Positions 1-64,000 of a stretch of 64,000 bases of DNA are shown here, piece by piece. Made by a program: the position numbers and the translations under genes. The stretch's first letter is position 1; every line of letters starts with the position of its first letter. Origin of the DNA: an uncultured Gammaproteobacteria bacterium (GTDB lineage: Bacteria; Patescibacteriota; Microgenomatia; UBA10105; UBA927); contig CAYUKU010000001.1 of NCBI GenBank assembly GCA_964445435.1, positions 118,942 through 182,941 on the forward strand, given 5' to 3'. Under the pieces are notes generated by a model. It did not search any database and was not told the origin of the DNA. It saw only the letters and a program-made list of their open reading frames with translations.

Positions 1-1852
1 TAATCGATCCACCAATCGATGTATACGATGTGTTTGGTGTTCCGTCAGGGCCAACAAACGTAAAAGATGCATTTGTACAACTGCCGCCTACCGCATCTGC
101 CGCGGCAACCTGAAGGGTGACATCAGTAAGTGAGGAAGGCTCTGTGACGGACGCGCTTACCCTATTGAACGCCGCCTGCGCGCTTCCTGTTGCTATGACC
201 GACGCATCAAAAATCTGCGACAGGAAGGTCCCCGTCAGGTAATAATCGCGCCCGCTGGCACCCGGTCCGCCTTCGATAATCTTAAGTTCACTCGTTGCGT
301 CGCCCGTAACGATGTACGAATATGCCCGACCGCTTGTTGCCAGGACCGTGTCCACCCCATTCACACCGGTATTTATCTGAAGCCCGCCGCAGCGTGGGAG
401 CGGATTGGCCTGTTCATTTAAAATATCAATCACCTGGTATTCCTCACCTCCAATGCCGACCACAATAGCGCGGGGACCGGAGACGACCACCACGCCGGTC
501 GGATTCATACCGTTTGTATCATAGGAACCTAACACCTGTTTGTATCCAGGCGAGCCTGACTCTACATTGATGATGAAAAATTCTCTCAACGTGGATGACG
601 AAGCGGTCACCACATACGCCCGCGTGCCGCTCGTGTTCACAAAAATGGATGTCGCCCCCAATCCCGAAAGGCCAACCTGATCCAGAATTGTCATATTGGA
701 AGGATTACTCACGTCAACGATAACGAGCTGTGCGTTGGTTGCCGACGTCACGATAAACGCCCTGTTTCCCACGATTGCCAGCTTCTTCCCTGTGCCAGGA
801 AGCGACACGCCGTCTGCGTCCAAAATTGGCCGGGAGCCAGTTTTTGAGGATAAGTCAAATGAATAGAGCTTCGTTCCTCCGACCATATACCCTACATTCC
901 CTGACGTAACGATGCCGTCCGCGTTTCCGTTTCCGGGTGCGTTGAAGTAACCGGCCTCACTATATTTTCCGTTTGCGTCGGTGCGCGCAAGGGAGATAAT
1001 TTCTACCTCTTTGGTGTTGGTGTCGGTAGCAAGGTAGGCGTAGTCATTTTCGGTGAATACATCATTTGTTTTATATCCGTCAAACGTTCCGGATATGGAT
1101 GCCACGGGATCCGTCGGGAAGGCCGGGTCGGAAACAAGCACGTTTGCGTAAGATACACCCGACGCGTTCTCTCCAGTTCCGGCCGCGATCTTTCCCTGAA
1201 TAGCGCTAATGGCGTTGGCAACACCGCTTTTGGGCAAATCAAGCGATGCGATCGTGAGAGACGGCTGACACCAGTCGCCGTAGCCCCCGGTAGAACCCAG
1301 GACAACCTCACCGCCGGATGAATTCACGACACTCGTGTGCGTTGTCTCTCCCGCATTGAAATCTTCTTCGGTCGTGTCGACTATCAGCTGATTACTATGC
1401 CTTGTCAGATATATGACGGAGGTAACTGACGTGGGAAGGGGTGTCGCCCATGATACGGTAATTGTCGCACGTCTGGTAGACAGATCTACCGTCCCGCCGG
1501 TTGTGACGATCGCGCCGGACGCATCCCGTAAAACGGATGAAAATACGATGCTTCTGTTAAACTCCTCGACCGTTTCCGATCCGCTTGCCAGAGACCACTG
1601 CGAACCTGCTATCGTCGGATGATACGACGTGCCGTTTGCGAACTGGGAAAACTGCTCCCAACCACGCTCACGGATATTTCGAATCGCCTCCTGTGCCTGC
1701 GTGAGCAATCCAATGGCGCGTGTGCGCTCTATCTGCTGCGCCTTCCCCTCGCGCGAAAGGAAAAACATCGTAAAAAGCGCAGGGAAAAAAATAAGTGAAA
1801 ACGCCATTGCAAGCAGAAGCTCAATAATGGTTTGTCCTTTCGTATATTTCAT
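1..1852 (-). CDS. Large pseudopilin/minor pilin with prepilin-type N-terminus (MKYTKGQTIIELLLAMAF) and C-terminal LVIVD-type beta-propeller repeats; 3' end runs off window
   Basis: Manual reverse-complement translation from ATG at 1850-1852 reads open to position 1 (absent from ORF track, apparently because it is edge-truncated). Class III signal motif G-Q-T-I-I-E followed by hydrophobic helix; repeated motifs such as AQLVIVDVSNPSNMTIL and YVVTASSS typical of LVIVD beta-propeller repeats. 4 bp downstream of the next pseudopilin on the same strand. Confidence 0.6.
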   Translation of the reverse strand, partial: MKYTKGQTIIELLLAMAFSLIFFPALFTMFFLSREGKAQQIERTRAIGLLTQAQEAIRNIRERGWEQFSQFANGTSYHPTIAGSQWSLASGSETVEEFNRSIVFSSVLRDASGAIVTTGGTVDLSTRRATITVSWATPLPTSVTSVIYLTRHSNQLIVDTTEEDFNAGETTHTSVVNSSGGEVVLGSTGGYGDWCQPSLTIASLDLPKSGVANAISAIQGKIAAGTGENASGVSYANVLVSDPAFPTDPVASISGTFDGYKTNDVFTENDYAYLATDTNTKEVEIISLARTDANGKYSEAGYFNAPGNGNADGIVTSGNVGYMVGGTKLYSFDLSSKTGSRPILDADGVSLPGTGKKLAIVGNRAFIVTSATNAQLVIVDVSNPSNMTILDQVGLSGLGATSIFVNTSGTRAYVVTASSSTLREFFIINVESGSPGYKQVLGSYDTNGMNPTGVVVVSGPRAIVVGIGGEEYQVIDILNEQANPLPRCGGLQINTGVNGVDTVLATSGRAYSYIVTGDATSELKIIEGGPGASGRDYYLTGTFLSQIFDASVIATGSAQAAFNRVSASVTEPSSLTDVTLQVAAADAVGGSCTNASFTFVGPDGTPNTSYTSIGGSI

Positions 1853-1856
1853 GCGG

Positions 1857-2342
1857 TTATTGTCTCGTTGTCGATACGACTCCATACTTATTTACGCTAA
1901 TCGTCACGGAATTATTCAGCGATGTATCTTGGAGAACCACGGTGTCAGAATCAGGTGTATAACTGAGCACTTCTCCGCTTCCTCGAATAAATGTAACAGT
2001 ATTTCCGGGCACTGCAATTACTGAAAAACGCATTGACGAATCCAAAGGAACCACACGGTTTTCTGCATTTCCGCTGTCGTAGACGAGTCCCGGGAACACA
2101 ATGTACCGGTCCGACTCAAAACGTATCGACCGGTCAACGATTGATCCATCTGCCGGGGCGACTCCCTGCATCGCTTGAATCTGCGCCTCCCGCAAATCCC
2201 GCACAACCTGGCTGGATACCTCCGTAAGGGTAGCACTGCGCTGGCCGCGAAACAGCGTTTGCGTAGCCAACAGAAACATCGTTGTTACCAAAAAACCGAC
2301 AACAACAATTTCCGCGAGCGTAAAACCCCCTGTATGTTTCAT
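1857..2342 (-). CDS. Pseudopilin / type IV pilin-like protein (prepilin N-terminal methylation motif GFTLAEIVVV)
   Basis: ORF 1857..2354; N-terminus MKHTGGFTLAEIVVVGFLV is a canonical prepilin peptidase cleavage/methylation site plus hydrophobic helix; likely start at the MKHT Met. Confidence 0.65.
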   Translation of the reverse strand: MKHTGGFTLAEIVVVGFLVTTMFLLATQTLFRGQRSATLTEVSSQVVRDLREAQIQAMQGVAPADGSIVDRSIRFESDRYIVFPGLVYDSGNAENRVVPLDSSMRFSVIAVPGNTVTFIRGSGEVLSYTPDSDTVVLQDTSLNNSVTISVNKYGVVSTTRQ

Positions 2343-2350
2343 GGCGTTTG

Positions 2351-4567
2351 TCATTCAACTGCCGAGTGAACTATTCCCAACCCTTCTGATGCGTATTTTT
2401 TCTGCAGTGACTCAAGTCTCGCGGGAGTAAATACGGGCAGCGTAAAACTGAAGGTCGCACCTTTTCCTGTGCCCTCCGATTCGGCTTTGACGTGCCCTCC
2501 GTGCATTTCAATAATCGATCTGCTTATGTATAGCCCCAAGCCAGTGCTTTGGGATGCGTGCATTTTATCTGACGAGGAGAGAGTCGAAAATTTCTTAAAA
2601 AGCTTCTGCCCATCCTGTGCAGTAAACCCGATGCCGGTATCAGTAACGCTGATAACAAGAGCCTCTCCCTTGGGGTGCGCATCAAGCGTTACCGTGCCCC
2701 CTTTGGGCGTAAATTTAATCGCGTTGGTCAAGAAATTGATAAGCACTTCTTTTACTTTATCCCTATCGGCGATAACGTCAGCAAGGCCGCTTCGAACGTT
2801 TGATACAAACACCAGCCCCTGCTCTTCAAACTTGGGCTGTACTTCGGCAACTGCTTCATCCACAAGTTGGGATACGGAGGTTCTTTCAAATTGCATGGCG
2901 AGCCGTCCTGATTCTATCCTGGAAATATTGAGCATATCGTTGACAAGCGCGATGAGCCGATTCGTTGAGATGAATGACCGATCCAGATAAAATTTTTGTT
3001 TTTCAGTAAGATCTCCCCCTTTGTTGGATAGCGCCATCCATAAATACGAGCGGATGGATGTGAGTGGTGCCCGCAGCTCGTGGGATGCCAATGAGACAAA
3101 TTCATCTTTCAGCTTATCCAGTTCTTTCAGACGGATATTTGCCTGACGCAAATCTTCCGTTGCACGATCAACTTCCTTCTGAAGCGTTATGCTGAATCTG
3201 CGGATTTCTTCATACGCAAGCGCATTTTGGATGGCAACCGCAGATTCCGGTGCAAAGATCTCCAGAAGCGATACGTCTTGAAACGAGTAAATATCCCCAG
3301 AAGATTTCGGCCCAAGAATAAGAAGCCCTATGAGGACTCCTTCCGTGCGCATCGGAACGACAATTGAGGCGCCCAGGGCACCAAGCGCCTGCGTGAGCAC
3401 TCCCGTCTCGAGATCATCGACATTCAGAATCGCCCTCGCGCCCGCAAGAAGCTTCATATCTTCTTCGTCTACCGTGGGAAACGGGTGATACCCCTGACTT
3501 AGTACGTCAGTAACTACGCCATCGCGCATGAGAACAAACGCTCCCCGGCTAATGCGAAGGTCAGCAAGAAGAATATCAAGAAGGCCGTGGGAAAGATCCT
3601 CGAGTCGCAGAGTGGAGGCCATCACGTGACTGAGTGCTCCCAATACGTCATTCGTCACGTACCGTCCCTTGAAAAACACCCGATCCGTGAGACGCTCCAC
3701 CATATGCCGTATGCGCTGAAACAGAAGGCTAATAACGACGGTAAGCAGGATGAGGGTCACCTGCTCACTCCGGGTAAAACTGATATTGAGAAACAAACGG
3801 CTTGCCGCTGATATCGTCAAAGAAAAACCCACCGCGATAATCGCAATCAGAATCGTATACACGACGATCCGAACGACCAGAACGTTAATATCCAAAAACC
3901 GATGCCGCACCATGGCATAACTGATACATCCCACAAAAACGAGCGTATAGAGGGGTAGAAGCCCGACGAATGCGGTGTTGTTAAATACGACAACGAAAAC
4001 AAGATTCGTGATCAAAAGCGAGAGAAACATAAATATGGTCCCAACCAGGAAAAACCGGGTCTGCGTTTTTTCGATCCCGCGGCTTTTACGAAACCGCGAT
4101 ACGAGCCAAAGAAAACCTCCCCCCAAGTACACAATCGTGTGGAGCAAAAATGCGCCCATACCGATACCCGGCGTCGACTGGATGGCGCCGTTTTTTAGAC
4201 TCACGGAAGAAAAAATAAGATCTGTCTGGGTCATGGGAACAAGAAGCGCGCTTACTAACACTGACGCCCACAAAATGAGCGGTTTCGTGCGGATTCTCGA
4301 AGAAGGAAACGTATCCACCAGCAAATAGAAAAGCACATTAATCCCAATCGCGTTGGTCATCACAAGTCGCACCCAAAACGCGGCCCCCGCATCGGTAGTT
4401 TGATGTGTCGCCGTGTAATTAAACGCGATATATAGAGCCAACACAAAGGTGAAGGAGAAAAACAACTTCCCCGTGGCGCTCTTGGGATTCTTAAGAAGCG
4501 TGAACAATCCCAGAAATATATTGCCGAGCGTAGCAATAACAACACTCACCAATTCCAGAGCAGGCAT
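2351..4567 (-). CDS. Membrane-bound sensor histidine kinase (multi-TM N-terminal sensor, HisKA + HATPase_c)
   Basis: About 8 predicted TM helices in the N-terminal half; H-box SHELRAPLTSIRSY; ATP-binding G-boxes DTGIGF and GLGLYISRSII; same strand and abutting the pseudopilin genes. Confidence 0.85.
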   Translation of the reverse strand: MPALELVSVVIATLGNIFLGLFTLLKNPKSATGKLFFSFTFVLALYIAFNYTATHQTTDAGAAFWVRLVMTNAIGINVLFYLLVDTFPSSRIRTKPLILWASVLVSALLVPMTQTDLIFSSVSLKNGAIQSTPGIGMGAFLLHTIVYLGGGFLWLVSRFRKSRGIEKTQTRFFLVGTIFMFLSLLITNLVFVVVFNNTAFVGLLPLYTLVFVGCISYAMVRHRFLDINVLVVRIVVYTILIAIIAVGFSLTISAASRLFLNISFTRSEQVTLILLTVVISLLFQRIRHMVERLTDRVFFKGRYVTNDVLGALSHVMASTLRLEDLSHGLLDILLADLRISRGAFVLMRDGVVTDVLSQGYHPFPTVDEEDMKLLAGARAILNVDDLETGVLTQALGALGASIVVPMRTEGVLIGLLILGPKSSGDIYSFQDVSLLEIFAPESAVAIQNALAYEEIRRFSITLQKEVDRATEDLRQANIRLKELDKLKDEFVSLASHELRAPLTSIRSYLWMALSNKGGDLTEKQKFYLDRSFISTNRLIALVNDMLNISRIESGRLAMQFERTSVSQLVDEAVAEVQPKFEEQGLVFVSNVRSGLADVIADRDKVKEVLINFLTNAIKFTPKGGTVTLDAHPKGEALVISVTDTGIGFTAQDGQKLFKKFSTLSSSDKMHASQSTGLGLYISRSIIEMHGGHVKAESEGTGKGATFSFTLPVFTPARLESLQKKYASEGLGIVHSAVE

Positions 4568-4585
4568 ATACGTATAGTATCACGC

Positions 4586-5542
4586 TTACGGGAGACCTAA
4601 TTGCCTGCTGATTCTGCGACGAAGTTTTCTAACCTGCGGGTCGTCACTGATACGGCCGGAAGAAAAAAACGCGTCCATATCAAAAACATATCGCCCGCTT
4701 TTCACCGGCTCTCCCAGGATAATCCGCTTGATGGTCGTTGCGACCAATCCTCCCGCAACCGTGGCGGTTGACCCAAGCTGCGGCCAGGTGGCGATGGTCT
4801 CTCCGATAGACAGAAGCGATGAAAGCATGAGCGCACTATTATGCTCAAGTCCGACGAGCTGAATAACGAGCTTTGCTTTCTGTGCCCGCGAGAGCACGTT
4901 GAAGCGAATCGATTCAACGTGCGGCAGTCGCCCCAAAAAATATCGCGGGACGGGCTTCTGGTCATACCGTTCAACGTCAAGGAAAACATTGTCCCCAACG
5001 TCAACCGCGGAAATAAGCGGGATAGACAGCGCGTGTGCAATCCGTCTGAGCACAAGCTTTCCTTCGATGTCATCGATCTCATCGACGATGCAGGAAACCC
5101 GCGGCGCACGAAGACAGAAACGCTCCATCGAGCGAGGATCCGTCTTCGTCAGCACGAATAGCTTCGCATGCGGAAGCATGTCAGAAATCAGTTGAGTTAC
5201 GACATCTGTTTTCGCGTGCCCGATCTTGGACCAGCCGACACATATCCGGTTGAGATTCGTAGGGGCAATCGTGTCGGGATCAGCGAGCTTGATACATCGC
5301 GCACGGGAAAGGATGGCCCACGTTTCTGCCGCATGGCTGCCTACCGATAATCCGAAAAATGCAACCGTTGTATTGGCAAGACGCTGCTGCTGGCCGTCGT
5401 CTATCAACTGTCTGTTGCGGGCGGTCGATAATTCAAACAGCGGATCTCCTTTTCCTGACCCCGTGCGCCTTTGGAAGAACGGAAGTTCCGTTCCCCATTC
5501 TTGGGAGACATAAAGTCGCTGTTTCTTCGTTAACGGTTTCAT
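4586..5542 (-). CDS. ThiF/MoeB/E1-like family protein with degenerate nucleotide-binding loop
   Basis: Motif VAFFGLSVGSHAAETWAILSRARCIKLADPDTIAPTNLNRI parallels the ThiF Rossmann/SNLNRQ region (GLSVGS replaces GAGGLGS); last gene of a 3-gene overlapping operon. Confidence 0.5.
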   Translation of the reverse strand: MKPLTKKQRLYVSQEWGTELPFFQRRTGSGKGDPLFELSTARNRQLIDDGQQQRLANTTVAFFGLSVGSHAAETWAILSRARCIKLADPDTIAPTNLNRICVGWSKIGHAKTDVVTQLISDMLPHAKLFVLTKTDPRSMERFCLRAPRVSCIVDEIDDIEGKLVLRRIAHALSIPLISAVDVGDNVFLDVERYDQKPVPRYFLGRLPHVESIRFNVLSRAQKAKLVIQLVGLEHNSALMLSSLLSIGETIATWPQLGSTATVAGGLVATTIKRIILGEPVKSGRYVFDMDAFFSSGRISDDPQVRKLRRRISRQLGLP

Positions 5543-7008
5543 TAACTGGTTTTCTTCACGACTCCAAGGGGGAAATATGTCGTCTTCCCAAACTCACAGA
5601 GCTCGATTTTGGGTTCGGCTTTCTTCCCCATTGTTTTGAGAACAAACCGATACTCGCTATTTATACGGGTCACTTCGCGCATAAACGCTTCCCGTATCTG
5701 TTCCTTCAGTTTCCGGTCACGGGCATGATTCGGGGCGGTTTCAACGCGAACGATAAGAATAGGGTTTTGCTTCGCATCATATGACGTTTCCAGAAGGAAC
5801 CGTCCCGTCAGGTATCTTTGAAGTGTGGGGTGGTCAACCACCTGCTGCACGTGCTCGGTATAGATATTCGCGCCGTATATCTTTGCCATGAATTTTTCTC
5901 TCCCGAAAAGATATACAAACGGAAGCTCCCAGGGAAAAGTGATCTCTGACTGCATCAGTCTTCTGTCACCCGCCTTTTCCCATAAATGCCCGAAAGGAAG
6001 AACGCCACCTTTGTCGTGGATGTTATACCGGATAAGTGGTGCTCCACTGTCTTTCGTAACACATAATTCTTCGTCTACTGCTTCAAAATACGTATACCGG
6101 GGATCATACTGATACAGTGACGGCAACCGGTCGCTTCCGAAATAACTTCGCGCGGTGCCTTGCCGGTCGATGGTTTTCCGAATCGCTATGCTTACCGGGG
6201 TCTCATGCCCCATAAGTGACGCGTCTGCCGATCCATAGAGGTTAATAATGGTCCTCAACGGATCACGCCCTCCCACAAGAGAACTCACGTACGAACGCCA
6301 GGATTCCGTAATCCCCTGACCGGTCCCTAAAAACTTAATGATTACGCGCTTCTCGAGTCTCTTCTCATGGATTGCCTCTGCAATCTCTTTCAGAAACGGT
6401 GCATGACCGGTAATTATTGTTTGATCGAACCGAGGGGAAATATCAGCAAGAATCCGAAGAATTGCCTCCCGATCGTACCCCGGCGTCATCATGGTAAGCG
6501 GGTAGTCTTTCCAGGATACGAGTGCTATTGATGTAAAGGTAAATGTTCCTGCAATCCAATTGCCCAAGGCAAATCCGTTCACGAACAGCGTCGAGTGGTG
6601 TTTAATATCAAAAATATTCTGCAGGAAAAACTCATGTACCGCTGCGCCGTCAAGATCATGTCTGAGAGAACGCGGCCAATAATGCGGCTGTCCTGTCGTC
6701 CCGGAACTCGTGGAAATCATGTTTGCGCCGGAAAGCTTCCCCTCCCATGAACGGGAAGATGCATCATACACGGAAACATAATTCTCCTTCGTTGTTTGCG
6801 GAACGTCCCGGAAGTCAGCAAATCGCGCAATTCGAGAAGGATGCAACTTGTGCTTCTGAAGAAAATCGGCATAAGCAGGGACGCTCTTTGCAGCGCGGTG
6901 AAACAGACCAAGCGCCCTTTTCTGGCTTTCACGTTCAATATGCGCAGTGCTCCCGTTTCCACTTCGGGCAAACCACGCACGCATCAGTAATGCATGTTCC
7001 CGCTGCAT
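5542..7008 (-). CDS. Adenylate-forming enzyme, PaaK/coenzyme F390 synthetase/GH3-like (ANL superfamily)
   Basis: P-loop-like ISTSSGTTGQPHYW matches the SSGTTG(K/Q)P adenylation motif of phenylacetate-CoA ligase-like enzymes; start overlaps stop of upstream HAL-like gene by 1 bp context (7011/7008) and its stop overlaps start of ThiF-like gene (5542). Confidence 0.6.
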   Translation of the reverse strand: MQREHALLMRAWFARSGNGSTAHIERESQKRALGLFHRAAKSVPAYADFLQKHKLHPSRIARFADFRDVPQTTKENYVSVYDASSRSWEGKLSGANMISTSSGTTGQPHYWPRSLRHDLDGAAVHEFFLQNIFDIKHHSTLFVNGFALGNWIAGTFTFTSIALVSWKDYPLTMMTPGYDREAILRILADISPRFDQTIITGHAPFLKEIAEAIHEKRLEKRVIIKFLGTGQGITESWRSYVSSLVGGRDPLRTIINLYGSADASLMGHETPVSIAIRKTIDRQGTARSYFGSDRLPSLYQYDPRYTYFEAVDEELCVTKDSGAPLIRYNIHDKGGVLPFGHLWEKAGDRRLMQSEITFPWELPFVYLFGREKFMAKIYGANIYTEHVQQVVDHPTLQRYLTGRFLLETSYDAKQNPILIVRVETAPNHARDRKLKEQIREAFMREVTRINSEYRFVLKTMGKKAEPKIELCEFGKTTYFPLGVVKKTS

Positions 7009-7010
7009 AG

Positions 7011-8678
7011 TTACGGCAACCCGGAAAATACATTTGTTCGAAGAAGCGCATTTACCTCGCCAGTCGCAATAGTGGACGCGATCTTTTCTATATCCGGAGC
7101 AAGCGAACGCTCTTTACCAACATAGGCAACCCGTGACCTGACGAATTCATACACCGGACGTGTCCGCGGTGCAAGAAGGTCCGGCCCCCCGCGCAAATCG
7201 ACAGCCTGACAAACCGCAATAAGCATCATTGCAAGGGAATAGCGCAACACTTCTAAATTCTGCCATGCAAGTATTGCTGAAGTCAGCGAATGCACGGTGA
7301 TATCCTGATTGGACTCTTCATGAATTCCAAACAGCGTCGTCACCGGTTGCGCAAGAGTCATCGAATAGACATCAAACATGCCTGATTCAAGCTGTATTCC
7401 CTTAAACGCACACGATGAGATCGCCTTGGGATCAGAGAGATTCGGGGGCAAGCCGTTGTTTTCATGCGGACTGACCAGTCGATGGAGGTGTCTGTCGTTT
7501 CTTTTGATAAACCTCGTTATCATCTTGCGCATCATGTCGATTGACTCTCCCATATGTTGCGCCAAAAAATTTCCGCCGCTCACCCATTGCCATGGTTCTT
7601 CGCCGGGTGTCGTGCGCGGCGGATCTATCCATAAGGGATTGTCAGAAACTGAATTTGCGTTTGTTTCGATAGTGCTAAGGATCCATTGGAGTAATTCCCT
7701 ATTTACTCCTTCTGCCTGCGAAATGCATCGAAGACTGTATGCGTCCTGCACTTTCACTCCAGATGGTCGCAACACATGACCTTTCATCTCCTGATAGGCA
7801 AGCTTACTTCCAGAAAGAAGCATCGCGTATGTTTGAGCGACTTCTTTCTGACCCGGGTGCGCGCGCACTTGTGAAAGAAACGGGTGAAATGATCTATTCG
7901 TACCTTTGAGTACTTCAACAACCATAGCACCCACTACATCCTCAATAAGTGTATAAGCAATGACATCTGCGGCAATCAGAGCAGCGGCTGCAGTAGAAAA
8001 ATTATCTCCATTGACGAACGCCAATCCCGCTTTGGGCTCCAATACCAGTGCCGGAATCTTGTGTTTCCGAAGAAGATATCGGGCTTCATATTTCTTTCCC
8101 CTACTATCGCGTGCAGCAACACCGGGTATCTGACGGATCGCTGAAAGAACCCGAGCGTTGTGGGCAAGATCTCCTGAAGCTCCCAATCCTCCGTATGCAT
8201 GAACCACCGGAGTAATCCCGGCATTCAGCACACGCCGATAAATATCCAGATCAGAAAGCCTTACTGCAGACACGCCGTTTAAGAGCATGTTCATGCGTAT
8301 AAGCATTGCCCCGCGCGTCACTTCGGAGGCAAGCTCAGGGCCAACAGTTACGTCCGTGTGGATGATGCTCTCTGAGATTGATCTTGCTTGCGCGAGACGC
8401 TCGGCGGCCGACCCTTTGTTCAGAATCGTCTGTGCCCGCGCACCGAATCCGGTATTGCATCCGTATATCGGAATACCGCGCTTCACCTGGTCAATCATCT
8501 GAACATAACTTGCCTGCATTCGTCCCCGCACCCTCCGATCGCGGGTAAATGAAACGGGGATAACACTTCGTGCGCCCGCAACGATTTGCGAAAAGGTGAG
8601 AGACGATCCCGATAGGAGGATGTTTTGTGGCGTTTGGGCAACGAGTCGATCAACAATAAATAGTCGTGTATCGTTCAT
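7011..8678 (-). CDS. MIO-dependent aromatic amino acid ammonia-lyase/aminomutase family (HAL/PAL/TAM-like)
   Basis: GGLGASGDLAHNARVLSA contains the Ala-Ser-Gly triad that forms the MIO cofactor in its conserved context (G-x-x-ASGDL-x-x-LS-x-A); CNTGFGA motif near N-terminus typical of the family. Confidence 0.75.
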   Translation of the reverse strand: MNDTRLFIVDRLVAQTPQNILLSGSSLTFSQIVAGARSVIPVSFTRDRRVRGRMQASYVQMIDQVKRGIPIYGCNTGFGARAQTILNKGSAAERLAQARSISESIIHTDVTVGPELASEVTRGAMLIRMNMLLNGVSAVRLSDLDIYRRVLNAGITPVVHAYGGLGASGDLAHNARVLSAIRQIPGVAARDSRGKKYEARYLLRKHKIPALVLEPKAGLAFVNGDNFSTAAAALIAADVIAYTLIEDVVGAMVVEVLKGTNRSFHPFLSQVRAHPGQKEVAQTYAMLLSGSKLAYQEMKGHVLRPSGVKVQDAYSLRCISQAEGVNRELLQWILSTIETNANSVSDNPLWIDPPRTTPGEEPWQWVSGGNFLAQHMGESIDMMRKMITRFIKRNDRHLHRLVSPHENNGLPPNLSDPKAISSCAFKGIQLESGMFDVYSMTLAQPVTTLFGIHEESNQDITVHSLTSAILAWQNLEVLRYSLAMMLIAVCQAVDLRGGPDLLAPRTRPVYEFVRSRVAYVGKERSLAPDIEKIASTIATGEVNALLRTNVFSGLP

Positions 8679-8765
8679 GAAACGAATGAGTCCGCTTTCA
8701 AGGAACCTATTATAGCGCGTATGTGAAATTTGTGCTTGGGAATTTTTCGATATAATATAGGAACC

Positions 8766-9164
8766 ATGACACAGCGGCTTCTCATAGTCGATGACGATCC
8801 GTTTATCCGCGATTTGTACGAAGAAGTCTTTAAAGGAGAAGGCTTTGAGGTTACAACGGCAGAAAACGGCGAACTTGGCTTGTCACATTTGAAAAACGGA
8901 GGGTATGACGCAGTCCTTTTGGATATCATGATGCCGAAACTGGATGGCTTGGGCGTTCTCACAAGTCTTAAGGAAAATCCCCCCGATCAACCCAATGGAC
9001 CAATCATTCTTCTCACCAACCTGGATCATGATCCGATGGTAGAAAAAGCCAAATCACAGGGTGCCTATTCTTACGTACTGAAAGCGGATGTGCTTCCTCC
9101 CCAACTGGTTGCAAGCGTGAGGGAGGCAATAGAATCCTCTAAAACTCGCCAACCTGACCGATAA
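8766..9164 (+). CDS. Stand-alone response regulator receiver domain protein (CheY-like)
   Basis: LLIVDDDPFIRDLY...LLDIMMPKLDG...YVLK receiver signature (phospho-Asp in LLDIMMP, conserved K). ORF track starts at 8730; MTQRLLIVDD Met at 8766 is the more plausible start. Confidence 0.8.
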   Translation: MTQRLLIVDDDPFIRDLYEEVFKGEGFEVTTAENGELGLSHLKNGGYDAVLLDIMMPKLDGLGVLTSLKENPPDQPNGPIILLTNLDHDPMVEKAKSQGAYSYVLKADVLPPQLVASVREAIESSKTRQPDR

Positions 9165-10197
9165 GGTTATAGATAGGCGCGATGATTGCCATCATCATGC
9201 CTCCGACAACAACACCGACCATTACCAGGATGATGGGCTCAAGAAGCGTCATAAGATACTGCAGGGTCGTGGAAACCTGATAGTCGAAGTACTCCGCAAG
9301 GTCTGACATCGATTTATCCAATGATCCGCTTCGCTCGCCGACCTCGATAATTTTCACCATAAGAGATGGAATGGCCCTTTGCCCCCGCAGACCGTCTGCC
9401 AGGCGCTTGCCGCTTGCGACGTACTCGCGGGCCCGGATAATTGCCTCCCGAACCTCCCCTTTTACGGCAACGGCCTGTGTTAATTCAAGGGCGCTATACA
9501 GAGGAATCGCTGAAGCAAGAAGAAGATACATGCTTCGGGAGAATCTCGTCAAATCAATTTGCCGGGCAATCGAAGACACGTATGGAAGATTGAGCATAAC
9601 GTTCACGAACAGTTTCCGCTGCTTTCTGTAAAGCAAAATTAGGATACCAATGACAAGGAAAGAAACCACGAGTGTTGGAATTGTATAGTGAAGAATGAGA
9701 TTTGAAACGGCAATCAAAATACGTGTCGGAAGCGGAAGCGTCACTTTCAGCCGCAAAAAAACATCGGCAATCTTGGGAATCACGAACGTCAACAACAGCG
9801 CCAACACCCCAAGAAACACAACGACGATAACGGCGGGGTATGTAAGCGCGGATCGGATTTTATCGCTGAATTCGATATCTTTTTTTATGGTGTTTTTTAC
9901 GTCCTTAAGAACGACGTCTATCGTTCCGGATTCTTCGCTTGCCTTGATAATCGCCACGGTAACTGAGTCAAAGACTCTCGGAAATTTGGAAAGCGCGCTA
10001 TGAAGCGGCTTTCCTTGATTGATATCTTCGGCAATGCCCTTAAGAACTATGCGCATATTGCCGGTTGAATCCTCGAGCATCGACTCAACTGCTTCAGCAA
10101 GCGTTAAGCCCCGTTCACCATCGTTGACAGATTGGACAACAGTCCGAGCTTTTCTGAATTTGGAAGCCAGATTGACGCGGATTTCATATGGATTCAA
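9139..10197 (-). CDS. pilC: Type IV pilus / T2SS inner-membrane platform protein (PilC/GspF family)
   Basis: 352 aa, two T2SSF-type cytoplasmic domains separated by TM helices, C-terminal LIGQVG-like motif; overlaps pilB stop by 14 bp. Confidence 0.8.
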   Translation of the reverse strand: MNPYEIRVNLASKFRKARTVVQSVNDGERGLTLAEAVESMLEDSTGNMRIVLKGIAEDINQGKPLHSALSKFPRVFDSVTVAIIKASEESGTIDVVLKDVKNTIKKDIEFSDKIRSALTYPAVIVVVFLGVLALLLTFVIPKIADVFLRLKVTLPLPTRILIAVSNLILHYTIPTLVVSFLVIGILILLYRKQRKLFVNVMLNLPYVSSIARQIDLTRFSRSMYLLLASAIPLYSALELTQAVAVKGEVREAIIRAREYVASGKRLADGLRGQRAIPSLMVKIIEVGERSGSLDKSMSDLAEYFDYQVSTTLQYLMTLLEPIILVMVGVVVGGMMMAIIAPIYNLIGQVGEF

Positions 10198-11899
10198 CCT
10201 TTGTGACTCTCAAAATCTCCTCGATAGTCGTAATTCCTTTGGAAACTTTCTGAAGTCCGTCATCAAGCATGGTCATCATGCCTTCTTCTATAGCCTTTTG
10301 AGCGATCATATCGCTATCCTTTCGTTCCGTAATGAGCTTGCGGATTTCTTTGGACACTTCCAAAATTTCAAAAATTCCGACCCTTCCTGCATACCCCGTG
10401 AAATGGCAGTTTTTACATCCCTGCCCCTTATACACCCTGATTTCCTTATTGGCGCCCGAAGGAATGTAGTGTTTCGCAATGACTGCAGCAGGCAAACTTT
10501 TTTGCAGTTCTGCCTCCGTGATCGTTGTTGACACACGGCAGTAGTCGCAAATTTTCCGCACCAAACGTTGAGCGATGATAAGATTCACGCTTGAGGCCAC
10601 CAAAAACGGTTCGATATGCATGTCGGTTAGTCTGGGAAGCGAGGTGGCAGCATCGTTCGTGTGCAGCGTGGAAACGACCAGATGTCCTGTTAGTGCTGCG
10701 TTGATCGCAATTCCGGCGGTTTCCGAATCCCGAATTTCTCCTACAAAAATGATATTGGGATCCTGTCTCAAAATTGACCGCAATCCGCTTGCAAATGTGA
10801 GGTTCGTTTTCGGGTTCACCTGAATTTGATTGACTCCCTTCACACGGTACTCTACGGGATCTTCGATGGTTGTAATGTTTTTCTCCCGCACGTTAAGCGT
10901 TTTAAGCATCGCGTAAATAGATGTCGTTTTTCCGCTCCCCGTCGGACCGGTCGAAAGAATCATCCCATAGGATCTGTGAAGCGCCGCAGTCACCTTCGCC
11001 ACAGCATCTTCCTCCATGCCCAAATCTGCGAAGCTAAACACGCGGAAATGGGAAACCAATAACCGCATCACCACTTTTTCTCCTTCTACCATTGGGATTA
11101 TGGAAATGCGGATGTCCACCGATTCGTCTTCATATCTGATACGCATCTTTCCGTCCTGCGGAGCCAAGTGTTCATCGGTACGAAGATTGGCCAATACCTT
11201 AATGCGGCTGACCACCTGACTATGGAGCACCTTTGAGAAATGCAGCACGTCATGAAGGATGCCGTCGATTCGGTAGCGAACGAGTGAATCCGTTTCTCCT
11301 GGCTCGATGTGAATATCTGAGGCAGTTTCGTCAACCGCGCTATGCAAAAGCAGATCTACAATTGCCGATACCGGTGCCTCATCTTCCCGTTTATATTTCT
11401 TCAGAAGTTCGTCGAATAACGTCTGCACGTCGCGTTTATGAAGCTGCAAGGCGTTACGAATGTCGCGCTCTGTGGCGTAATACACTGCAACACGCTGCTG
11501 GGTCTTTTTCTCCATCGCGGCAACAACCTGCTTATCACTGGGATCAGCCATTGCTACCTTCACGCCTTCGGCGTCGCGGGCAAATGGAACAATCTTGTGG
11601 ATACGGGCAAACTTATCGGGAACGAGACGGTAAACCGCGTCCGAAATGCTTATATCGGCAAGGTTGACAAAGGGCACGCCCAAAGAAGATGCGATAAGTT
11701 TTCCTAAATTTCCGTCGGTGATTATGTTCTTTTGAAGAAGAGCCTCTGAAAGAGGTATCCCTGCTGACTTGGCGTATTCAACGCCCGCCTGAAGCTCAGC
11801 TTCGGTAAGCACCCGGCCGTCTGTTATGATCTGTTTCAATTCGTCATCGCTCATCCCCATAGGCAGTAAGCGCAACCACACTTGCGCTTCTTCTATCAT
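10184..11899 (-). CDS. pilB: Type IV pilus assembly ATPase (PilB/GspE family)
   Basis: N-terminal GSPII_E_N-like region, Walker A LSTGPTGSGKTT, Asp/His boxes, tetracysteine motif CDYC...CKNC typical of GspE/PilB; ORF track start 11995 includes implausible leader, MIEEAQ Met at 11899 preferred. Confidence 0.88.
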   Translation of the reverse strand: MIEEAQVWLRLLPMGMSDDELKQIITDGRVLTEAELQAGVEYAKSAGIPLSEALLQKNIITDGNLGKLIASSLGVPFVNLADISISDAVYRLVPDKFARIHKIVPFARDAEGVKVAMADPSDKQVVAAMEKKTQQRVAVYYATERDIRNALQLHKRDVQTLFDELLKKYKREDEAPVSAIVDLLLHSAVDETASDIHIEPGETDSLVRYRIDGILHDVLHFSKVLHSQVVSRIKVLANLRTDEHLAPQDGKMRIRYEDESVDIRISIIPMVEGEKVVMRLLVSHFRVFSFADLGMEEDAVAKVTAALHRSYGMILSTGPTGSGKTTSIYAMLKTLNVREKNITTIEDPVEYRVKGVNQIQVNPKTNLTFASGLRSILRQDPNIIFVGEIRDSETAGIAINAALTGHLVVSTLHTNDAATSLPRLTDMHIEPFLVASSVNLIIAQRLVRKICDYCRVSTTITEAELQKSLPAAVIAKHYIPSGANKEIRVYKGQGCKNCHFTGYAGRVGIFEILEVSKEIRKLITERKDSDMIAQKAIEEGMMTMLDDGLQKVSKGITTIEEILRVTKVESI

Positions 11900-11975
11900 A
11901 AGGGAAATCACACAACTGAAACAATACGATTGACAAGTTTCACCCGGTTTCTTTATGCTAGAAGAAGGAGGAAGT

Positions 11976-12119
11976 ATGAAAAAATCTGCCCGCAAACATC
12001 ATCACGCAAAAAAAGCGAAACACCCGAGTGAAAGCGTGATTATTCAGTTTGGAGTCGCATTTATCGTGGTTGCCGGATTTGCGCTCCTCATGTATACGGT
12101 GAAGTATTTCCTCCCGTAA
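11976..12119 (+). CDS. Small (47 aa) tail-anchored membrane protein, hypothetical
   Basis: Strong SD (GAAGGAGGAAGT) 5 nt upstream of ATG; basic His/Lys-rich N-terminus then single TM helix (VIIQFGVAFIVVAGFALLMY); below ORF-track size cut-off; sits in gap between pilB and rpoD. Confidence 0.35.
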   Translation: MKKSARKHHHAKKAKHPSESVIIQFGVAFIVVAGFALLMYTVKYFLP

Positions 12120-12129
12120 CGACCACAAT

Positions 12130-13254
12130 CTATTCAAGATAGTCTTTCAGCTTCTTACTGCGCGAGGGGTGGCGCAATTTCCGAAGTGCTTTGGCCTCTA
12201 TCTGGCGTATACGCTCGCGGGTAACCCCAAACTGGGCTCCGACTTCTTCGAGCGTCCGCGGCCGGCCGTCCTCCAGGCCAAAACGAAGGATAAGTACCTT
12301 TTTCTCCCGATCGGATAGTGTTGTGAGCACTTCTTCCATGTGTTCTTTCAGAAGTTGACGGCTCGTCTGCTCATATGGTGTGGGGCCGGGGTCGGAAATG
12401 AAGTCTCCCAAGTGACTATCTTCTTCATCCCCAACCGGCGTCTCCAAGCTCGTTGGCTCCTGGGAGACCTTCATGATCTCACGCACTTTCGTCACATCAA
12501 CCTCCATGACCCTGGCTATCTCTTCAGGCGTCGGTTCGCGGCCTAAATCCTGCATGAGACGTCGCGAGGCTCGAACAAACCGGTTAATGGTTTCCACCAT
12601 GTGAACCGGGATACGGATGGTACGCGCCTGATCGGCAATGGCCCGGGTAATAGCCTGACGGATCCACCACGTGGCGTAGGTGCTGAACTTAAATCCCTTG
12701 CGCCAATCGTATTTTTCAACAGCTCTGATAAGTCCCTGATTCCCTTCCTGAATAAGATCCAAAAGGCTCATACCCCGGCCGATATACTTTTTCGCGATGG
12801 AGACCACAAGACGCAGATTGCTTTCGATGAGTTTCTTTTTTGCCTTCCGGTCGCCTTTTTCATAGCGCTTGGCAAGATACATCTCATCGGCGAATGTCAG
12901 AAGAGGAATTCGCCCAATTTCTTTGAGGTACATGCGCACCGGATCAGATACGCCTTCGCTACTAGCTTTGGCGAGCGCTTCAATCTCCCTTTCGAGATCC
13001 TGGATGCTTTTGCTTCCTTCGCGCTCCGTATCCTGGGACGTGGTTTCAAAAACGTCAATACCCGCTCGGATAAGCTTGTCGCACAACCCGTCAAGCTCCT
13101 TGATGTGGTCTTCCGGCTTAGGGAATAAAAAAAGGATATCTTCCTGGGTGACGAAGCCGTTTTCTTTTCCTTCTCTAACTAGGTCAGCAACTGATGCGGG
13201 AGTACGAGTTTTTGCCATAATGGTACCGAAAGTCTTTGCAGGAAATCCTATCAC
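12130..13254 (-). CDS. rpoD: RNA polymerase primary sigma factor (sigma-70 family)
   Basis: Regions 2-4 conserved: [54 protein letters not shown]; C-terminal region 4 HTH; downstream of dnaG in the classic arrangement. Confidence 0.9.
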
Positions 13255-13319
13255 AAAAGCCTACACTTCGGTGACGGATCCAACAAACGACTTCGCTTGA
13301 TACGGGTAGTATACCAGGT

Positions 13320-15128
13320 TTAGCCTGATTTTTCCAGGCTTTTAAGACTCGCTGACAATGTCTGGAGTTGTTTTTGTATGAGCGATGCTTTCGATTGAGT
13401 GGATTCTTCTTGCGCTGTGCGGGTAAGATCATAAATTTTCCTGCGGATAACCACCTTCTTAAATTCACGCAGTGCATTTACCCACTCGCGGGCGAAACGC
13501 TCTTCATCAGCGAGAAGGTCCTCAATATCCCACAAAAACGCCTCATCGAGCGTTGTGAGAAGCTCCGGAGCGAGACTATCAGCAAAATCCTTTATAAGGA
13601 ATATCTTCTTTGCCGGCGGCGAATCTTCAGGCGGAGTCAAAAATCGTGCGAGCTGATCGATAATCTTGTGAACTACCGGATGAACGAACTCCGGAAGGAG
13701 ATTGGCTTCCTGCAGTTCTTCAAATAAATCGACGGTCTTCCCTTGCAATAAAAGGGCAAGAATGTATATTTCCAGCTTTTCCGGCCGGGTAAACGCACTT
13801 ACCTCAGTCTCCTTCACGTCCCTCGGGCGATCCTGTCCGCGCGCCACTCGTCTCATGCTCTCGGCGACGATATCCTCTGATGACCCGATCGTTTGCGCTA
13901 ACTTCTTCACGTAGTGATGTTGGACTATGGGGTTTTCAATCCGGGCAAGAACCGGCAGGAGCTCTTCACTAATTTTCTTCTTACCATAGGCAGAAGCCGG
14001 ATCAAACCGTCCGACCGCCGAGTCAAGGAAATAATCGTACACAGGAGCTGCGTCTTTGATCGCTTTTTTCAGAAGCGGCGCATTCTCTCTGGCCGCCTCG
14101 TCAGGATCTTTCCCCGAAGGAAGTGCAACGACGCGCATGTCAAATCCTTCCCGATCAGCAATCTCAATGCCGCGTCGCGCGGCAGCGTCTCCGGCCATAT
14201 CACTGTCCAGCGCAAACACGAGCCGATCGGTAAACCGCTTCAGTAGCCGCACATGTCCCTCAGTTAACGCGGTTCCTTTGATAGCAACTGCATTTCCGAT
14301 TCCTGCCTGGAAGGATGAAATAACGTCAAGCTCTCCCTCCATAAGGATCGCCGATCCTTCTTTCACGATTGCGTTTTTCGTCACCTCTAGTCCGTACAGC
14401 ACGTTACTCTTCACATACACGGGCGTCTCTGACGTATTGATGTATTTGGCTTCCTTTGCGGTCGGATCAAGCACGCGTCCGGCAAACCCAACGACGTTCC
14501 CCCGATGATCCTTGAGCGTAAACATAATTCTGCCTCGGAACCGATCGTAATACCGCGCCGTCCCCGAACTCGATCTTTGACTTCGAATAACGAGACCTGC
14601 CTTTTCCATAAGCTCATCGTCAAACCCTTTTTTGCGCAAAAACCGGTATAACCCCTCCCAACTGTTCGGGCTGTACCCGAGTAAGAATGTGGCAATCGAT
14701 TTATCCGATATGCCTCTTCCTTTCAGATAGAGAAGCCCTTTTTCCCCAAGCGCGTGTTTCGTGAGGATATAATGATAAAACTCGCTCGCCAGATGATTCA
14801 CTGCATATAATTTTTCCTTCAGCCCTGCCTCTTTCGACCCCTCAAACCGCTTAGTCAGGGTGACGCCCGCCTCTGCTGCCAAATCTTCAAGTGCTTCCGC
14901 GAAATCCACATGGTGGTACTCCATGACGAAATCAAATATCGTTCCTCCCTTACCGCAGCCGAAACAGTGGAAAATCTGGCGATCTGGAGACACGACAAAT
15001 GAAGGACTTTTTTCGGAATGAAACGGACACAATCCCTTGAAGTTCCGACCTGCCTTTTTCAGTTTTACACGCTTGCCGACAATGTCGACGATGTTCAGCC
15101 GGGATTTGATTTCCTCTATGTCATTCAT
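13320..15128 (-). CDS. dnaG: DNA primase
   Basis: CHC2 zinc finger CPFHSEKSPSF...FHCFGCGKGG, TOPRIM region (EGELDVIS, LDSDMAGD); ORF-track start 15170 likely too early, MNDIEEIKSRL at 15128 preferred. Confidence 0.9.
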   Translation of the reverse strand: MNDIEEIKSRLNIVDIVGKRVKLKKAGRNFKGLCPFHSEKSPSFVVSPDRQIFHCFGCGKGGTIFDFVMEYHHVDFAEALEDLAAEAGVTLTKRFEGSKEAGLKEKLYAVNHLASEFYHYILTKHALGEKGLLYLKGRGISDKSIATFLLGYSPNSWEGLYRFLRKKGFDDELMEKAGLVIRSQRSSSGTARYYDRFRGRIMFTLKDHRGNVVGFAGRVLDPTAKEAKYINTSETPVYVKSNVLYGLEVTKNAIVKEGSAILMEGELDVISSFQAGIGNAVAIKGTALTEGHVRLLKRFTDRLVFALDSDMAGDAAARRGIEIADREGFDMRVVALPSGKDPDEAARENAPLLKKAIKDAAPVYDYFLDSAVGRFDPASAYGKKKISEELLPVLARIENPIVQHHYVKKLAQTIGSSEDIVAESMRRVARGQDRPRDVKETEVSAFTRPEKLEIYILALLLQGKTVDLFEELQEANLLPEFVHPVVHKIIDQLARFLTPPEDSPPAKKIFLIKDFADSLAPELLTTLDEAFLWDIEDLLADEERFAREWVNALREFKKVVIRRKIYDLTRTAQEESTQSKASLIQKQLQTLSASLKSLEKSG

Positions 15129-15170
15129 GGCAGGCGAAGGATAGCATGAAACACAGCGAAGGTCTAACAA

Positions 15171-15791
15171 TTAGCGGATACGGGCAACCACCCGCACGGG
15201 TGCTGCGTCTGCGCGAAGCTTCATGGGAAATGCAAGAATTTCGAAATCGTCCGCCCCGACAAGCGATTCAAGATTCGTCATATTTTCGATAATACAAACG
15301 TCATGAGACAAAAGAATCTTATGGATGGGGTACGACTCCTCGGTATCGGGATTGAGAATGTCCATGCCAAGTATATGAGCACCTGCAGATACGACACCTT
15401 TCGCGAAGGCTTCGGTAATGCGCGGATACGTCTTAGTATACGTATCACTCCCATACACATCCGCCATACCGGTGAGAAGAAGGACAACGGCTCCCTTCGG
15501 CATAACGACGCCAGAAAGGACATCGGCCTCTATGACATTCTTCCCTCGCACGTCCAAAAGAACGCCCTGGCCGGCAAACCGTTCGACGGGCATCTCGGAC
15601 ATGTATTTCCCGCCCTCAATCATGTGAAGCGGCGCATCCATATGCGTGCCGACGTGCATGACCGTTGTCAGCTTATGATCGGTATACCCTTCTTTTGCAA
15701 CCGACGTTACCTGGGTGAGGCTCGTCTCAGGATCGCCGGGAAACACCGGCATCTTGTCAATAAATGTATGAGTCAGATCAACGTATTTCAT
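15171..15791 (-). CDS. Putative cyclase family protein (kynurenine formamidase-like)
   Basis: HVGTHMDAPLH metal-binding motif characteristic of PF04199 cyclase/arylformamidase family. Confidence 0.7.
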   Translation of the reverse strand: MKYVDLTHTFIDKMPVFPGDPETSLTQVTSVAKEGYTDHKLTTVMHVGTHMDAPLHMIEGGKYMSEMPVERFAGQGVLLDVRGKNVIEADVLSGVVMPKGAVVLLLTGMADVYGSDTYTKTYPRITEAFAKGVVSAGAHILGMDILNPDTEESYPIHKILLSHDVCIIENMTNLESLVGADDFEILAFPMKLRADAAPVRVVARIR

Positions 15792-15792
15792 G

Positions 15793-16263
15793 TCAGTCGA
15801 TTATGGGCAGCGGAAATTTCACTTTCCGGTACTTCAGATAGTATTGGATTGTTTCCCCGTGATCAAATGCAAACTCGGAAAACGGGAGGAGATCGGCTAT
15901 ATCGATCCACTCAATGTTCGAATTCTCCCCGTCCGGAACTCCCGTCATTCGGATAGGACGCACGAGAAAATCAAGCGACACATTCTGGCGGTCTTCATGG
16001 GGTCTTGTGGGCTGAGTGTTCACGCGGAAAAGCGTAAGAATTTCTCCGTCCCATCCCGTTTCTTCTTTAAGCTCCCGTAGCGCCCCTTGGCCGGCCGTTT
16101 CGTCGCGATCAAGAAAACCGCTGGGGAGACTCCATTTGCCGGTCTCTAAAATGTCGCCTGCACGCTTCACCAGAAGAATCTGGCCGTCCTTCTCAACGAC
16201 CATATGGACGACCACATGACGAAGGCGAGCCTGATTTCCGTTCTCAAACGTACAGGTAATCAT
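15793..16263 (-). CDS. NUDIX hydrolase
   Basis: Nudix box GGFLDRDETAGQGALRELKEETG (G-x5-E-x7-REUxEExGU). Confidence 0.8.
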   Translation of the reverse strand: MITCTFENGNQARLRHVVVHMVVEKDGQILLVKRAGDILETGKWSLPSGFLDRDETAGQGALRELKEETGWDGEILTLFRVNTQPTRPHEDRQNVSLDFLVRPIRMTGVPDGENSNIEWIDIADLLPFSEFAFDHGETIQYYLKYRKVKFPLPIID

Positions 16264-17108
16264 GCTTTCTTTTTGGAATCGATGTATTTCTTCGCGACCT
16301 TCACTGCTATGCTTCCGCCGGGGATCAGGAGTCCCGCTGCGTCCGCTCCGACATCAAATAAGAAATTCGGGTCAAGCACGTTGCCAATATACTCCGAAAA
16401 CACACGCGAACCTGTCGACACTTCACCGGTTAATCCGTCCACCTCGACAATAGCGTCTTTCCCTTTTGGTACCCATGTGTATTGGAATGCGTACACGGGG
16501 TGATAGTACAAATCGACGCAAGTAACTTCGACATGCTCTTCTAAAATTGTATCCGCCTGAATACCTTTTATCATTTTTGATAGCGAATCACGCATAAGAG
16601 CCGACACGCGCGATTGCGGAGGAACCACGATAGACTTTGGCGGCACCTCTTTCTCTATGGCCCGCTTTACGATTTTTGGAGAATGGGAAAGGTACGTGTG
16701 AAGCAATGGGTTTGCCTTACCATTCACGCCATCCACAAAGACTTCCTCCGATTCCTCCTGCTTACAGTGCTCGGTAACGGGAATATGGAAGTGACCGTTG
16801 GTGACCTCGAATCGTGTACCGTTATGGGTCACCGCCCCAACCTCAGCGCCGCTTGCGGGGACCTGATACTGGGCGTTTCTTTCGTACACATACCGCGCGT
16901 TGACAGCAACATGCCAAAACGGCTGATACCTGTGTTCGCTATATTTAAGACGGAAGTCTTCATCTTTCGGACGGGAAAGAAAACTCGTAATATGAGTTAG
17001 CGCTCCGAATGCGGTAATTTTCTTCTCCCACGAAATTTTTTTTGCTTGCTCGAACGACAACGCATCGGGGATAAATAACATTCGCTGTGGAGCCACCCGT
17101 ATTTCCAT
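16260..17108 (-). CDS. Hypothetical protein (282 aa), no family recognised
   Basis: Long ORF overlapping NUDIX start by 4 bp; contains HFHIP motif; no confident assignment. Confidence 0.5.
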   Translation of the reverse strand: MEIRVAPQRMLFIPDALSFEQAKKISWEKKITAFGALTHITSFLSRPKDEDFRLKYSEHRYQPFWHVAVNARYVYERNAQYQVPASGAEVGAVTHNGTRFEVTNGHFHIPVTEHCKQEESEEVFVDGVNGKANPLLHTYLSHSPKIVKRAIEKEVPPKSIVVPPQSRVSALMRDSLSKMIKGIQADTILEEHVEVTCVDLYYHPVYAFQYTWVPKGKDAIVEVDGLTGEVSTGSRVFSEYIGNVLDPNFLFDVGADAAGLLIPGGSIAVKVAKKYIDSKKKA

Positions 17109-17135
17109 TGTCTGTATTATACAGGAGTCGTTCGC

Positions 17136-17414
17136 TTACGACCGATCGATATACGCCTCCCATAAAGCTCGAAAAAGCGGGAGCGTCAGTGTCGAGAGGA
17201 AAAATCCGATCGCAGGAACTATCGCATTCACCCACGGACGGTCAACGGAAATAGCCCGAAGATATATCGCAATCGCAAGGTAGGTGAAAACCGTAAGAAG
17301 AATTTTCCTCGTAGCACTGGTCTCCCACCGCTTGTCTCGTTCTACTTTTGCGTTTCGACTTTTTATTGCGCGCACTTCTTGTTCAAGCTGAGCCAACGTC
17401 ATCATGGTACGCAC
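17136..17414 (-). CDS. Small two-TM membrane protein, hypothetical
   Basis: 92 aa, coiled N-terminus then two hydrophobic helices. Confidence 0.4.
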   Translation of the reverse strand: MRTMMTLAQLEQEVRAIKSRNAKVERDKRWETSATRKILLTVFTYLAIAIYLRAISVDRPWVNAIVPAIGFFLSTLTLPLFRALWEAYIDRS

Positions 17415-17437
17415 ATCTTATCACACGGGCTTTCTTG

Positions 17438-17695
17438 TTATGACAATCCCAACATGTAGGAGAGCTGCGGCGGGTTAAAGCCGATGATAAACTCCGGATT
17501 TCTATCCGCATACTGAATCTCTGTCACCGGCACGCCCATCTGGCCCGTCTTTCGAACCATGTGGATGGCGGCTTCCTCGTTTCGGTCAACGAGTATTTTT
17601 TCAAACGCCACTTTCTTATCGGTCAGCCACTGGGCAATCATCGTACAGTATGGGCACGTGGTCGTTGCATACACGATTACCTTCGAATAATTCAT
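17438..17695 (-). CDS. Glutaredoxin-like / NrdH-type redoxin
   Basis: 85 aa, CPYC active-site motif (TTCPYCTM) near N-terminus, thioredoxin-fold length. Confidence 0.7.
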   Translation of the reverse strand: MNYSKVIVYATTTCPYCTMIAQWLTDKKVAFEKILVDRNEEAAIHMVRKTGQMGVPVTEIQYADRNPEFIIGFNPPQLSYMLGLS

Positions 17696-17958
17696 AGAAC
17701 CTCCTTCTCAAGGGTATGTAAAAGCCGACTAATTTCTGCTGCTTTCTGGGACCGGAGCGAATAATGCACCTCCAAACCGACTTTCTGGGTTTTTACGATT
17801 CTTGCCTTTTTCAGTTTCGACAAGTGCTGGGATACCGCCGACTGCGACAATCCGCAGGTTTGAATAAGCTCCGTGACGTTTTTGGATTTACGGGACAGGC
17901 ACAAAATAAGTTTTGCCCGCACTTTATTTCCAAAAGCACCGTACAAATCTATCGTCAT
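17692..17958 (-). CDS. ArsR/SmtB family transcriptional regulator
   Basis: Winged HTH LILCLSRKSKNVTELIQTCGLSQSAVSQHLSKLKKARIV; overlaps downstream glutaredoxin gene by 4 bp (operon). Confidence 0.75.
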   Translation of the reverse strand: MTIDLYGAFGNKVRAKLILCLSRKSKNVTELIQTCGLSQSAVSQHLSKLKKARIVKTQKVGLEVHYSLRSQKAAEISRLLHTLEKEVL

Positions 17959-18007
17959 GGATATATATTAGCATATGCTAATATAATGTCAAGGGGAGCG
18001 TGCTTCC

Positions 18008-19570
18008 TCACGGCGCATATCGGTACATGCGATAGGTGTGACCGTTTTGTCCGTAAAGCGGCGGCAACTGTGATAGAAAACGATTGCCAAGTTGCTGGGA
18101 AAACTGGGAAACAAACGGATCAATGCATTTAACCCTATATGACATTTCGTTCTCCCACTGACTCCCCAGATTGTTGATGCACGTCAAATAGATTACTGCG
18201 TCTGGTTCTATGGGTGGCAACGAAAAACTATTGGCCCCCTCCTCTATCGCTACGATCTTCGTTTTGCGTATATCCTCAAGGAATAACCACTGCGGTGATG
18301 CATTTCCGATATACCGCCACGAGTCAGGGCGATCACTTAAATAATTTGCGTAAAATTTCGTGGGAGCATCCTCAAGCGCACGCACGGTTACCTGATAATG
18401 ATCTTTATAATTGCCGCCTGCTGGTCCGAAATACCTCATATTACCCGCTCCTAACAATATTCCTGTCACGCCGACGAAACCCAGAAGAATCGCTCTATTC
18501 CGAACGAACACAGCACTGTAATAACTAAGAATAAAAAGAAAAACGACAGACGCAACCTTGAGATAGTGCGCGGGCAACGGCGCTCCCCCCTCCTGCCGAT
18601 AGACGCCATACATCAAAATGACGGCAAACAAAGCGAGCATGTCTGGAGTCCATTTCTTCCCGGTGCGGGTGCGAAACGCCAGAAGAAAGAGCGCAATGAC
18701 GACACCAAGATATACCCAAGAAACGCTGCCGGGAAACTGCGGGATCAGTGTATACACGCTTTGCCATGCACGAAGGGGAAACGTGAGAAAGGAAAACGTG
18801 CCCCCCTGCACCGCTACAAGATCAAAATACCGCCGAACTACATGTATATCATTCTTCGTAACAAGCGCCCAAAGGAATACATGCACCGAGATGATTGTGA
18901 AAAAAATAATTGCTCTTCTGGGGCTCCGGATATAGCGCCATGCAACCCACACCAAACCTACGACGAAAAACGGTAAGAAAGACTGGTGAATGTGCACACC
19001 GAAAAATAACGACGTGACAAACGCGATCATCGACCAGTGACTGCTCTTCAGCGCAAAAAGCGCCATAAAAAACAAAGAGATGAGGGTATTAACTGGCATA
19101 AAACACGTCTGACAAATGCCATGCGCGTCCCGGATCAACAACGAACTGATGCCTATGAAAAACGAAAATATCAATCCCGTTCGTATCCCTCCCATCAGTA
19201 ATCCTGCGCCATACGCAAGTCCTATGGCGGCTGCATTGGTCAAAGCAAAAAACATGCCCATACCAAGTGCGGATCGGGAAACAAGCCACATTCCTGCCAA
19301 AATCCAGTAAAACACCGGCGAATTGTTTATCAAACCTCCTGCGCCGAACGCGTACGGAGCCGTCCGGAATCCTTCATCGAATTCAACAATATGCTTCGCC
19401 ACCAAAATGTCCCGGGCGTGATCCCCGTCTATTTCCATGAAATCAGAAAACCGATACACCCGAAGAAACAAACCGACCAAAAGAATAACGACTAACCACA
19501 CACGAGACGCGCGTCTTGCGGTTGGCATGAAGGAATCCGGCTTCAACACATTATTACTGACAGACATGTT
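18008..19570 (-). CDS. GT39/ArnT-like membrane glycosyltransferase (dolichyl/undecaprenyl-phosphate sugar dependent family)
   Basis: Polytopic (more than 10 TM) with N-terminal RVYRF...DGDHARD...AGGLINNSP region resembling GT-C PMT/ArnT family; ORF track start 19666 would overlap upstream gene by 112 bp, so an internal Met (about 19570 or 19528) is likelier. Confidence 0.6.
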   Translation of the reverse strand, partial: NMSVSNNVLKPDSFMPTARRASRVWLVVILLVGLFLRVYRFSDFMEIDGDHARDILVAKHIVEFDEGFRTAPYAFGAGGLINNSPVFYWILAGMWLVSRSALGMGMFFALTNAAAIGLAYGAGLLMGGIRTGLIFSFFIGISSLLIRDAHGICQTCFMPVNTLISLFFMALFALKSSHWSMIAFVTSLFFGVHIHQSFLPFFVVGLVWVAWRYIRSPRRAIIFFTIISVHVFLWALVTKNDIHVVRRYFDLVAVQGGTFSFLTFPLRAWQSVYTLIPQFPGSVSWVYLGVVIALFLLAFRTRTGKKWTPDMLALFAVILMYGVYRQEGGAPLPAHYLKVASVVFLFILSYYSAVFVRNRAILLGFVGVTGILLGAGNMRYFGPAGGNYKDHYQVTVRALEDAPTKFYANYLSDRPDSWRYIGNASPQWLFLEDIRKTKIVAIEEGANSFSLPPIEPDAVIYLTCINNLGSQWENEMSYRVKCIDPFVSQFSQQLGNRFLSQLPPLYGQNGHTYRMYRYAP

Positions 19571-20627
19571 TTCCTGTTTCGTTCGCAGCACAGATAGCAT
19601 CAAGCGCTTGTCCGACCACTTGGGCAACGAACGCATTGCCCTTCTCGGAATAATGACCGGCTGCACCGAAATACGGCACGGCTCCTTCTGCGATGAAATA
19701 TGCGTCTATGTCACTTTTCTTGATGTCAAATAAAGAACTCCCCACGTCTATAACCTCAAATCCCTTCTCTTTCCCCACTGCCTCGACGAAAGACCGCATG
19801 TTTTCATAATTCGTGTGGTCGTAATAATCTTCTAAGGTAGGAAGCATAACAGCTATAAACCGGGCGCCTCGTTCGCGGGTCAAATCAGCCATGGCAGTAG
19901 TAATCGCGACAACAAGGGGCGCCTCCTCAGATCCCAAAAAAACCGCGTCTCTTCCTGCTTTCTTGCCAAACGTTCTAAATAATCGCACGGTCGCAAGCTT
20001 CATCATCGACTTCTCATGAATGAGAGCAAATCGTTTGAGTTCATTCGGACGGGGTGCCGGGATATTCGTTTCCACAAGCTTTCCGTCAACCACTTTTAGT
20101 ATGGGCTTGCCGTACCCGATGAAATCTGTGAGAGACGCGCGATATAAACCTCCTGTGAAAAACGCTGCCAGGTGTACGTCATGCTGTATCTTCGCAGCGC
20201 CGATTTTGTACCAGAGGTAGCTCTGATCCAGGCCATACCCTCCCTGACCCATGTTGACGGTATGCCACCCAAACGAAGTGAGGCCGGCGCACCACGCATC
20301 AAGATCATCGACTCCGTACCCGAGCGTTAAGGAATCACCCGAACAAATAAGGCCTGGTTTGGCATCCCTGGTTCGGGAGGTAAGACGCGTTCCGTCATCG
20401 AGAATGGTCATATTCTTCCCCGGACCGTACACATCTTTTATAACTGCGCCCGGACGGTTCACCCACCCGATAATCGGATCGTATTTTGTGTGCCTGTTTT
20501 CCGCAACCACTCCTTCTTTTACGAAAGCACGAAAAAAAGCCGCCCAACTCATCGTTCCCTCAAAAACGAGAAGCAGAAAGGCAGCAATGACAATATTTGC
20601 TATAACAAGAGATAGAAAACGAATCAT
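19554..20627 (-). CDS. SGNH/GDSL-type hydrolase with N-terminal TM anchor
   Basis: GDSL block LICSGDSLTLGYG; single N-terminal TM; family commonly does O-acetylation/deacetylation of cell-wall glycans. Confidence 0.6.
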   Translation of the reverse strand: MIRFLSLVIANIVIAAFLLLVFEGTMSWAAFFRAFVKEGVVAENRHTKYDPIIGWVNRPGAVIKDVYGPGKNMTILDDGTRLTSRTRDAKPGLICSGDSLTLGYGVDDLDAWCAGLTSFGWHTVNMGQGGYGLDQSYLWYKIGAAKIQHDVHLAAFFTGGLYRASLTDFIGYGKPILKVVDGKLVETNIPAPRPNELKRFALIHEKSMMKLATVRLFRTFGKKAGRDAVFLGSEEAPLVVAITTAMADLTRERGARFIAVMLPTLEDYYDHTNYENMRSFVEAVGKEKGFEVIDVGSSLFDIKKSDIDAYFIAEGAVPYFGAAGHYSEKGNAFVAQVVGQALDAICAANETGKHVCQ

Positions 20628-20696
20628 CTTCCGATGTTAGGCCCAAGTATACACGCACAGATGAGCGCCAACAACATGATCCCGCCTGGCGATACG

Positions 20697-21977
20697 TCAA
20701 TGAAAAATACTTATATTCTTTTCCTTGGCGAACTCGAGGGTACGCTGTATATTTGCCTGCTCGCTTAAGTTTCCGGGACAGTCAAGCATATTGCCATTGG
20801 CGGTATAGCAACGGCGAAACTCTTCACGGGCTTCATATTCGTCTTTGGCAAATCGCAATACATCACCGTAGTGCGCTACCGAAACAAACACGTAAAGAGT
20901 AATCGTTACTCCCACAGCTGCATTCCTTAGTCTGAGAGGCATGGAATACAGCAGCATATAGAGCCCGAAATAGAAAGGAATAAATAACGTTGCGTATCTG
21001 GAATTTTTCGCCAAGTCAAATCCTAAAGGAATGCGGTTGTAAGACAGGGCGGCCGTCAATAATACTGAAAACAACACTAAGGAAAAAACAACGTAGCCCT
21101 GTATTTTCGCTTTGAAGAATAATAAGATCGTAGACGCTCCGAGAGAAAAAAGCATGAGGGAAGGTAAAATGCCACTCCACAATGCAACATCCTGATACCC
21201 GACAGTCGCATTGATCAAATGCGCAGCAAATGCGATGTAGTCACCAATTGTCAGCAAAACTCTATCCTTGTCCTGAAGGGGAGAAAAATCATATCCCCAG
21301 AAATACGTCACTGCAAGCATAAAACTCACTCCTGCGAGGACCAGAGAGAGGATACGACGTGACCCATGCGTAAACGCTTCAAACAGAAAAAATCCCATAA
21401 TGAAAAAGCTCACGAGGAGTCCTTGAGCAGAGGAGACAGTGCCCAGAAAACACAAAAGAAGCAATGCACCATCTCTAAACATGCCAGGTTGAACGGTAAA
21501 AAGATATAAAGCGGCCAAAAAAATGGGTAAAAATATCGTGAAGGTAATCTGATACCCCCACGTCAAATTTTCCCATTGGTATACAGAAAAGAATATAAAA
21601 GGAATAATAAGATCCCACACCACGAGTGACCCTCTCAGCCGTTCCATGACCATCAGCGCAAGTACACACGAAACGGCAAGTGTGAGCCAAACCAAATACG
21701 CCCCAATCCTCAGATCCCAATGAAAGAAAGGACCAATGGTATCCAGCATTAGCAATCCCAGCCCGACCCGATGTTCGTTCTGCTGCGCGCGGAATATCGC
21801 CCACACGGGCCAATTTTCCATCTTCATCTCAATGATCTGCCATGAGTCATACCAGGGCACGGAAGACGTATAAGAAAGCGTAACGTATAAACTCAAGAAA
21901 CCAAAAAGAAGAAACGAGACGAATATGGCTACCTGCTTCCATTTATCAATCCCGACCTGTAAAAAGAAGCTCCTCAT
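20697..21977 (-). CDS. Polytopic membrane protein (about 12 TM), hypothetical; possibly glycan polymerase/GT-C-like
   Basis: 426 aa almost entirely hydrophobic helices; located with the GT39-like and SGNH genes. Confidence 0.5.
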   Translation of the reverse strand: MRSFFLQVGIDKWKQVAIFVSFLLFGFLSLYVTLSYTSSVPWYDSWQIIEMKMENWPVWAIFRAQQNEHRVGLGLLMLDTIGPFFHWDLRIGAYLVWLTLAVSCVLALMVMERLRGSLVVWDLIIPFIFFSVYQWENLTWGYQITFTIFLPIFLAALYLFTVQPGMFRDGALLLLCFLGTVSSAQGLLVSFFIMGFFLFEAFTHGSRRILSLVLAGVSFMLAVTYFWGYDFSPLQDKDRVLLTIGDYIAFAAHLINATVGYQDVALWSGILPSLMLFSLGASTILLFFKAKIQGYVVFSLVLFSVLLTAALSYNRIPLGFDLAKNSRYATLFIPFYFGLYMLLYSMPLRLRNAAVGVTITLYVFVSVAHYGDVLRFAKDEYEAREEFRRCYTANGNMLDCPGNLSEQANIQRTLEFAKEKNISIFH

Positions 21978-22111
21978 AATACGTTTACCTCACCACGCTT
22001 GAATCACAATACCATGTTCGCCGACTCTGTGACAAACGAGGTGAAGGGTTGGACAGGTGAGTGATTACTACCGTCGGGGAAAAAGGCAGGATTGAAAAAC
22101 TCAAACCTTCT

Positions 22112-22202
22112 TGGCGGAGAGGGAGGGATTCGAACCCTCGATCACCTTGCGGCGATACGCGCTCTCCAAGCGCGCGCACTAGACCAACTATGCGACCTCT
22201 CC
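22112..22202 (-). tRNA. tRNA-Ser (anticodon GGA), type II with long variable arm, CCA encoded
   Basis: Hand-folded: GGAGAGG acceptor, anticodon loop TTGGAGA (GGA), long variable arm, T-arm GGTTCGAATCC, 3' GCCA. Confidence 0.85.
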
Positions 22203-22284
22203 TGCCTTATCGGTAGGCCGCCAATGAGGCGGCCCGTGTTCGTCATTATACCATCCGGATGGTCACTCGGTGCTATACTAAACT

Positions 22285-23196
22285 ATGTCGTCTCGGAAAA
22301 TAGCCCTCATTACTCTTGTTCTTGCGTCGGCCTTCTGGTCTTCAGGCGGAGTGGCGGCCAAAGCGCTTCTTAAAACATTTGACCCTCTATCCGTCGGTGC
22401 CATCCGGCTTACCCTGGCATCTATCCTCATTCTTCCTCTCTTTCTTCACGTCACGCCGAAAATCACAAAAAAACTTGTTCTGGACATTCTCCCGGTTTCT
22501 CTTTTTAGCACCGGCAATTTCATCCTCTTCCTTTTCGGAATCAACAAAACCACGGCCAATGCGTCTGCCATCATCTATACCGCTACCCCCATCACCGTTG
22601 CCATTCTCTCTCGCGCATTTATCGGAGAAGGAATCTCCCGGCAAAAAATCGGTGGTATTCTTCTGGGATTAACAGGCATTCTAACTATTCTTCTTCTTCC
22701 GCTTCTTGAGAAGGGTCAGATCGTCATTGGTGACGTTGGAGGAAATTTTACTATCGTGGGTGCCATGATTATGTTTGCGCTCTACAATGTCGGCACACGT
22801 CACCTTATCGCGGCCAAATCCTATGACCCTATTACCATCACCGGTATATCCGTGTTTGTTTCCGCGCTCTTTTTCAACCTTCTTCTTTTGGTTTTCCCAC
22901 ACAGGGGGACTATCGACTTACTTTTCGCTCCGTACAATCTCCTTTTTGCGTTCTATTTTGCAATCTTCGTGACCGTGGTGCCGTATGTCCTCCATCAGTG
23001 GGCGATTAAACACTCCTCGGCAACGACAGGCGCGCTTACCACGTATATCCAGCCCATCTTCGGCTTCGTCATCAACGGCATTCTTTTGGGCGAAGTGATA
23101 ACTGGGGGATTTTTGCTTGGAAGCATCCTGGTATTCGCCGGCACGTTTATGGCAACAGGCGCGCAAATGATGCGGATGCTACGGAAGAAAAACTAA
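22285..23196 (+). CDS. EamA/DMT superfamily transporter
   Basis: 303 aa, 10 TM helices in two repeated EamA-like halves. Confidence 0.8.
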   Translation: MSSRKIALITLVLASAFWSSGGVAAKALLKTFDPLSVGAIRLTLASILILPLFLHVTPKITKKLVLDILPVSLFSTGNFILFLFGINKTTANASAIIYTATPITVAILSRAFIGEGISRQKIGGILLGLTGILTILLLPLLEKGQIVIGDVGGNFTIVGAMIMFALYNVGTRHLIAAKSYDPITITGISVFVSALFFNLLLLVFPHRGTIDLLFAPYNLLFAFYFAIFVTVVPYVLHQWAIKHSSATTGALTTYIQPIFGFVINGILLGEVITGGFLLGSILVFAGTFMATGAQMMRMLRKKN

Positions 23197-23198
23197 CC

Positions 23199-23810
23199 TT
23201 ACCGGGCAAATTCTTCGTGAAGCGTTTTTCGAATACTCTCCCACCACCCTTGGGAACTGGACCGGGCGAGACTTTGTGCTAACTCTACGGCTTCAGGAAT
23301 GCGAATACGTTTGATGTTTGCATCTATCCACTCCTTCGCGTGAACGTTTCCTTTTTCGATGAGGAGCTTGAGTTCAACAGCAAACGCTATAACGTTTGCC
23401 TCATACACAATCCGTGCTTCGAGCGTTTGCTTCTGCTCGTATATATCAAGAGTGCGCAACAGTTCGTCATCAATCCCCTGGAAGATGTCACGGTTTGCCT
23501 TATCCTGGTCGCGGGTCATATAGAACTTGGCGATCTTATCGAGGTCTCCCGTACGCGCTTCGTGGAAATCATGAAACACGCTCATGACGAGAACCGTTTC
23601 CATATTTGCGTTAAGCTTCTTTGCCAGGAAATACGCAATCACGCAGGTCATGAAGGTGTGCTCTCCCACGCCCTCGTCATTGTCGCCCAAGATCATCCAA
23701 CCGGTACGTCGCATGCGCTTGACTGCGGCGGCTTCATAGATAAGGTTCGTGATGTCGGTAAGCTGTTTTTTGTCCATATGCGCCCCCAGGCGGACTTGAA
23801 CTGCCATCAC
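23199..23810 (-). CDS. HD-domain phosphohydrolase (YfbR-like 5'-deoxynucleotidase family)
   Basis: H...HD...D motif: HTFMTCVIAY ... SVFHDFHEARTGD. Confidence 0.75.
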   Translation of the reverse strand: MMAVQVRLGAHMDKKQLTDITNLIYEAAAVKRMRRTGWMILGDNDEGVGEHTFMTCVIAYFLAKKLNANMETVLVMSVFHDFHEARTGDLDKIAKFYMTRDQDKANRDIFQGIDDELLRTLDIYEQKQTLEARIVYEANVIAFAVELKLLIEKGNVHAKEWIDANIKRIRIPEAVELAQSLARSSSQGWWESIRKTLHEEFAR

Positions 23811-23907
23811 AGCCTCCGGAGGGCCGTGCTCTATCCAATTAAGCTATGGGGGCATTTACCCTATTATACCCCGAAAGGCCGGTGTGGTGCTACAATTTGA
23901 AGTAAAC

Positions 23908-26001
23908 ATGAAATGGATATCGTGGATTCTTGGTATGCTTCTTGTGGGGTATCTCGGGCTTGTGGTGTACCTCAACCGCGCGGTTTTTTTCTCATCGTTC
24001 GATGCAGTGTATTGGAAGGACAAATACGAACACTCACAGTGGAAACTTCCGCTTTCTGAGAGAACACTTGGCGACGACGGGCTCTATTTGTATGAAGGGT
24101 GGCGCCTCATTCAGGGGGACGACCCGACCACTCTCAACGCTGAGGTTCCCCCGCTTGCGAAATACCTCATCGGTGCCAGCATAAAAACATTCGGCAACGG
24201 CTACTTGTATGGACTCCTTACGACAAGTACCGCTCTGCTTCTTCTTTTTATCTTGACATACCTCCTTACGAAGAACGTACCGATGAGCTTTGCCGCGACG
24301 CTCCTTGTTGCCCTTGATCCTCTTATCGCGCGGCAGTTTACGCTCACCATGCTCGACGGACTCCAGCTCGTGTTTCTGCTTCTTGCCATAATCGCCACAA
24401 TCCTATCCGTGAGAACGAAACGAAAGTGGTCATCGTGGGCGTGGGCAGCAGCAGCCGGCGCGGGGCTCGGATTGTTTGCCGAGGTGAAATTTCCGCTTTT
24501 TGCCCCCGTGGTCGGAATCATTCTACTTATAAATCTCTGGAGGGCAAAAAGACGTGCCGAGCTTCTTGTCCTCTTTCTTCTGGCAGCCGGGATCGCGTAC
24601 CTTCTGCCGTATATTCCGTATTTTCGTATGGGACACACGTTTGCCCAATGGCTATCCGTCCAAAAATGGATTGTTATGTTTTTCGCCCGAAGCGGACTTG
24701 CCCCCACCTTCGGCAGCGCGCTTACGACGCTCCTTTTCAATCGCAATCAGAACCTCTTTTCACGGGAATATCTTCCCGTCCCTGAATGGAGCCCCCTCTG
24801 GCCTTTTATCACGATCATTGGCATTTCGGGACTCATCAAAGCAAGAGGGGATAGACACATACAGTCGCTCTTTTTTCCGGTTGGAATCATCGCATTGTCT
24901 ATCCTCGGATTTAATCTCCTTATTCCGTTCTGGACGCGGTATCTGGTAAGCATTCTGCCGTTTCTGTACCTTGGCACGATCGTTCTCCTCGGAAAATTGC
25001 CTGGACGCATGCGTGTCTTTTTTATGAGCGCCCTCCTTCTGGTAAACATGCTTGCCGTTTCCCGGATTATTCTCCCGTCGCCCCAAACGACCGTTGCCCA
25101 ATTTATTTCCGACTGGGAACACGGATTTTTCCAGGATATGTATGAAGCAACAGATGAGACGACACGCCGTTCCATATCCAGAACCGATTTTCATCGGCTG
25201 GGCCGGACATTGTGGTATGACGCAGAGATAGAAGAAGCAGAAATCACACCAGTTCCGTTTACATATAGTCTATTTACCTCTCCTCAAATGATCCCCATAA
25301 CCGTTACCTACAAAACCAGAAATCTCGGAGCGTTTTGGGTATCCCGAACGCTTCCGATCGTGCGTGAAAAGGGAGCATGGAAAATCGCATGGAACTGGGA
25401 TACCCTTCTCCCGGGATACACTGCGGGCGCGTATCTGGAAACGGCGCTAGAGCCGGCCCGACGTGGCGGATTGTTTGCGCCCGACGGCATTCCCCTCATC
25501 CAAGACCGGGAAAGCGTCCTCATATGGCTCGACCCAAAACGGTTAGACTCCTCAACGGAGGAAATTCTCTTTCTCACGCTTGAAACGCTTTTTGATAAAA
25601 ACATTAAGGCGGTCCACTTCCACGAACGCTATGTCCGGCTGGCAGACTTGGGACGGCCCATTCCCATGGGCGTTCTGATGCATCCGATTGATCAAAAAAC
25701 CGCGTCCTTGCTGGGTGGCGCACCGGCACTGTTCACCACGCCTGCCTTCGGACGCTTCCGCACCAGTCAAAGTAGGTATGAAGTGGGGTCGATAAAAAAC
25801 ACCCTTTTTAGTGAATGCTGTTCACTTCTCTACACCACCACAACCTATGACGGCGCTGACGGGTTGGAGCATATCTATAACACGACGCTCAAAGGACAAA
25901 ACGGCGGCACGCTTATTCTCAAGAATGCTAATGGTGAAATTATACACACCTTCCTGCGCCGGACGAAACGGGATGGGGAAAATGTGAGGCTGACTGAATA
26001 A
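23908..26001 (+). CDS. GT39/PMT-ArnT-like membrane glycosyltransferase with large C-terminal extracytoplasmic domain
   Basis: N-terminal half polytopic with DDG/YEGW region (LGDDGLYLYEGWRLIQGDDP) typical of GT-C glycosyltransferases; C-terminal about 300 aa soluble domain. Confidence 0.6.
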   Translation: MKWISWILGMLLVGYLGLVVYLNRAVFFSSFDAVYWKDKYEHSQWKLPLSERTLGDDGLYLYEGWRLIQGDDPTTLNAEVPPLAKYLIGASIKTFGNGYLYGLLTTSTALLLLFILTYLLTKNVPMSFAATLLVALDPLIARQFTLTMLDGLQLVFLLLAIIATILSVRTKRKWSSWAWAAAAGAGLGLFAEVKFPLFAPVVGIILLINLWRAKRRAELLVLFLLAAGIAYLLPYIPYFRMGHTFAQWLSVQKWIVMFFARSGLAPTFGSALTTLLFNRNQNLFSREYLPVPEWSPLWPFITIIGISGLIKARGDRHIQSLFFPVGIIALSILGFNLLIPFWTRYLVSILPFLYLGTIVLLGKLPGRMRVFFMSALLLVNMLAVSRIILPSPQTTVAQFISDWEHGFFQDMYEATDETTRRSISRTDFHRLGRTLWYDAEIEEAEITPVPFTYSLFTSPQMIPITVTYKTRNLGAFWVSRTLPIVREKGAWKIAWNWDTLLPGYTAGAYLETALEPARRGGLFAPDGIPLIQDRESVLIWLDPKRLDSSTEEILFLTLETLFDKNIKAVHFHERYVRLADLGRPIPMGVLMHPIDQKTASLLGGAPALFTTPAFGRFRTSQSRYEVGSIKNTLFSECCSLLYTTTTYDGADGLEHIYNTTLKGQNGGTLILKNANGEIIHTFLRRTKRDGENVRLTE

Positions 26002-26003
26002 TC

Positions 26004-26091
26004 CGGCGGAAGGAGCGAGATTTGAACTCGCGTGAGCCTTGCGGCTCCCAAGGTTTTCGAGACCTGGCCGTTTAACCGCTCCGGCATCCTT
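26004..26091 (-). tRNA. tRNA-Ser (anticodon CGA), type II
   Basis: Hand-folded: acceptor GGAAGGA, anticodon loop CTCGAAA (CGA), long variable arm, T-arm GAGTTCAAATCTC. Confidence 0.8.
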
Positions 26092-26131
26092 CCTGCCTCT
26101 TGGGGCAGGTCGCCGATGAGGCGACCTTTTG

Positions 26132-26203
26132 TACGCCCAACAGGAGTCGAACCTGTATCAGAAGCTCCGCAAGCTCCTATTCTATCCATTGAACTATGGG
26201 CGC
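26132..26203 (-). tRNA. tRNA-Arg (anticodon GCG)
   Basis: Hand-folded: acceptor GCGCCCA (G1-U72 wobble), anticodon loop TTGCGGA, T-arm ACAGGTTCGACTCCTGT; less certain than the Ser tRNAs. Confidence 0.65.
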
Positions 26204-26241
26204 GTGGCCCTATTATACCCTGAATCGGGAGATTAGAAAAA

Positions 26242-26760
26242 TTAACTTACTTGTTTCTCCAGGGGAACTTTTTCAGACAACCATGTGGCTGCGTTATCCA
26301 CCCACGTTTTTTCGGGCTCTTCGCGGAAGGGGATATGCTCTGCCAGGAGTTCACGTACCTTTTTGGCATCTGAGTGCCCGAGTAAAACCGTAATACGTGC
26401 TCCCATGCGGGGCTTGATAACGAGAAGCCCCTGTCCCCACTGCTGCTCAAACCAAAATTCGAAAAGCTCTTCCCATCGGTAGAAATGCCCTGCGCTTTCC
26501 AGCCCGAGATTCGTAATGGCATGCTCGACCTCCTCAGGCGGCACGGTTGATAAGACATAGATAAGAAATACAATCGACACAACCGCAGCAATGAGTAAAA
26601 ATTCCCGGGCAAACACCAGAATGACAATCAAAAGAAATACGATCGCGCCGACATTCGTGAAGTATTCTTTGTCCCGTTTTTTAAATAAACGGGAAGGAGA
26701 GGTCCAGGAATAGAGGACTTCCCGCCTTTTTCCCCCAACTATACCTTTGGCAGACTCCAT
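26242..26760 (-). CDS. Hypothetical membrane protein (two TM helices)
   Basis: ORF 26242..26832; probable start at MESAKGIVGG. Confidence 0.45.
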   Translation of the reverse strand: MESAKGIVGGKRREVLYSWTSPSRLFKKRDKEYFTNVGAIVFLLIVILVFAREFLLIAAVVSIVFLIYVLSTVPPEEVEHAITNLGLESAGHFYRWEELFEFWFEQQWGQGLLVIKPRMGARITVLLGHSDAKKVRELLAEHIPFREEPEKTWVDNAATWLSEKVPLEKQVS

Positions 26761-26806
26761 AGTTCCAGTATATAACCCAGGCACCAAAAACGCCACACGA
26801 AAAACG

Positions 26807-27385
26807 CTATTCAAATCCCGGAAAACCAGCAAGCGAAATGAGTGTTACGGCAAGAACCACCATCACAACGCCGCCTGCCACATCAACGACATAATGCTGC
26901 TTCGTAAAAACTGTCGAGAGGGTGATAAGAGAACCGGTGACCCAACTCACCACCGCGTACGCAGGGTGTGCAAGGGCAAGAAAATAGGACGAGAGAAGTG
27001 AAAGAAACACGTGGGAACTCGGGAACGCATTCGTATCCTTATCATGCCGGTAAAACAAAAGAAGCAGCTTGTGAAGCCAGCTCTCTGCGGCAATCTGCGG
27101 ACGGACGGCGCCGTTGGGATAAAAGTACCAGAAAAGCATCGCCAGGCTCTTGGCTATGATAAGCGCGGAAAGAAACGCAGTTTCATACGGCGTATTCCAC
27201 AATGCAAGCACGGCAAGCACCACGAAGGGGAAAAAGGAAATATACGGAAGCACGAAAAGCGGAATAAGCGGAATGTGCGAATCGTACCGGCTTACCCAAT
27301 AGTACCGTGACTGCCTCCGATTCAGAGGAAAATAAAGCGAACTAACGCCCAAAAATACCAAAACAAGGAAGAGATTGAGCCCCAT
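26807..27385 (-). CDS. PAP2-superfamily phosphatase (phosphatidic acid/undecaprenyl-PP phosphatase-like)
   Basis: PAP2 motifs PSSH and TKQHYVVDVAGG; ORF-track N-terminus (to 27559) overlaps two tRNAs, so start taken at MGLNLFLVLVF (27385), which abuts the tRNA-Ser 3' end. Confidence 0.65.
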   Translation of the reverse strand: MGLNLFLVLVFLGVSSLYFPLNRRQSRYYWVSRYDSHIPLIPLFVLPYISFFPFVVLAVLALWNTPYETAFLSALIIAKSLAMLFWYFYPNGAVRPQIAAESWLHKLLLLFYRHDKDTNAFPSSHVFLSLLSSYFLALAHPAYAVVSWVTGSLITLSTVFTKQHYVVDVAGGVVMVVLAVTLISLAGFPGFE

Positions 27386-27475
27386 GGGCGGAAGGGGTGG
27401 GATTCGAACCCACGAAGAGCTTGCGCCCTTACTAGTTTTCAAGACTAGCCTGATCGACCACTCCAGCACCCTTCC
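27386..27475 (-). tRNA. tRNA-Ser (anticodon TGA), type II
   Basis: Hand-folded: acceptor GGAAGGG, anticodon loop CTTGAAA (TGA), long variable arm, T-arm GGTTCGAATCC. Confidence 0.8.
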
Positions 27476-27476
27476 G

Positions 27477-27564
27477 TGGCGGAGAGTGTGGGAGTTGAAC
27501 CCACTCATCGCTATTCGCGATGCAGGTTTAGCAAACCTGTGCCTTACCGTCCGGCCCACTCTCC
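27477..27564 (-). tRNA. tRNA-Ser (anticodon GCT), type II, CCA encoded
   Basis: Hand-folded: acceptor GGAGAGT, anticodon loop TTGCTAA (GCT), long variable arm, T-arm GGTTCAACTCC, 3' GCCA. Confidence 0.85.
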
Positions 27565-27594
27565 AATGGGTGTATTATATCAGCTGATCGAAGC

Positions 27595-28242
27595 TTAGTC
27601 TCTGCTTTGGACCACAAGCGCCATCCCTTTATGTACGGAAATGAAACCAACCTCGGCAAGTACTTCGTTGCTGACGCCTAATGTTGAACCAGTCGCAAAC
27701 CGCCGCCTTGTCACAGGATACTTGAAGCCTTTTAAGGAAATAATCGCATCTCCACCGAATGGAAATACGGATACGTATGCGTACCGTGGATCCTTCTCCA
27801 CCCTCTCGACACGTCGCACAACAATAGAAATTTTGCAAAAGTTATCCACAATATATCCTTTTATATTGTACGACGCTAACATGCGAAGCACGTGGACTCC
27901 CGCGTGCCCGTGATCAAATCGACTTCCTAAGGCCCCGTATATTTTCACTTTCCGCGCATGATTGTCAGCGGCGTATCGCGCTGCCAGCTCAAGATCAGTC
28001 TCATCCTTTTCCGGAGGGTGACGAACAATCGCGTGAACTCGTTTCTCAATACGCGCAAATTCCTCCGGCGTCACGGAATCGAAATCGCCAACCGCTGCAT
28101 CTGGTACAACGCCGTGCTGAAGAAGCCACCACGCTCCCCGATCCACCCCGATAACAAAGTCTGCTTTGCGAATTTCAGAAAGCAGCACAACGTCAAGCGT
28201 TCCGCCTGCGACGATGGCAATCGTTGATTGAGTCTTTTTCAT
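27595..28242 (-). CDS. Thiamine pyrophosphokinase (thiamine diphosphokinase)
   Basis: TPK catalytic motifs GDFDS and DETDLELA, C-terminal thiamine-binding beta domain length (215 aa). Confidence 0.7.
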   Translation of the reverse strand: MKKTQSTIAIVAGGTLDVVLLSEIRKADFVIGVDRGAWWLLQHGVVPDAAVGDFDSVTPEEFARIEKRVHAIVRHPPEKDETDLELAARYAADNHARKVKIYGALGSRFDHGHAGVHVLRMLASYNIKGYIVDNFCKISIVVRRVERVEKDPRYAYVSVFPFGGDAIISLKGFKYPVTRRRFATGSTLGVSNEVLAEVGFISVHKGMALVVQSRD

Positions 28243-28392
28243 ACCGGGTTGCGAAATTTTGACCTTTGCCTTTGCGCGTTATCGAAATCTCGATATCTTC
28301 CACCTTTGCAATGTCACATTATATTGGTGTCGGGAGCGGATACGCGCGCAGGCAAAGAAAAAACGCGCGTCGAAATTCTACTACCCGGCATA

Positions 28393-29064
28393 CTACCGGG
28401 CCATCGTAATGGCCCAAACGCTCCCTGCTCCCACCCGCTTTAAGGCTTTGCACGCGGATCGAATTGTCGCGCCCGTCGTAAACACATCATCAAACAACAG
28501 AACGTTCCTGCCGCGGACGGCTGATTCGTGCGCAGTGAATATATCCTCAACGTTCTGCAGTCGCTGTCTCCTGTTTGCTATTTCGGCCTGTGGTGACGTT
28601 CCCCGTGTGCGTCTGAGTATATCCACGGTTATAGGAATATGCAATTTCTCCGACACAAACCTGCCCAAAACTTCCGCTTGGTTAAACCCACGGTACCGCA
28701 ATCGGGAAGAATGAAGTGCAATAGGAACAAGGCTGTCACTGAGAGGAATTCCATCAAATGCGCTGCTGTCGACAAGAGCGACAAACTCACGCGCGAGATC
28801 TGAAACGAAACGGTATTTGAGCACTTTCACCGCCTCCCGCACTGCGCCATCATAATGAAAGAAGCTCGTAAGACCATCAGGGGCATACCGTGTCCGACAC
28901 CGGGGATGAGTCATGCCCGCGATCGCCGGGTGCTCACACACCGGACAAATGGATTCATTGAGCGTGATGCTGCGAATCTTCTTCCGGCAGTCGCCACAGA
29001 AATACTGACCCACCCGACCGCACCCGAGACACCGCCTGGGGAAAATATAATCAACAAGGCCCAT
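28393..29064 (-). CDS. comF: ComF-family protein (double zinc ribbon + phosphoribosyltransferase domain)
   Basis: N-terminal CxxC...CxxC pairs (CLGCG...CGDC, CPVC...), C-terminal PRTase motif VLLFDDVFTTGAT. Confidence 0.8.
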   Translation of the reverse strand: MGLVDYIFPRRCLGCGRVGQYFCGDCRKKIRSITLNESICPVCEHPAIAGMTHPRCRTRYAPDGLTSFFHYDGAVREAVKVLKYRFVSDLAREFVALVDSSAFDGIPLSDSLVPIALHSSRLRYRGFNQAEVLGRFVSEKLHIPITVDILRRTRGTSPQAEIANRRQRLQNVEDIFTAHESAVRGRNVLLFDDVFTTGATIRSACKALKRVGAGSVWAITMAR

Positions 29065-29076
29065 GCCCCTATTATA

Positions 29077-29485
29077 GGTGGAGATGCCGAGTAATGAGCT
29101 CGGGTCCGAAAGCGTGCATCGTCAACATCTACAAGCGTAGTCCGTTTGGTTTCCCGCATTCAATACGAACGGACAAAAATGACGCGGGAGGTTGATCGGA
29201 TAGAGTCTCTGATATGCGCCGATCAACGCATACCTGACGGTCCGGCTAGGTTTCCACCCCGAATGCCTCACCGAACGAAGAACAAACGGGATGATTCCTT
29301 ATGCTCGCGCGAATGCGTAAGCTCGGGAATACTTGAGGGCCAGCTTCTGCTCAAGAAGAGCGAGCTTTGCTTCAAGTGCTTCTACTGTGTTATCAGCAGA
29401 TAGTGTTTGATACAGTTTTGCGGCTCGTGTATCATCGCCGGCTTGCAGTTGTAAATGTACATCTCTCGTCGAATCAATCATCCCC
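29077..29485 (-). ncRNA. ssrA: tmRNA (ssrA), about 409 nt, immediately downstream of smpB
   Basis: Minus-strand 5' end GGGGATGATTGATTCGACG resembles the conserved tmRNA 5' (GGGGCTGATTCTGGATTCGACGGG). 3' end GGAC-CCGAG-CTCATTA-CTCGG-CATCTCC-ACC gives a T-arm plus 7-nt strand complementary to the 5' GGGGATG. An internal reading frame ends ...LALKYSRAYAFARA-TAA (candidate tag). No covariance search possible here. Confidence 0.65.
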
Positions 29486-29486
29486 T

Positions 29487-29930
29487 TTATTTCACTTTCC
29501 CCCGAAACTCACGATCAAGCTCGCGCTTCTGGTCCTCCCGCCTCTTGGCTTCTCGTTTCTCAAATTGCTTCTTGCCGCGGGCAAGGCCGATCTCAAGCTT
29601 AATATGGGAACCCTTAGTATACCAAGCCAGAGGAACAAGGGTCAAACCGGCGCCCTCTATCCTTCCTTTGAGACTTGTGAGCTCTTTTCTGTGGAGAAGT
29701 AGCTTGCGAGTTCGCCGGGGATCATATCCTTCGGGGCGGGCATAGAGAAACGGGAAAATCTGAGATCCAACCAGGTATGCCTCAGATCCAATAATCCTCA
29801 CAAATGCGCCATCCAGCTGCGCGTGTCCGCCCCGCAGAGACTTCACTTCCGCTCCGGTCAGCTGGATACCCGCTTCTAACTTCTCGAGAATGGTATAGTC
29901 ATGAAACGCTTTCTTGTTTGCGATGTGCAT
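29487..29930 (-). CDS. smpB: SsrA-binding protein
   Basis: Canonical SmpB sequence (HDYTILEKLEAGIQLTGAEVKSLR...LLLHRKEL), 147 aa. Confidence 0.9.
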   Translation of the reverse strand: MHIANKKAFHDYTILEKLEAGIQLTGAEVKSLRGGHAQLDGAFVRIIGSEAYLVGSQIFPFLYARPEGYDPRRTRKLLLHRKELTSLKGRIEGAGLTLVPLAWYTKGSHIKLEIGLARGKKQFEKREAKRREDQKRELDREFRGKVK

Positions 29931-29944
29931 GGCCCCATTGTACG

Positions 29945-31762
29945 CTATTTCATCTCAAGAGCGTACACCTTGCCACCGGAAAGAAGGAGTATTTTTTTCT
30001 CTTTTTCGGAAACCGCAAACTGCTGTACTGCAAATTCACTGGACCAGCGGTACTGGGCCAGATATGTCCCGTCGGGATCCAGAACAACCACACGGCTGAG
30101 TTTCCGATCCAAAAGATAGATATTTTTCGCCTCATCGCTCGTAAACACAAGCAAATCCGCCTCAAGCGGAGGTTCTATCCCCTTGGGCACAAACGTTTCT
30201 TCTTTCCCCTGAACAAACCGGAATACCTTCCCGACTTTTGTTGCCACCCATACCCGGCTGTCAATCGTCATGTTGGTGGCGGCAGAAAAATCAGGGAATG
30301 TGTCAGGATTAAGATATTCACGAATCGGCGAAAAGCCGGATTCCACGGCGACATATTTCCAGATTCTGTTTTTCCCGGTATCCAAAACGTACAGATTGCC
30401 GCCAAACGAAACCAATTCCGTCGCCTCTCCCCACGCATCATCCCGCTTTATGATAAGGGAGGACTTCTTGTCCCCGGTTCGCACCTCAACAATTCCTTCT
30501 GGCGTCAGCGCATATACTTTGTCGCCGTGCATATCAACATCCCGTACTCCGGCCATCATTTCCCCGCCCCCAACAATCACTGCGTTTTTCGTAGGAAGAT
30601 CAAGCGTATAAAGCGTCTGTCCTGCCTGATCGGCAACAGCAAGCGTGTCTCCCACAAGAGCAAAAGAACTGGCCACGGCACCCTGTTTCACAAGACTCAT
30701 ATCAAAAAACAGCACCGGTGGTGCTTCTACAATCTGCATTGCCTGGGTCAGATTGTCGTTAATCTGCTGATACAGCGTTATCACATCTCTGCCCTGGCGG
30801 GTCCGGTCATTTATGGTTTCGATAAACGGCGCAAGTGCGTCTCTGGCTGCACCCAGTCGCTCTCTTCCTTTCACGGGATTCAGCTCAAGGAGTGCCACTC
30901 CTTCTTCAAACGCATGACGGGCTTCGGTAAGAGCGTTTTGGACTTCCGTGTTCGTCTGCGTATTCATTTGCCTCACAATGCCCAACCCGACACTCACTAA
31001 AAATACGAGAGTCGAGATAACAGCCGCAACCTTAGGGATACGCTCAGGACGCTCCCTTATGTGTACCATGTCACCTACAAACGTCTGAATGTGGTGCTTC
31101 ACTTTGGAAACTACCCTCCGAAGGGGTATGGGCGACCGTGCAGCGGCCTGCCGCGGCGTTTCAGCGGGAGCGACCTCAGGCTCAGACGGAGGCGGAGAGT
31201 CAATTTCTTCAAATTGTTCAACGGTATACACAAGGGCGACACTGCCCTCACCTCCCTGCCGTTCGTGAAGAAGCATGGTGAGTTTTTCTGCCACCTCCTG
31301 TGCGGTGAGATGGTCAAAAAGTTTCACGATTTCTGAAGCCGGCAGCGCCCGGGCAAATCCTTTCGACGCAAGAAGAAGCGTGTCTCCTTTGCGTATCTCA
31401 CCTGAGAGTCCACCATCCTGATGGATAAGCTTGGCTAGCTCATCTCCCCGTTTGATATACACGAGACCTTCGCCACGAAGGACGAGGTAAACGATGCGTC
31501 CAACAGGAACCAGAAGAATAAGACTCACGATCGCAGGATCACTGATGCCGTCGGCAATCCGTTCGATCGCCCGAAGCCCTGCAGGCTCCCCTGCCAACCC
31601 CTCACCAAGTTGTGACAGAACCCGCACGCCTTTCTGCTGGGCGCCGCCGTATTCATCGAAAATTTCAACAATCCCGTATCCGCCGGGCTGCACAAGGACC
31701 TGCCCCCACCTTTTCCCGTCTGCCGGGCCGACGGCAAGTCCGATCTGTGATTTCACACGCAT
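29945..31762 (-). CDS. Hypothetical membrane protein: N-terminal cytoplasmic domain, one TM, C-terminal beta-propeller-like extracytoplasmic domain
   Basis: 605 aa; TM helix VAAVISTLVFLVSVGLGIV; C-terminal repeats (VYALTPEGIVEV, LYVLDTGKNRIWKY, IYLLDRKLSRVVVLDPDG) suggest a beta-propeller; the 398-aa plus-strand ORF 29804..31000 is its shadow. Confidence 0.55.
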   Translation of the reverse strand: MRVKSQIGLAVGPADGKRWGQVLVQPGGYGIVEIFDEYGGAQQKGVRVLSQLGEGLAGEPAGLRAIERIADGISDPAIVSLILLVPVGRIVYLVLRGEGLVYIKRGDELAKLIHQDGGLSGEIRKGDTLLLASKGFARALPASEIVKLFDHLTAQEVAEKLTMLLHERQGGEGSVALVYTVEQFEEIDSPPPSEPEVAPAETPRQAAARSPIPLRRVVSKVKHHIQTFVGDMVHIRERPERIPKVAAVISTLVFLVSVGLGIVRQMNTQTNTEVQNALTEARHAFEEGVALLELNPVKGRERLGAARDALAPFIETINDRTRQGRDVITLYQQINDNLTQAMQIVEAPPVLFFDMSLVKQGAVASSFALVGDTLAVADQAGQTLYTLDLPTKNAVIVGGGEMMAGVRDVDMHGDKVYALTPEGIVEVRTGDKKSSLIIKRDDAWGEATELVSFGGNLYVLDTGKNRIWKYVAVESGFSPIREYLNPDTFPDFSAATNMTIDSRVWVATKVGKVFRFVQGKEETFVPKGIEPPLEADLLVFTSDEAKNIYLLDRKLSRVVVLDPDGTYLAQYRWSSEFAVQQFAVSEKEKKILLLSGGKVYALEMK

Positions 31763-31790
31763 ATCTCTATCTTAGCAGAGATATGAAGGT

Positions 31791-32009
31791 CTAAAGAAGC
31801 ATCACCGCAAGAAGAAATGTTCCTATCGCCGCAAACAGATGAATGTACATCAGAAGCCGCAAAACAGGCTCAAACCCTTCCTCCAAAACGTCAGCCATCA
31901 GATGCTCCTGGCGCACCATGACGACCGCAAATATGCCATAGAGCCCAAGTCCTAAAAGCACGAAAGATTTAAGAATAAGTCCGGTTATGAATGCGATATC
32001 GATATTCAT
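31791..32009 (-). CDS. Small two-TM membrane protein, hypothetical
   Basis: 72 aa, two hydrophobic helices; 4-bp overlap with upstream gene. Confidence 0.4.
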   Translation of the reverse strand: MNIDIAFITGLILKSFVLLGLGLYGIFAVVMVRQEHLMADVLEEGFEPVLRLLMYIHLFAAIGTFLLAVMLL

Positions 32010-32659
32010 GGCGTTCCGAATATCTGCTCGGTAAGCGTTCGAATCGTTTCTACGACTTTTTCCGGATTGGGCACCTTGTCAAACTCAAGATTGGGCATTT
32101 CCCCTGCCGTCTCCACCCGGACATTCCCGTAATTGAAGAATGACGCGAAAATTCCGCCCGAGGAATACGAAATATCCTGAATCTTGTTGAGCTCTGCCTG
32201 TGAAAACTCCTTGTAGAGAAGATAGTAAAAATCGATATCGATAACCCGCTCGTTTGTGACGATGTAGATGTTAAAAAACCACCCCAAGAATTTCGCGAGA
32301 ATAAACCCGAACGTGCCCACATACCAAAACAAGGTCCCCACGATAACATATCCCATGGGTATGGAAACCGTCAGACCCAAGGCGCTCCTGATAATCGGAA
32401 ACACAATGCCTGGCGAGAGGATGAGAATAATCGCAAAAAGAACCCACGGGAGATTGACAATAATATGCTGACGCAAAAAAAGTATAACCGTTTCCCCCGC
32501 TTCCTGCGTCTCAAACCGGATGCCATCCGGGTTAACGGCAAAACTCGTGAGGGGACCCATTTTCGTGTGACTGCTTGAGAGAACGCCGTGGGCTTTCGGG
32601 GAAGGGCTCTGTCCCTTTTTCTTGGCGGCAGAATGCGGAGATTGAAATATCGTCGGCAC
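32006..32659 (-). CDS. Membrane protein with bacterial PH-like (YdbS/YdbT-type) domain
   Basis: Two TM helices followed by YIVTNERVIDIDF... motif characteristic of bPH_2 domains. Confidence 0.5.
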   Translation of the reverse strand: MPTIFQSPHSAAKKKGQSPSPKAHGVLSSSHTKMGPLTSFAVNPDGIRFETQEAGETVILFLRQHIIVNLPWVLFAIILILSPGIVFPIIRSALGLTVSIPMGYVIVGTLFWYVGTFGFILAKFLGWFFNIYIVTNERVIDIDFYYLLYKEFSQAELNKIQDISYSSGGIFASFFNYGNVRVETAGEMPNLEFDKVPNPEKVVETIRTLTEQIFGTP

Positions 32660-32681
32660 GGCTCTATTGTACTACACAAGC

Positions 32682-34385
32682 CTATTTTTTCTCAATGTTG
32701 AAAAGACCGGACTTAAGGGAAATTTTCCCGGGAGCACGCAGATTAAATGCTTTATAGAAATCATTCCCGTTTATGGACACACTGCCTTTGTTCGTCTGGA
32801 ACGTGACCGTGGCGGTCGTGCCTCCGTCTGAATACGTCACGCTTGCCCCTGACACACTGGTGTAGCCGCCAATACTCCGAAGATCACTTACGCTATAGGG
32901 GTTGCCGCTCCAGCAGGGTCCCAGCGGGGTGACCCGTGAACTATCCCCGCCACCCTGAAACAAAACCTGCCACCCGTTTAAAATGTCTGCCATCTCCTCG
33001 CTTGTGAGCCACGGATGACTTCTGCCGCAACTATCCCCTGAACGGTCCTTATACCACCCCTTATAAAACCACGGGCTGCCGGCAATCTTCTCATATGCCT
33101 GGCTTGTCCAGCCGCTTCTTCCGTTTGACGTGTCCCAAAACCCCGGCGTCGCATAGCCGTTACTTGAGTATGACTCCTGATATCCGCCGCTTGTTGAGGC
33201 ATACCACGTCGAAAACGGTGAACCGTTGGCATAGACCACCTTCCCCCGTGTTGCATTGACCGCCTCCTCCCATTTACCACCCTTGGGGTTGGGCTTAAAG
33301 ACCTGACAACTCTCGGTGGCACAAATCGTCCCGCCGCGGGCAAGAGCGTAACTTCGGGCCGCAATCGCCTGCGCCTTGAGCGCCTCCATGCCGCCTTCAT
33401 CTCCCCAGCTTCCCGGCATTTCATAGATACGCTTGGCGTATTCTTCCAGAGAATACGTGCCGTATCCTGTCACAGTGATCTGAGCGTCGGGATTATGATC
33501 CCGAATCTCAATACCGGACCCGTAATACGCCTTCAGAATCTGCTCATAATTCTGCCCACTTTTTGCCCGTCCAAATGCGCCATATTGACTCATGCCCTTA
33601 AAGTGCGGTGCTCCGAAGCTGAATGCGGCAAACGCAGGTGAAAATCCAGGATTATAGTCGGGCCTGCTTGCCGCATCATCCGCAAGCGGCACATCACCAA
33701 CGGTTGTCTGAAATGTGCCGGTTTTCGCGTTTAAGATAGACTGCTGAAGCGTGGTAAGATTGGCAATAAACCCGGAGAGTTTCGTCTGATAGGCTTCCGC
33801 GTCGTTCACCAGCTTGCGAACGGAGGCGGCCCGCTTATCTGTTTCTTCTTTAAGATACGCGAGCGATGAGCGCTCGGCTTCCAAATTTTTCTTCTTATCT
33901 TCCAGATCCTTGACCGAGAGCGCGGTCTGCGTGATGACCTTCTTGTCCTCGTTGATAACCGCCTGCTGGTACGCAAATACGCGGAAAAAGCTCCCGATAT
34001 TCGATTCGGACAAAAACGTCACCAGCGGATTATTAAGCGTATTTCGTATATAGAATTCGCGGATCCGACGGCTTGCGACTCCCAGAAATCCGGACAATTC
34101 ACGTTCTCCCTGGGCGATAGCTACCGCCTTCTTGGCGACATCCGCTTCTATGGTTTTGATGCGTGCCTGGAAAGCGGCGATGTCTGACTCCATTTTCTTC
34201 AAAGCCGTAATATGGGGCTGCTTGGCTGCTTCCATCTGATTCCACGCTTCCTGGCATTTGGCGATTTTTTCGCGACATTCTATTGCGTTACTGCACGTCG
34301 GATCACACGACTGGGCAGCTACCGAAGACGCGCCGAATCCCACAAGAACCAGGCATGCAAAAAGAAAAGATAGGATATGTCTCAT
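32682..34385 (-). CDS. Secreted SpoIID/LytB-domain protein with N-terminal coiled-coil region
   Basis: Signal peptide MRHILSFLFACLVLVGFGASSVAAQ; long coiled coil; SpoIID/LytB signature EALKAQAIAARSYALARGG...YASTSGG. Confidence 0.7.
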   Translation of the reverse strand: MRHILSFLFACLVLVGFGASSVAAQSCDPTCSNAIECREKIAKCQEAWNQMEAAKQPHITALKKMESDIAAFQARIKTIEADVAKKAVAIAQGERELSGFLGVASRRIREFYIRNTLNNPLVTFLSESNIGSFFRVFAYQQAVINEDKKVITQTALSVKDLEDKKKNLEAERSSLAYLKEETDKRAASVRKLVNDAEAYQTKLSGFIANLTTLQQSILNAKTGTFQTTVGDVPLADDAASRPDYNPGFSPAFAAFSFGAPHFKGMSQYGAFGRAKSGQNYEQILKAYYGSGIEIRDHNPDAQITVTGYGTYSLEEYAKRIYEMPGSWGDEGGMEALKAQAIAARSYALARGGTICATESCQVFKPNPKGGKWEEAVNATRGKVVYANGSPFSTWYASTSGGYQESYSSNGYATPGFWDTSNGRSGWTSQAYEKIAGSPWFYKGWYKDRSGDSCGRSHPWLTSEEMADILNGWQVLFQGGGDSSRVTPLGPCWSGNPYSVSDLRSIGGYTSVSGASVTYSDGGTTATVTFQTNKGSVSINGNDFYKAFNLRAPGKISLKSGLFNIEKK

Positions 34386-34489
34386 ATCAGATCCGGATAT
34401 TCACGCACATGGGGCCAGCGATGATTGCTTCGTTCATTGTAGCATCCGCAAAGCTTTATTTTCAAAACGGTATTTGATAGACTAAACGT

Positions 34490-34954
34490 ATGCGCAAATT
34501 TGGCCTTCTTATCGGGCTATTTCTCGTATTGGGAATCGTTGTCCCACGGCCTACCTTTGCACAAACGCCACCCCCGCTTATCCAAAACTCTATCTGCGAA
34601 ACCCTTCCTGACGCAAAGAGGGGAGACTGCGACACATGCATGGGAGACAACTCCGGGGTATGGACAGCGCTTGGCTGCATTAATATAGCAAACATGGATA
34701 ATCCGGACCCGAGCGATTTTCTGGAAACTCTCTTGAGCTTGGGTATCGGCATAGGCGGAGGTATCTCGTTTTTGCTTATCCTTTTTGGGGGCCTTCAGAT
34801 TATGACCAGCGCCGGCAACCCGGAACAGCTTCACGCGGGCCGCGAACTCATAAGCGCAGCCGTCACAGGCCTTTTGCTTGTTATTTTCTCCATATTCCTC
34901 CTCAAGTTTATCGGGGTAAATATCATCGGTATTCCGGGATTCACGGGAGTGTAA
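34490..34954 (+). CDS. VirB2/TrbC-like T4SS pilin paralog (signal peptide + two hydrophobic helices)
   Basis: Signal peptide ending AQT; C-terminal LGIGIGGGISFLLILFGGLQIMTSAGNPEQL...GLLLVIFSIFLLKFIG matches the two-helix TrbC/VirB2 architecture and the motif shared with the six-gene array at 44061..46249. Confidence 0.6.
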   Translation: MRKFGLLIGLFLVLGIVVPRPTFAQTPPPLIQNSICETLPDAKRGDCDTCMGDNSGVWTALGCINIANMDNPDPSDFLETLLSLGIGIGGGISFLLILFGGLQIMTSAGNPEQLHAGRELISAAVTGLLLVIFSIFLLKFIGVNIIGIPGFTGV

Positions 34955-34955
34955 T

Positions 34956-35324
34956 ATGACTCATCAATTGCTCGCCCAAACACTCAATCTCCCCTGGGGA
35001 TCAGGAGGAGAAACCAAAATCCAAGGCCCCTTGAAAGGAAGTGCGTTTGGGCTGGGCGGCGGAGAAAATTTTACCCTCGGCACCATCATAAGCCGTTCTA
35101 TGGACTACATCTTTATCTTCGCGGGCGTGGGGCTGCTTCTGATGCTTCTTGCCGGTGGATTTACGTTCCTCACAAGCGCGGGCGACTCCAAAAAACTGGA
35201 ACAGGGCAAACAGCAGCTGACCAATGCACTTCTGGGATTTGTGATCATCTTTGTTTCCTTCTGGCTCGTGCAGGCTTTGGGGTATATCTTCGGGCTTGAA
35301 TCAATCGAGAATATTTTCCAGTAG
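34956..35324 (+). CDS. VirB2/TrbC-like T4SS pilin paralog
   Basis: Leader MTHQLLAQTLNLP resembles leader of the 45101 paralog (MEHTLLAQLRNPV); core IFIFAGVGLLLMLLAGGFTFLTSAGDSKKLEQGKQQLTNALLGFVIIFVSFWLV. Confidence 0.6.
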   Translation: MTHQLLAQTLNLPWGSGGETKIQGPLKGSAFGLGGGENFTLGTIISRSMDYIFIFAGVGLLLMLLAGGFTFLTSAGDSKKLEQGKQQLTNALLGFVIIFVSFWLVQALGYIFGLESIENIFQ

Positions 35325-35325
35325 A

Positions 35326-36030
35326 TTACGCGCCAAATCTCCGCTTTCTTCCGGCAAATTCTTTCAAAATCTCATCCAGTTTTTCCGGCGCAAACTCCGG
35401 CATATACCAGTCGGCAAACAGAAGCTCGCTATACTGACTCTGCCAGAGCAAAAATCCGCTTAAGCGCTTCTCGCCGCCCGGTCGTATGATCAAATCCGGA
35501 TCCGGAATATCAGCCGTATCCAAATACTGATGAAACGTCTCTTCCGTCAAAGAGACACTTGCGCCGGATGGCACCTTTGCGATTGCCCGGATAATCTCAT
35601 CTCTACCGCCGTAGTTAAGCGCGAAAATAACCGTGATGCGGGTGTTGTGTTTCGTAAGCTCGATAAGTTTCCGCAGGGATTCTTGGATATCGGCATCAAG
35701 CTTCGATATATCGCCGATAACTTTCACTCTCATTCCCTTTTTGTGCATCCTTTGGCCGTAGGCACCAAATCCCCACCGAAGAAGCTTCATGATTCCTCCC
35801 ACTTCGTCTTTTGTACGCTTCCAGTTCTCGGTAGACCACGCCCAGAGGGTGAGATACTCGATACCCGCATCAGCCGCGCGCTCGATAAGCGGTTCGAGAA
35901 TATGGGTTGCCACCCTGCGGTGACCCTCAACTGCTGGAAGATTGTGTTCCCGCGCCCACCGGCGATTTCCATCCATAATGATAGCCACGTGTTTTGGAAT
36001 GTCTATCGTCTTTTCCGTTTTCATACGCAT
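35326..36030 (-). CDS. uppS: Undecaprenyl diphosphate synthase (cis-isoprenyl transferase)
   Basis: HVAIIMDGNRRWA and YELLFADWYMPEF-type C-terminal motifs; last gene of mevalonate operon. Confidence 0.85.
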   Translation of the reverse strand: MRMKTEKTIDIPKHVAIIMDGNRRWAREHNLPAVEGHRRVATHILEPLIERAADAGIEYLTLWAWSTENWKRTKDEVGGIMKLLRWGFGAYGQRMHKKGMRVKVIGDISKLDADIQESLRKLIELTKHNTRITVIFALNYGGRDEIIRAIAKVPSGASVSLTEETFHQYLDTADIPDPDLIIRPGGEKRLSGFLLWQSQYSELLFADWYMPEFAPEKLDEILKEFAGRKRRFGA

Positions 36031-36047
36031 GTTAGCGTGTTATCACA

Positions 36048-37028
36048 TTAAAATAGATGCTCTGATATCTTCTTCGCCCCAGCAGACGGCCTGTTTGCGA
36101 TGATGGATTCGATTCCGTCCAGTTTTCGTAATTTTTCCATAACCAGTGACTCATGTTTCCCTTCGCACAGCACGTGCACGTTGGGTCCCGCGTCAATGGT
36201 AAAGTATACCGGTACGCCTTCTTTTCTCCAAAGGCGTACCGCATCCATAAGGATGCGCGTCGTATCATTCCAGTACAGAAGCGGCGGGACTTGTGTCTGC
36301 ATGACGGCATGCATATCAAAACAGTCTTCCTCTACTACCTGCCCAAACTCGGAAAAATTCTTTTCTCCCAATGCACGCACCAGACGCTCCATTCTTCCGG
36401 GTATCGAAGAGAGCCGCGACGTAAGTTTCGGGCTCGTGGCGACATTCTTCATGCCGTCGGTTGTTGAAATTTTCTTCATTCCCGAATCGACAATCACAAG
36501 AAGGTCACGGATATCCCAATACTCGCTTGGATGCAAAGACCGTGCATACGAGGTATCCGAAGAATACCCCTTTTCCCATATAACAAATCCGTCGGGAATA
36601 CTTCTGCATGCTGATCCCGAGCCCAGCCTAGCAAATATCGTCAGCTCTTTTTCCGATGCCGATATCCCCGCTGCGGCAAACGCGGCAACGGTGAGAGCGG
36701 CAAACCCCGACGCGGATGCCGCGGCCCCCGCACCTTTGGGAAACGTGTTTTTCGTGACCACGCGTGCAGGCATGTCTAAACCACCTTTTTCCCGAATCAG
36801 ATTAAGACTCCCGATGACGCGATCCTTTTCACTCGGGGAAAATATTCCACCCAGAAGTTCAACCGAATCGTTGTTGTATCCCCGGGAAAACTCCACAGTC
36901 GTTGTCGTATACGCGCCACTCAAATTCATGGAAAGCGAATCATTAAGAGGAATGCGAAGCGTCTCATCAGCCTTTCCCCAGTATTTGATAAACGCGATAT
37001 TTGCCGGTGCTTGTGCAGTTGCTTTCAT
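36048..37028 (-). CDS. mvaD: Diphosphomevalonate decarboxylase (or phosphomevalonate decarboxylase)
   Basis: N-terminal signature APANIAFIKYWGK; GHMP-fold length 326 aa. Confidence 0.85.
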   Translation of the reverse strand: MKATAQAPANIAFIKYWGKADETLRIPLNDSLSMNLSGAYTTTTVEFSRGYNNDSVELLGGIFSPSEKDRVIGSLNLIREKGGLDMPARVVTKNTFPKGAGAAASASGFAALTVAAFAAAGISASEKELTIFARLGSGSACRSIPDGFVIWEKGYSSDTSYARSLHPSEYWDIRDLLVIVDSGMKKISTTDGMKNVATSPKLTSRLSSIPGRMERLVRALGEKNFSEFGQVVEEDCFDMHAVMQTQVPPLLYWNDTTRILMDAVRLWRKEGVPVYFTIDAGPNVHVLCEGKHESLVMEKLRKLDGIESIIANRPSAGAKKISEHLF

Positions 37029-37939
37029 GCATCCCTCCGTACTCCTTCTGCGTTCAACGAAAACCTAAGCACTTCTCCGCCGGCGGCAACGATGGCCTTC
37101 TCAACTGCTTGCCTTCTGTCCTGAGGGGTAATTGCGATCATGCAGTCTGAGCCTCCGGCGCCCGATAGTTTGGCTCCCCATGCGCCCGCGTTTTTGGCGG
37201 CAAGGATAAGCGCTTCAAGCTTCTCGGAGCTTACCCCCAAATCCCGAAGATATTCCTGATTGAAGTCAAAAAGTTTTCCCACGCGCTCCCAGTCTCCCTC
37301 GCCCATGTGCATGCGGGCTTCTTCGACCAATTTTCCAATCGCGTCAAAGATTCTCTCAACCTTTTGCGGCTCGGAATCGCGTTTTTTTCCCACGTCACGG
37401 ACAATGGTCATGGTGTCCGCTTTCACACCGGTGTAGCCGATAATGATAGGGGGAGGCGGTACTGCCATAGGTTCAACGACCTCCCCTTCATTCTTATAGT
37501 ACAGTGCGCCACCCCACGTTGCCGCCGCGACATCAAACCCTGATCCGCCCCTTTGCACTTCTTTCGTGGTTTTATACGAAAGCTCAAATATCTCCCCGGG
37601 TGTACCTTTCTTCCCCAAGAATTCCCGAAGCGCAAACACCATCGCGACGGTTACTGCCGCCGATGACCCAAAGCCGAAGCTGGAGCTAAATTCGCTTTTC
37701 GTATGTACCGTGATGCCCGAAACCTCCTCTTTCCAGCGTGCCCTCACTGTTTCGATTGCCCGGGAAACAAACTTGGTATCGGAAACCTGCGGAGCATCAA
37801 TAACAACGCCGCTATCCCTTCTTTTTTCTACCGACACCGACAATCTCGCGTTTACGGCCGTTACGATACACGGGCGCCCATACACCACTGCGTGTTCGCC
37901 CATAAGAAGAAGTTTGCCCGGCGCTGAGACGGTTATCAT
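37025..37939 (-). CDS. GHMP kinase, mevalonate kinase/phosphomevalonate kinase paralog
   Basis: MITVSAPGKLLLMGEHAVVYG N-terminal motif and GFGSSAAVTVA ATP-binding motif; which of the two GHMP paralogs is MVK vs PMK cannot be resolved by eye. Confidence 0.75.
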   Translation of the reverse strand: MITVSAPGKLLLMGEHAVVYGRPCIVTAVNARLSVSVEKRRDSGVVIDAPQVSDTKFVSRAIETVRARWKEEVSGITVHTKSEFSSSFGFGSSAAVTVAMVFALREFLGKKGTPGEIFELSYKTTKEVQRGGSGFDVAAATWGGALYYKNEGEVVEPMAVPPPPIIIGYTGVKADTMTIVRDVGKKRDSEPQKVERIFDAIGKLVEEARMHMGEGDWERVGKLFDFNQEYLRDLGVSSEKLEALILAAKNAGAWGAKLSGAGGSDCMIAITPQDRRQAVEKAIVAAGGEVLRFSLNAEGVRRDA

Positions 37940-38838
37940 GATTTGCTCTCCAATCGTATACCTTCCTCGCCAAGCGTAATTGGTACTGCCCCCTTTGGCG
38001 GATGCTCGGAATAACAAAGGAGGAACCCAACGCCGTCTGTTTTCCCGCCTCCTCCAAGTATTTTGGCGGCTCCCCCCTCACCCTCCACCTGTCGAATGAT
38101 TGACATAGCCTTTTTGCTCACCACTCCCATGCCCTCCAAACTCCGCTGCCCGTTTCGTATCGCTGATAAAAGCATTTTTCTGTCACCTGTTTTAAGCGCA
38201 ATCGCTACTCTTTTCGTCTCACGTTCATTATCATCGAAAAGTCTTGTCATCTTTGAGGGCTGACTGCCGAAACGGTCTTTCACATACGCGACCATGTCGC
38301 CTGTCGTCTCCTGGGGTCTGCCTGTATCTATCAGAAAAAACCCGGACAACGTTGTTTTGATAGGCATCTGCCAAATACTTCGCAAAAACTCAAGCTCCTT
38401 TCGGAACCAAATAAATCCTCCCATCGTGACTGCCGTGTTGTCTCCTCCTGAGGGGTTCCCGTGCTTGTACTTTTCAATCTCATACGCGAGCTGATTTATT
38501 GCCATGGGATTCCACGTTTTTTTAACGTAATAGGTAAACGCTCCCGCAACCCCTACCGCAACCGCTGCGGATGATCCGAGGTGGTATCCTGCCGGAATCT
38601 GTGAATCGATAACGATGCGGATGTCGGGAACCTCAGAGAGTTTATACGTTTTGGCTAAAAACGAAACCGCCTGCTCAACATAGGATTGAGGCTCAGCGCA
38701 AACTATCTCAAATCGGTCGTGTTGTTCGATGGAAACAGACAGACGAAGATCAATCGCAGCGAGAAGCGCAGGCTTCCCGTACACAACGGCGTGTTCTCCC
38801 ATCAGATGAACCTTCCCCGGAACTGAAACGGTAATCAT
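37936..38838 (-). CDS. GHMP kinase, probable mevalonate kinase
   Basis: MITVSVPGKVHLMGEHAVVYG and HLGSSAAVAVGVAGA motifs; 4-bp ATGA overlap with downstream paralog. Confidence 0.75.
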   Translation of the reverse strand: MITVSVPGKVHLMGEHAVVYGKPALLAAIDLRLSVSIEQHDRFEIVCAEPQSYVEQAVSFLAKTYKLSEVPDIRIVIDSQIPAGYHLGSSAAVAVGVAGAFTYYVKKTWNPMAINQLAYEIEKYKHGNPSGGDNTAVTMGGFIWFRKELEFLRSIWQMPIKTTLSGFFLIDTGRPQETTGDMVAYVKDRFGSQPSKMTRLFDDNERETKRVAIALKTGDRKMLLSAIRNGQRSLEGMGVVSKKAMSIIRQVEGEGGAAKILGGGGKTDGVGFLLCYSEHPPKGAVPITLGEEGIRLESKS

Positions 38839-39134
38839 AGAGGTTTTACTTTTATACCGTACGGAATGACCGCATCTATTGCGGATTGGATCGTCCGGCG
38901 CACAACCGTCACTACCCGTTGTCCCACGACTAAGTGAGAAGGGGCATAATCCACAAGTTGTGCGGTAATGCGCTCCCCGCCTTCTAGCTCAACGAGCACA
39001 ACGGGATACGGCGCCTGGTACCCGAAATCCGCGGGTGGAACGCGAATAACCGTAAAGGAACGGATAACGCCCGTTTTCCCGATCATGCGGGCGACGTATT
39101 TCTGATTTCTCCACACTTTGACCGGACTTAACAT
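38835..39134 (-). CDS. DUF35-type OB-fold protein (partner of archaeal-type HMG-CoA synthase/thiolase complex)
   Basis: 99 aa, position between thiolase and GHMP kinase exactly as in archaeal/CPR mevalonate operons; OB-fold-sized. Confidence 0.6.
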   Translation of the reverse strand: MLSPVKVWRNQKYVARMIGKTGVIRSFTVIRVPPADFGYQAPYPVVLVELEGGERITAQLVDYAPSHLVVGQRVVTVVRRTIQSAIDAVIPYGIKVKPL

Positions 39135-39135
39135 A

Positions 39136-40287
39136 TTATCGTTTCAAAATATGAACAACTGCGGTTGCGCCACTGCCGCCGACATTATGTGCAAGGCCTA
39201 TTGATGCCCCTTCTCTCTGCCGGGTTTTGTTTTTCCCTCTCAACTGGTCGACCAGCTCGACAACCTGCTTGACGCCCGTTGCACCGACTGGATGTCCGCA
39301 TCCTTTGAGCCCTCCTGAGGGATTGACGACCAACCGCTTGGCTTTCCCGAGCGTCGTTTCGCCCTGTGCGATTTTACCTGCTGCGTCACCCTTGGGAAAA
39401 AATCCAAGATCTTCCATGGCGAGAATTTCGGCGATAGTAAAACAGTCATGAACCTCCGCGATATCGATATCGCGGGGCGCAACTGCCGCTTTTTCGTATG
39501 CTTCGGCTCCGGCCCTTCGGGTGGCTTCAAGCGCCGTTAAATTTTTCCTTTGGGCGACTCCCAACGTATCGGTTGCGACACAGGAGGCGGCGATTTCGAT
39601 CGAATGCACCCTCTTGATGTTTCGGCGCTTGTTCGTCAGTACGACCGCTGCGGCGCCATCCGATATCGGCGAGCAGTCAAGAAGCTTGAGAGGATCGGCC
39701 ACCTTACTGCTTTTCATGACCTTCTCAACCGTCAGAAGCGAGTGGAATTGCGCGTTAGGATTAAGACTCGCGTGATAATGATTCTTAACAGCAACGGCAG
39801 CCATTTCTTCTTCGGTCGTATGGTACTGCTCCATATGTGCCCGGGCCAAAATCGCATACAATCCCGGAAACGTCGCTCCAGAAAGACGCTCACCCTCGCT
39901 TCCGGCTCCCATGAGCGCCGTGGCGACATCGTCCGGCTTGTGATCCGTCATTTTCTCCACTCCTAACACAACGACGGTGTCATACTGACCGGACAAAACG
40001 GCATTCACCCCGTTATGAAGCGCGAGTCCGCCTGAGGCGCATGCACCCTCGATCTTAAACGCCGGAATCGACCAGCCCAACTCTTCTGCAAAAAACGCCC
40101 CCAGGTGTTCCTGCCCTCCGAGCATGCCGGAAAGCATATTGCCCACAAACAATGCCTCAACGCGCCGGGCTTCAATGTCCGCATCCGCCAAAGCTCCCTC
40201 AACCGCCTGCTTGGCAAGCGTTCGCGGAGAAACTCCCCACAGTTCTCCAAATTTAGTAGTCGCAGCGCCGGTAATAAAGACGTTCAT
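39136..40287 (-). CDS. Acetyl-CoA C-acetyltransferase (thiolase, archaeal-type)
   Basis: Thiolase active-site context FKIEGACASGGLALHNG and C-terminal GHPVGATG motifs. Confidence 0.85.
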   Translation of the reverse strand: MNVFITGAATTKFGELWGVSPRTLAKQAVEGALADADIEARRVEALFVGNMLSGMLGGQEHLGAFFAEELGWSIPAFKIEGACASGGLALHNGVNAVLSGQYDTVVVLGVEKMTDHKPDDVATALMGAGSEGERLSGATFPGLYAILARAHMEQYHTTEEEMAAVAVKNHYHASLNPNAQFHSLLTVEKVMKSSKVADPLKLLDCSPISDGAAAVVLTNKRRNIKRVHSIEIAASCVATDTLGVAQRKNLTALEATRRAGAEAYEKAAVAPRDIDIAEVHDCFTIAEILAMEDLGFFPKGDAAGKIAQGETTLGKAKRLVVNPSGGLKGCGHPVGATGVKQVVELVDQLRGKNKTRQREGASIGLAHNVGGSGATAVVHILKR

Positions 40288-41327
40288 ATTTTATGGGTCT
40301 GTTTCAGATACCCCACGTAATCGATATGTGTTTTATTGGCAATCAAGTCAGAGACAGTAGTTTTCATGCGTTTGCGCACCTTTTGGATTGTTGTAATATT
40401 CTTGGTCACCCGCCAGAGAAATGCGTCGGAACCTGCTCCCGACCCGTATGAAGCCATAAAAATCGTGTCGCCCGGCCTGGCCATGTCAAGTGTCGCCGCA
40501 AAGCCGAGCAATGCAGAGGCAGAGTATGGATTTCCGATATGGTCGACGGTAAGGGAAGGCGCTATCTGATGGGGCACAAATCCCAAGCGCCTGGCTGCAT
40601 CTCTGGGGAATCGGGCATTCGGCATATGGAAAACGCCGTATGTTATATCTTTCGGGTCCATATCAAGCCCCCCGAGAAGTTTCTTGGATGCTCCCAATAC
40701 ATGGGTGAAATACGCAGGCTCTCCGGTAAATCGTCCGGCATGCGTGGGGTAACGGATTCCATCCCGTCGCCAGAAATCCGGCGTGTCGGAAGAAAATGAG
40801 GTATACGAAACAAGCTCGGCAATCGGATTGGTGTTTCCCAAAAGAAGCGCCACTCCTGCAGCCGCCGACGTGTATTCAAGAGCATCGTGCGGCTTGCTTT
40901 GCGCCGTATCTGATCCGATCGCAAGGCCATAGGCAATGTGTCCGGAATCGACGAGCCCTGCTATCGCCTGCACGGCGGCGGTTGCGGCCTTGCAGGCAAA
41001 TTCCAAATCCGCGGCAAGATACCCATTGCCCACCCCTAACAATTCTCCTACAATCGTTGACGTGGGATTCACCGCATACGGATGACTTTCGCTCCCCACA
41101 AACAGCGTTTCAATCTTCTGAGGATCAATCGCACCCGACACTAACGCATCATGCGCCGATTCCAGTGCGATAGTGACGGCATCCTCGTCAACACCAGGCA
41201 CGGATTTCTCAGAAATCCCCAAAGACGCGACGACTTCGTCGCCCTCTTTCTTCCACGCCCTGGCAATATCACCCAAAGTGACACGGTATATAGGAACATA
41301 TGTCCCGTAACTTACTATGCCTGCCAT
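40284..41327 (-). CDS. Hydroxymethylglutaryl-CoA synthase (archaeal-type, short)
   Basis: 347 aa; IVSYGTYVPIYRV ... LEFACKAATAA catalytic Cys context typical of archaeal HMGCS. Confidence 0.85.
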   Translation of the reverse strand: MAGIVSYGTYVPIYRVTLGDIARAWKKEGDEVVASLGISEKSVPGVDEDAVTIALESAHDALVSGAIDPQKIETLFVGSESHPYAVNPTSTIVGELLGVGNGYLAADLEFACKAATAAVQAIAGLVDSGHIAYGLAIGSDTAQSKPHDALEYTSAAAGVALLLGNTNPIAELVSYTSFSSDTPDFWRRDGIRYPTHAGRFTGEPAYFTHVLGASKKLLGGLDMDPKDITYGVFHMPNARFPRDAARRLGFVPHQIAPSLTVDHIGNPYSASALLGFAATLDMARPGDTIFMASYGSGAGSDAFLWRVTKNITTIQKVRKRMKTTVSDLIANKTHIDYVGYLKQTHKI

Positions 41328-42482
41328 TTATTTCCCTCCCCGTGCAAGCGTTTTGTGCGCTTTCACCAACGATCCTTCTTCAAGAGATGAAAGAAGCGAC
41401 ACTTCCCCGGCAAGGACACTGGCTGCCACTATTTCTGCAAACTGCCGACTATGCTCTCCGTCGTTACCCCCTGCTACACCCAATATCGTAAGGGCTTCCG
41501 TTTGTGTGGCAAGACCAGTCCCTCCACCCACCGTGCCTACCATCAGATCGGGCATACAAACATTGATATACAGGGCATCACCGTCTACCTCACAGGTGGT
41601 TATCCCGCAGCTCGCCTCGCTTATGTGGCCCGGGTCTTGCCCGGTTGCCAGAAACAGCGCGGCAACCACGTTAGCGTACTGGGCATTAAATCCCATGCTG
41701 CCGCTTATGGCGCTTCCGATCATGCACTTGGCGAGCCAGACGTCATAGACTTTTTTTGCAGATGTTTTCAAAACGCTTGAAAGTATCGGTGCGGGAATGA
41801 CTGCCTCTGCCCACACTTTGGTTCCCCGGTTTTCAAGTATATTGAGCCACGCCGGTTTCTTATCGATGTCGAAATTTCCTGCGACCGCCACGCACGAAAC
41901 ACCCGTTTTTTCTTCGATATACGAAGCGATAGCCTGGGAAGCAATCGTCACCATATTCATACCCATCGCGTCCCCGGTGTGGAATACAAACCGGACATAG
42001 CGATAGCGCCCGACACCGCGGGTGAAAAGCTTCTCAAGCGTCAGGTGCCGCGATATGTTCCCTGCGACTTCCCGTAGCTCGTCCAGGTGCTCCTTAAGAA
42101 ACCGGTATAACCGGTCACTTTCTTCCAGATTTTTCACACGGAATACCGGACCGCGCGTCGCACCCACCCGGTGGCTGTCCACCGAGGCGCCGCCGGATAG
42201 GGTGATTGCTTTGCACCCCCGGTTGACTGACGCCACGAGCGCGCCTTCAGTCGTCGCAAGAGGAATGTAATACTGCCTCCCGTCCCCCTTTGGGGATTGG
42301 ACCTTTAAAGGTCCGGCAATTCCCAAAGGAATCTGCGCTATCCCGATCATATTTTCACAATTGCGGGCTGCCGCCACTTGCTCGTCCAGGGTGAACGAGC
42401 CTATATGGGGCATCGTGACACCGAGCTCTTTCTCAAGGGCCTTCCGTCGGTCTGCCACTTTTGTATATGTACGAAGGTTCAT
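41328..42482 (-). CDS. HMG-CoA reductase, class I catalytic domain only
   Basis: ENMIGIAQIPLGIAGPL, ATTEGALVASVNRGCKA motifs; ORF-track N-terminal extension to 42833 overlaps the upstream gene in another frame, so start taken at MNLRTY (42482). Confidence 0.8.
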   Translation of the reverse strand: MNLRTYTKVADRRKALEKELGVTMPHIGSFTLDEQVAAARNCENMIGIAQIPLGIAGPLKVQSPKGDGRQYYIPLATTEGALVASVNRGCKAITLSGGASVDSHRVGATRGPVFRVKNLEESDRLYRFLKEHLDELREVAGNISRHLTLEKLFTRGVGRYRYVRFVFHTGDAMGMNMVTIASQAIASYIEEKTGVSCVAVAGNFDIDKKPAWLNILENRGTKVWAEAVIPAPILSSVLKTSAKKVYDVWLAKCMIGSAISGSMGFNAQYANVVAALFLATGQDPGHISEASCGITTCEVDGDALYINVCMPDLMVGTVGGGTGLATQTEALTILGVAGGNDGEHSRQFAEIVAASVLAGEVSLLSSLEEGSLVKAHKTLARGGK

Positions 42483-43096
42483 AGAAACGGAATGCGAAAA
42501 ATTCCCAGCCGATACATCAAAACGCTGTATGCGCCAAGAAGCGGAAGCACGACCACACACACGATCGTAATTTTCCCCAAATCCAGCTTCAGACCAAACC
42601 GCAATGCCAAGTACCCCAAAATGACTTTCCAAAACAAAAGCGTCGATGAAAAGAGGAGATACAGAGCGCTGAAAAGGACGCCATAAACGCTGGTCGTTCT
42701 GGGGGGAGGAAGAAGAACGTACAAAAGCGAGGTTGACAAAAACCACAGAAGCGTGGGGATAAGCGTATATCCCCATCCGAGAAGAAGCCCCCTGAGAGTC
42801 CCTTTCGCGCCAACCAGCCTCCCCGCGGTCCAAAAAAGAAACACCGTCAAAAGATACGTAACAAGCACGGCGACGGCTAATACCACAAAGTGACGGGTGA
42901 GCAAAAACGGCCGAAACGATGCTGTTTTCACGAGCGCAGCGCTTGCGAAATAGGTCGACAACAGGAGGGCTATCCCCACCAGTTCCCAGAGATTCCCCTC
43001 GCGCTCAATCCGCCGGTATGTTTCATACGGGCGGGAAAGAATCCCGACAATCGTTCGGCCAAACGATACCGCAATAGTAATTGCCTTCTCATCCAT
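42479..43096 (-). CDS. Polytopic membrane protein (Yip1-domain-like), hypothetical
   Basis: 205 aa, 5 TM helices; 4-bp overlap with HMGR start suggests co-transcription. Confidence 0.5.
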   Translation of the reverse strand: MDEKAITIAVSFGRTIVGILSRPYETYRRIEREGNLWELVGIALLLSTYFASAALVKTASFRPFLLTRHFVVLAVAVLVTYLLTVFLFWTAGRLVGAKGTLRGLLLGWGYTLIPTLLWFLSTSLLYVLLPPPRTTSVYGVLFSALYLLFSSTLLFWKVILGYLALRFGLKLDLGKITIVCVVVLPLLGAYSVLMYRLGIFRIPFL

Positions 43097-43097
43097 A

Positions 43098-43166
43098 AAA
43101 AGGGGGGCACCCCCTAGAAGGTTAGTCGGAGATTTCGGCTAAAACCCGCGCCCGCCTCTTGGGCGG
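43098..43166 (-). terminator. Tandem rho-independent terminator hairpins downstream of sigma/anti-sigma pair
   Basis: Minus-strand RNA: GCCCGCC-CAAGA-GGCGGGC followed by GGGUUUU, then GGGGG-UGC-CCCCC followed by UUUU. Confidence 0.4.
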
Positions 43167-43185
43167 GCGCCGATGAGGCGACTGA

Positions 43186-43416
43186 CTAAAATCCTCTTTG
43201 AAGTATGCTTGTGAGGATCACGACTGCCGAACCGATGAGGAAATAGATACCCGAAACCAGAAGAGTCGCAGCCAACACGAGAGCTGGCCAGGGCATGACC
43301 TTCAGCCGTCTGACAATCGCCTTATAATACGGCGTCAGAGGGCCCACGGTTTGAGGAGGCAACTCGGTGACCTCCTCCCAGCGTTTCACAAACTTGTTAT
43401 AGAGTGCGTCTGTCAT
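43186..43416 (-). CDS. Small membrane-anchored protein, putative anti-sigma factor
   Basis: Directly follows the ECF sigma gene (5-bp gap if start at MTDALYNKF); C-terminal TM helix ALVLAATLLVSGIYFLIGSAVVIL; ORF-track start would overlap the sigma gene by 116 bp. Confidence 0.4.
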   Translation of the reverse strand: MTDALYNKFVKRWEEVTELPPQTVGPLTPYYKAIVRRLKVMPWPALVLAATLLVSGIYFLIGSAVVILTSILQRGF

Positions 43417-43420
43417 ATCG

Positions 43421-43972
43421 TCAGATGGATATAAAAAGTTCCACGAATGCTTTCCGGGCACGGAATAATTGCGATTCCGCGCTTTTGAATGAAAGGGCAA
43501 ATTTGCGGGCAATCTCGGCAACCGAAAGATCGTCAACGTATTTGGACACCAGAAGCATCCGGTATCGTGGCATCATACGACCCAAGACTGCTTGAATTTT
43601 CTCTTTCAGAAACACCACATCAAGCTCCTCTTCGGGATTAAGCATCGGCGAAACGATCGCCTCAAGCCCCGGCATTTGGGAAAACACGAGCTGTTTAAGC
43701 TTCTTGCGGCGGTAATAATCGATGATCTTGTGATGGCAAATAGAGAAAAGGAAGGTTTTCACGCTTGATTTCCCGTGAAAGTCGCGGATAGCCTCAAGAA
43801 ACGCAAACAGCGTGTCCTGCAAAATTTCCTCAGCATCAAGCGTGTTGCCGACCTTCCCATGGATAAATGCAGAAAGTTTCGGCGTATATCTGCGGTAAAA
43901 TACCGAGAGTGCGCGCCGGTCGCGGGCAAGAATGTGCCGGATCAGCTGCTGATCTTCTTCGAGGTGTTCCAT
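43421..43972 (-). CDS. ECF-type RNA polymerase sigma factor (sigma-70 regions 2 and 4)
   Basis: Region 2 DAEEILQDTLFAFLEAIRDF and region 4 HTH LSVAEIARKFALSFKSAESQLFRARK. Confidence 0.8.
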   Translation of the reverse strand: MEHLEEDQQLIRHILARDRRALSVFYRRYTPKLSAFIHGKVGNTLDAEEILQDTLFAFLEAIRDFHGKSSVKTFLFSICHHKIIDYYRRKKLKQLVFSQMPGLEAIVSPMLNPEEELDVVFLKEKIQAVLGRMMPRYRMLLVSKYVDDLSVAEIARKFALSFKSAESQLFRARKAFVELFISI

Positions 43973-44025
43973 ACCAGGAATGCTTCAAAGCATATCATAT
44001 CACCCAGCAGGATCGCAAAGCAGAA

Positions 44026-44054
44026 TTGACACTCCCCACCTCTTGCCATACACT
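44026..44054 (+). promoter_or_regulatory. Putative sigma-70-like promoter for pilin array (TTGACA-17 bp-TACACT)
   Basis: Perfect -35 hexamer at 44026-44031, 17-bp spacer, -10-like TACACT at 44049-44054, ending 6 bp before the first pilin ATG (possible leaderless or very short leader). Confidence 0.3.
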
Positions 44055-44060
44055 TATGGT

Positions 44061-44369
44061 ATGGAGCGTGTTTACGCGGCAGTTAATATCGAGGAGGTTT
44101 TCCCGCCCGCCGAAAATTTCAACCAAATAGGGCCCCTGGTGTCCGTTATCGTAAAAAACGCCTTTATGCTTGCCGGCGTCATTACGCTTGTATTGATCGT
44201 TTTGGGGGGATTTGGGATAATAGCTTCTGCCGGAGGAGATACCAAGAGGCTTGACCAGGGTAAAAAAACAATTACCGGCGCAGTGGTCGGTCTTCTGGTC
44301 ATTGTAGGATCTTTCTGGATCGTCCAGATAATCGAAACGCTCACCGGATTGACACTTATTCCGAAATAA
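44061..44369 (+). CDS. VirB2/TrbC-like pilin paralog 1 of tandem array
   Basis: Core LAGVITLVLIVLGGFGIIASAGGDTKRLDQGKKTITGAVVGLLVIVGSFWIV; start taken at MERVYAAV (ORF track 43980). Confidence 0.6.
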   Translation: MERVYAAVNIEEVFPPAENFNQIGPLVSVIVKNAFMLAGVITLVLIVLGGFGIIASAGGDTKRLDQGKKTITGAVVGLLVIVGSFWIVQIIETLTGLTLIPK

Positions 44370-44370
44370 T

Positions 44371-44721
44371 ATGGACGACATCGTCGGCAAAATAGATAAC
44401 CCGCTTCCCTCAGCCTACAAAAACCTGGCCGGATCGGCCGGACAGGCGGGGGGACTTATTCTTTTCTTCTCCAACGTCCTTCGGCTGGTGTTTGTGATCG
44501 CGGGCATTTACGCATTCATCAACTTCATTATCGCAGGCTACACCTACATGAGCGCGGGCGGAGACTCCAAATCCATCGCAAGTGCGTGGGCGCGCATCTG
44601 GCAGACGCTTCTTGGACTCGTCGTTGTTGTTGGATCATTTGCCATCGCGTCTCTTATGGGACAGCTTATTTTCGGTGACCCGCAGTATATTCTCAATCCG
44701 ACACTATACGGACCCAAATAA
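44371..44721 (+). CDS. VirB2/TrbC-like pilin paralog 2
   Basis: Core IAGIYAFINFIIAGYTYMSAGGDSKSIASAWARIWQTLLGLVVVVGSFAIA; 1-bp spacing from previous gene. Confidence 0.6.
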   Translation: MDDIVGKIDNPLPSAYKNLAGSAGQAGGLILFFSNVLRLVFVIAGIYAFINFIIAGYTYMSAGGDSKSIASAWARIWQTLLGLVVVVGSFAIASLMGQLIFGDPQYILNPTLYGPK

Positions 44722-44724
44722 TCT

Positions 44725-45096
44725 ATGGCAACAGGGGGACAACCATTAGGACCAATTGGCGGCGAGGGGCTTGGCCCGTTTGGCAATATCGGGAAGTCGT
44801 CCGATAAATATGCAGGTATTACCAGCGCCCTTGACACTGTCAGCTCTATTGTCGGATTTATGACTATCGTTGCCGGCATCTGGTTTCTGTTTATGCTTCT
44901 TTTTGCCGGATACGAGTGGATTTCCGCAGGCGGCGATACGAAAAAAATCGGAAGTGCGCGAGACCGCATCACCCATGCGTTTACCGGACTGGTTATCGTC
45001 GTAGGCGCCTGGAGCTTGCTTGCGGTTGCCGGACAATTTTTCGGCTACGATATTCTCGTCAACCCGAGAGACGTCATTAATAATTTAGGGCTCTAA
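44725..45096 (+). CDS. VirB2/TrbC-like pilin paralog 3
   Basis: Core VAGIWFLFMLLFAGYEWISAGGDTKKIGSARDRITHAFTGLVIVVGAWSLL. Confidence 0.6.
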   Translation: MATGGQPLGPIGGEGLGPFGNIGKSSDKYAGITSALDTVSSIVGFMTIVAGIWFLFMLLFAGYEWISAGGDTKKIGSARDRITHAFTGLVIVVGAWSLLAVAGQFFGYDILVNPRDVINNLGL

Positions 45097-45100
45097 ACTT

Positions 45101-45457
45101 ATGGAACACACGCTTTTGGCACAACTAAGAAACCCGGTCCTCCCTAACATCATCGGCGGAGGGAACACGCCAGATTACAAAACCGGCGGCACCGCCCTGG
45201 GAAGCCTTGTAAGCAGCATCATAGGAGCACTTTTTATCGCAGGTTTTTTGCTTGCGTTTTTCATGCTTCTGCAGGGCGGCCTTAAATGGATTACCGCCGG
45301 AAGCGACAAAACCAAACTTGAGGGCGCGCGTGATGCAATCACAAATTCTATCATCGGCATTATCGTCGTGGGGGCTGCATACGGAGTCACTGTGGTTGTG
45401 GCGAGATTTTTCGGACTGGAACTCGAGTCGCTTCCTATCCCGTCCATAACGCAGTAA
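45101..45457 (+). CDS. VirB2/TrbC-like pilin paralog 4
   Basis: Core IAGFLLAFFMLLQGGLKWITAGSDKTKLEGARDAITNSIIGIIVVGAAYGV. Confidence 0.6.
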   Translation: MEHTLLAQLRNPVLPNIIGGGNTPDYKTGGTALGSLVSSIIGALFIAGFLLAFFMLLQGGLKWITAGSDKTKLEGARDAITNSIIGIIVVGAAYGVTVVVARFFGLELESLPIPSITQ

Positions 45458-45494
45458 CGCTTGTGAAACGTCGGGGTTGACAATGCCGACAAAA

Positions 45495-45523
45495 TTGCGC
45501 AACAATGAGAAGTAAGCTATAAT
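45495..45523 (+). promoter_or_regulatory. Putative internal promoter within pilin array (TTGCGC-17 bp-TATAAT) followed by consensus SD AAGGAGG
   Basis: Perfect -10 TATAAT at 45518-45523 with 17-bp spacer from TTGCGC; the intergenic gap before paralog 5 is the only long one in the array; SD AAGGAGG at 45538-45544, ATG at 45551. Confidence 0.45.
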
Positions 45524-45550
45524 ACGCGGTGTAGCGTAAGGAGGATTCAT

Positions 45551-45880
45551 ATGAAGGTTTTCGCAGCAGATCCGCAAATCACCATCAAGCAGCCGACAAA
45601 CATCAAAATCGGCGACGTCGGACAGCTTATTTCTGCAGTGGTCGGAACCCTCCTTATTATCGCGGCACTCCTTGCGTTCTTCTACCTTATTCTCGGTGGT
45701 ATCCAATGGATAACCTCCGGCGGTGATAAGGCAGGCATGGAAGCCGCCCGCAATAAGATTACCCACGCGATCGTCGGACTGATCATCGTGGGAGCAGCTT
45801 GGGCCATCATGCTTCTCGTCCAGAACTTCCTGGGCGTGACGATCATCGGCGGGCAGCTCAACTTCCCGACGCCGTTTTAG
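45551..45880 (+). CDS. VirB2/TrbC-like pilin paralog 5
   Basis: Core IAALLAFFYLILGGIQWITSGGDKAGMEAARNKITHAIVGLIIVGAAWAIM; strongest RBS of the array. Confidence 0.65.
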   Translation: MKVFAADPQITIKQPTNIKIGDVGQLISAVVGTLLIIAALLAFFYLILGGIQWITSGGDKAGMEAARNKITHAIVGLIIVGAAWAIMLLVQNFLGVTIIGGQLNFPTPF

Positions 45881-45904
45881 CAAGAGTCGTGCTACAATAG
45901 GCTC

Positions 45905-46249
45905 ATGAACTTCTTGTCGAAATTCCCTTCTTTTTTCGTGCACGCGTCGCAATTGGGGAACCTCGAAGACACGGACGTGGCGACCATTCAGTCCCTTGAG
46001 ACATTGTTTGCCAATTTCGTCAAAACGATTGTCGCGCTTGCGGGAGTAGCGCTATTTATCATGTTTGTCGTTGCAGGATTCACGTATCTGTTTGCCGGAG
46101 GGGATGCCAAGAAATCAGAACAAGCCCGCGGAACGCTCTCAAATGCCGTCATCGGTCTCGTCGTCGTCGTTGCCGCGTATCTTATCGTCAGAATCATCAG
46201 CGTCTTTACCGGTGTCCCTGAGGTCTTGCAGTTTGCCATACCAAAGTAA
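45905..46249 (+). CDS. VirB2/TrbC-like pilin paralog 6
   Basis: Core LAGVALFIMFVVAGFTYLFAGGDAKKSEQARGTLSNAVIGLVVVVAAYLIV. Confidence 0.6.
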   Translation: MNFLSKFPSFFVHASQLGNLEDTDVATIQSLETLFANFVKTIVALAGVALFIMFVVAGFTYLFAGGDAKKSEQARGTLSNAVIGLVVVVAAYLIVRIISVFTGVPEVLQFAIPK

Positions 46250-46264
46250 GATAATACGAATGTC

Positions 46265-47794
46265 ATGAAAAAGATCGTCCGCTTCGGCCTTATACTTCTT
46301 TTTGCGCTCATTACTCTTCCTTCGCTGTGGCCAATATTCGCCCAAACACCCACTCCTGCTGCCAGCAGTTCGTGGAAGCACCCAAGTGAACAGGCGGTCG
46401 GAGACGCTATTTACGGCGGAGACGATGTAAATCTCGAATCTTCCTGGAGTATCGGTAATACGGTCGGCATGCTCGATGTCGCGGATAAAATCGGCGGCAT
46501 TCTGTGCTCTTCAAGTACCGGCGATGCCACCAAGTGCGTCGGTGAAAGCACCGTCGGCACGCTGGGGAGAGTCATTGCCAAGACGTTCATCGAGAAACCG
46601 GCAGACACCGGCATGTGGATTGCCGATGTGGGTCACACGCTCGGGTTTGCCCCCAAGCCCGTCTATGCTCAGGGTGTCGGGTTCTCCGGACTGGCTCCGC
46701 TTCTTCCTATCTGGAAGGCATTCCGAAATATCGCATATCTTCTCATGGCGCTTGTGATGATTGTGCTTGGATTTATGATCATGTTTCGGAAAAAAATTGA
46801 TCCCAAGACCGTCGTAACTGCCCAAAATGCAATTCCCCGCGTTGTCATCGCCCTTATCCTCATCACGTTCTCGTACGCGATCGTAGGACTTGCCATAGAT
46901 GCCATGTACATCGTTTTATACTTCGCAATCGCGCTGTTTAAGTCCACCGGGTATCTGCCTGCTCCCGATCCTGCCACACTCACCGGGTTTTTTGCGGAAA
47001 AAACAGGACTGACGACAGCCGAAAAGTTGTATTCACAGGGGGGGCTCTGGTGGAATTTCGGCGCTATTGAGTGGGATCCGTATAAAATTCTCTTCGGCTT
47101 CAACACCCAGGGGTGGAGTCCGGCCATAACCATAGGCTCGAGCGTTCTGGCGCTCCTTTCTGCTATATTCGTCATCCCCGCGACATTTTTCGCAGCACCC
47201 GTCGTCGGAGGCATTCTCACCATCGGCTTTGCCGCGATGCCCCTTATCCATCTTCTTCTGAGTATCGCTATGCTGTACTTGTTTATCCGGCTTGCGTTTT
47301 TCTTTATTTCCGCGTATATCCAGATTATCATCTCGCTTCTGATGTCTCCGCTTCAGCTTCTTGCCGAAGCCTTCCCCGGCAGCAACGCATTCAGCTCATG
47401 GTTTAAGAATCTGATCGCCAACTTAGCCGTCTTCCCCATCGGGGGGGCGATGTTTATGCTCTCGGCAATATTCACGCAGTTTACGAGAGACCCTTCCGTG
47501 CTTCCGCAACAGTCCATCTGGACACCGCCATACACCAGTATAGGCTTCGTCAATAACACCACGTCCATAGCATCAATCGTTGCGCTTGGCATCCTCTTTG
47601 CCATTCCGCAGGTGGCAGGATCAGTGAAGGAGTCCCTGAAAGCCAAGCCTGCTGTACCGATGATGGACTTCGGACAGGCGGGCGGCACTGCCATGAACCT
47701 CTTGTCTACTGCGTACTACTTCAAGATGCTCGCCCCGAGCGGTCTGTGGGACAAAATCACTGGTGGCGGCGGGAAGAAAGATGCGCACGGGTAA
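46265..47794 (+). CDS. VirB6/TrbL-like polytopic T4SS membrane protein (signal peptide, extracytoplasmic N-domain, 6 or more TM helices)
   Basis: 509 aa; signal peptide; about 120-aa N-terminal soluble domain then a multi-TM core and Gly-rich C-terminal tail; directly follows the pilin array on the same strand, as VirB6-like genes do in other T4SS loci. Confidence 0.5.
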   Translation: MKKIVRFGLILLFALITLPSLWPIFAQTPTPAASSSWKHPSEQAVGDAIYGGDDVNLESSWSIGNTVGMLDVADKIGGILCSSSTGDATKCVGESTVGTLGRVIAKTFIEKPADTGMWIADVGHTLGFAPKPVYAQGVGFSGLAPLLPIWKAFRNIAYLLMALVMIVLGFMIMFRKKIDPKTVVTAQNAIPRVVIALILITFSYAIVGLAIDAMYIVLYFAIALFKSTGYLPAPDPATLTGFFAEKTGLTTAEKLYSQGGLWWNFGAIEWDPYKILFGFNTQGWSPAITIGSSVLALLSAIFVIPATFFAAPVVGGILTIGFAAMPLIHLLLSIAMLYLFIRLAFFFISAYIQIIISLLMSPLQLLAEAFPGSNAFSSWFKNLIANLAVFPIGGAMFMLSAIFTQFTRDPSVLPQQSIWTPPYTSIGFVNNTTSIASIVALGILFAIPQVAGSVKESLKAKPAVPMMDFGQAGGTAMNLLSTAYYFKMLAPSGLWDKITGGGGKKDAHG

Positions 47795-47806
47795 ACAATT
47801 CGCCAA

Positions 47807-50800
47807 TCACGAATGACCGCCACCGCCACCCGCGCCTGAAGCATCCTGCACGCCCTTCTTTGCACTTCCAAATGCACCCATAGCAAGAAGCGCGCCTCCG
47901 ATAAGCACGAACGCATACGCATTATATAAGCGCACGGTCTTGAATCCTGCAATCTGAATCCCGAACTTCCGGTGCATTTTGTGGGTAAAGTCAGGCATGT
48001 GAGTATGAAACTTCGTCTCCAATGCCGCCTCTACCTCGTGCTCGAGATGGTCCAAATCCACCCGACCCATGGCCGGTGCTCCTTGCCCTACCGCGCGCTG
48101 AGCCGCAGAAAGATCCATCGTCGTTCGATCATCACTAATACCTGATAAGTCGGCCCACAAATCTTTCACAACGGCCTGACGCCAACCATAGAACAACGTC
48201 TGCCCGACCGGTGCCTTGGCGCCCTCATAGCCACCGCTGAAGAGAATCGTGTCCACAAACGGCTTGAAATGCTGCATGAATGTCTTGCCATCCTTGGCGC
48301 CCAGTATGCCGATAAGGTCCTTCGCCATGGCATTCACTGAGTTTTGCGTATCTCCGGCCCAGCGCGGTAATCCGCCACCCGCACCGTGACCGCCCCGCAC
48401 TGAACTGATACGACCGGACCATTTGAGTTCCTTGCGTTGATGATCGGGATTATTGTCCTTAATGCCGTCCAGAAATTTGATACGCGGGTCGATCGTGTTC
48501 ACGGTCGTGAAATGAGCGGCGTACGCGGGATTTGCAAGATCTTCGATAATATGGGGATTGAGAGCAAAATCCGATGCGGCCTTCATCACATCCAGGTACG
48601 CTTTTACGTTTTCTTCTGGCGTAAGACTGCTGTCGCCCGTGGCGACACAAACTTTTTTAAGTGCGGCCTGTTCATGCGGCGAATAGACGCTCATATCTCC
48701 ATTCCACTTGGAGTAGTCAATCGGCCCTTGCGGCGTTTCTATCAGTTTTCCCCCGCTCCATTCGCGGGTAAGCGCAAGCTCAGTGTCTACCATCGCCCGT
48801 CGCATTTCGGCAGCCTTGATGGCTCCCCGCACAAACTGTTCCGGATTATTCGCGTTATAGACAAGATTCTCGCCCATTGCCGCATCGTGGAACCGGCTGA
48901 ACAGTGCGGAATTTGTGGAAAACCATTCAAACGTCTTCTCATGCATCTTTTGAGCAAGCGCATCGATGCTTGCGATGGGATCAAACTTCCCCATTAAGAC
49001 GAATGTCTTGGTTTTGAGTGTCACCTCTGCATCATGAAACTTCTTATGATCTCCCGCAGTATCAAACAGGCCGCCTGCGTCCAGACGAGCCGTCTCGTGG
49101 AGCAGAACTCCATTCGTCATGCCGGTATCTGCGTCAACGACTTTATAGAGACCAAAGTCCTTGAGAGCATCGATCTGCGACCCTATTTGCCAACCGGAAT
49201 CTATGTAATGATACGCTCCTGAGAACCGGGCGTCCAAGAGCCGTCGCCCTTCCCGATAGATAATCTGCTCCTCCAAATCAGCCTTCGTCAGCTCTGAAAG
49301 CGTCTGGGGAGTTTGTCGTTGCAATCCCTCCCGAGTTCCGCCAAAGAGCTGACGCAGAAAACTGTCCTCTCTTCGTATGCGCAATGAGCCAAACGCTCGT
49401 GCGACTGTCGCCTGATCATCCAGATCGTTGATGTTGAAAGCCATTTTCACCAGACGGTTCCATTCCGCCTGCGCCGCCCGCCCCTCGGGTGTAGGCAAAT
49501 TCCGTATTTTGTCAAGCTGACCTAACCGCGCGCGCCAATACGTATCGAGACCCACCCGTGATGCTTCCACGGCAAACATCTTTCGCATGACGAGGGCACC
49601 GAAATCGCTCTTAATCGCCCACCGATCTACCAGCCATTTAAACGGGTTCATCGAGAAAATGATTTTTCCCTCTGCCGGTTGGCCAGCAAACTCAAGCGGA
49701 TTTCCACTCTGGTGCATCATCTCAATCGGGGTAGCGGCTTTGCCGAAGATCTGTGCGCGCTGACCAGTGGCTTCGATAAGCATCGAAACTTCTCTCACGG
49801 CCATCTCTATGTCCGTCTTCTCAATTCTACGCCGTATGATGCGTCCGTTTTCATCTTTTCTCACGTCTCCATTTGTGTCGTATTCAACGCTTCCTTCCCA
49901 CTCCTGAAACCGGTCATTATACATCCCCTTTTGAGTTTGAGCGTGTGCCCACATTTGATCGACTATTGCGTCTTCCATCACTTCAATTCTCCCTGCTGTT
50001 AACGCACGGATGTATCCGTTCTCATCCCAAATTTCTGCCGCAAAGCGCTGTTTAAACACGCCAAACACCTCAAGATTGAGTCCGTTACGCTCATTTAACG
50101 TGCGCGGATACCCCTCGTCGCCGAAAATCGCGTAAACGCTCTTAAGCTTGTCCATCTCCGTATCAAGCTCAAGGCCTCCTTTTAAACGCAATAGCGCGCC
50201 GCGGATAGAAATAGTTCTGGAGATCTCTTTATTCCATTCAAGATACCCCTCGTTCATTTCCCTGTACCACTTATGATTAGTGTTGAGGACGCGGTTGCCA
50301 TCGCTGTCCAAAACCGGACTTCCATCAGGACGGACTTGGTAGATCGACTCTCCGCTTATTTGCGTAATCTCATCCCAGTTTCTCGGATCCCTCAAGTAAG
50401 CGAGGCGATTTTTGCGGTAATCATCGCTTGCGGCGTATTGAATAAGCTGAGAGTAATTGCGGTCAGCGGCCTCTTCCCACTTTCCTTCAAAAACGTTCAC
50501 AGTGGCGTTTATGAAATCCTGCTTGCTTCTGGCAAACACATCCACCCCGCGCCATGACCGCTTCATTTCTTCCAGAGAAAGGTATAAGCTGCTCCATCCC
50601 CGCTCAAGCTCACGCTCGGTGTACCGTTCCCTTCCAACACTAAGCGCCGTCTCCCGGAATGTTTCATACTTTTGGGCCAACTCCGGCTGGTCCGCCATGA
50701 GCCGTCTCCATGTATAGCTATCAGTATTGTGGTCCTGCATGGCAGTCATAAAATCAAAAATCTCATTTCGTACCCGCGGATCGTTCATGTTCCCGTGAGC

Positions 50801-52078
50801 ATCATGAAGGATTTTGTTGAAATGCTCCAGGCGGGATTTGAGATTTCGTGCCGCTACCCGCTCGGCAGGAATTGCCCTTGGACCTGCCACTTTATCCAGA
50901 TACTTTAACGCACCCGCGCTAAATTCATCGCCTCCGGGCGCTCTGCGCCTCGCACCACGCGCTCTTCCGCGCCCCCGACTCGTCCCAGCGGTGCCGATTG
51001 CCTCAAGCGCATCCTCAGCCCGATCGCCAAACTCGGGACTCACCTCATCGTGGTACATCTGGGCGACCTTCTCGGCGAAGCGTTTACGGAACGTATCACG
51101 CTCGCGCACCTGCTCATCAGTTGATCCCTGCCCGAGCGCCTTAATCTGAGAGCCCTTGGCAAGCAAAAACTCCTTGGTCCACGCATCTTCGCCGGCCTGT
51201 GCAATGTCATACACAACCTGCGCAATATCGGGATCTTTTATCAGCTCGCCATCAGAAACCAACCAGGATAATTCATTCGTCGTTCGTATTGTTTCTTGTA
51301 TCTTCCGATTCGCTTCGGCAGGTTCAACCGTACGCGTAATTTCCGGTCCCAACTTAAAGTCATCTAGAATCTGCGTCTCCAGATCCTCCGCCCACGCTTG
51401 GGTGTTCTCGGGATGCGCGCTGTGTGCGTGGTAATACACTGCCTGCTCGTCTTTCGTAATGCGCTCCACGCTTGCGCCCTTAAACGCCGGGTCATTTTTC
51501 ACGACTTCATCAAACCTCTTTCCTGAAGAGCCCTTAATCGCATCCCAATTGCGATATCCCCATTCGTACGCCGCCTGCCGCACTTCTCGCAAAACCATCT
51601 GATCCGACTCGCTTAGAGTCGTCATCTGCGGCATGTCTTTGAGGATGGTGCGCACCTTCGTCCATTCCTCTGCGCTGGGCGTGCTCCAGTTAATTTCCGG
51701 CGGCTGTTTATTCGGCGAAAGGCGGCTGATGCCGCCCAAAAGCCGCTGGTTATCTATAGGAACCGACGCGCGGAACTGATCTGACACGAGTACCGTCATC
51801 TTCTGCTCCGCAGAAAGCGGAGATCCCGCCTCTTGTCCGGCACGGATCATGGCTTTGCGGACAACTTCCGTATCCTGAACTTTGGGCTGGGTTTCTCCTT
51901 TGGTTTGAGGCGAGACATCAGGAGCTTTTTTTGGTTCTACTTTCTTCCCTCGTTCTTTCGCCTTTGCCTGGGTATTTGCGGTTGCAGCTTCCGCCTGCAC
52001 GACCATCGGAAGCGGTTTGTTTTTCCCCGCGTTTTCAAAAAGCGATTTCAGTGCATCGAAGAGTTCTTTTGACGCCAT
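47807..52078 (-). CDS. Giant (1423 aa) tail-anchored hypothetical protein, no recognisable domains
   Basis: Single uninterrupted 4.27 kb ORF; Arg/Gly-rich patch SRGRGRARGARRRAPGG; single C-terminal TM helix LYNAYAFVLIGGALLAMGAF followed by a Gly-run; downstream of T4CP-like gene and nadD on the same strand. Confidence 0.6.
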   Translation of the reverse strand: MASKELFDALKSLFENAGKNKPLPMVVQAEAATANTQAKAKERGKKVEPKKAPDVSPQTKGETQPKVQDTEVVRKAMIRAGQEAGSPLSAEQKMTVLVSDQFRASVPIDNQRLLGGISRLSPNKQPPEINWSTPSAEEWTKVRTILKDMPQMTTLSESDQMVLREVRQAAYEWGYRNWDAIKGSSGKRFDEVVKNDPAFKGASVERITKDEQAVYYHAHSAHPENTQAWAEDLETQILDDFKLGPEITRTVEPAEANRKIQETIRTTNELSWLVSDGELIKDPDIAQVVYDIAQAGEDAWTKEFLLAKGSQIKALGQGSTDEQVRERDTFRKRFAEKVAQMYHDEVSPEFGDRAEDALEAIGTAGTSRGRGRARGARRRAPGGDEFSAGALKYLDKVAGPRAIPAERVAARNLKSRLEHFNKILHDAHGNMNDPRVRNEIFDFMTAMQDHNTDSYTWRRLMADQPELAQKYETFRETALSVGRERYTERELERGWSSLYLSLEEMKRSWRGVDVFARSKQDFINATVNVFEGKWEEAADRNYSQLIQYAASDDYRKNRLAYLRDPRNWDEITQISGESIYQVRPDGSPVLDSDGNRVLNTNHKWYREMNEGYLEWNKEISRTISIRGALLRLKGGLELDTEMDKLKSVYAIFGDEGYPRTLNERNGLNLEVFGVFKQRFAAEIWDENGYIRALTAGRIEVMEDAIVDQMWAHAQTQKGMYNDRFQEWEGSVEYDTNGDVRKDENGRIIRRRIEKTDIEMAVREVSMLIEATGQRAQIFGKAATPIEMMHQSGNPLEFAGQPAEGKIIFSMNPFKWLVDRWAIKSDFGALVMRKMFAVEASRVGLDTYWRARLGQLDKIRNLPTPEGRAAQAEWNRLVKMAFNINDLDDQATVARAFGSLRIRREDSFLRQLFGGTREGLQRQTPQTLSELTKADLEEQIIYREGRRLLDARFSGAYHYIDSGWQIGSQIDALKDFGLYKVVDADTGMTNGVLLHETARLDAGGLFDTAGDHKKFHDAEVTLKTKTFVLMGKFDPIASIDALAQKMHEKTFEWFSTNSALFSRFHDAAMGENLVYNANNPEQFVRGAIKAAEMRRAMVDTELALTREWSGGKLIETPQGPIDYSKWNGDMSVYSPHEQAALKKVCVATGDSSLTPEENVKAYLDVMKAASDFALNPHIIEDLANPAYAAHFTTVNTIDPRIKFLDGIKDNNPDHQRKELKWSGRISSVRGGHGAGGGLPRWAGDTQNSVNAMAKDLIGILGAKDGKTFMQHFKPFVDTILFSGGYEGAKAPVGQTLFYGWRQAVVKDLWADLSGISDDRTTMDLSAAQRAVGQGAPAMGRVDLDHLEHEVEAALETKFHTHMPDFTHKMHRKFGIQIAGFKTVRLYNAYAFVLIGGALLAMGAFGSAKKGVQDASGAGGGGGHS

Positions 52079-52147
52079 ACAAGCAAGTAAGTAGCGTTCT
52101 CGTACATTTATTCTACCCCGCCGCCTCTCTCATCGCAAGGGCACGCG

Positions 52148-52702
52148 CTATTTGTAAAGTCCGCGTGTTTCGAGGTATTCCACTATAGCCTTGGGCACGA
52201 ACTGGTCAATCGGCAAACCCCTTGCCACACGCTCCCGGATTTTTGTGGAAGAAATATTGCTGCCGATGAGAAGCTTATCTGTGATCACCTTCATTCCCTC
52301 ATAAAGTGGCTCATTGGGAAACCCATACCGGGGAAACACAAAAAACGGCATCTTTGAAAGTAATTTTTCCCAATCCAGCCACAAATGAAACGTCGGAAGC
52401 TGATCAGAGCCGATTATAAATGAAAATTCGTGTTCGTTGGGAAGATGCGGAAGAATATGTACCGTTTCTCCATCAAGCTTGTTATCAATCTCTATCGTCG
52501 ACACGCGCGTCCGCGGAGCGGTTAAGAGTCTCGTCATGGCAAGGCGGTCCTCAACCGGTGCAACCGGCTTGGGCGGCGACTGGGCGAAATTCGGCAGAAA
52601 CCACACCTCATCCATATCAGTAAAATCTAAAACCTGCTGGGCAATCATAAGATGCCCCAAGTGAGGAGGATTGAATGCACCGCCGAGAAGTGCCACTCGC
52701 AT
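52148..52702 (-). CDS. nadD: Nicotinate-nucleotide adenylyltransferase
   Basis: GGAFNPPHLGHL (HxGH) nucleotidyltransferase motif and C-terminal ISSTKIR motif. Confidence 0.85.
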   Translation of the reverse strand: MRVALLGGAFNPPHLGHLMIAQQVLDFTDMDEVWFLPNFAQSPPKPVAPVEDRLAMTRLLTAPRTRVSTIEIDNKLDGETVHILPHLPNEHEFSFIIGSDQLPTFHLWLDWEKLLSKMPFFVFPRYGFPNEPLYEGMKVITDKLLIGSNISSTKIRERVARGLPIDQFVPKAIVEYLETRGLYK

Positions 52703-52705
52703 AGA

Positions 52706-54892
52706 TTATTTATTCACCTTCTTGGCATACCGCTCGCGGGAGGAGCGGATGACTTTTTCTCTATTCTGGTTTCTGCTTCTGGGAAGGGGCAATGTCTTCG
52801 CAGAAAACGGCGAACTCGTGTGATTGTCAATTGACAGCTTCATGACGACCTCATAGTTACCCATCGCCACGAGCTCGTTTTCCTCATACTTCTCGCCGAA
52901 TTCCCGCGACAGAATCCGTGCGTCTGCCGCGCCCACCCCAAAGGAAACAATGGATCCCGCGTTGCCGAATATCGCCTTCTGGACATCTTCGTCAATCTGA
53001 CCAATATACTGGTTTGCAAGCGTCAAATCCAGGCGGTATTTACGCGCCTCGGAGAGAATTTTTATAAATGATGTGGTGGCGAAATTCTGAAACTCGTCAA
53101 CGTACAGATAAAAGTCGCGCCGCTCCCCTTCTGCCAGATATACGCGGTTCATAGCGGCAAGCTGCATTTTCGTGATGATCATGGCCCCCAGAAGCGCACT
53201 GCTGTCTTCTCCGAGCTTGCCTTGAGACAAGTTTACGAGAACTATCTTCCCCTGGTTCATCATGCTCTCAAGATCAACTGTTGACGTGGGGCTTCCGACG
53301 ATATTTCTGATTGTTTGTGATGAGAGAAACTGCCCGACCTTGTTGAGAATCGGCGACACTGCTTCTGAGCGCATTTGTGGCGACATTTTCGCAAACTCAT
53401 TGAGCCAGAAATTTTTGAGAACCTGGTCTGCCATCTTCTCAACGACCTTGCCGCGGTATTTTTCGTTGGTGAGAAGCTCGGGCACCTGAAGAAGCGTCGA
53501 ATTGGGAACATTCGTAAGGGTCAGAATGGTATTTCTCAGAATATATTCGAGCCGCGGCCCCCAGCTTAGGTGGTACAGTTTGTAAAAAATCGAAACGATG
53601 CCGCTACTGACCAGCTCGCGATAGGCCGTGTTTCTTACTTCCAGCGGATTCAGGTGAAATGGATACTCAATATCTGATGGGTCCAAATACGCAACGTCGT
53701 TAATGCGGTGCGATGGCACGTAATCCAAGAGGATATCCGTTAAGTCACCGTGAGGGTCGACGACGGCCACCCCTTCGCCGTTTTTCATGTCATTGATCGC
53801 CATATTGGCGATCATCGTTGATTTACCGGTACCCGTCTTTCCGACGATATACACATGTTTCCTGCGGTCTGCCTTCTTGATGCCAAATGTGGCGAGCTTG
53901 TTTTTGTATTCCGTGCGTCCGAAGAAGTTAATCTGCTTTTTCTCTTCCTCATTGTCCGTTGCCACGGGCAGATTCTCCGGAGCCTCACCGGTCAACTGGG
54001 AACCCCAGGAGATATTTTTAATCATGGAAAGCGCAAGTCCCGGCGGATGCCAGAGGGAGGCAAGCTCACTGGCGTTGAGAACCTGGAATCGGGGCGCAAC
54101 TGAACCGTTTCTCTCCACAAAGCCCTGTTCGAGTTTTTTCTTCTGCCAGAACGCGGGCTCGCTGATCACCAATCCGTTTCCCTCTCCCAACGTGTACACC
54201 CCAAACGTCCCACCCACTCCGTGAAGCAGCTCGTTTGCACGCGCGTCGGAGGCGGCCACCGACACGAGCCGAATTGCCGTTCCAAAACCAACCTGGGCGA
54301 TTTTGGTCTCAATGAGGCGCGCATGGGGATGGGCCTTCATGCGACCCGTCGTTGATGACGTGTCGGGAACTCCCCTTGCAACAATCGCGGAAGCCGAATG
54401 CTGCCAATTGGTTCCTGCCGGAGTAATGCGAAACTGGATAGCGACCGCCTCCCCAACCGGAAGCTTGGCCAGCTGTCCCAGAAGGCTTGCCAGAATATCC
54501 AAGTCTTTTACGTCTTTGTACGTTTTGAGAGGATAGTAGTACGCATTGGATAAGACGACCTGTGCAATCTTATGCGGAAGGGCGAGAAAGTGCGGCGCGT
54601 AATCCTCAACCGGCGCCAAAAGCACTTTCGGGTATTGCGCGGTCAGTTGACTCTCCACATACGTCTGGAGTGACGAAGGTACGCCGACGAAAAAATGAAT
54701 CCGCGAGTTGACGGCAACCAGCTCAAAACTGAAATACTTCGGCGCATGACGGGGACGAAACAACATGGAAAGAAACCCGCCATGGCCACCTCCGGCGCCT
54801 AGCGCGGCAAAAATCTGCTCCATTGCGGCAGGCGTTTCTTCTGAGTCGCGGCTATTTTTTACTTCCAGAAGCACAAACGGAGATTCCGTCAT
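52706..54892 (-). CDS. VirD4/TraD/TrwB-like type IV coupling protein-like ATPase (FtsK/HerA superfamily)
   Basis: Walker A IVGKTGTGKST...VVDPHGD; C-terminal block ILSEARKYRLDLTLANQYIGQIDEDVQKAIFGNAGSIVSFGV resembles the TrwB_AAD/T4CP DNA-binding ATPase motif; no obvious N-terminal TM (atypical for T4CP). Confidence 0.55.
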   Translation of the reverse strand: MTESPFVLLEVKNSRDSEETPAAMEQIFAALGAGGGHGGFLSMLFRPRHAPKYFSFELVAVNSRIHFFVGVPSSLQTYVESQLTAQYPKVLLAPVEDYAPHFLALPHKIAQVVLSNAYYYPLKTYKDVKDLDILASLLGQLAKLPVGEAVAIQFRITPAGTNWQHSASAIVARGVPDTSSTTGRMKAHPHARLIETKIAQVGFGTAIRLVSVAASDARANELLHGVGGTFGVYTLGEGNGLVISEPAFWQKKKLEQGFVERNGSVAPRFQVLNASELASLWHPPGLALSMIKNISWGSQLTGEAPENLPVATDNEEEKKQINFFGRTEYKNKLATFGIKKADRRKHVYIVGKTGTGKSTMIANMAINDMKNGEGVAVVDPHGDLTDILLDYVPSHRINDVAYLDPSDIEYPFHLNPLEVRNTAYRELVSSGIVSIFYKLYHLSWGPRLEYILRNTILTLTNVPNSTLLQVPELLTNEKYRGKVVEKMADQVLKNFWLNEFAKMSPQMRSEAVSPILNKVGQFLSSQTIRNIVGSPTSTVDLESMMNQGKIVLVNLSQGKLGEDSSALLGAMIITKMQLAAMNRVYLAEGERRDFYLYVDEFQNFATTSFIKILSEARKYRLDLTLANQYIGQIDEDVQKAIFGNAGSIVSFGVGAADARILSREFGEKYEENELVAMGNYEVVMKLSIDNHTSSPFSAKTLPLPRSRNQNREKVIRSSRERYAKKVNK

Positions 54893-55106
54893 GAGGCTAT
54901 AGTATCACAAAAATCGCAGGCTACGAGCTGCGTAAATAAGGGGCGAGAGAATAATTTGAAAGGCAACTGCGCGTTTGCGTGGCTTATCTTATGTTGCCCG
55001 TATATGAAACGCGCATTTAACGAGGATGGGATAGGCTTCCGCGATAAAACGAGGTCGCCAAGTGGGTCTTTGCAAATTCTTTCGCTCGCCCCTTTTAAAA
55101 ACCTTT

Positions 55107-55135
55107 CGTGAAAACTGAAAATGAGAGTTTTCACG
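55107..55135. promoter_or_regulatory. Perfect 10-bp inverted repeat (CGTGAAAACT-n9-AGTTTTCACG) in divergent T4SS promoter region
   Basis: Located in the 325-bp gap between the divergently transcribed T4CP-like gene and the PrgI-like gene, about 85 bp upstream of the PrgI-like ATG; candidate operator. Confidence 0.3.
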
Positions 55136-55218
55136 ATTCTGATGCGCTTTGTGCTATTGCGCTCGCGTCAAAATTACCCCAAAATAGTACTACCAGCCGA
55201 TAGTGCGGAGTTCTGTCT

Positions 55219-56631
55219 ATGGAACAACATCCGGTACCACAAAACGTCACCACATTTCAGTTTCGACTGATCGGCGACATGACCATTAAACAGTTCGGCT
55301 ATCTGGCCGGAGGAGCAATCTTGGCGTATATCTGCTATAAGCTCCCGCTGCCGTTTTTCTTCACCTGGCCCATGGCAACGATAGCAGCTCTCGCAGGTGT
55401 TGGATTTGCGTTCGTTCCGGTCGAGGAACGCCCAATGGACATCTGGGTCATGTCGTTCATAAAAAACGTCTACAACCCGACGCAATTTGTGTGGGAAAAA
55501 ACAGCCGAACCTCCAAAGCCCGCCCCCGCGGCTCCCCCAGCACCTCGACCTGTTGTTGCGCCGCATCCAAAACCAACCATGGGAACACCCGCACCCTCTG
55601 CGGTTTCCCACGCACAGCCTCAAGCTCCAGCCGCGCAAACAGGGCGCCAAGTCTCAGACGTCGTGGCGGGGATATTTACACAGCCAAAACCGACCCAGCC
55701 AATGCCAGCGCCCGTCGGGCAGACCGTGCCGACCCCTGCATATCATCCAAGCCAAACGGCAGGGAAAAAAGTTGGCCCCTTTGACTGGCTAGTCCGGCTA
55801 TTTGCACCAGCTGCGCGGCCCGCGACGAGCCCGCAACACGTGGTGCCCTATCAAAGCGCACCAACGTCGTTATCGGCTGCACCCTCAATTTCTGCTCCCT
55901 CGGTAACGGGCCGACATCTGGATCTCACGCCGCCGCCAAAAGTCGTTCCTACGGAAACGCAAATGGCAACGGTCCAAAAAAAGGAAACTGAGTTGGAAAC
56001 GAAACTTCAGGAACTGAAGGTAGAATTGGAAACCAAAACACAAACACAGGCGCGGGTGCTGGAACTGCAAAAACAGCTGACCGATATGCTCTCTGAGCGA
56101 GATCGCATGAGAAAAGAGCTCGAAGCGCTTCGCGCCAAAGCGGCGCCTCCCCCTGCGCCAACCGCCGTCGTACCGCCGAAGCCGGCAGACACAAATACGG
56201 TTGTCTCGACACCCCCTCCGCAAACTGCCGCAGCGCCCCAACGACCACAGGGTCCGACGGTCAAAATAATTACGCCTCAGGAGGCGGTGAAAGCAGGGCT
56301 TCCGCGGCTCACCACATTTCCCAACGTTGTCACGGGCATCACGCGCGATTCGGACAACAACCTCCTCCCCGGCGTTCTTGTCACCGTCAAGGACCACGAC
56401 GGCGTGCCGGTGCGCGCCCTGAAAACAAACCGACTGGGACAATTTGCTGCTTCAACACCGCTGGGGAACGGGGTATATTTCGTGGAGATCGAAGACCCGC
56501 GAGGCCGCTACACATTTGACCGCGTGCAGATCACGCTCAATGGATCCATTGTGCCCGCTCTCGAAATCATCGCAAAAAGCCAAAAGGAAGTCGCCCGCGA
56601 AAGGCTCGCCAAGGAAATTTTCGGAAGCTAA
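55219..56631 (+). CDS. PrgI-like T4SS membrane protein with long Pro-rich linker, coiled coil and C-terminal beta-sandwich-like domain
   Basis: N-terminus FQFRLIGDMTIKQFGYLAGGAILAYICYKLPLP matches the PrgI-family motif and two-TM topology; then about 150 aa Pro/Ala-rich low complexity, a coiled coil (about 250-300) and a C-terminal about 110-aa domain. Confidence 0.55.
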   Translation: MEQHPVPQNVTTFQFRLIGDMTIKQFGYLAGGAILAYICYKLPLPFFFTWPMATIAALAGVGFAFVPVEERPMDIWVMSFIKNVYNPTQFVWEKTAEPPKPAPAAPPAPRPVVAPHPKPTMGTPAPSAVSHAQPQAPAAQTGRQVSDVVAGIFTQPKPTQPMPAPVGQTVPTPAYHPSQTAGKKVGPFDWLVRLFAPAARPATSPQHVVPYQSAPTSLSAAPSISAPSVTGRHLDLTPPPKVVPTETQMATVQKKETELETKLQELKVELETKTQTQARVLELQKQLTDMLSERDRMRKELEALRAKAAPPPAPTAVVPPKPADTNTVVSTPPPQTAAAPQRPQGPTVKIITPQEAVKAGLPRLTTFPNVVTGITRDSDNNLLPGVLVTVKDHDGVPVRALKTNRLGQFAASTPLGNGVYFVEIEDPRGRYTFDRVQITLNGSIVPALEIIAKSQKEVARERLAKEIFGS

Positions 56632-56632
56632 T

Positions 56633-57292
56633 ATGGTACAAAAAATTATTCCCATAAGATCGACAACCCAACTGTTCGTTGAAATTGAAACGATCGACCA
56701 CGACATAGTCGTATATCAGGATGGCTCGGCCAGCCTCGTCATCACCACAACAGCGGTTAACTTTGGCCTTCTGTCTGAGCGGGAACAGGACGCAATCATT
56801 ACCGCATACGCGGGACTTCTTAATTCGCTGTCCTTCCCCATTGAGATTCTTATACGCACGCAGCATAAAGACGTGACTGCATACCTGCGGCTTCTGGAAG
56901 AACAGGAACGCAAACAGAAAAACCCCAAGCTCCAAAAAAGTATCCATGACTACCGGCTGTTCGTGGCAGCAACTGTCAAGGAGAAGGATGTACTAGATAA
57001 GAAATTCTATATCATCATTCCGTTTTCGAACCTGGAGCTGGGAGCTTCCCCAACTGTATTGTTCGGCAGCAAGAAGAAAGGCCTGCCATATCCACTCTCA
57101 TATATTTTCGAACGCGCATTGACCGTCCTCAACCCGAAACGCGACCATATCCTACGACTTCTTAACCGCGTCGGACTTCAAGCAAGTCAATTGACAAACC
57201 AACAGCTGGTAAAGCTCTTTTTTACAACCTATAACGCGGGGGTTCCATTGCCCGATGACGAAACAGTAACCCACGCGCTTACCCGTACATGA
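56633..57292 (+). CDS. Hypothetical T4SS-associated protein (220 aa), possibly VirB4 N-terminal-domain-like
   Basis: Starts 1 nt after PrgI-like stop and ends 1 nt before VirB4 ATG; no ATPase motifs; ORF-track N-terminal extension (from 56444) overlaps the PrgI-like gene and is rejected. Confidence 0.45.
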   Translation: MVQKIIPIRSTTQLFVEIETIDHDIVVYQDGSASLVITTTAVNFGLLSEREQDAIITAYAGLLNSLSFPIEILIRTQHKDVTAYLRLLEEQERKQKNPKLQKSIHDYRLFVAATVKEKDVLDKKFYIIIPFSNLELGASPTVLFGSKKKGLPYPLSYIFERALTVLNPKRDHILRLLNRVGLQASQLTNQQLVKLFFTTYNAGVPLPDDETVTHALTRT

Positions 57293-57293
57293 T

Positions 57294-59216
57294 ATGAGCA
57301 TAAAAGCAGCACTCAGAAAAATCATTGACCCGATGCCGGAAGAGAAACCGGTCAATCAGACGGTACATACCGAAAACTTGACTGTGAAGGATATTATAGC
57401 CCCTCCCTCAATTGATGTAGACTTTGACCATCTGAAAATAGGCAATTACTACTACCGCACGCTCTTTGTGGCAGGGTACCCGCGGTTTGTAAGTGCCAAC
57501 TGGCTTGAGCCGCTTATCTCCTTCAACCATACGCTTGATATCGCCATGTATGTGTACCCAACCAGAAGTGAAGAGGTGTTGGAAAATCTGAAGCGTAAAG
57601 TGGGAGAAATGGAGGCGACCATCCAGTCCGACATGAAGCGCGGCAGAGTAATCGAACCGTCCATCCAGGTAGCCCTTGAAGACGCCCTTGCGCTTCAACA
57701 AGAGCTCGCCAAAGGAGCACAACGGTTCTTCCAGTTCGGACTCTATGTCACTATTCCCGCAAAAAGCCTGGACGACCTCAATAAGGCAACCAAGCAGGTC
57801 GAGGCAACGCTCGCCTCGCTTCTTATCGTCACCAAACGGGCAACGCTCCAGATGGAGGAGGGTCTCAAGACTACGCTTCCGATGGGCCAGGACCGTATCG
57901 TTATCACGCGAAACATGGACACCACGTCCCTGGCAACCACCTTCCCTTTCACGACAAGCGAGTTGACCGCAAACGAAGGAATCCTCTACGGGATCAACTC
58001 GCACAACGATAGCCTGGTGGTATTTGACCGGTTTACGCTCGAAAATGCCAACACCGTCGTCTTCGGAAAATCGGGCTCGGGAAAAAGCTACATGGTGAAA
58101 CTGGAAATCCTGCGAAGTCTCATGTTTGATACCGAAGTGATCGTCATCGACCCCGAGAACGAATACGAAACGCTTACGCGAGCGCTCGGCGGCGAGTATA
58201 TCCGGTTCCACTTCGGTACGAATACGAAAATCAACCCTTTCGACATCGCCCTTTTGCATCAAACCGGGTCGGGTCAGGGAGACAGCGAGCTGAATCAAAA
58301 AATACTTTCGCTTCATGGGTTTTTTCGTGTCGTTATGGGAAAACTGACACCCACGGAAGACGCGCTTCTTGATCGTGCGCTTATCCTTGCGTACAAACAA
58401 AAGGGCATAACGCCCGACCCCACCACACAAAGCAAAGAGCCTCCCCTGATGGAAGATCTTTATAAAACGCTCGTTGGCATGGAGGATTCGATTGCGCGGG
58501 GGCTTGCCGATCGCATTGAAAAATTCGTAAAAGGAAGCCTGGTTGGAATCTTCGATCAACAAACCAATGTGGCCATCAGAAACCAGCTCACCGTGTTCTC
58601 CATACGGGATCTCGAAGACGAACTTCGCCCGATTGCCATGTATCTTATCCTCGATTTCATCTGGACCAAGGTGCGCCGCGATACGAAACGCCGAATTCTC
58701 ATCGTTGACGAGGCGTGGTACATGATGAAATTCCCGGATTCCGGCGCCTTCCTCAACTCCATCGCCAAACGTGCACGCAAGTATTATCTTGGCCTTACGA
58801 CGATCACCCAGGACGTCGAAGACTTCCTTTCAGTCGAGCTTGGGAAAACAATCATCCAAAACAGCAGCTTGCAAATCCTCCTTAAGCAATCAACGGCGGC
58901 CATAGACCGCGTCGGAGAGGTGTTCTTCCTGTCTGAAGGGGAAAAACAACTTCTCCTGTCGGCAAACGTAGGGGAGGGGCTGTTTTTCGCAGGGCCCTCA
59001 CACGCCGCAATTCGCGTGATTGCCTCCCCACAGGAGCACGCCATTATAACAACCAAGCCGCAGGATTTGGCAGCACAGAGGGCCGCACAGAACGCACCCC
59101 GGTCTCCCGCGCCTTCCGGCACCATCGTGCCGGGCGCCGTCAAACCAACACCGCCAGCCTCTGGAACAACAAATAGACCCATCTTTACGGTAGAATCAGT
59201 AAACGGAGCGCAATAA
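57294..59216 (+). CDS. VirB4-family T4SS ATPase (Gram-positive TraE/PrgJ-like length)
   Basis: Walker A VVFGKSGSGKSYM, Walker B RILIVDEAWYMM, N-terminal YYRTLFVAGYPRFV...WLEPL block typical of VirB4/TraE; 640 aa. Confidence 0.8.
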   Translation: MSIKAALRKIIDPMPEEKPVNQTVHTENLTVKDIIAPPSIDVDFDHLKIGNYYYRTLFVAGYPRFVSANWLEPLISFNHTLDIAMYVYPTRSEEVLENLKRKVGEMEATIQSDMKRGRVIEPSIQVALEDALALQQELAKGAQRFFQFGLYVTIPAKSLDDLNKATKQVEATLASLLIVTKRATLQMEEGLKTTLPMGQDRIVITRNMDTTSLATTFPFTTSELTANEGILYGINSHNDSLVVFDRFTLENANTVVFGKSGSGKSYMVKLEILRSLMFDTEVIVIDPENEYETLTRALGGEYIRFHFGTNTKINPFDIALLHQTGSGQGDSELNQKILSLHGFFRVVMGKLTPTEDALLDRALILAYKQKGITPDPTTQSKEPPLMEDLYKTLVGMEDSIARGLADRIEKFVKGSLVGIFDQQTNVAIRNQLTVFSIRDLEDELRPIAMYLILDFIWTKVRRDTKRRILIVDEAWYMMKFPDSGAFLNSIAKRARKYYLGLTTITQDVEDFLSVELGKTIIQNSSLQILLKQSTAAIDRVGEVFFLSEGEKQLLLSANVGEGLFFAGPSHAAIRVIASPQEHAIITTKPQDLAAQRAAQNAPRSPAPSGTIVPGAVKPTPPASGTTNRPIFTVESVNGAQ

Positions 59217-59219
59217 TCC

Positions 59220-61535
59220 ATGGCCACACAACAACAGTCTCCCCTGCCGCTTTCGGACTTTCTTTCAGAGGTAGTCCGGGCAATTGACGATCACCAGGAA
59301 GTATCTCTTGCCGCCATACTTGCTCACGCGGAAGAATATCAGGAACTACGGGATTTCATGCTTAAGAATCCCGAATGGGTGGCAGGGGTTATGATCGAGG
59401 AGCCGAAGGATGGGCTTGCAAAAATTCGGGAACTTTTTTCCGACCCGAAAGAAATTCTTGCTCAAATCGCCCCCCGCGGCGCTGAGGGACTCTCCCAATT
59501 CGTCGAACCAGAAGCACGGTTTGCGCAGAGCCTTCCGATCGGAGAGGTAACGCCAGCACGGGAAAAAGCATGGGAAGACCTTATCACGCACGATCGGGCA
59601 CTTTTGGCAAAAAAGGTCGCCAAAACGAGAAAAACCACCCAGGAATTCTTTCATAAGATCCACACCATCCGCGCGTATGGCACCCCGGAGGCCGCAGAAG
59701 AAATGAAGAAAGTGGAGCATGAAGTACATCTCAAAAACTTCGAAGAAATACGTAAAGAGCTTATAGAAATCGCGCGAAAACGCGGCAACAAAGAGGATGT
59801 AAAAGAAGCGGAAGAAATTATCGAACGTTTCGTGCCGCAAATAACATCAGAGGACCTCACGGAACCAATTCGTCTGGCTACCGCCACCTCCAAAACAGTA
59901 CTTGAACACCCGGATGTGGAAAACACCGTTATCATCGCTGAATCCATCGAGCGCGGAGACGCCGCGCGTGATGCCGTACGACTTTCCCGTATCGCCACGG
60001 CCATTGAGCACCCGGTGCAAAACGTGCGCGAGATTCCTCTGAGGGCAGCGTTTGAAGACGTGGCGGGAACCGTACTTCCGAACACTCAAGACGTAGTAGA
60101 CCGGATCTTTTCCAATACGTGGCGCGCCACGACAACAGCCGAGTCCTTCGTCGGCAACATGACGCAGCGTCTCGGAGAAGAAGCGGTAAACAGTCCTGAA
60201 TTTAAAGGCCTTATAGAACGGGGAAACGCATATGCAAGACAACGGTCAGCGTCTGGTGGAAATGTGCTAAGCGGATTGTTTTCCATACCCAAGGAGCCGG
60301 ATCCGGATATGGAGGCCTACCTTGAGGCCGTCTATAAAAAAGTCGGCGGAGGGGAATTCGGCAGCAATGATTTCTTTGCGGGCAAAGCCTACGCCAATCA
60401 TCCGGATCATTTCCACTTCGAATTCGAATCACCCTTCAATATACTATTCCGATTCGGCGCAAGGGAAGAAGCGGCCACGGTTGCGCGCGGCACTGCCGGA
60501 GCAGTAACCCGGACCGGTCTGGGTGCATGGACAAAAGAGTCTATCAAAAAACTCGGAGCGAATTTTCTCGCTAAATTCGGAATACAGGCTGGCGGCAAAC
60601 TCGCGGCTGTTCTCAGCGGACCGGTTGGATGGGTTATTTTCGCCGTTACCATCGTATTGCCGTACGTATGGGACTGGGTAAAACGCGCCGGCGGCAAGAT
60701 CATGAGCGCAGTCGGCGGAGGCATCATCGGTGGCGTGAGAGCGGCAAGCGAAGGGTTTGCAGCGAGCTGGGCGGCGTTTCTGCAAACATACGCAAAATAC
60801 AAGGACCCGGTGCCAACCTGGGTTGTCATTGCTGCCATGGTAGCCTCCCCTGTTTTGATTGCACTTCCGATAACATCGCTTTTTCCTTCAACCGCAAGCC
60901 AAACACAAGTCAGAAGAGCAGCAGTGCTCTCGGTTGGGGGCGGCGGGGTTGTGCCCGTCCCCCAGGCGTGTGACCCGGCAACAGATCCCACGTGTGTGCC
61001 GCTATTCTGCGACCCGTCCAAACAAAGCTGTGAGTGGCCCACGCCGTGCGGGTGCATCACTCAGGGGCCCAATTCTGGGGGGTCACACTCGGGACTCAAT
61101 GCAATCGACATCGGAACAAACGGCGGCGCGTGCAGCCAATCGTATGATGGAAACCCGCCAAGTAGTCCTCCAGTATACGCCGCGTGTGCGGGAACGATCA
61201 CCCGCGCGTATTTCGGACTCGGAGACGGAGAAATTTGTAAAGACTTCCGAAGTGCGAAGTGCGGATACGGATATGGCAACAACGTATATCTCAATTGCAC
61301 CGACGGGAAAACACAATTTATCTATGGCCATCTCCTCAAACCCGGCCCCGGAATTTCACAGGGGGCATCCGTACAGCAAGGGCAAGTCCTCGGGTATGTT
61401 GATAACAACGGCAACTCTACCGGACCTCACCTTCATTTCGAATATCGCGGAGTAAACGGCGCCAGCGTACAGGATATTACAAAAATTCTCCCGCCCGAAT
61501 ACGCACTCGGGTATTGCTGGTCGGGAGGAAGATAA
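59220..61535 (+). CDS. T4SS-associated cell-wall hydrolase: large protein with two TM helices and C-terminal M23 (LytM-type) peptidase domain
   Basis: C-terminal HSGLNAIDIG (H-x-x-x-D) and GPHLHFEYR (HxH) M23 zinc-binding motifs; central TM helices; 771 aa; functional analog of VirB1/PrgK/TcpG-type hydrolases. Confidence 0.7.
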   Translation: MATQQQSPLPLSDFLSEVVRAIDDHQEVSLAAILAHAEEYQELRDFMLKNPEWVAGVMIEEPKDGLAKIRELFSDPKEILAQIAPRGAEGLSQFVEPEARFAQSLPIGEVTPAREKAWEDLITHDRALLAKKVAKTRKTTQEFFHKIHTIRAYGTPEAAEEMKKVEHEVHLKNFEEIRKELIEIARKRGNKEDVKEAEEIIERFVPQITSEDLTEPIRLATATSKTVLEHPDVENTVIIAESIERGDAARDAVRLSRIATAIEHPVQNVREIPLRAAFEDVAGTVLPNTQDVVDRIFSNTWRATTTAESFVGNMTQRLGEEAVNSPEFKGLIERGNAYARQRSASGGNVLSGLFSIPKEPDPDMEAYLEAVYKKVGGGEFGSNDFFAGKAYANHPDHFHFEFESPFNILFRFGAREEAATVARGTAGAVTRTGLGAWTKESIKKLGANFLAKFGIQAGGKLAAVLSGPVGWVIFAVTIVLPYVWDWVKRAGGKIMSAVGGGIIGGVRAASEGFAASWAAFLQTYAKYKDPVPTWVVIAAMVASPVLIALPITSLFPSTASQTQVRRAAVLSVGGGGVVPVPQACDPATDPTCVPLFCDPSKQSCEWPTPCGCITQGPNSGGSHSGLNAIDIGTNGGACSQSYDGNPPSSPPVYAACAGTITRAYFGLGDGEICKDFRSAKCGYGYGNNVYLNCTDGKTQFIYGHLLKPGPGISQGASVQQGQVLGYVDNNGNSTGPHLHFEYRGVNGASVQDITKILPPEYALGYCWSGGR

Positions 61536-61550
61536 GGCTATACTGATACT

Positions 61551-62564
61551 ATGCGACTGTCCACAAAAACGATAACGATCATTGGAATATTCGTCGTCAC
61601 GCTTTTGGTGGCTTTTTGGCTTGCAGCTCGACAAGAAAAACCGACTACAAAAACACCCTCTCCCTCCCCCAACACAGGGACAGCGCCCAGAGAAATTCCT
61701 GCGCTTATTTCCGGTCCTATCCAAAATAAGCAGCCGTCGGTCCGATTTGTCTTGTCATTCCCACCAATATCCGTCCCGGAAACGCTTCCTGTTTACTCAA
61801 CAAAGGAGCCAGACATGACCGCGTCGTGGACTACCATTGCCCAAAATCTCGGTTTCTCGGGGCCCGGCACGAGCCCGAAAGACCAGCCAACCATGCGCTG
61901 GTGGATAAATTCCGCCGGCACTCTAAAAGTATATTCATCTCCCCCCAGTGTCGCGTTTACCGCGCAACGGGATCTTGTCGGCCCTCCAACAGAGATTGAG
62001 GCCAATGGTGCCCTTTCAGCGTTTGTTTCCAAAACGGGCATTCTTGGCGGAGCAGTAAGCTTCGTCCCGACCCCGGTCCAATATGTGACAGTGGAAGGGT
62101 CAAGCTATCTTCCCGCTGCTGACAAAACGAAAGCGTCTATGGCAATCGCGTCGCTCGACTATCGAATCAACAACATGCCGCTGTATGCCGCATCAGGACT
62201 TCCGTATGAGGCTGTGGGACAGGTGCATGCGGGCGGAACGCTTCGCTCTGCCATGGTCCCTGCGCCGCCAATTATCCTGTCCTCCGCAGAAAAGCAAACC
62301 ATTGCTCTTTCTGCAGCCGCAACGCACTTATCAAACAACAGGGGAACCCTTGTCAGTATCCGCGCTTCGACGCCGGGAGAAACCTCGATAAGTGAAATCA
62401 ATTTCTCGACCGTACTTATCACGAAGGCGTCACTTGTATATCTTTATGTGAACAGGGCGGAACAAATCCTTCCGGTCTATCTTTTTGAGGGAAGCGTTAC
62501 AAGCGGAGAGGGAGACTCCCGCGGGGCCGTTGCCGCATTCTTCGTGCCTGCAACGTATAATTAA
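61551..62564 (+). CDS. Membrane-anchored extracytoplasmic protein, hypothetical (last gene of T4SS-like operon; VirB8-like topology)
   Basis: N-terminal TM IGIFVVTLLVAFWLAA, Pro/Thr/Ser-rich linker, about 270-aa soluble domain. Confidence 0.45.
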   Translation: MRLSTKTITIIGIFVVTLLVAFWLAARQEKPTTKTPSPSPNTGTAPREIPALISGPIQNKQPSVRFVLSFPPISVPETLPVYSTKEPDMTASWTTIAQNLGFSGPGTSPKDQPTMRWWINSAGTLKVYSSPPSVAFTAQRDLVGPPTEIEANGALSAFVSKTGILGGAVSFVPTPVQYVTVEGSSYLPAADKTKASMAIASLDYRINNMPLYAASGLPYEAVGQVHAGGTLRSAMVPAPPIILSSAEKQTIALSAAATHLSNNRGTLVSIRASTPGETSISEINFSTVLITKASLVYLYVNRAEQILPVYLFEGSVTSGEGDSRGAVAAFFVPATYN

Positions 62565-62568
62565 AGCG

Positions 62569-63672
62569 CTAGTTCTGCACCCGAACCGGCATGATGATAT
62601 GAAGGTAAGAATCGTCTTTTGCCGGGCGAAACACGCCCGGATTAAGTGATCCGGTCATTTCAAACAACACCTCGTCTGAGGGGAAATTTGAAAGACACTC
62701 GAGAAGAAAACGGCTATTTATCGCCATGTCTCCACCATCTCCGTCCACCTTCGCATCTACGGCGACCTCATTTTCTCCAATCTGCGGCGCATTTGCCGAA
62801 ACGGTAACCGTCTGGTTTTCTACATGAAGCTTTATGATGTTTGCATTGTCCCGCGCAAAAATTGCGGCTGACTTCACAGCACGGAATAGGGCGTCCCTTT
62901 CAAATAATATCCGCGTGTTCCACTTGGTGGGAATTATTTTTTCAAAGTTGGGATAATCCCCTTCTATGAGGCGCGCGTGAAGGTCCGTATCTCCGATAAC
63001 AAACACAAGCTGTCCGGCCGCAGGACTATTCATATAGATTTCTTTTACGTCTTTTTCTTCCTGGCTTATTTTCGTAACCTCAGCAAGCGCGCGAGCGGGA
63101 ACAAGAAGATCCAACGGTTCTTTTGTGGCAAGGTTGATTCTCTTTAAGGAAAGCCGGTATCCGTCTGTAGCCGCAAAAAGCGTTTCCCCGTCCCTTTGAA
63201 GAACCCGAACGCCCGTCAGAAGCGGGCGCCCCTCGTCTGTGGCAGCAGAAAATATCACTTGCGCCACCGCGGTTACGAATTCGTCTTTCGCAAGCTCCGA
63301 TCCTTTCTTCTCCGACACGGAAGCCTGGGGAAATTCGCTCTCCGGGACGCCTGGAATAATCGCCTTCACACCCTGGGTTTTCACCGTTAGGCTCCCCTCT
63401 TTCACCGCAAGACTCACGGGCGTCTGAGGAAGTGATGCGACAAGCTCAAGAAGAAGTCGGGAAGAAACACATATGCCGCCCTCTTTCTCCACTTTTGCGC
63501 CAAGCCAAACTGTTTCTGTAGTTTCAAGGTTTGTAACAGTTATGCGAAGTCTTCCCTCTTTGGCAGACAGAAGAATGTTTGAGAGGATGGGTAGTTGCGG
63601 CTTAGAAGAAACGATCCTCCCCGTTCTAATAAGTGCTCGCAGCAGGTTTTCTTGTAAAAGAGAAACAATCAT
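62569..63672 (-). CDS. dnaN: DNA polymerase III beta subunit (sliding clamp)
   Basis: 367 aa; three-domain clamp length; N-terminal LLRALIRTGRIVSSKPQLPILSNILL typical of DnaN; immediately downstream of dnaA. Confidence 0.9.
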   Translation of the reverse strand: MIVSLLQENLLRALIRTGRIVSSKPQLPILSNILLSAKEGRLRITVTNLETTETVWLGAKVEKEGGICVSSRLLLELVASLPQTPVSLAVKEGSLTVKTQGVKAIIPGVPESEFPQASVSEKKGSELAKDEFVTAVAQVIFSAATDEGRPLLTGVRVLQRDGETLFAATDGYRLSLKRINLATKEPLDLLVPARALAEVTKISQEEKDVKEIYMNSPAAGQLVFVIGDTDLHARLIEGDYPNFEKIIPTKWNTRILFERDALFRAVKSAAIFARDNANIIKLHVENQTVTVSANAPQIGENEVAVDAKVDGDGGDMAINSRFLLECLSNFPSDEVLFEMTGSLNPGVFRPAKDDSYLHIIMPVRVQN

Positions 63673-63873
63673 ACAAATCTGTTATGTGTTATTAGTAGTA
63701 ATAATAAGAAAGCGGTGTGGAAAAGTGTATGGTAATTTGCGCTGGCTGTCAACGGGTTGTTGTGACGCCTAGTTTTTGAATTTTTTGCAGGGACAAAAAG
63801 GTGTTGATTACCGGTGGATATCTGTGTGGATAAATTTGGAATTTTTGTGGAAAAGTGGAAAACCGAGAACGGG
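63673..63873. other. oriC: Putative chromosomal replication origin (oriC) segment: dnaA-dnaN intergenic region with DnaA boxes and AT-rich DUE-like stretch
   Basis: Perfect DnaA box TGTGGATAA (63825-63833, revcomp TTATCCACA), two TGTGGAAAA boxes (63716-63724, 63846-63854) and an adjacent AGTGGAAAA; AT-rich run TTATGTGTTATTAGTAGTAATAATAAGAAAG at 63675-63705. Confidence 0.55.
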
Positions 63874-64000
63874 TTATGCCCACACATTTTGTTTTATCCC
63901 CGAAACCGCCTCCCTGAGACGTTCGTTTGTGGACAACTCGCGCGTTATGGTTTCCACGCCATGCATGATCGTGGTATGATCGCGGCCACCGAGCGCACCG
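63874..64000 (-). CDS. dnaA: Chromosomal replication initiator protein DnaA, C-terminal 41 codons (5' part beyond window)
   Basis: Minus-strand frame from 63999 reads GALGGRDHTTIMHGVETITRELSTNERLREAVSGIKQNVWA-stop; GGRDHTT(V/I)xH is the DnaA domain IV signature; stop TAA at 63874-63876. Confidence 0.75.
   Translation of the reverse strand, partial: GALGGRDHTTIMHGVETITRELSTNERLREAVSGIKQNVWA

Follow-up and report, generated by a model that had tools for sequence, protein, structure and literature searches.

An extended PrgI/VirB3-family protein with linkers, a coiled coil and a C-terminal beta-sandwich in type IV secretion loci of Patescibacteria

VirB3 proteins of type IV secretion systems (T4SSs) contain two transmembrane (TM) helices and a C-terminal helix, and have short cytoplasmic N- and C-termini (PMC12857230). 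Canonical members of the PrgI/VirB3 family comprise about 117-122 amino acids (PMC12857230; 122 aa for the PrgI of Miltoncostaea referred to below). VirB3 is seen in the structure of R388 to wrap around the N-domain of cytoplasmic VirB4 (VirB4central) (PMC9259494), natural fusions with VirB3 at the N-terminus of VirB4 occur in some cases (PMC12624023), and CagE is tabulated as the Cag counterpart of VirB3 (PMC12624023, PMC12102498). Also expected of a PrgI/VirB3 protein are an N-in/C-in topology and 1:1 binding to the N-domain of VirB4. VirB11 is not associated with the T4SSs of Gram-positive bacteria (PMC12857230). In Patescibacteria, recognizable VirB8 is scarce and virB4 is not accompanied by outer-membrane components such as VirB10 (PMC12102498); in Southlakia PrgI is essential and the T4CP has been reported to be non-essential (PMC12102498). 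A 2025 survey of Patescibacteria T4SSs found homologues of PrgI/VirB3 to be widespread and mentioned no extension of them.

A VirB3/PrgI subunit coupled to trsD and virB4

The gene studied here, prgI-ext, lies in a stretch of 64,000 nucleotides (the window, meaning the whole of the DNA that was analyzed) and appears in the list of open reading frames as a single ORF of 470 codons, read in one frame from an ATG start; a protein identical to its product is present in NCBI (P0001). An earlier note, made from the letters of the window, had described the N-terminus as PrgI-like and the protein as expanded to 470 aa. Both statements hold, with canonical PrgI proteins being about 120 aa long: the Pfam profile for PrgI (PF12666) matches aa 5-88 with 32.6 bits, above its gathering score of 27 (E 1.2e-7), and the match covers profile positions 1-87 of 91. 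In addition, a 122-aa "PrgI family protein" encoded on a plasmid of Miltoncostaea oceani (one annotated match from a tblastn search against plasmids that was followed by BLASTP) aligns with aa 21-104 at 31% identity (pairwise E 2e-11) and stops about where the extension of prgI-ext starts. The gene and the parts of its PrgI domain are as follows.

55219..56631, forward strand: prgI-ext, encoding a VirB3/PrgI-family protein of 470 aa that is extended at its C-terminus (ORF list, full-length homologues); the stop codon occupies 56629-56631
55219..55503, forward strand: PrgI/VirB3 domain, aa 1-95 (PF12666, invariant columns, alignment to the canonical 122-aa PrgI)
55285..55341, forward strand: TM helix 1, aa 23-41 (hydropathy; AlphaFold2 helices H23-41 and H10-41)
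55354..55413, forward strand: TM helix 2, aa 46-65 (hydropathy; AlphaFold2 helix H46-65)
55432..55473, forward strand: amphipathic helix after TM helix 2, aa 72-85 (AlphaFold2, invariant residues)

Hydropathy and AlphaFold2 (AF2) agree on exactly two hydrophobic segments, separated by a loop of 4-5 residues (K-L-P-L-P) and followed by the amphipathic helix, so that the pattern of two TM helices plus a C-terminal alpha-helix expected of PrgI/VirB3 is present; the helix at aa 72-85 is the counterpart of what is called the "C-terminal alpha-helix" in VirB3. It lies within a conserved block, ERPMDxW...F...Y.PT..W, in which E69, R71, P72, D74, W76, F80, Y85, P87, T88 and W92 are invariant in our alignments, and the N-tail (aa 1-22) is near-invariant across the aligned homologues. 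A Foldseek comparison of the modeled N-domain with the PDB returned nothing below E=3 and no significant match to TrwM/VirB3, which is uninformative for a hairpin so small and helical, and a sequence search of the PDB with prgI-ext likewise gave no TrwM/VirB3 match. Where prgI-ext departs from VirB3/PrgI proteins is in size: these are small (10-15 kDa, with short terminal extensions), whereas prgI-ext has 470 residues, 375 of them beyond the PrgI domain. Because it agrees with the family in sequence, helix pattern and synteny but is not a small protein, we regard it as a VirB3 variant.

The surrounding genes make up the known T4SS locus that Patescibacteria carry near the origin. Their order is six VirB2-like pilin genes, a VirB6-like candidate, a divergent VirD4-like gene, prgI-ext, a TrsD/TraC-like gene, virB4, a gene for an M23 protein, a gene for a 337-aa protein, and dnaN. 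(Pilin arrays of such a kind have been described; PMC12102498.) The VirB6-like candidate upstream of prgI-ext is polytopic and the 337-aa protein is bitopic. Five features of the locus are needed below.

43980..46249, forward strand: array of six VirB2-like T4SS pilin genes of the same system (PF18895 matches)
52706..54892, reverse strand: virD4-like coupling ATPase, 728 aa, divergent from prgI-ext (TrwB_AAD_bind, TraG-D_C, DUF87)
56633..57292, forward strand: trsD/traC-like gene, 219 aa, soluble, similar to the VirB4 N-domain (weak matches to NCBIfam TrsD and VirB4_plasma; orthologues match PF26593, TraC-like)
57294..59216, forward strand: virB4 ATPase, 640 aa (PF19044, PF12846, PF01935)
59220..61535, forward strand: membrane protein of 771 aa, having an M23 peptidase domain (PF01551) at its C-terminus and TM segments at aa 460-557

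The trsD gene, whose product lacks a TM segment, starts 1 nt past the stop codon of prgI-ext, and virB4 follows trsD at the same distance, so that a single nucleotide parts stop from start codon at both junctions. prgI-ext is translationally coupled to trsD and virB4, and encodes the VirB3/PrgI subunit of a chromosomal, origin-proximal Patescibacteria T4SS of the Gottesmanbacteria type. A scan for promoters and terminators across the gene and the upstream intergenic region (54800-56700) gave one promoter-like match, which is not above chance expectation. TrsD and VirB4 adjoin prgI-ext in 75 of the 76 loci compared, and the order is also kept in a second subfamily (below); virD4 is divergently adjacent in 57 of the 76, the other 19, some of them on short contigs, having no adjacent virD4 match. 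The VirD4-like ATPase of the window has no TM segment (maximum 19-residue hydropathy, KD19, of 1.33). The 771-aa M23 protein is a candidate VirB1-like wall hydrolase, and no VirB11-type gene was found among the locus genes scanned.

A conserved extension found throughout a large family

An AF2 model built on an alignment of 113 sequences has a mean pLDDT of 70, rising above 90 over the last 125 residues, and divides the extension into four parts.

55504..55950, forward strand: linker 1, aa 96-244 (composition, length and charge statistics, low pLDDT, alignment)
55951..56142, forward strand: coiled coil, aa 245-308 (AF2, heptad pattern, weak matches to coiled-coil families and PDB entries)
56143..56253, forward strand: linker 2, aa 309-345 (composition, length statistics, AF2)
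56254..56628, forward strand: C-terminal domain, aa 346-470, a transthyretin/CnaB/CarboxypepD_reg-like beta-sandwich with a C-terminal helix

Each of the parts that had been proposed from the letters of the window, namely a Pro/Ala-rich low-complexity spacer, a coiled coil and a folded Ig/carboxypeptidase-regulatory-like domain at the C-terminus, is borne out. Linker 1 is 23% Pro and 16% Ala and is modeled as disordered as far as aa 245 except for a short helix (189-195); its length among relatives ranges from 81 to 187 aa, its net charge is positive (+5.8), and it holds three short conserved motifs, at about aa 144-152, at aa 186-197 (PFDWLxxLF) and at about aa 218-236 (SVTGxHxDxxPPP). The coiled coil consists of two helices (246-272 and 277-308) interrupted at aa 273-276, both with a clean heptad pattern in which 86-89% of a/d positions are hydrophobic, and with the conserved core RILELQKQLTE. 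Linker 2 (32% Pro, 19% Ala; 10-48 aa among relatives) is again disordered in the model.

The C-terminal domain is confidently modeled as a beta-sandwich (348-451) that has the seven strands of a prealbumin-like sandwich and is capped by a helix (455-468), with an invariant F-G at its end; its most conserved motif is RALKTNxLGQF. PF13620 (CarboxypepD_reg) matches prgI-ext with 22.3 bits, under the gathering score of 32.3, and many homologues carry a precomputed PF13620 match. The Lys at the CnaB isopeptide position (K349, in PTVKII) is replaced by Gln in several close homologues (PTIQII), a comparison of conservation and not of geometry. About 90% of the fold neighbors of the domain are extracytoplasmic, among them pilins, MSCRAMM B domains, S-layer SlaB, the SusC NTE and carboxypeptidase D. 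Outside the family, its nearest relatives in sequence are giant proteins built of many repeats and reminiscent of surface adhesins, one of which has a hydrophobic, signal-like segment at its N-terminus.

The extension is no oddity of one locus: comparison with other loci shows that PrgI takes this form as a rule in a very large family from Patescibacteria. A protein search with the full-length sequence found 566 homologues, and among the best 120 of these nearly all are 350-520 aa long, most span the whole query, PF12666 is present and PF13620 often is. In alignments of 38 and 113 sequences the PrgI domain (its N-terminal 25 residues being near-invariant), the coiled-coil core and the C-terminal domain are strongly conserved, whereas the linkers vary in length and sequence except for the three short motifs. 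When GTDB species were scanned by one genome each, the gene turned up in 243 of them, mostly Gottesmanbacteria and Microgenomates, and every "partial" match in that scan proved to be a complete single ORF. The C-terminal domain alone retrieved 1,587 representative clusters (950 at E<=1e-10); the PrgI domain is also present in 125 of the 145 newly listed representatives, the other 20 being 18 short proteins and two unrelated giant repeat proteins. A further 1,627 proteins come from a second subfamily (N-terminus MENHPIPQDVTGFQFKLIG) that is more distant; they carry both Pfam domains, their genes occupy the same place in the operon, and in the members inspected the linkers are K/E-rich and not Pro-rich. 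Altogether the single-ORF architecture occurs in more than 2,000 protein clusters, in the operon position prgI-trsD-virB4, and the family name, where one is given, is "PrgI family protein".

These comparisons bear directly on whether the extension might be an artefact, either of a sequencing frameshift that merged prgI with a downstream gene or of read-through into non-coding low-complexity sequence. The gene is indeed split on two short metagenome contigs, in L081 by a frameshift and in L082 by an in-frame TGA, but both contigs are only about 1.5 kb long. Against an artefact, the same single ORF is found in the 113 aligned homologues and in 72 genomic loci from independent assemblies, closed chromosomes included, and both the start (MEQHP) and the end (...FG) of the protein are conserved across homologues. 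The extension is therefore not a separate, frameshifted gene, and the homologue survey refutes the artefact reading, to which we attach a negligible probability. Stand-alone copies of the C-terminal module were also considered. Four of the 18 short proteins without the PrgI domain were followed up, and each proved to be an artefact: P0224 runs off the end of its contig, P0187 (L081) has suffered a frameshift, P0194 (L082) is interrupted by an in-frame TGA, and the gene of P0121 takes up nearly all of a 1-kb contig. None of these is a genuinely split gene.

A literature search within open-access papers and bioRxiv preprints found no description of the extension. Extended VirB3/PrgI proteins are thus widespread and already filed in databases as "PrgI family protein", a label that, in annotation pipelines, hides the extension, and the extension itself is seemingly new to the open-access literature searched.

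Orientation and possible role of the tail

The side of the membrane on which the tail lies follows from the number of TM helices. A third TM helix was found in none of 237 proteins and was absent from 71 of 72 loci, the sole outlier (L066) having a possible third TM, and with two TM helices and no third the 375-residue tail is on the same side as the N-terminus. No signal peptide was found on prgI-ext. The number of K+R residues is about 5 on the side of the termini versus 0.8 in the loop, and this bias is positive in 98% of the 237 members; the net positive charge of linker 1 (+5.8) likewise speaks for a cytoplasmic tail. The loop, however, usually carries one K in family members, and the segment directly after TM helix 2 (PVEERPMD) is acidic, so that the net charge has no clear inside bias. 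The canonical PrgI of Miltoncostaea, which has IKRKGRPIDDW after TM helix 2 and a loop without K or R, is clearly predicted to be N-in/C-in. The N-tail and the post-TM2 helix, the sole soluble parts of the PrgI domain, are conserved more strongly than anything else in the protein, which fits a retained contact with TrsD/VirB4. That the Pro-rich linker proves the tail to span the wall is a reading that we rejected: a Pro-rich tail is not diagnostic of wall-spanning, since in the Miltoncostaea system the last 110 aa or so of the TrsD-like protein, which is soluble, are a Pro/Arg-rich tail, and since the linkers are K/E-rich in the inspected members of the second subfamily. On balance we lean towards a cytoplasmic rather than an extracellular tail.

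We favor, with a probability of about 0.5, a reading in which the tail of prgI-ext is a cytoplasmic, flexible adaptor arm at the base of the T4SS, oligomerizing through its coiled coil and docking a soluble partner. The two-helix hairpin would keep the topology of VirB3, both termini being cytoplasmic; TrsD/VirB4 would be clasped by the invariant N-tail and the helix after TM2; and the module would hang into the cytoplasm from each of presumably six copies of VirB3, six being the number per machine in R388. The coiled coil would pair or bundle with those of neighboring copies, and the terminal beta-sandwich, together with the linker motifs, would dock the soluble partner. Coupling proteins are generally ascribed to the inner membrane (PMC12102498), and the VirD4-like protein here has no TM segment; in the pIP501 system the TM-less TraJ has been proposed to be anchored by the small, two-TM protein TraI (PMC12857230). 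Given this precedent and the lack of a TM segment in the VirD4-like ATPase, tethering is the specific role that we prefer, and the adjacent ATPase may be the partner held by the arm. This is the most speculative step, and derives from synteny and the missing TM segment. Instead of the ATPase, the arm might bind the far end of the VirB4/TrsD barrel or recruit substrates, or it might stabilize the VirB4/TrsD hexamer. Two observations that count against the favored reading are the reported dispensability of the T4CP in Southlakia, where PrgI is essential (PMC12102498), and the possible third TM segment of L066.

Several observations count against a cytoplasmic arm, and they are what an extracellular reading would build on. 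The earlier note had proposed a stalk-and-tip architecture that projects an extracellular binding domain. In its full form such a reading has an N-out/C-out hairpin, the Pro-rich linker crossing the wall, six coiled coils forming a collar or stalk, and a distal ring or host-binding tip of CnaB/transthyretin-like domains, the whole replacing VirB8 arches or a VirB10/TonB-like connector. The fold family of the beta-sandwich is overwhelmingly extracytoplasmic, the domain is shared with giant adhesin-like repeat proteins, the stretch after TM helix 2 is acidic and the loop usually has its one K; moreover, with VirB8 scarce, VirB10 not associated with virB4 and both lacking in recognizable form in Patescibacteria (PMC12102498), an extracellular role could be left unfilled. 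That role could, however, be covered by other products of the locus, namely the 337-aa bitopic protein, the M23 protein, the VirB6-like candidate and the pilins. For the tail to point outward, the topology would also have to be turned around in a family that binds cytoplasmic VirB4 through its conserved soluble segments (PMC9259494, PMC12857230), which would leave just a 5-residue loop facing TrsD/VirB4. The K+R count favors termini on the inside, as does the predicted orientation of canonical PrgI, and neither a signal peptide nor a third TM segment is there to reverse it; the Lys of the CnaB isopeptide position is unconserved, and the linker is not Pro-rich in the inspected members of the second subfamily. 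Because it conflicts with the two-TM topology, with the cytoplasmic termini of VirB3 and with the K+R bias, we find the stalk-and-tip proposal doubtful, and hold the extracellular stalk as a tentative, minority alternative. Its most far-reaching version, in which an inverted VirB3 in much of Patescibacteria would use its six extensions as an envelope-spanning coiled-coil collar with surface-exposed CnaB/transthyretin-like domains, doubling as the missing VirB8/VirB10-type connector and as the host-contact element of the T4SS, seems to us unlikely.

The topology arguments that favor an adaptor arm apply equally to a cytoplasmic tail that serves mainly in self-assembly or regulation. The coiled coils might staple VirB3-TrsD-VirB4 protomers into a hexamer in a system without VirB11, or the tail might gate the entry of pilins or substrates, its beta-sandwich being folded back against the barrel of the ATPase. 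The conserved heptads of the coiled coil would suit such a role, as would the lack of a VirB11-type gene among the locus genes scanned, VirB11 not being associated with Gram-positive T4SSs (PMC12857230), and the retention of the module in the 19 of 76 loci (some on short contigs) where virD4 is not adjacent. The strongly conserved surface motif RALKTNxLGQF and the linker motifs suggest specific partners instead, and we consider a tail devoted mainly to self-assembly or regulation rather improbable.

A conserved 375-residue module on VirB3 in thousands of Patescibacteria lineages constitutes a sizeable uncharacterized piece of a T4SS in which some of the usual components (VirB8, VirB10, VirB11) are absent or seldom recognized, and the T4SS is essential for the epibiotic lifestyle, at least in Saccharibacteria. 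Were the module cytoplasmic, as we favor, it would be a new docking arm that could explain how TM-less ATPases or substrates are recruited; were it extracellular, it would be an unprecedented inverted VirB3 building a wall-spanning part.

Comparison with known systems

Like VirB10/TonB connectors and VirB8/PrgL, prgI-ext runs from a membrane anchor through a Pro-rich or coiled-coil spacer to a globular domain at the C-terminus, and six copies of it are expected around the channel. These proteins, however, have one TM segment and an outward C-terminus, and carry other C-terminal folds (a beta-barrel, the TonB CTD and an NTF2-like fold, respectively), whereas prgI-ext has two TM segments. The single N-terminal TM with N-in/C-out orientation and the VirB10 beta-barrel or TonB fold of the connectors are not those of prgI-ext, its C-terminal domain is an all-beta sandwich and not NTF2-like as in VirB8/PrgL, and the VirB10, TonB and VirB8/PrgL folds are absent from the listed fold matches of that domain. 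From CnaB, CarboxypepD_reg (PF13620) and transthyretin-like domains the C-terminal domain differs in its sub-threshold match, its unconserved Lys, its extra conserved C-terminal helix and the VirB3 hairpin attached to it. The S-layer stalk protein SlaB resembles prgI-ext in the kinds of its parts only, the order of domains being reversed.

The TraI protein of pIP501, likened here by description and not by sequence, is also a two-TM protein of a monoderm T4SS whose T4CP has no TM helices (PMC12857230); unlike prgI-ext it is a small protein and does not represent VirB3 in its system. In the VirB3-VirB4 fusions of some conjugative systems the C-terminus of VirB3 runs into a large module (PMC12624023, PMC12102498), as it does in prgI-ext, and such fusions show that the C-terminus of VirB3 faces the cytoplasm. 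There the module is the VirB4 ATPase, whereas in the loci described here VirB4 and its N-domain, TrsD, have genes of their own, and what is joined to VirB3 is a non-enzymatic module. With PrgI of pCF10 and VirB3 (PF12666), prgI-ext shares the conserved N-tail, the two-TM hairpin, the amphipathic helix and the position of its gene directly upstream of the VirB4 module; what distinguishes it from them is the further 375 residues that are conserved across a large clade of Patescibacteria.

Membrane and coupling components around prgI-ext

The cumulative GC skew of the window (positions 1-64000) was -2.58, with negative values in every 2-kb bin, and dnaN lies close to its right-hand end. These observations are consistent with the window being situated near the replication origin, as has been reported for T4SS loci of Patescibacteria.

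Features of the T4SS locus and its surroundings
43980-46249, +: six tandem T4SS_pilin (VirB2-like) genes, 109-129 aa each, matching PF18895
46265-47794, +: VirB6-like candidate, a 509-aa polytopic membrane protein, 3' of the pilin genes
47807-52078, -: 1,423-aa ORF, one hydrophobic segment (aa 1387-1406) near the C-terminus
52706-54892, -: VirD4-like coupling ATPase, 728 aa
61551-62564, +: 337-aa protein, one N-terminal TM helix (aa 2-29)
62569-63672, -: dnaN

Three of these products (the 509-, 1,423- and 337-aa proteins) had no Pfam match. Counterparts of the 509-aa polytopic protein, our candidate for a VirB6-like component, were detected in 31 of the 76 related loci. The 1,423-aa ORF shows little conservation, matching weakly in 5/76 loci; its product could be a giant, tail-anchored protein linked to the T4SS locus. 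The 337-aa protein, which is fast-evolving and detectable in 13/76 loci, is a candidate for a bitopic VirB8-like or wall-spanning component. In the VirD4-like ATPase no TM helices were predicted (maximum 19-residue hydropathy, 1.33), and its N-terminal ~330 aa received no confident family assignment; coupling proteins of type IV systems are generally placed in the inner membrane (PMC12102498).

The spacers between prgI-ext (the gene for the 470-aa extended PrgI-family protein) and trsD, and between trsD and virB4, are a single nucleotide each (window 56631-57294), which suggests that both gene pairs are translationally coupled. Within this same interval, the VirB4 N-domain-like part is carried by a separate 219-aa TrsD/TraC-like protein.

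Exceptional family members and record labels

Among ~310 members of the prgI-ext family, only the homologue from L066 (contig CAZLDC010000001.1) contains a strongly hydrophobic 19-mer in linker 1 (LISMLLGTAAAFIASLTAL, aa ~127-145, KD 2.02); were this a real third TM helix, the C-terminal domain would lie on the side opposite the N-terminus. Two short contigs carry interrupted members. An in-frame TGA within TM2 (ALAG*AFAF, nt ~296-298 of ENA k141_2953760) could reflect either a lineage reading UGA as Gly (code 25) or an error, and a frameshift at nt 352-397 of a 1.6-kb contig (Logan ERR14790944) divides the protein into PrgI and extension.

Many of the MAG records for L001-L076 bear a clearly Patescibacteria-type locus under the title 'uncultured Gammaproteobacteria bacterium', and the NCBI names in subfamily 2, the more distant relatives, include Acidoferrales, Xanthomonadales and Limnocylindrales; the taxonomic labels in both sets are unreliable.

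A Pro-rich tail in an actinobacterial system

The Miltoncostaea oceani plasmid NZ_CP064357.1 harbors an actinobacterial PrgI-TrsD-VirB4-like cluster, in which a 337-aa TrsD-like protein (5290-6303) ends in a low-complexity, Pro/Arg-rich tail of ~110 aa. This protein is a second T4SS base component, besides the prgI-ext product, to carry a disordered Pro-rich tail.

Follow-up and report, generated by a model that had tools for sequence, protein, structure and literature searches.

The dnaA and dnaN genes meet at the right-hand edge of a stretch of DNA of 64,000 nucleotides (the window, by which the whole stretch analysed is meant), and this arrangement raises the question of whether the edge coincides with the chromosomal origin of replication and, in that case, of what kind of origin it is. 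The initial annotation had placed the window at the chromosomal origin, a placement that is supported by a cluster of DnaA boxes, an array of DnaA-trios, the least stable DNA of the window, and a switch of skew at the same point in related genomes. The unwinding origin very probably lies in the spacer between both genes together with a box in the end of dnaA (63673-63936), which would represent oriC or at least its unwinding half.

The minus-strand frame that ends at the TAA stop codon upstream of dnaN translates into GALGGRDHTTIMHGVETITRELSTNERLREAVSGIKQNVWA*, which corresponds to the terminal part of DnaA domain IV. The gene continues beyond the window edge, with 41 residues of DnaA inside the window, and this fragment matches Bac_DnaA_C with an E value of 5e-4, over 41 aa only, and is nearly identical to the C-terminal ends of the full-length DnaA proteins (453 aa) of relatives. 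Translation and Pfam domains thus confirm the partial dnaA and the dnaN annotated at the window edge, and the spacer described between them is also present, although it measures 201 bp (63673-63873, 39% G+C) and not 200 bp. The homologues of DnaN belong to Gottesmanbacteria or Microgenomatia (CPR/Patescibacteria), the named matches, with 59-66% identity, being Candidatus Gottesmanbacteria; judging from these sequences, the organism is a Gottesmanbacteria-like member of Patescibacteria (CPR). Nine relatives were selected by protein similarity (L001, L004, L006, L007, L008, and L012-L015; 55-79% DnaN identity), and every relative with gene calls shows the order dnaA, spacer of about 200 bp, dnaN, and convergent block of genes resembling a type IV secretion system (T4SS). 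The origin layout itself is repeated in 9/9 of these Gottesmanbacteria relatives and in about 60 distinct metagenomic loci. On the other side of dnaA, the neighbours differ among relatives (PQQ propeller, RGP, Wzy_C, and ribosomal protein L25); rpmH/rnpA, which had been anticipated there, are not adjacent to dnaA in relatives, and in L014 yidC and jag are found about 7-8 kb upstream of dnaA. The features of the region are collected in Table 1.

Table 1. Features of the dnaA-dnaN region and of the adjoining T4SS-like block, with the dnaA promoter regions of four relatives. Positions are those of the window unless a relative is named.
Feature	Position	Strand	Sequence or composition	Basis or remark
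dnaA, 3' end	63874-64000	minus	last 41 codons and TAA stop (63874-63876)	translation; Pfam Bac_DnaA_C
DnaA box within dnaA coding sequence	63928-63936	minus	TTGTCCACA, 1 mismatch	Leu-Ser-Thr codons
Distal box pair 1	63846-63862	minus	two boxes, 8 bp offset	box scan
Pair 1, first member	63854-63862	minus	TTTTCCACT, 2 mismatches	box scan
Pair 1, second member	63846-63854	minus	TTTTCCACA, 1 mismatch	box scan
Distal box pair 2	63813-63833	minus	two boxes, 12 bp offset	box scan
Pair 2, first member	63825-63833	minus	TTATCCACA, perfect	box scan
Pair 2, second member	63813-63821	minus	ATATCCACC, 2 mismatches	box scan
Possible weak box	63802-63810	minus	TAATCAACA, 2 mismatches	partly conserved in ten-spacer alignment
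Variable linker	63753-63801			sequence not conserved in ten-spacer alignment
Sigma-70-type promoter-like site	63724-63752	minus	TTGACA (63752-63747), 17-bp spacer, TACACT (63729-63724)	promoter scan
Proximal DnaA box	63716-63724	minus	TTTTCCACA, 1 mismatch	box scan
GC cluster between proximal box and trios	63712-63715	minus	CCGC	read from sequence
DnaA-trio array	63690-63710	+	seven trinucleotides	box-adjacent run
A+T-rich least stable duplex, likely first opening site (DUE)	63673-63711			overlaps trios; ends at dnaN start codon
dnaN (DNA polymerase III beta clamp)	62569-63672	minus	367-aa ORF	all three beta-clamp Pfam domains
337-aa ORF	61551-62564	+		T4SS-like block; no Pfam match
M23 peptidase	59220-61535	+		T4SS-like block
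VirB4/TraG-P-loop ATPase	57294-59216	+		T4SS-like block
282-aa ORF	56444-57292	+		T4SS-like block
PrgI-like protein	55219-56631	+		T4SS-like block
VirD4/TrwB-like ATPase	52706-54892	minus		T4SS-like block
dnaA promoter and inverted box pair	L001:8360-8410
dnaA promoter and inverted box pair	L004:8355-8410
dnaA promoter and inverted box pair	L012:8355-8405
dnaA promoter and inverted box pair	L015:8295-8345

Measured against the consensus 5'-TTATCCACA-3', the spacer holds the densest DnaA-box cluster in the window, and all six spacer boxes are co-oriented on the minus strand. The perfect consensus box and the two one-mismatch boxes of the initial annotation are indeed located in the spacer, the latter two with the same sequence, TTTTCCACA. 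Neither at least three same-strand boxes with up to one mismatch nor six with up to two mismatches per 201 bp were reached in dinucleotide shuffles of the window (0/200 in both cases), and the box scan, one of the checks proposed at the outset, revealed no second DnaA-box cluster elsewhere in the 64-kb window. A perfect box TTATCCACA on the + strand (27842-27850) was considered as a second origin and rejected, being inside a minus-strand ORF (27595-28242) and having no partner boxes; this box adjoins a stretch that ranks among the least stable of the window.

Both distal box pairs are conserved blocks in the alignment of ten spacers, and the TTTTCCAC of the proximal box, which would act as the double-strand anchor of the unwinding module, is invariant across them. 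Box pair 2 and the proximal box (63724-63821 in the window, about 9850-9950 in the relatives) are 96-97 bp apart in six of seven genomes (the window, L001, L004, L012, L014, and L015) and 71 bp apart in L013. Since this distance is kept while the intervening sequence diverges, it suggests a constraint on spacing or phasing, which would be expected if the distal boxes act by looping. The box inside the dnaA coding sequence is kept by codon choice: in 62 distinct loci its Ser codon is TCC in 88% of cases, against a background of 19%, and its Thr codon is ACA in 76%, against 35%.

Beyond the proximal box and the GC cluster, the trios on the + strand read AAG AAT AAT AAT GAT GAT TAT in 3'->5' direction from the box, and the same tract on the minus strand reads 5'->3' TTC TTA TTA TTA CTA CTA ATA. 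All seven contain a central adenine and 5/7 fit the pattern 3'-[G/A]A[T/A]-5'. The spacer from box to first trio is 5 bp long (CCGCT), within the 0-16 bp rule and close to the median of 4 bp over 61 distinct loci, and 60/62 distinct loci have C as the second base after the box. Published rules for the search of basal unwinding systems (BUS) consider a box with up to two mismatches, a spacer of 0-16 bp, and at least three consecutive NAN trios, with the consensus 3'-GAT-5', on the strand that has its 3' end towards the box (PMC8287927), and the site in the window, with one mismatch in the box, a 5-bp GC-rich spacer, and seven trios, falls within them. Nevertheless, this minimal rule is permissive, with 47 chance matches in the window, and therefore the argument for a BUS is built on the length of the run, its uniqueness, and its conservation, the minimal rule being replaced by run length and stricter trio patterns. 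Thus, the array is the only box-adjacent NTN run of seven in the window, the next best having four, and the sole site in the window with more than three strict trios. Among 64 distinct dnaN-type loci, in which boxes of the opposite orientation are rare, the NTN run after the box has a median of 7, compared with a mean of 2.85 and a 95th percentile of 5 in shuffles of the same 45 nt, and the strict YTA run has a median of 4, compared with a shuffle maximum of 3. The trio run keeps a fixed distance to the box (sd 3.5-3.9 nt), whereas its distance to the start codon of dnaN is variable (sd 16 nt, range about 0-105 nt), so the function of the trios would be tied to the box rather than to translation. 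The succession of box, CCGC, and seven trios is, in its predicted function, the BUS of Bacillus-type origins, and the presence of a box-anchored DnaA-trio array makes the case for an origin much stronger.

Co-oriented tandem boxes at the trios are the commonest BUS arrangement, accounting for 57% of predicted BUS, without being obligatory (PMC8287927). At this locus, the slot of a second box beside the proximal box is taken by the -10-like CATACACT, with four mismatches to the box, and there is no convincing tandem box; the 9-mer in the place of the tandem partner, CCATACACT, at an 8-bp offset upstream of the proximal box, has four mismatches, which is the limit of the search program, and coincides with the -10-like hexamer. 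In one clade (L008:5300-5330, and also L063, L090, and L103) the trio tract contains CGA triplets (CTACTACGACGA), so that the trio strand has cytosine in the central position, in agreement with experiments in which cytosine was able to replace the central adenine of a DnaA-trio (PMC10721633).

The stretch of 30 bp with more than 80 percent AT that had been noticed adjacent to dnaN corresponds to the best 30-bp A+T interval, 63682-63711, with 83.3%, a value that is matched at a single other place in the 64 kb. Moreover, the least stable 20-mer (from 63690) and the least stable 40-mer (from 63671) of the window are both found here, with nearest-neighbour energies about 3.5 sd from the mean.

The phylogenetic footprint, an alignment of ten spacers (the window and its nine relatives, 55-79% DnaN identity), shows conservation limited to four kinds of element, namely boxes, promoter hexamers, GC cluster, and trios, while the intervening DNA diverges. 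The conserved blocks are, in order, TTTTCCAC-TTTTCCACA (pair 1), TTATCCACA-N3-TTATCCACM (pair 2), CCGTTGACA, CATACAC-TTTTCCAC, the GC cluster, and a trinucleotide repeat, ...TATTA(C/T)TACTACTAAT. A scan of metagenome contigs with the pattern GTTGACA-N17-TACACTTTTCCAC, from which the trios were left out, yielded 92 stretches, and the scored set comprised 105 loci with the pattern, including the window and the relatives fetched earlier. DnaN follows the pattern in 74/105 loci (45-79% identity, apart from the window itself) and the C-terminus of DnaA precedes it in 76/105, counts that are not independent events, the loci being phylogenetically related; the trio run is present in nearly all loci with DnaN context. 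The conserved block could partly reflect a promoter or 5'-UTR function. Twenty-four soil metagenome contigs (L016, L017, L023, and 21 others) were discarded as origins, being near-identical copies of one locus without trios, in which the pattern precedes a 230-aa hydrolase-like ORF in a G+C-rich context unrelated to an origin, and this locus serves as a natural negative control. Two odd matches without trios (L053 and L070) were set aside as unrelated or due to chance.

In Saccharibacteria (L009-L011, 32-33% DnaN identity), a box-like AAATCCACA, CCCC or GTGC, and TTACTACAACTACTAAG precede dnaN at about 9950-10000. A CAA interruption leaves the tract with fewer than three consecutive trios in that register. 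From this resemblance, the box-plus-trio module may be shared across CPR classes.

Strand composition points to the same location. GC skew on the + strand is negative in 32/32 two-kb intervals of the window, with the cumulative extreme at about 63518, about 155 bp inside dnaN (a minimum at base 483 in dnaA-to-dnaN orientation). The far side of the origin was taken from eight Gottesmanbacteria-type relatives with 10-kb flanks, and in 7/8 of them the sign changes at dnaA-dnaN, from -0.03 to -0.10 upstream of dnaA to +0.04 to +0.09 downstream of dnaN, the exception being L007, in which the left flank is not negative; the local cumulative minimum lies 110-156 bp into dnaN in six of them. The skew analysis, which the initial annotation had advised over the full contig, agrees with an origin here in two ways, by the extreme at the window edge and by the switch of sign in the 10-kb flanks of relatives. 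The sign is independent of gene orientation, since the T4SS-like block on the + strand (55-62.5 kb) has the same skew sign as the minus-strand genes. Some Microgenomates (UBA1400) exhibit monotonic skew over the whole genome (PMC7143001), so the one-sided skew of the window is not decisive alone, and it is the switch of sign in the relatives that counts. The minus strand carries 76% of the coding bases of the window, which run away from the origin end, as well as all six tRNA genes (four Ser and two Arg, 22112-29485) and the tmRNA gene (29076-29485), so that these RNA genes, too, are read in the direction of a fork leaving the right edge.

By analogy with incC of Bacillus subtilis and oriC2 of Clostridioides difficile, a mechanism can be proposed in which DnaA binding, DNA unwinding, helicase loading, and promoter activity would take place as follows. 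Domain IV of DnaA would bind the co-oriented double-strand boxes, and the distal box pairs would raise the local concentration of DnaA. ATP-DnaA anchored at the proximal TTTTCCACA (63716-63724) would then oligomerise over CCGC onto the + strand trios (63690-63710), capture the + strand, and open the A+T-rich duplex that immediately precedes dnaN; the helicase would be loaded at this point. Bidirectional replication would follow, and the window would constitute the first 64 kb of one replichore. The DnaA residues involved were checked on the relative L001 (453 aa), given that only 41 aa of the window's own DnaA lie inside it. The best PDB match of this protein is the cryo-EM entry of the B. subtilis BUS, 8BTG (E 2e-97), and in the alignment Asn187, Lys222, and the arginine finger Arg264 are kept, so that the trio-contact residues are conserved save for Val at the position of Ile190. 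These are the AAA+ and ISM residues of DnaA that act on single-stranded trios (PMC10721633).

Among characterised origins, the closest likeness is to the Firmicutes. The incC/BUS of B. subtilis, which is composed of DnaA-boxes 6/7, a GC cluster, DnaA-trios, and an A+T-rich element, also lies between dnaA and dnaN (PMC6669920, PMC8287927, PMC10721633). Both share the order of distal co-oriented boxes, proximal box, short GC-rich spacer, trios of the 3'-GAT-5' type, A+T-rich DNA, and dnaN. However, the proximal boxes of B. subtilis are in tandem, whereas here there is one good proximal box, and a conserved promoter has its -10-like hexamer where the partner would be; in addition, one box is inside the dnaA coding sequence here. 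Upstream of dnaA, the relatives have only an inverted box pair, unlike the incA/incB box clusters of B. subtilis, which are large. In oriC2 of C. difficile, DnaA-dependent unwinding has been located by P1 nuclease, and its trio tract, 5'-CACCTACTACTATTACTACTATGA-3' in dnaA-to-dnaN direction, matches that of the window in orientation and sequence (PMC7561715), both tracts being almost identical (CTACTACTATTACTACTA in C. difficile, TTCTTATTATTACTACTAATA in the window). The strand of the trios relative to the boxes, the location of the trios upstream of the DUE, and the presence of 5-9 boxes in the spacer are also shared with oriC2. Nevertheless, C. difficile also needs oriC1 for melting in vitro, whereas no comparable second cluster is evident in the relatives examined here. 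In actinobacteria such as Mycobacterium and Streptomyces, oriC is likewise situated in the dnaA-dnaN spacer and dnaN needs its own expression signals, but these origins are longer, G+C-rich, and contain many more boxes. The literature search for an anatomical description of a CPR oriC found only reports of T4SS-dnaA proximity and of atypical skew. By its elements and their order, the locus is best described as a Firmicute-style dnaA-dnaN origin with a predicted BUS, from which it differs modestly.

The likeness to Firmicutes brings up the possibility that the origin is bipartite, as in B. subtilis, C. difficile, and H. pylori, with the spacer as the unwinding half (oriC2) and a second box element upstream of dnaA, outside the window. 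Among Firmicutes, the origins that share this dnaA-dnaN unwinding module are bipartite (PMC6669920, PMC7561715), and C. difficile requires both halves in vitro (PMC7561715). In the six relatives examined upstream of dnaA, there are at most two boxes, and trios and an A+T-rich stretch are both lacking. The dnaA promoter has the form TTGACA-N17-TACTAT in 4/6, and an inverted pair of DnaA boxes, TGTGGACAA-C-TTATCCACC, follows the dnaA promoter in 5/6, a conservation that speaks for a second element. However, two inverted boxes over a promoter represent the classic layout of dnaA autoregulation and not a cluster, the element lacks both trios and an A+T-rich stretch, and L013 has no boxes in the 70-bp upstream spacer. 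Moreover, distal and proximal boxes are both available within the dnaA-dnaN spacer itself. The inverted pair is, thus, probably an operator for the autoregulation of dnaA and not a second box cluster, and we consider a bipartite origin unlikely, though still the most plausible departure from an origin contained in the dnaA-dnaN spacer.

The unwinding origin in the spacer seems to be interlaced with a promoter. The TTGACA-N17-TACACT site matches 10/12 consensus positions, and both hexamers and their 17-bp spacing are identical in 10/10 spacers, while the sequence between the hexamers varies; this candidate promoter probably drives dnaN. The last T of the -10 hexamer is the first base of the proximal DnaA box, and because of this shared base transcription would begin inside the box and run through the trios. 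DnaA bound at the proximal box would, in turn, occlude the putative dnaN promoter. The spacer contains no RNA family or tRNA according to Rfam and tRNA scans. A weak terminator-like hairpin (63883-63869, with a 5-bp stem) lies over the dnaA stop codon and overlaps the coding sequence.

A further proposal is that the promoter is itself part of the origin machine, so that RNA polymerase takes part in the opening of the origin or alternates with it. With the -10 hexamer in the position of the second BUS box and overlapping the proximal box by one base, the DNA melted in an open complex of RNA polymerase (about -11 to +2, roughly 63729-63716) would lie beside the trios. If so, the open complex could help DnaA to load on single-stranded DNA, a form of transcription-assisted firing in a single-box BUS; alternatively, transcription of dnaN and firing of the origin would be mutually exclusive. 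Either would provide a compact coupling of clamp supply to initiation in reduced genomes. This proposal is speculative and, in our opinion, rather improbable.

The same promoter could also be taken as the whole explanation of the locus, the spacer being only a DnaA-regulated dnaN promoter and leader in which the (YTA)n tract is a 5'-UTR or regulatory element, with the true origin elsewhere. DnaA is a known transcription factor, the near-consensus promoter is conserved at a fixed spacing of 17 bp, and the proximal box is at the would-be transcription start, as are the boxes after the dnaA promoter. Nevertheless, the skew changes sign here in relatives and has its extreme here in the window, and the trio tract keeps its place relative to the box, although it may lie anywhere from about 0 to 105 nt from the start codon. 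An operator needs neither five or six further co-oriented boxes, nor a codon-kept box in dnaA, nor the least stable DNA of the window; besides, the operator of the dnaA promoter has no such tract and Rfam finds no RNA family in the spacer. An origin located elsewhere is, accordingly, very unlikely. Finally, that the cluster is a chance gathering of DnaA-box-like words in A+T-rich intergenic DNA can be dismissed, for although single one-mismatch boxes are common (24 in the whole window), the cluster was reached in 0/200 shuffles, and the conservation of box position, orientation, and spacing at 55-79% DnaN identity, while the DNA between diverges, refutes it.

With the unwinding origin in the dnaA-dnaN spacer, the position of the window in the chromosome would be fixed as the first 64 kb of one replichore. 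The T4SS-like block (52706-62564) comes directly after dnaN, starting about 1.1 kb from the origin; its synteny holds in all the Gottesmanbacteria relatives, and its transcription meets forks from the origin head-on. The initial annotation had seen in the origin a genomic context for these genes, and this is supported, but it is not new, since proximity of Patescibacteria T4SS genes to dnaA/dnaN has already been published in the form of a virB4-type synteny in Microgenomatia, read as origin proximity (PMC12102498). That study infers the origin from the dnaA gene alone, without boxes, trios, or skew at the locus. Two further observations concern this neighbourhood. The VirB4-like gene of one relative (L013:14248-17922) encodes 1224 aa and contains, according to its Pfam matches, an intein with a LAGLIDADG homing endonuclease domain. 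No Pfam match at E <= 0.001 was obtained for the minus-strand ORF at 47807-52078 (1423 aa).

For a CPR lineage that is uncultured, the elements described here map oriC at the level of sequence, with boxes, promoter, GC cluster, trios, and DUE. Such a map could be used for closing and orienting metagenome-assembled genomes, for coverage-based estimates of growth rate, and for the design of a replicating vector or of a DnaA unwinding assay. Moreover, the view that the box-plus-trio module is ancient gains support from the about 60 distinct Gottesmanbacteria-type loci, alongside which the similar, interrupted tract before dnaN in Saccharibacteria may be cited.
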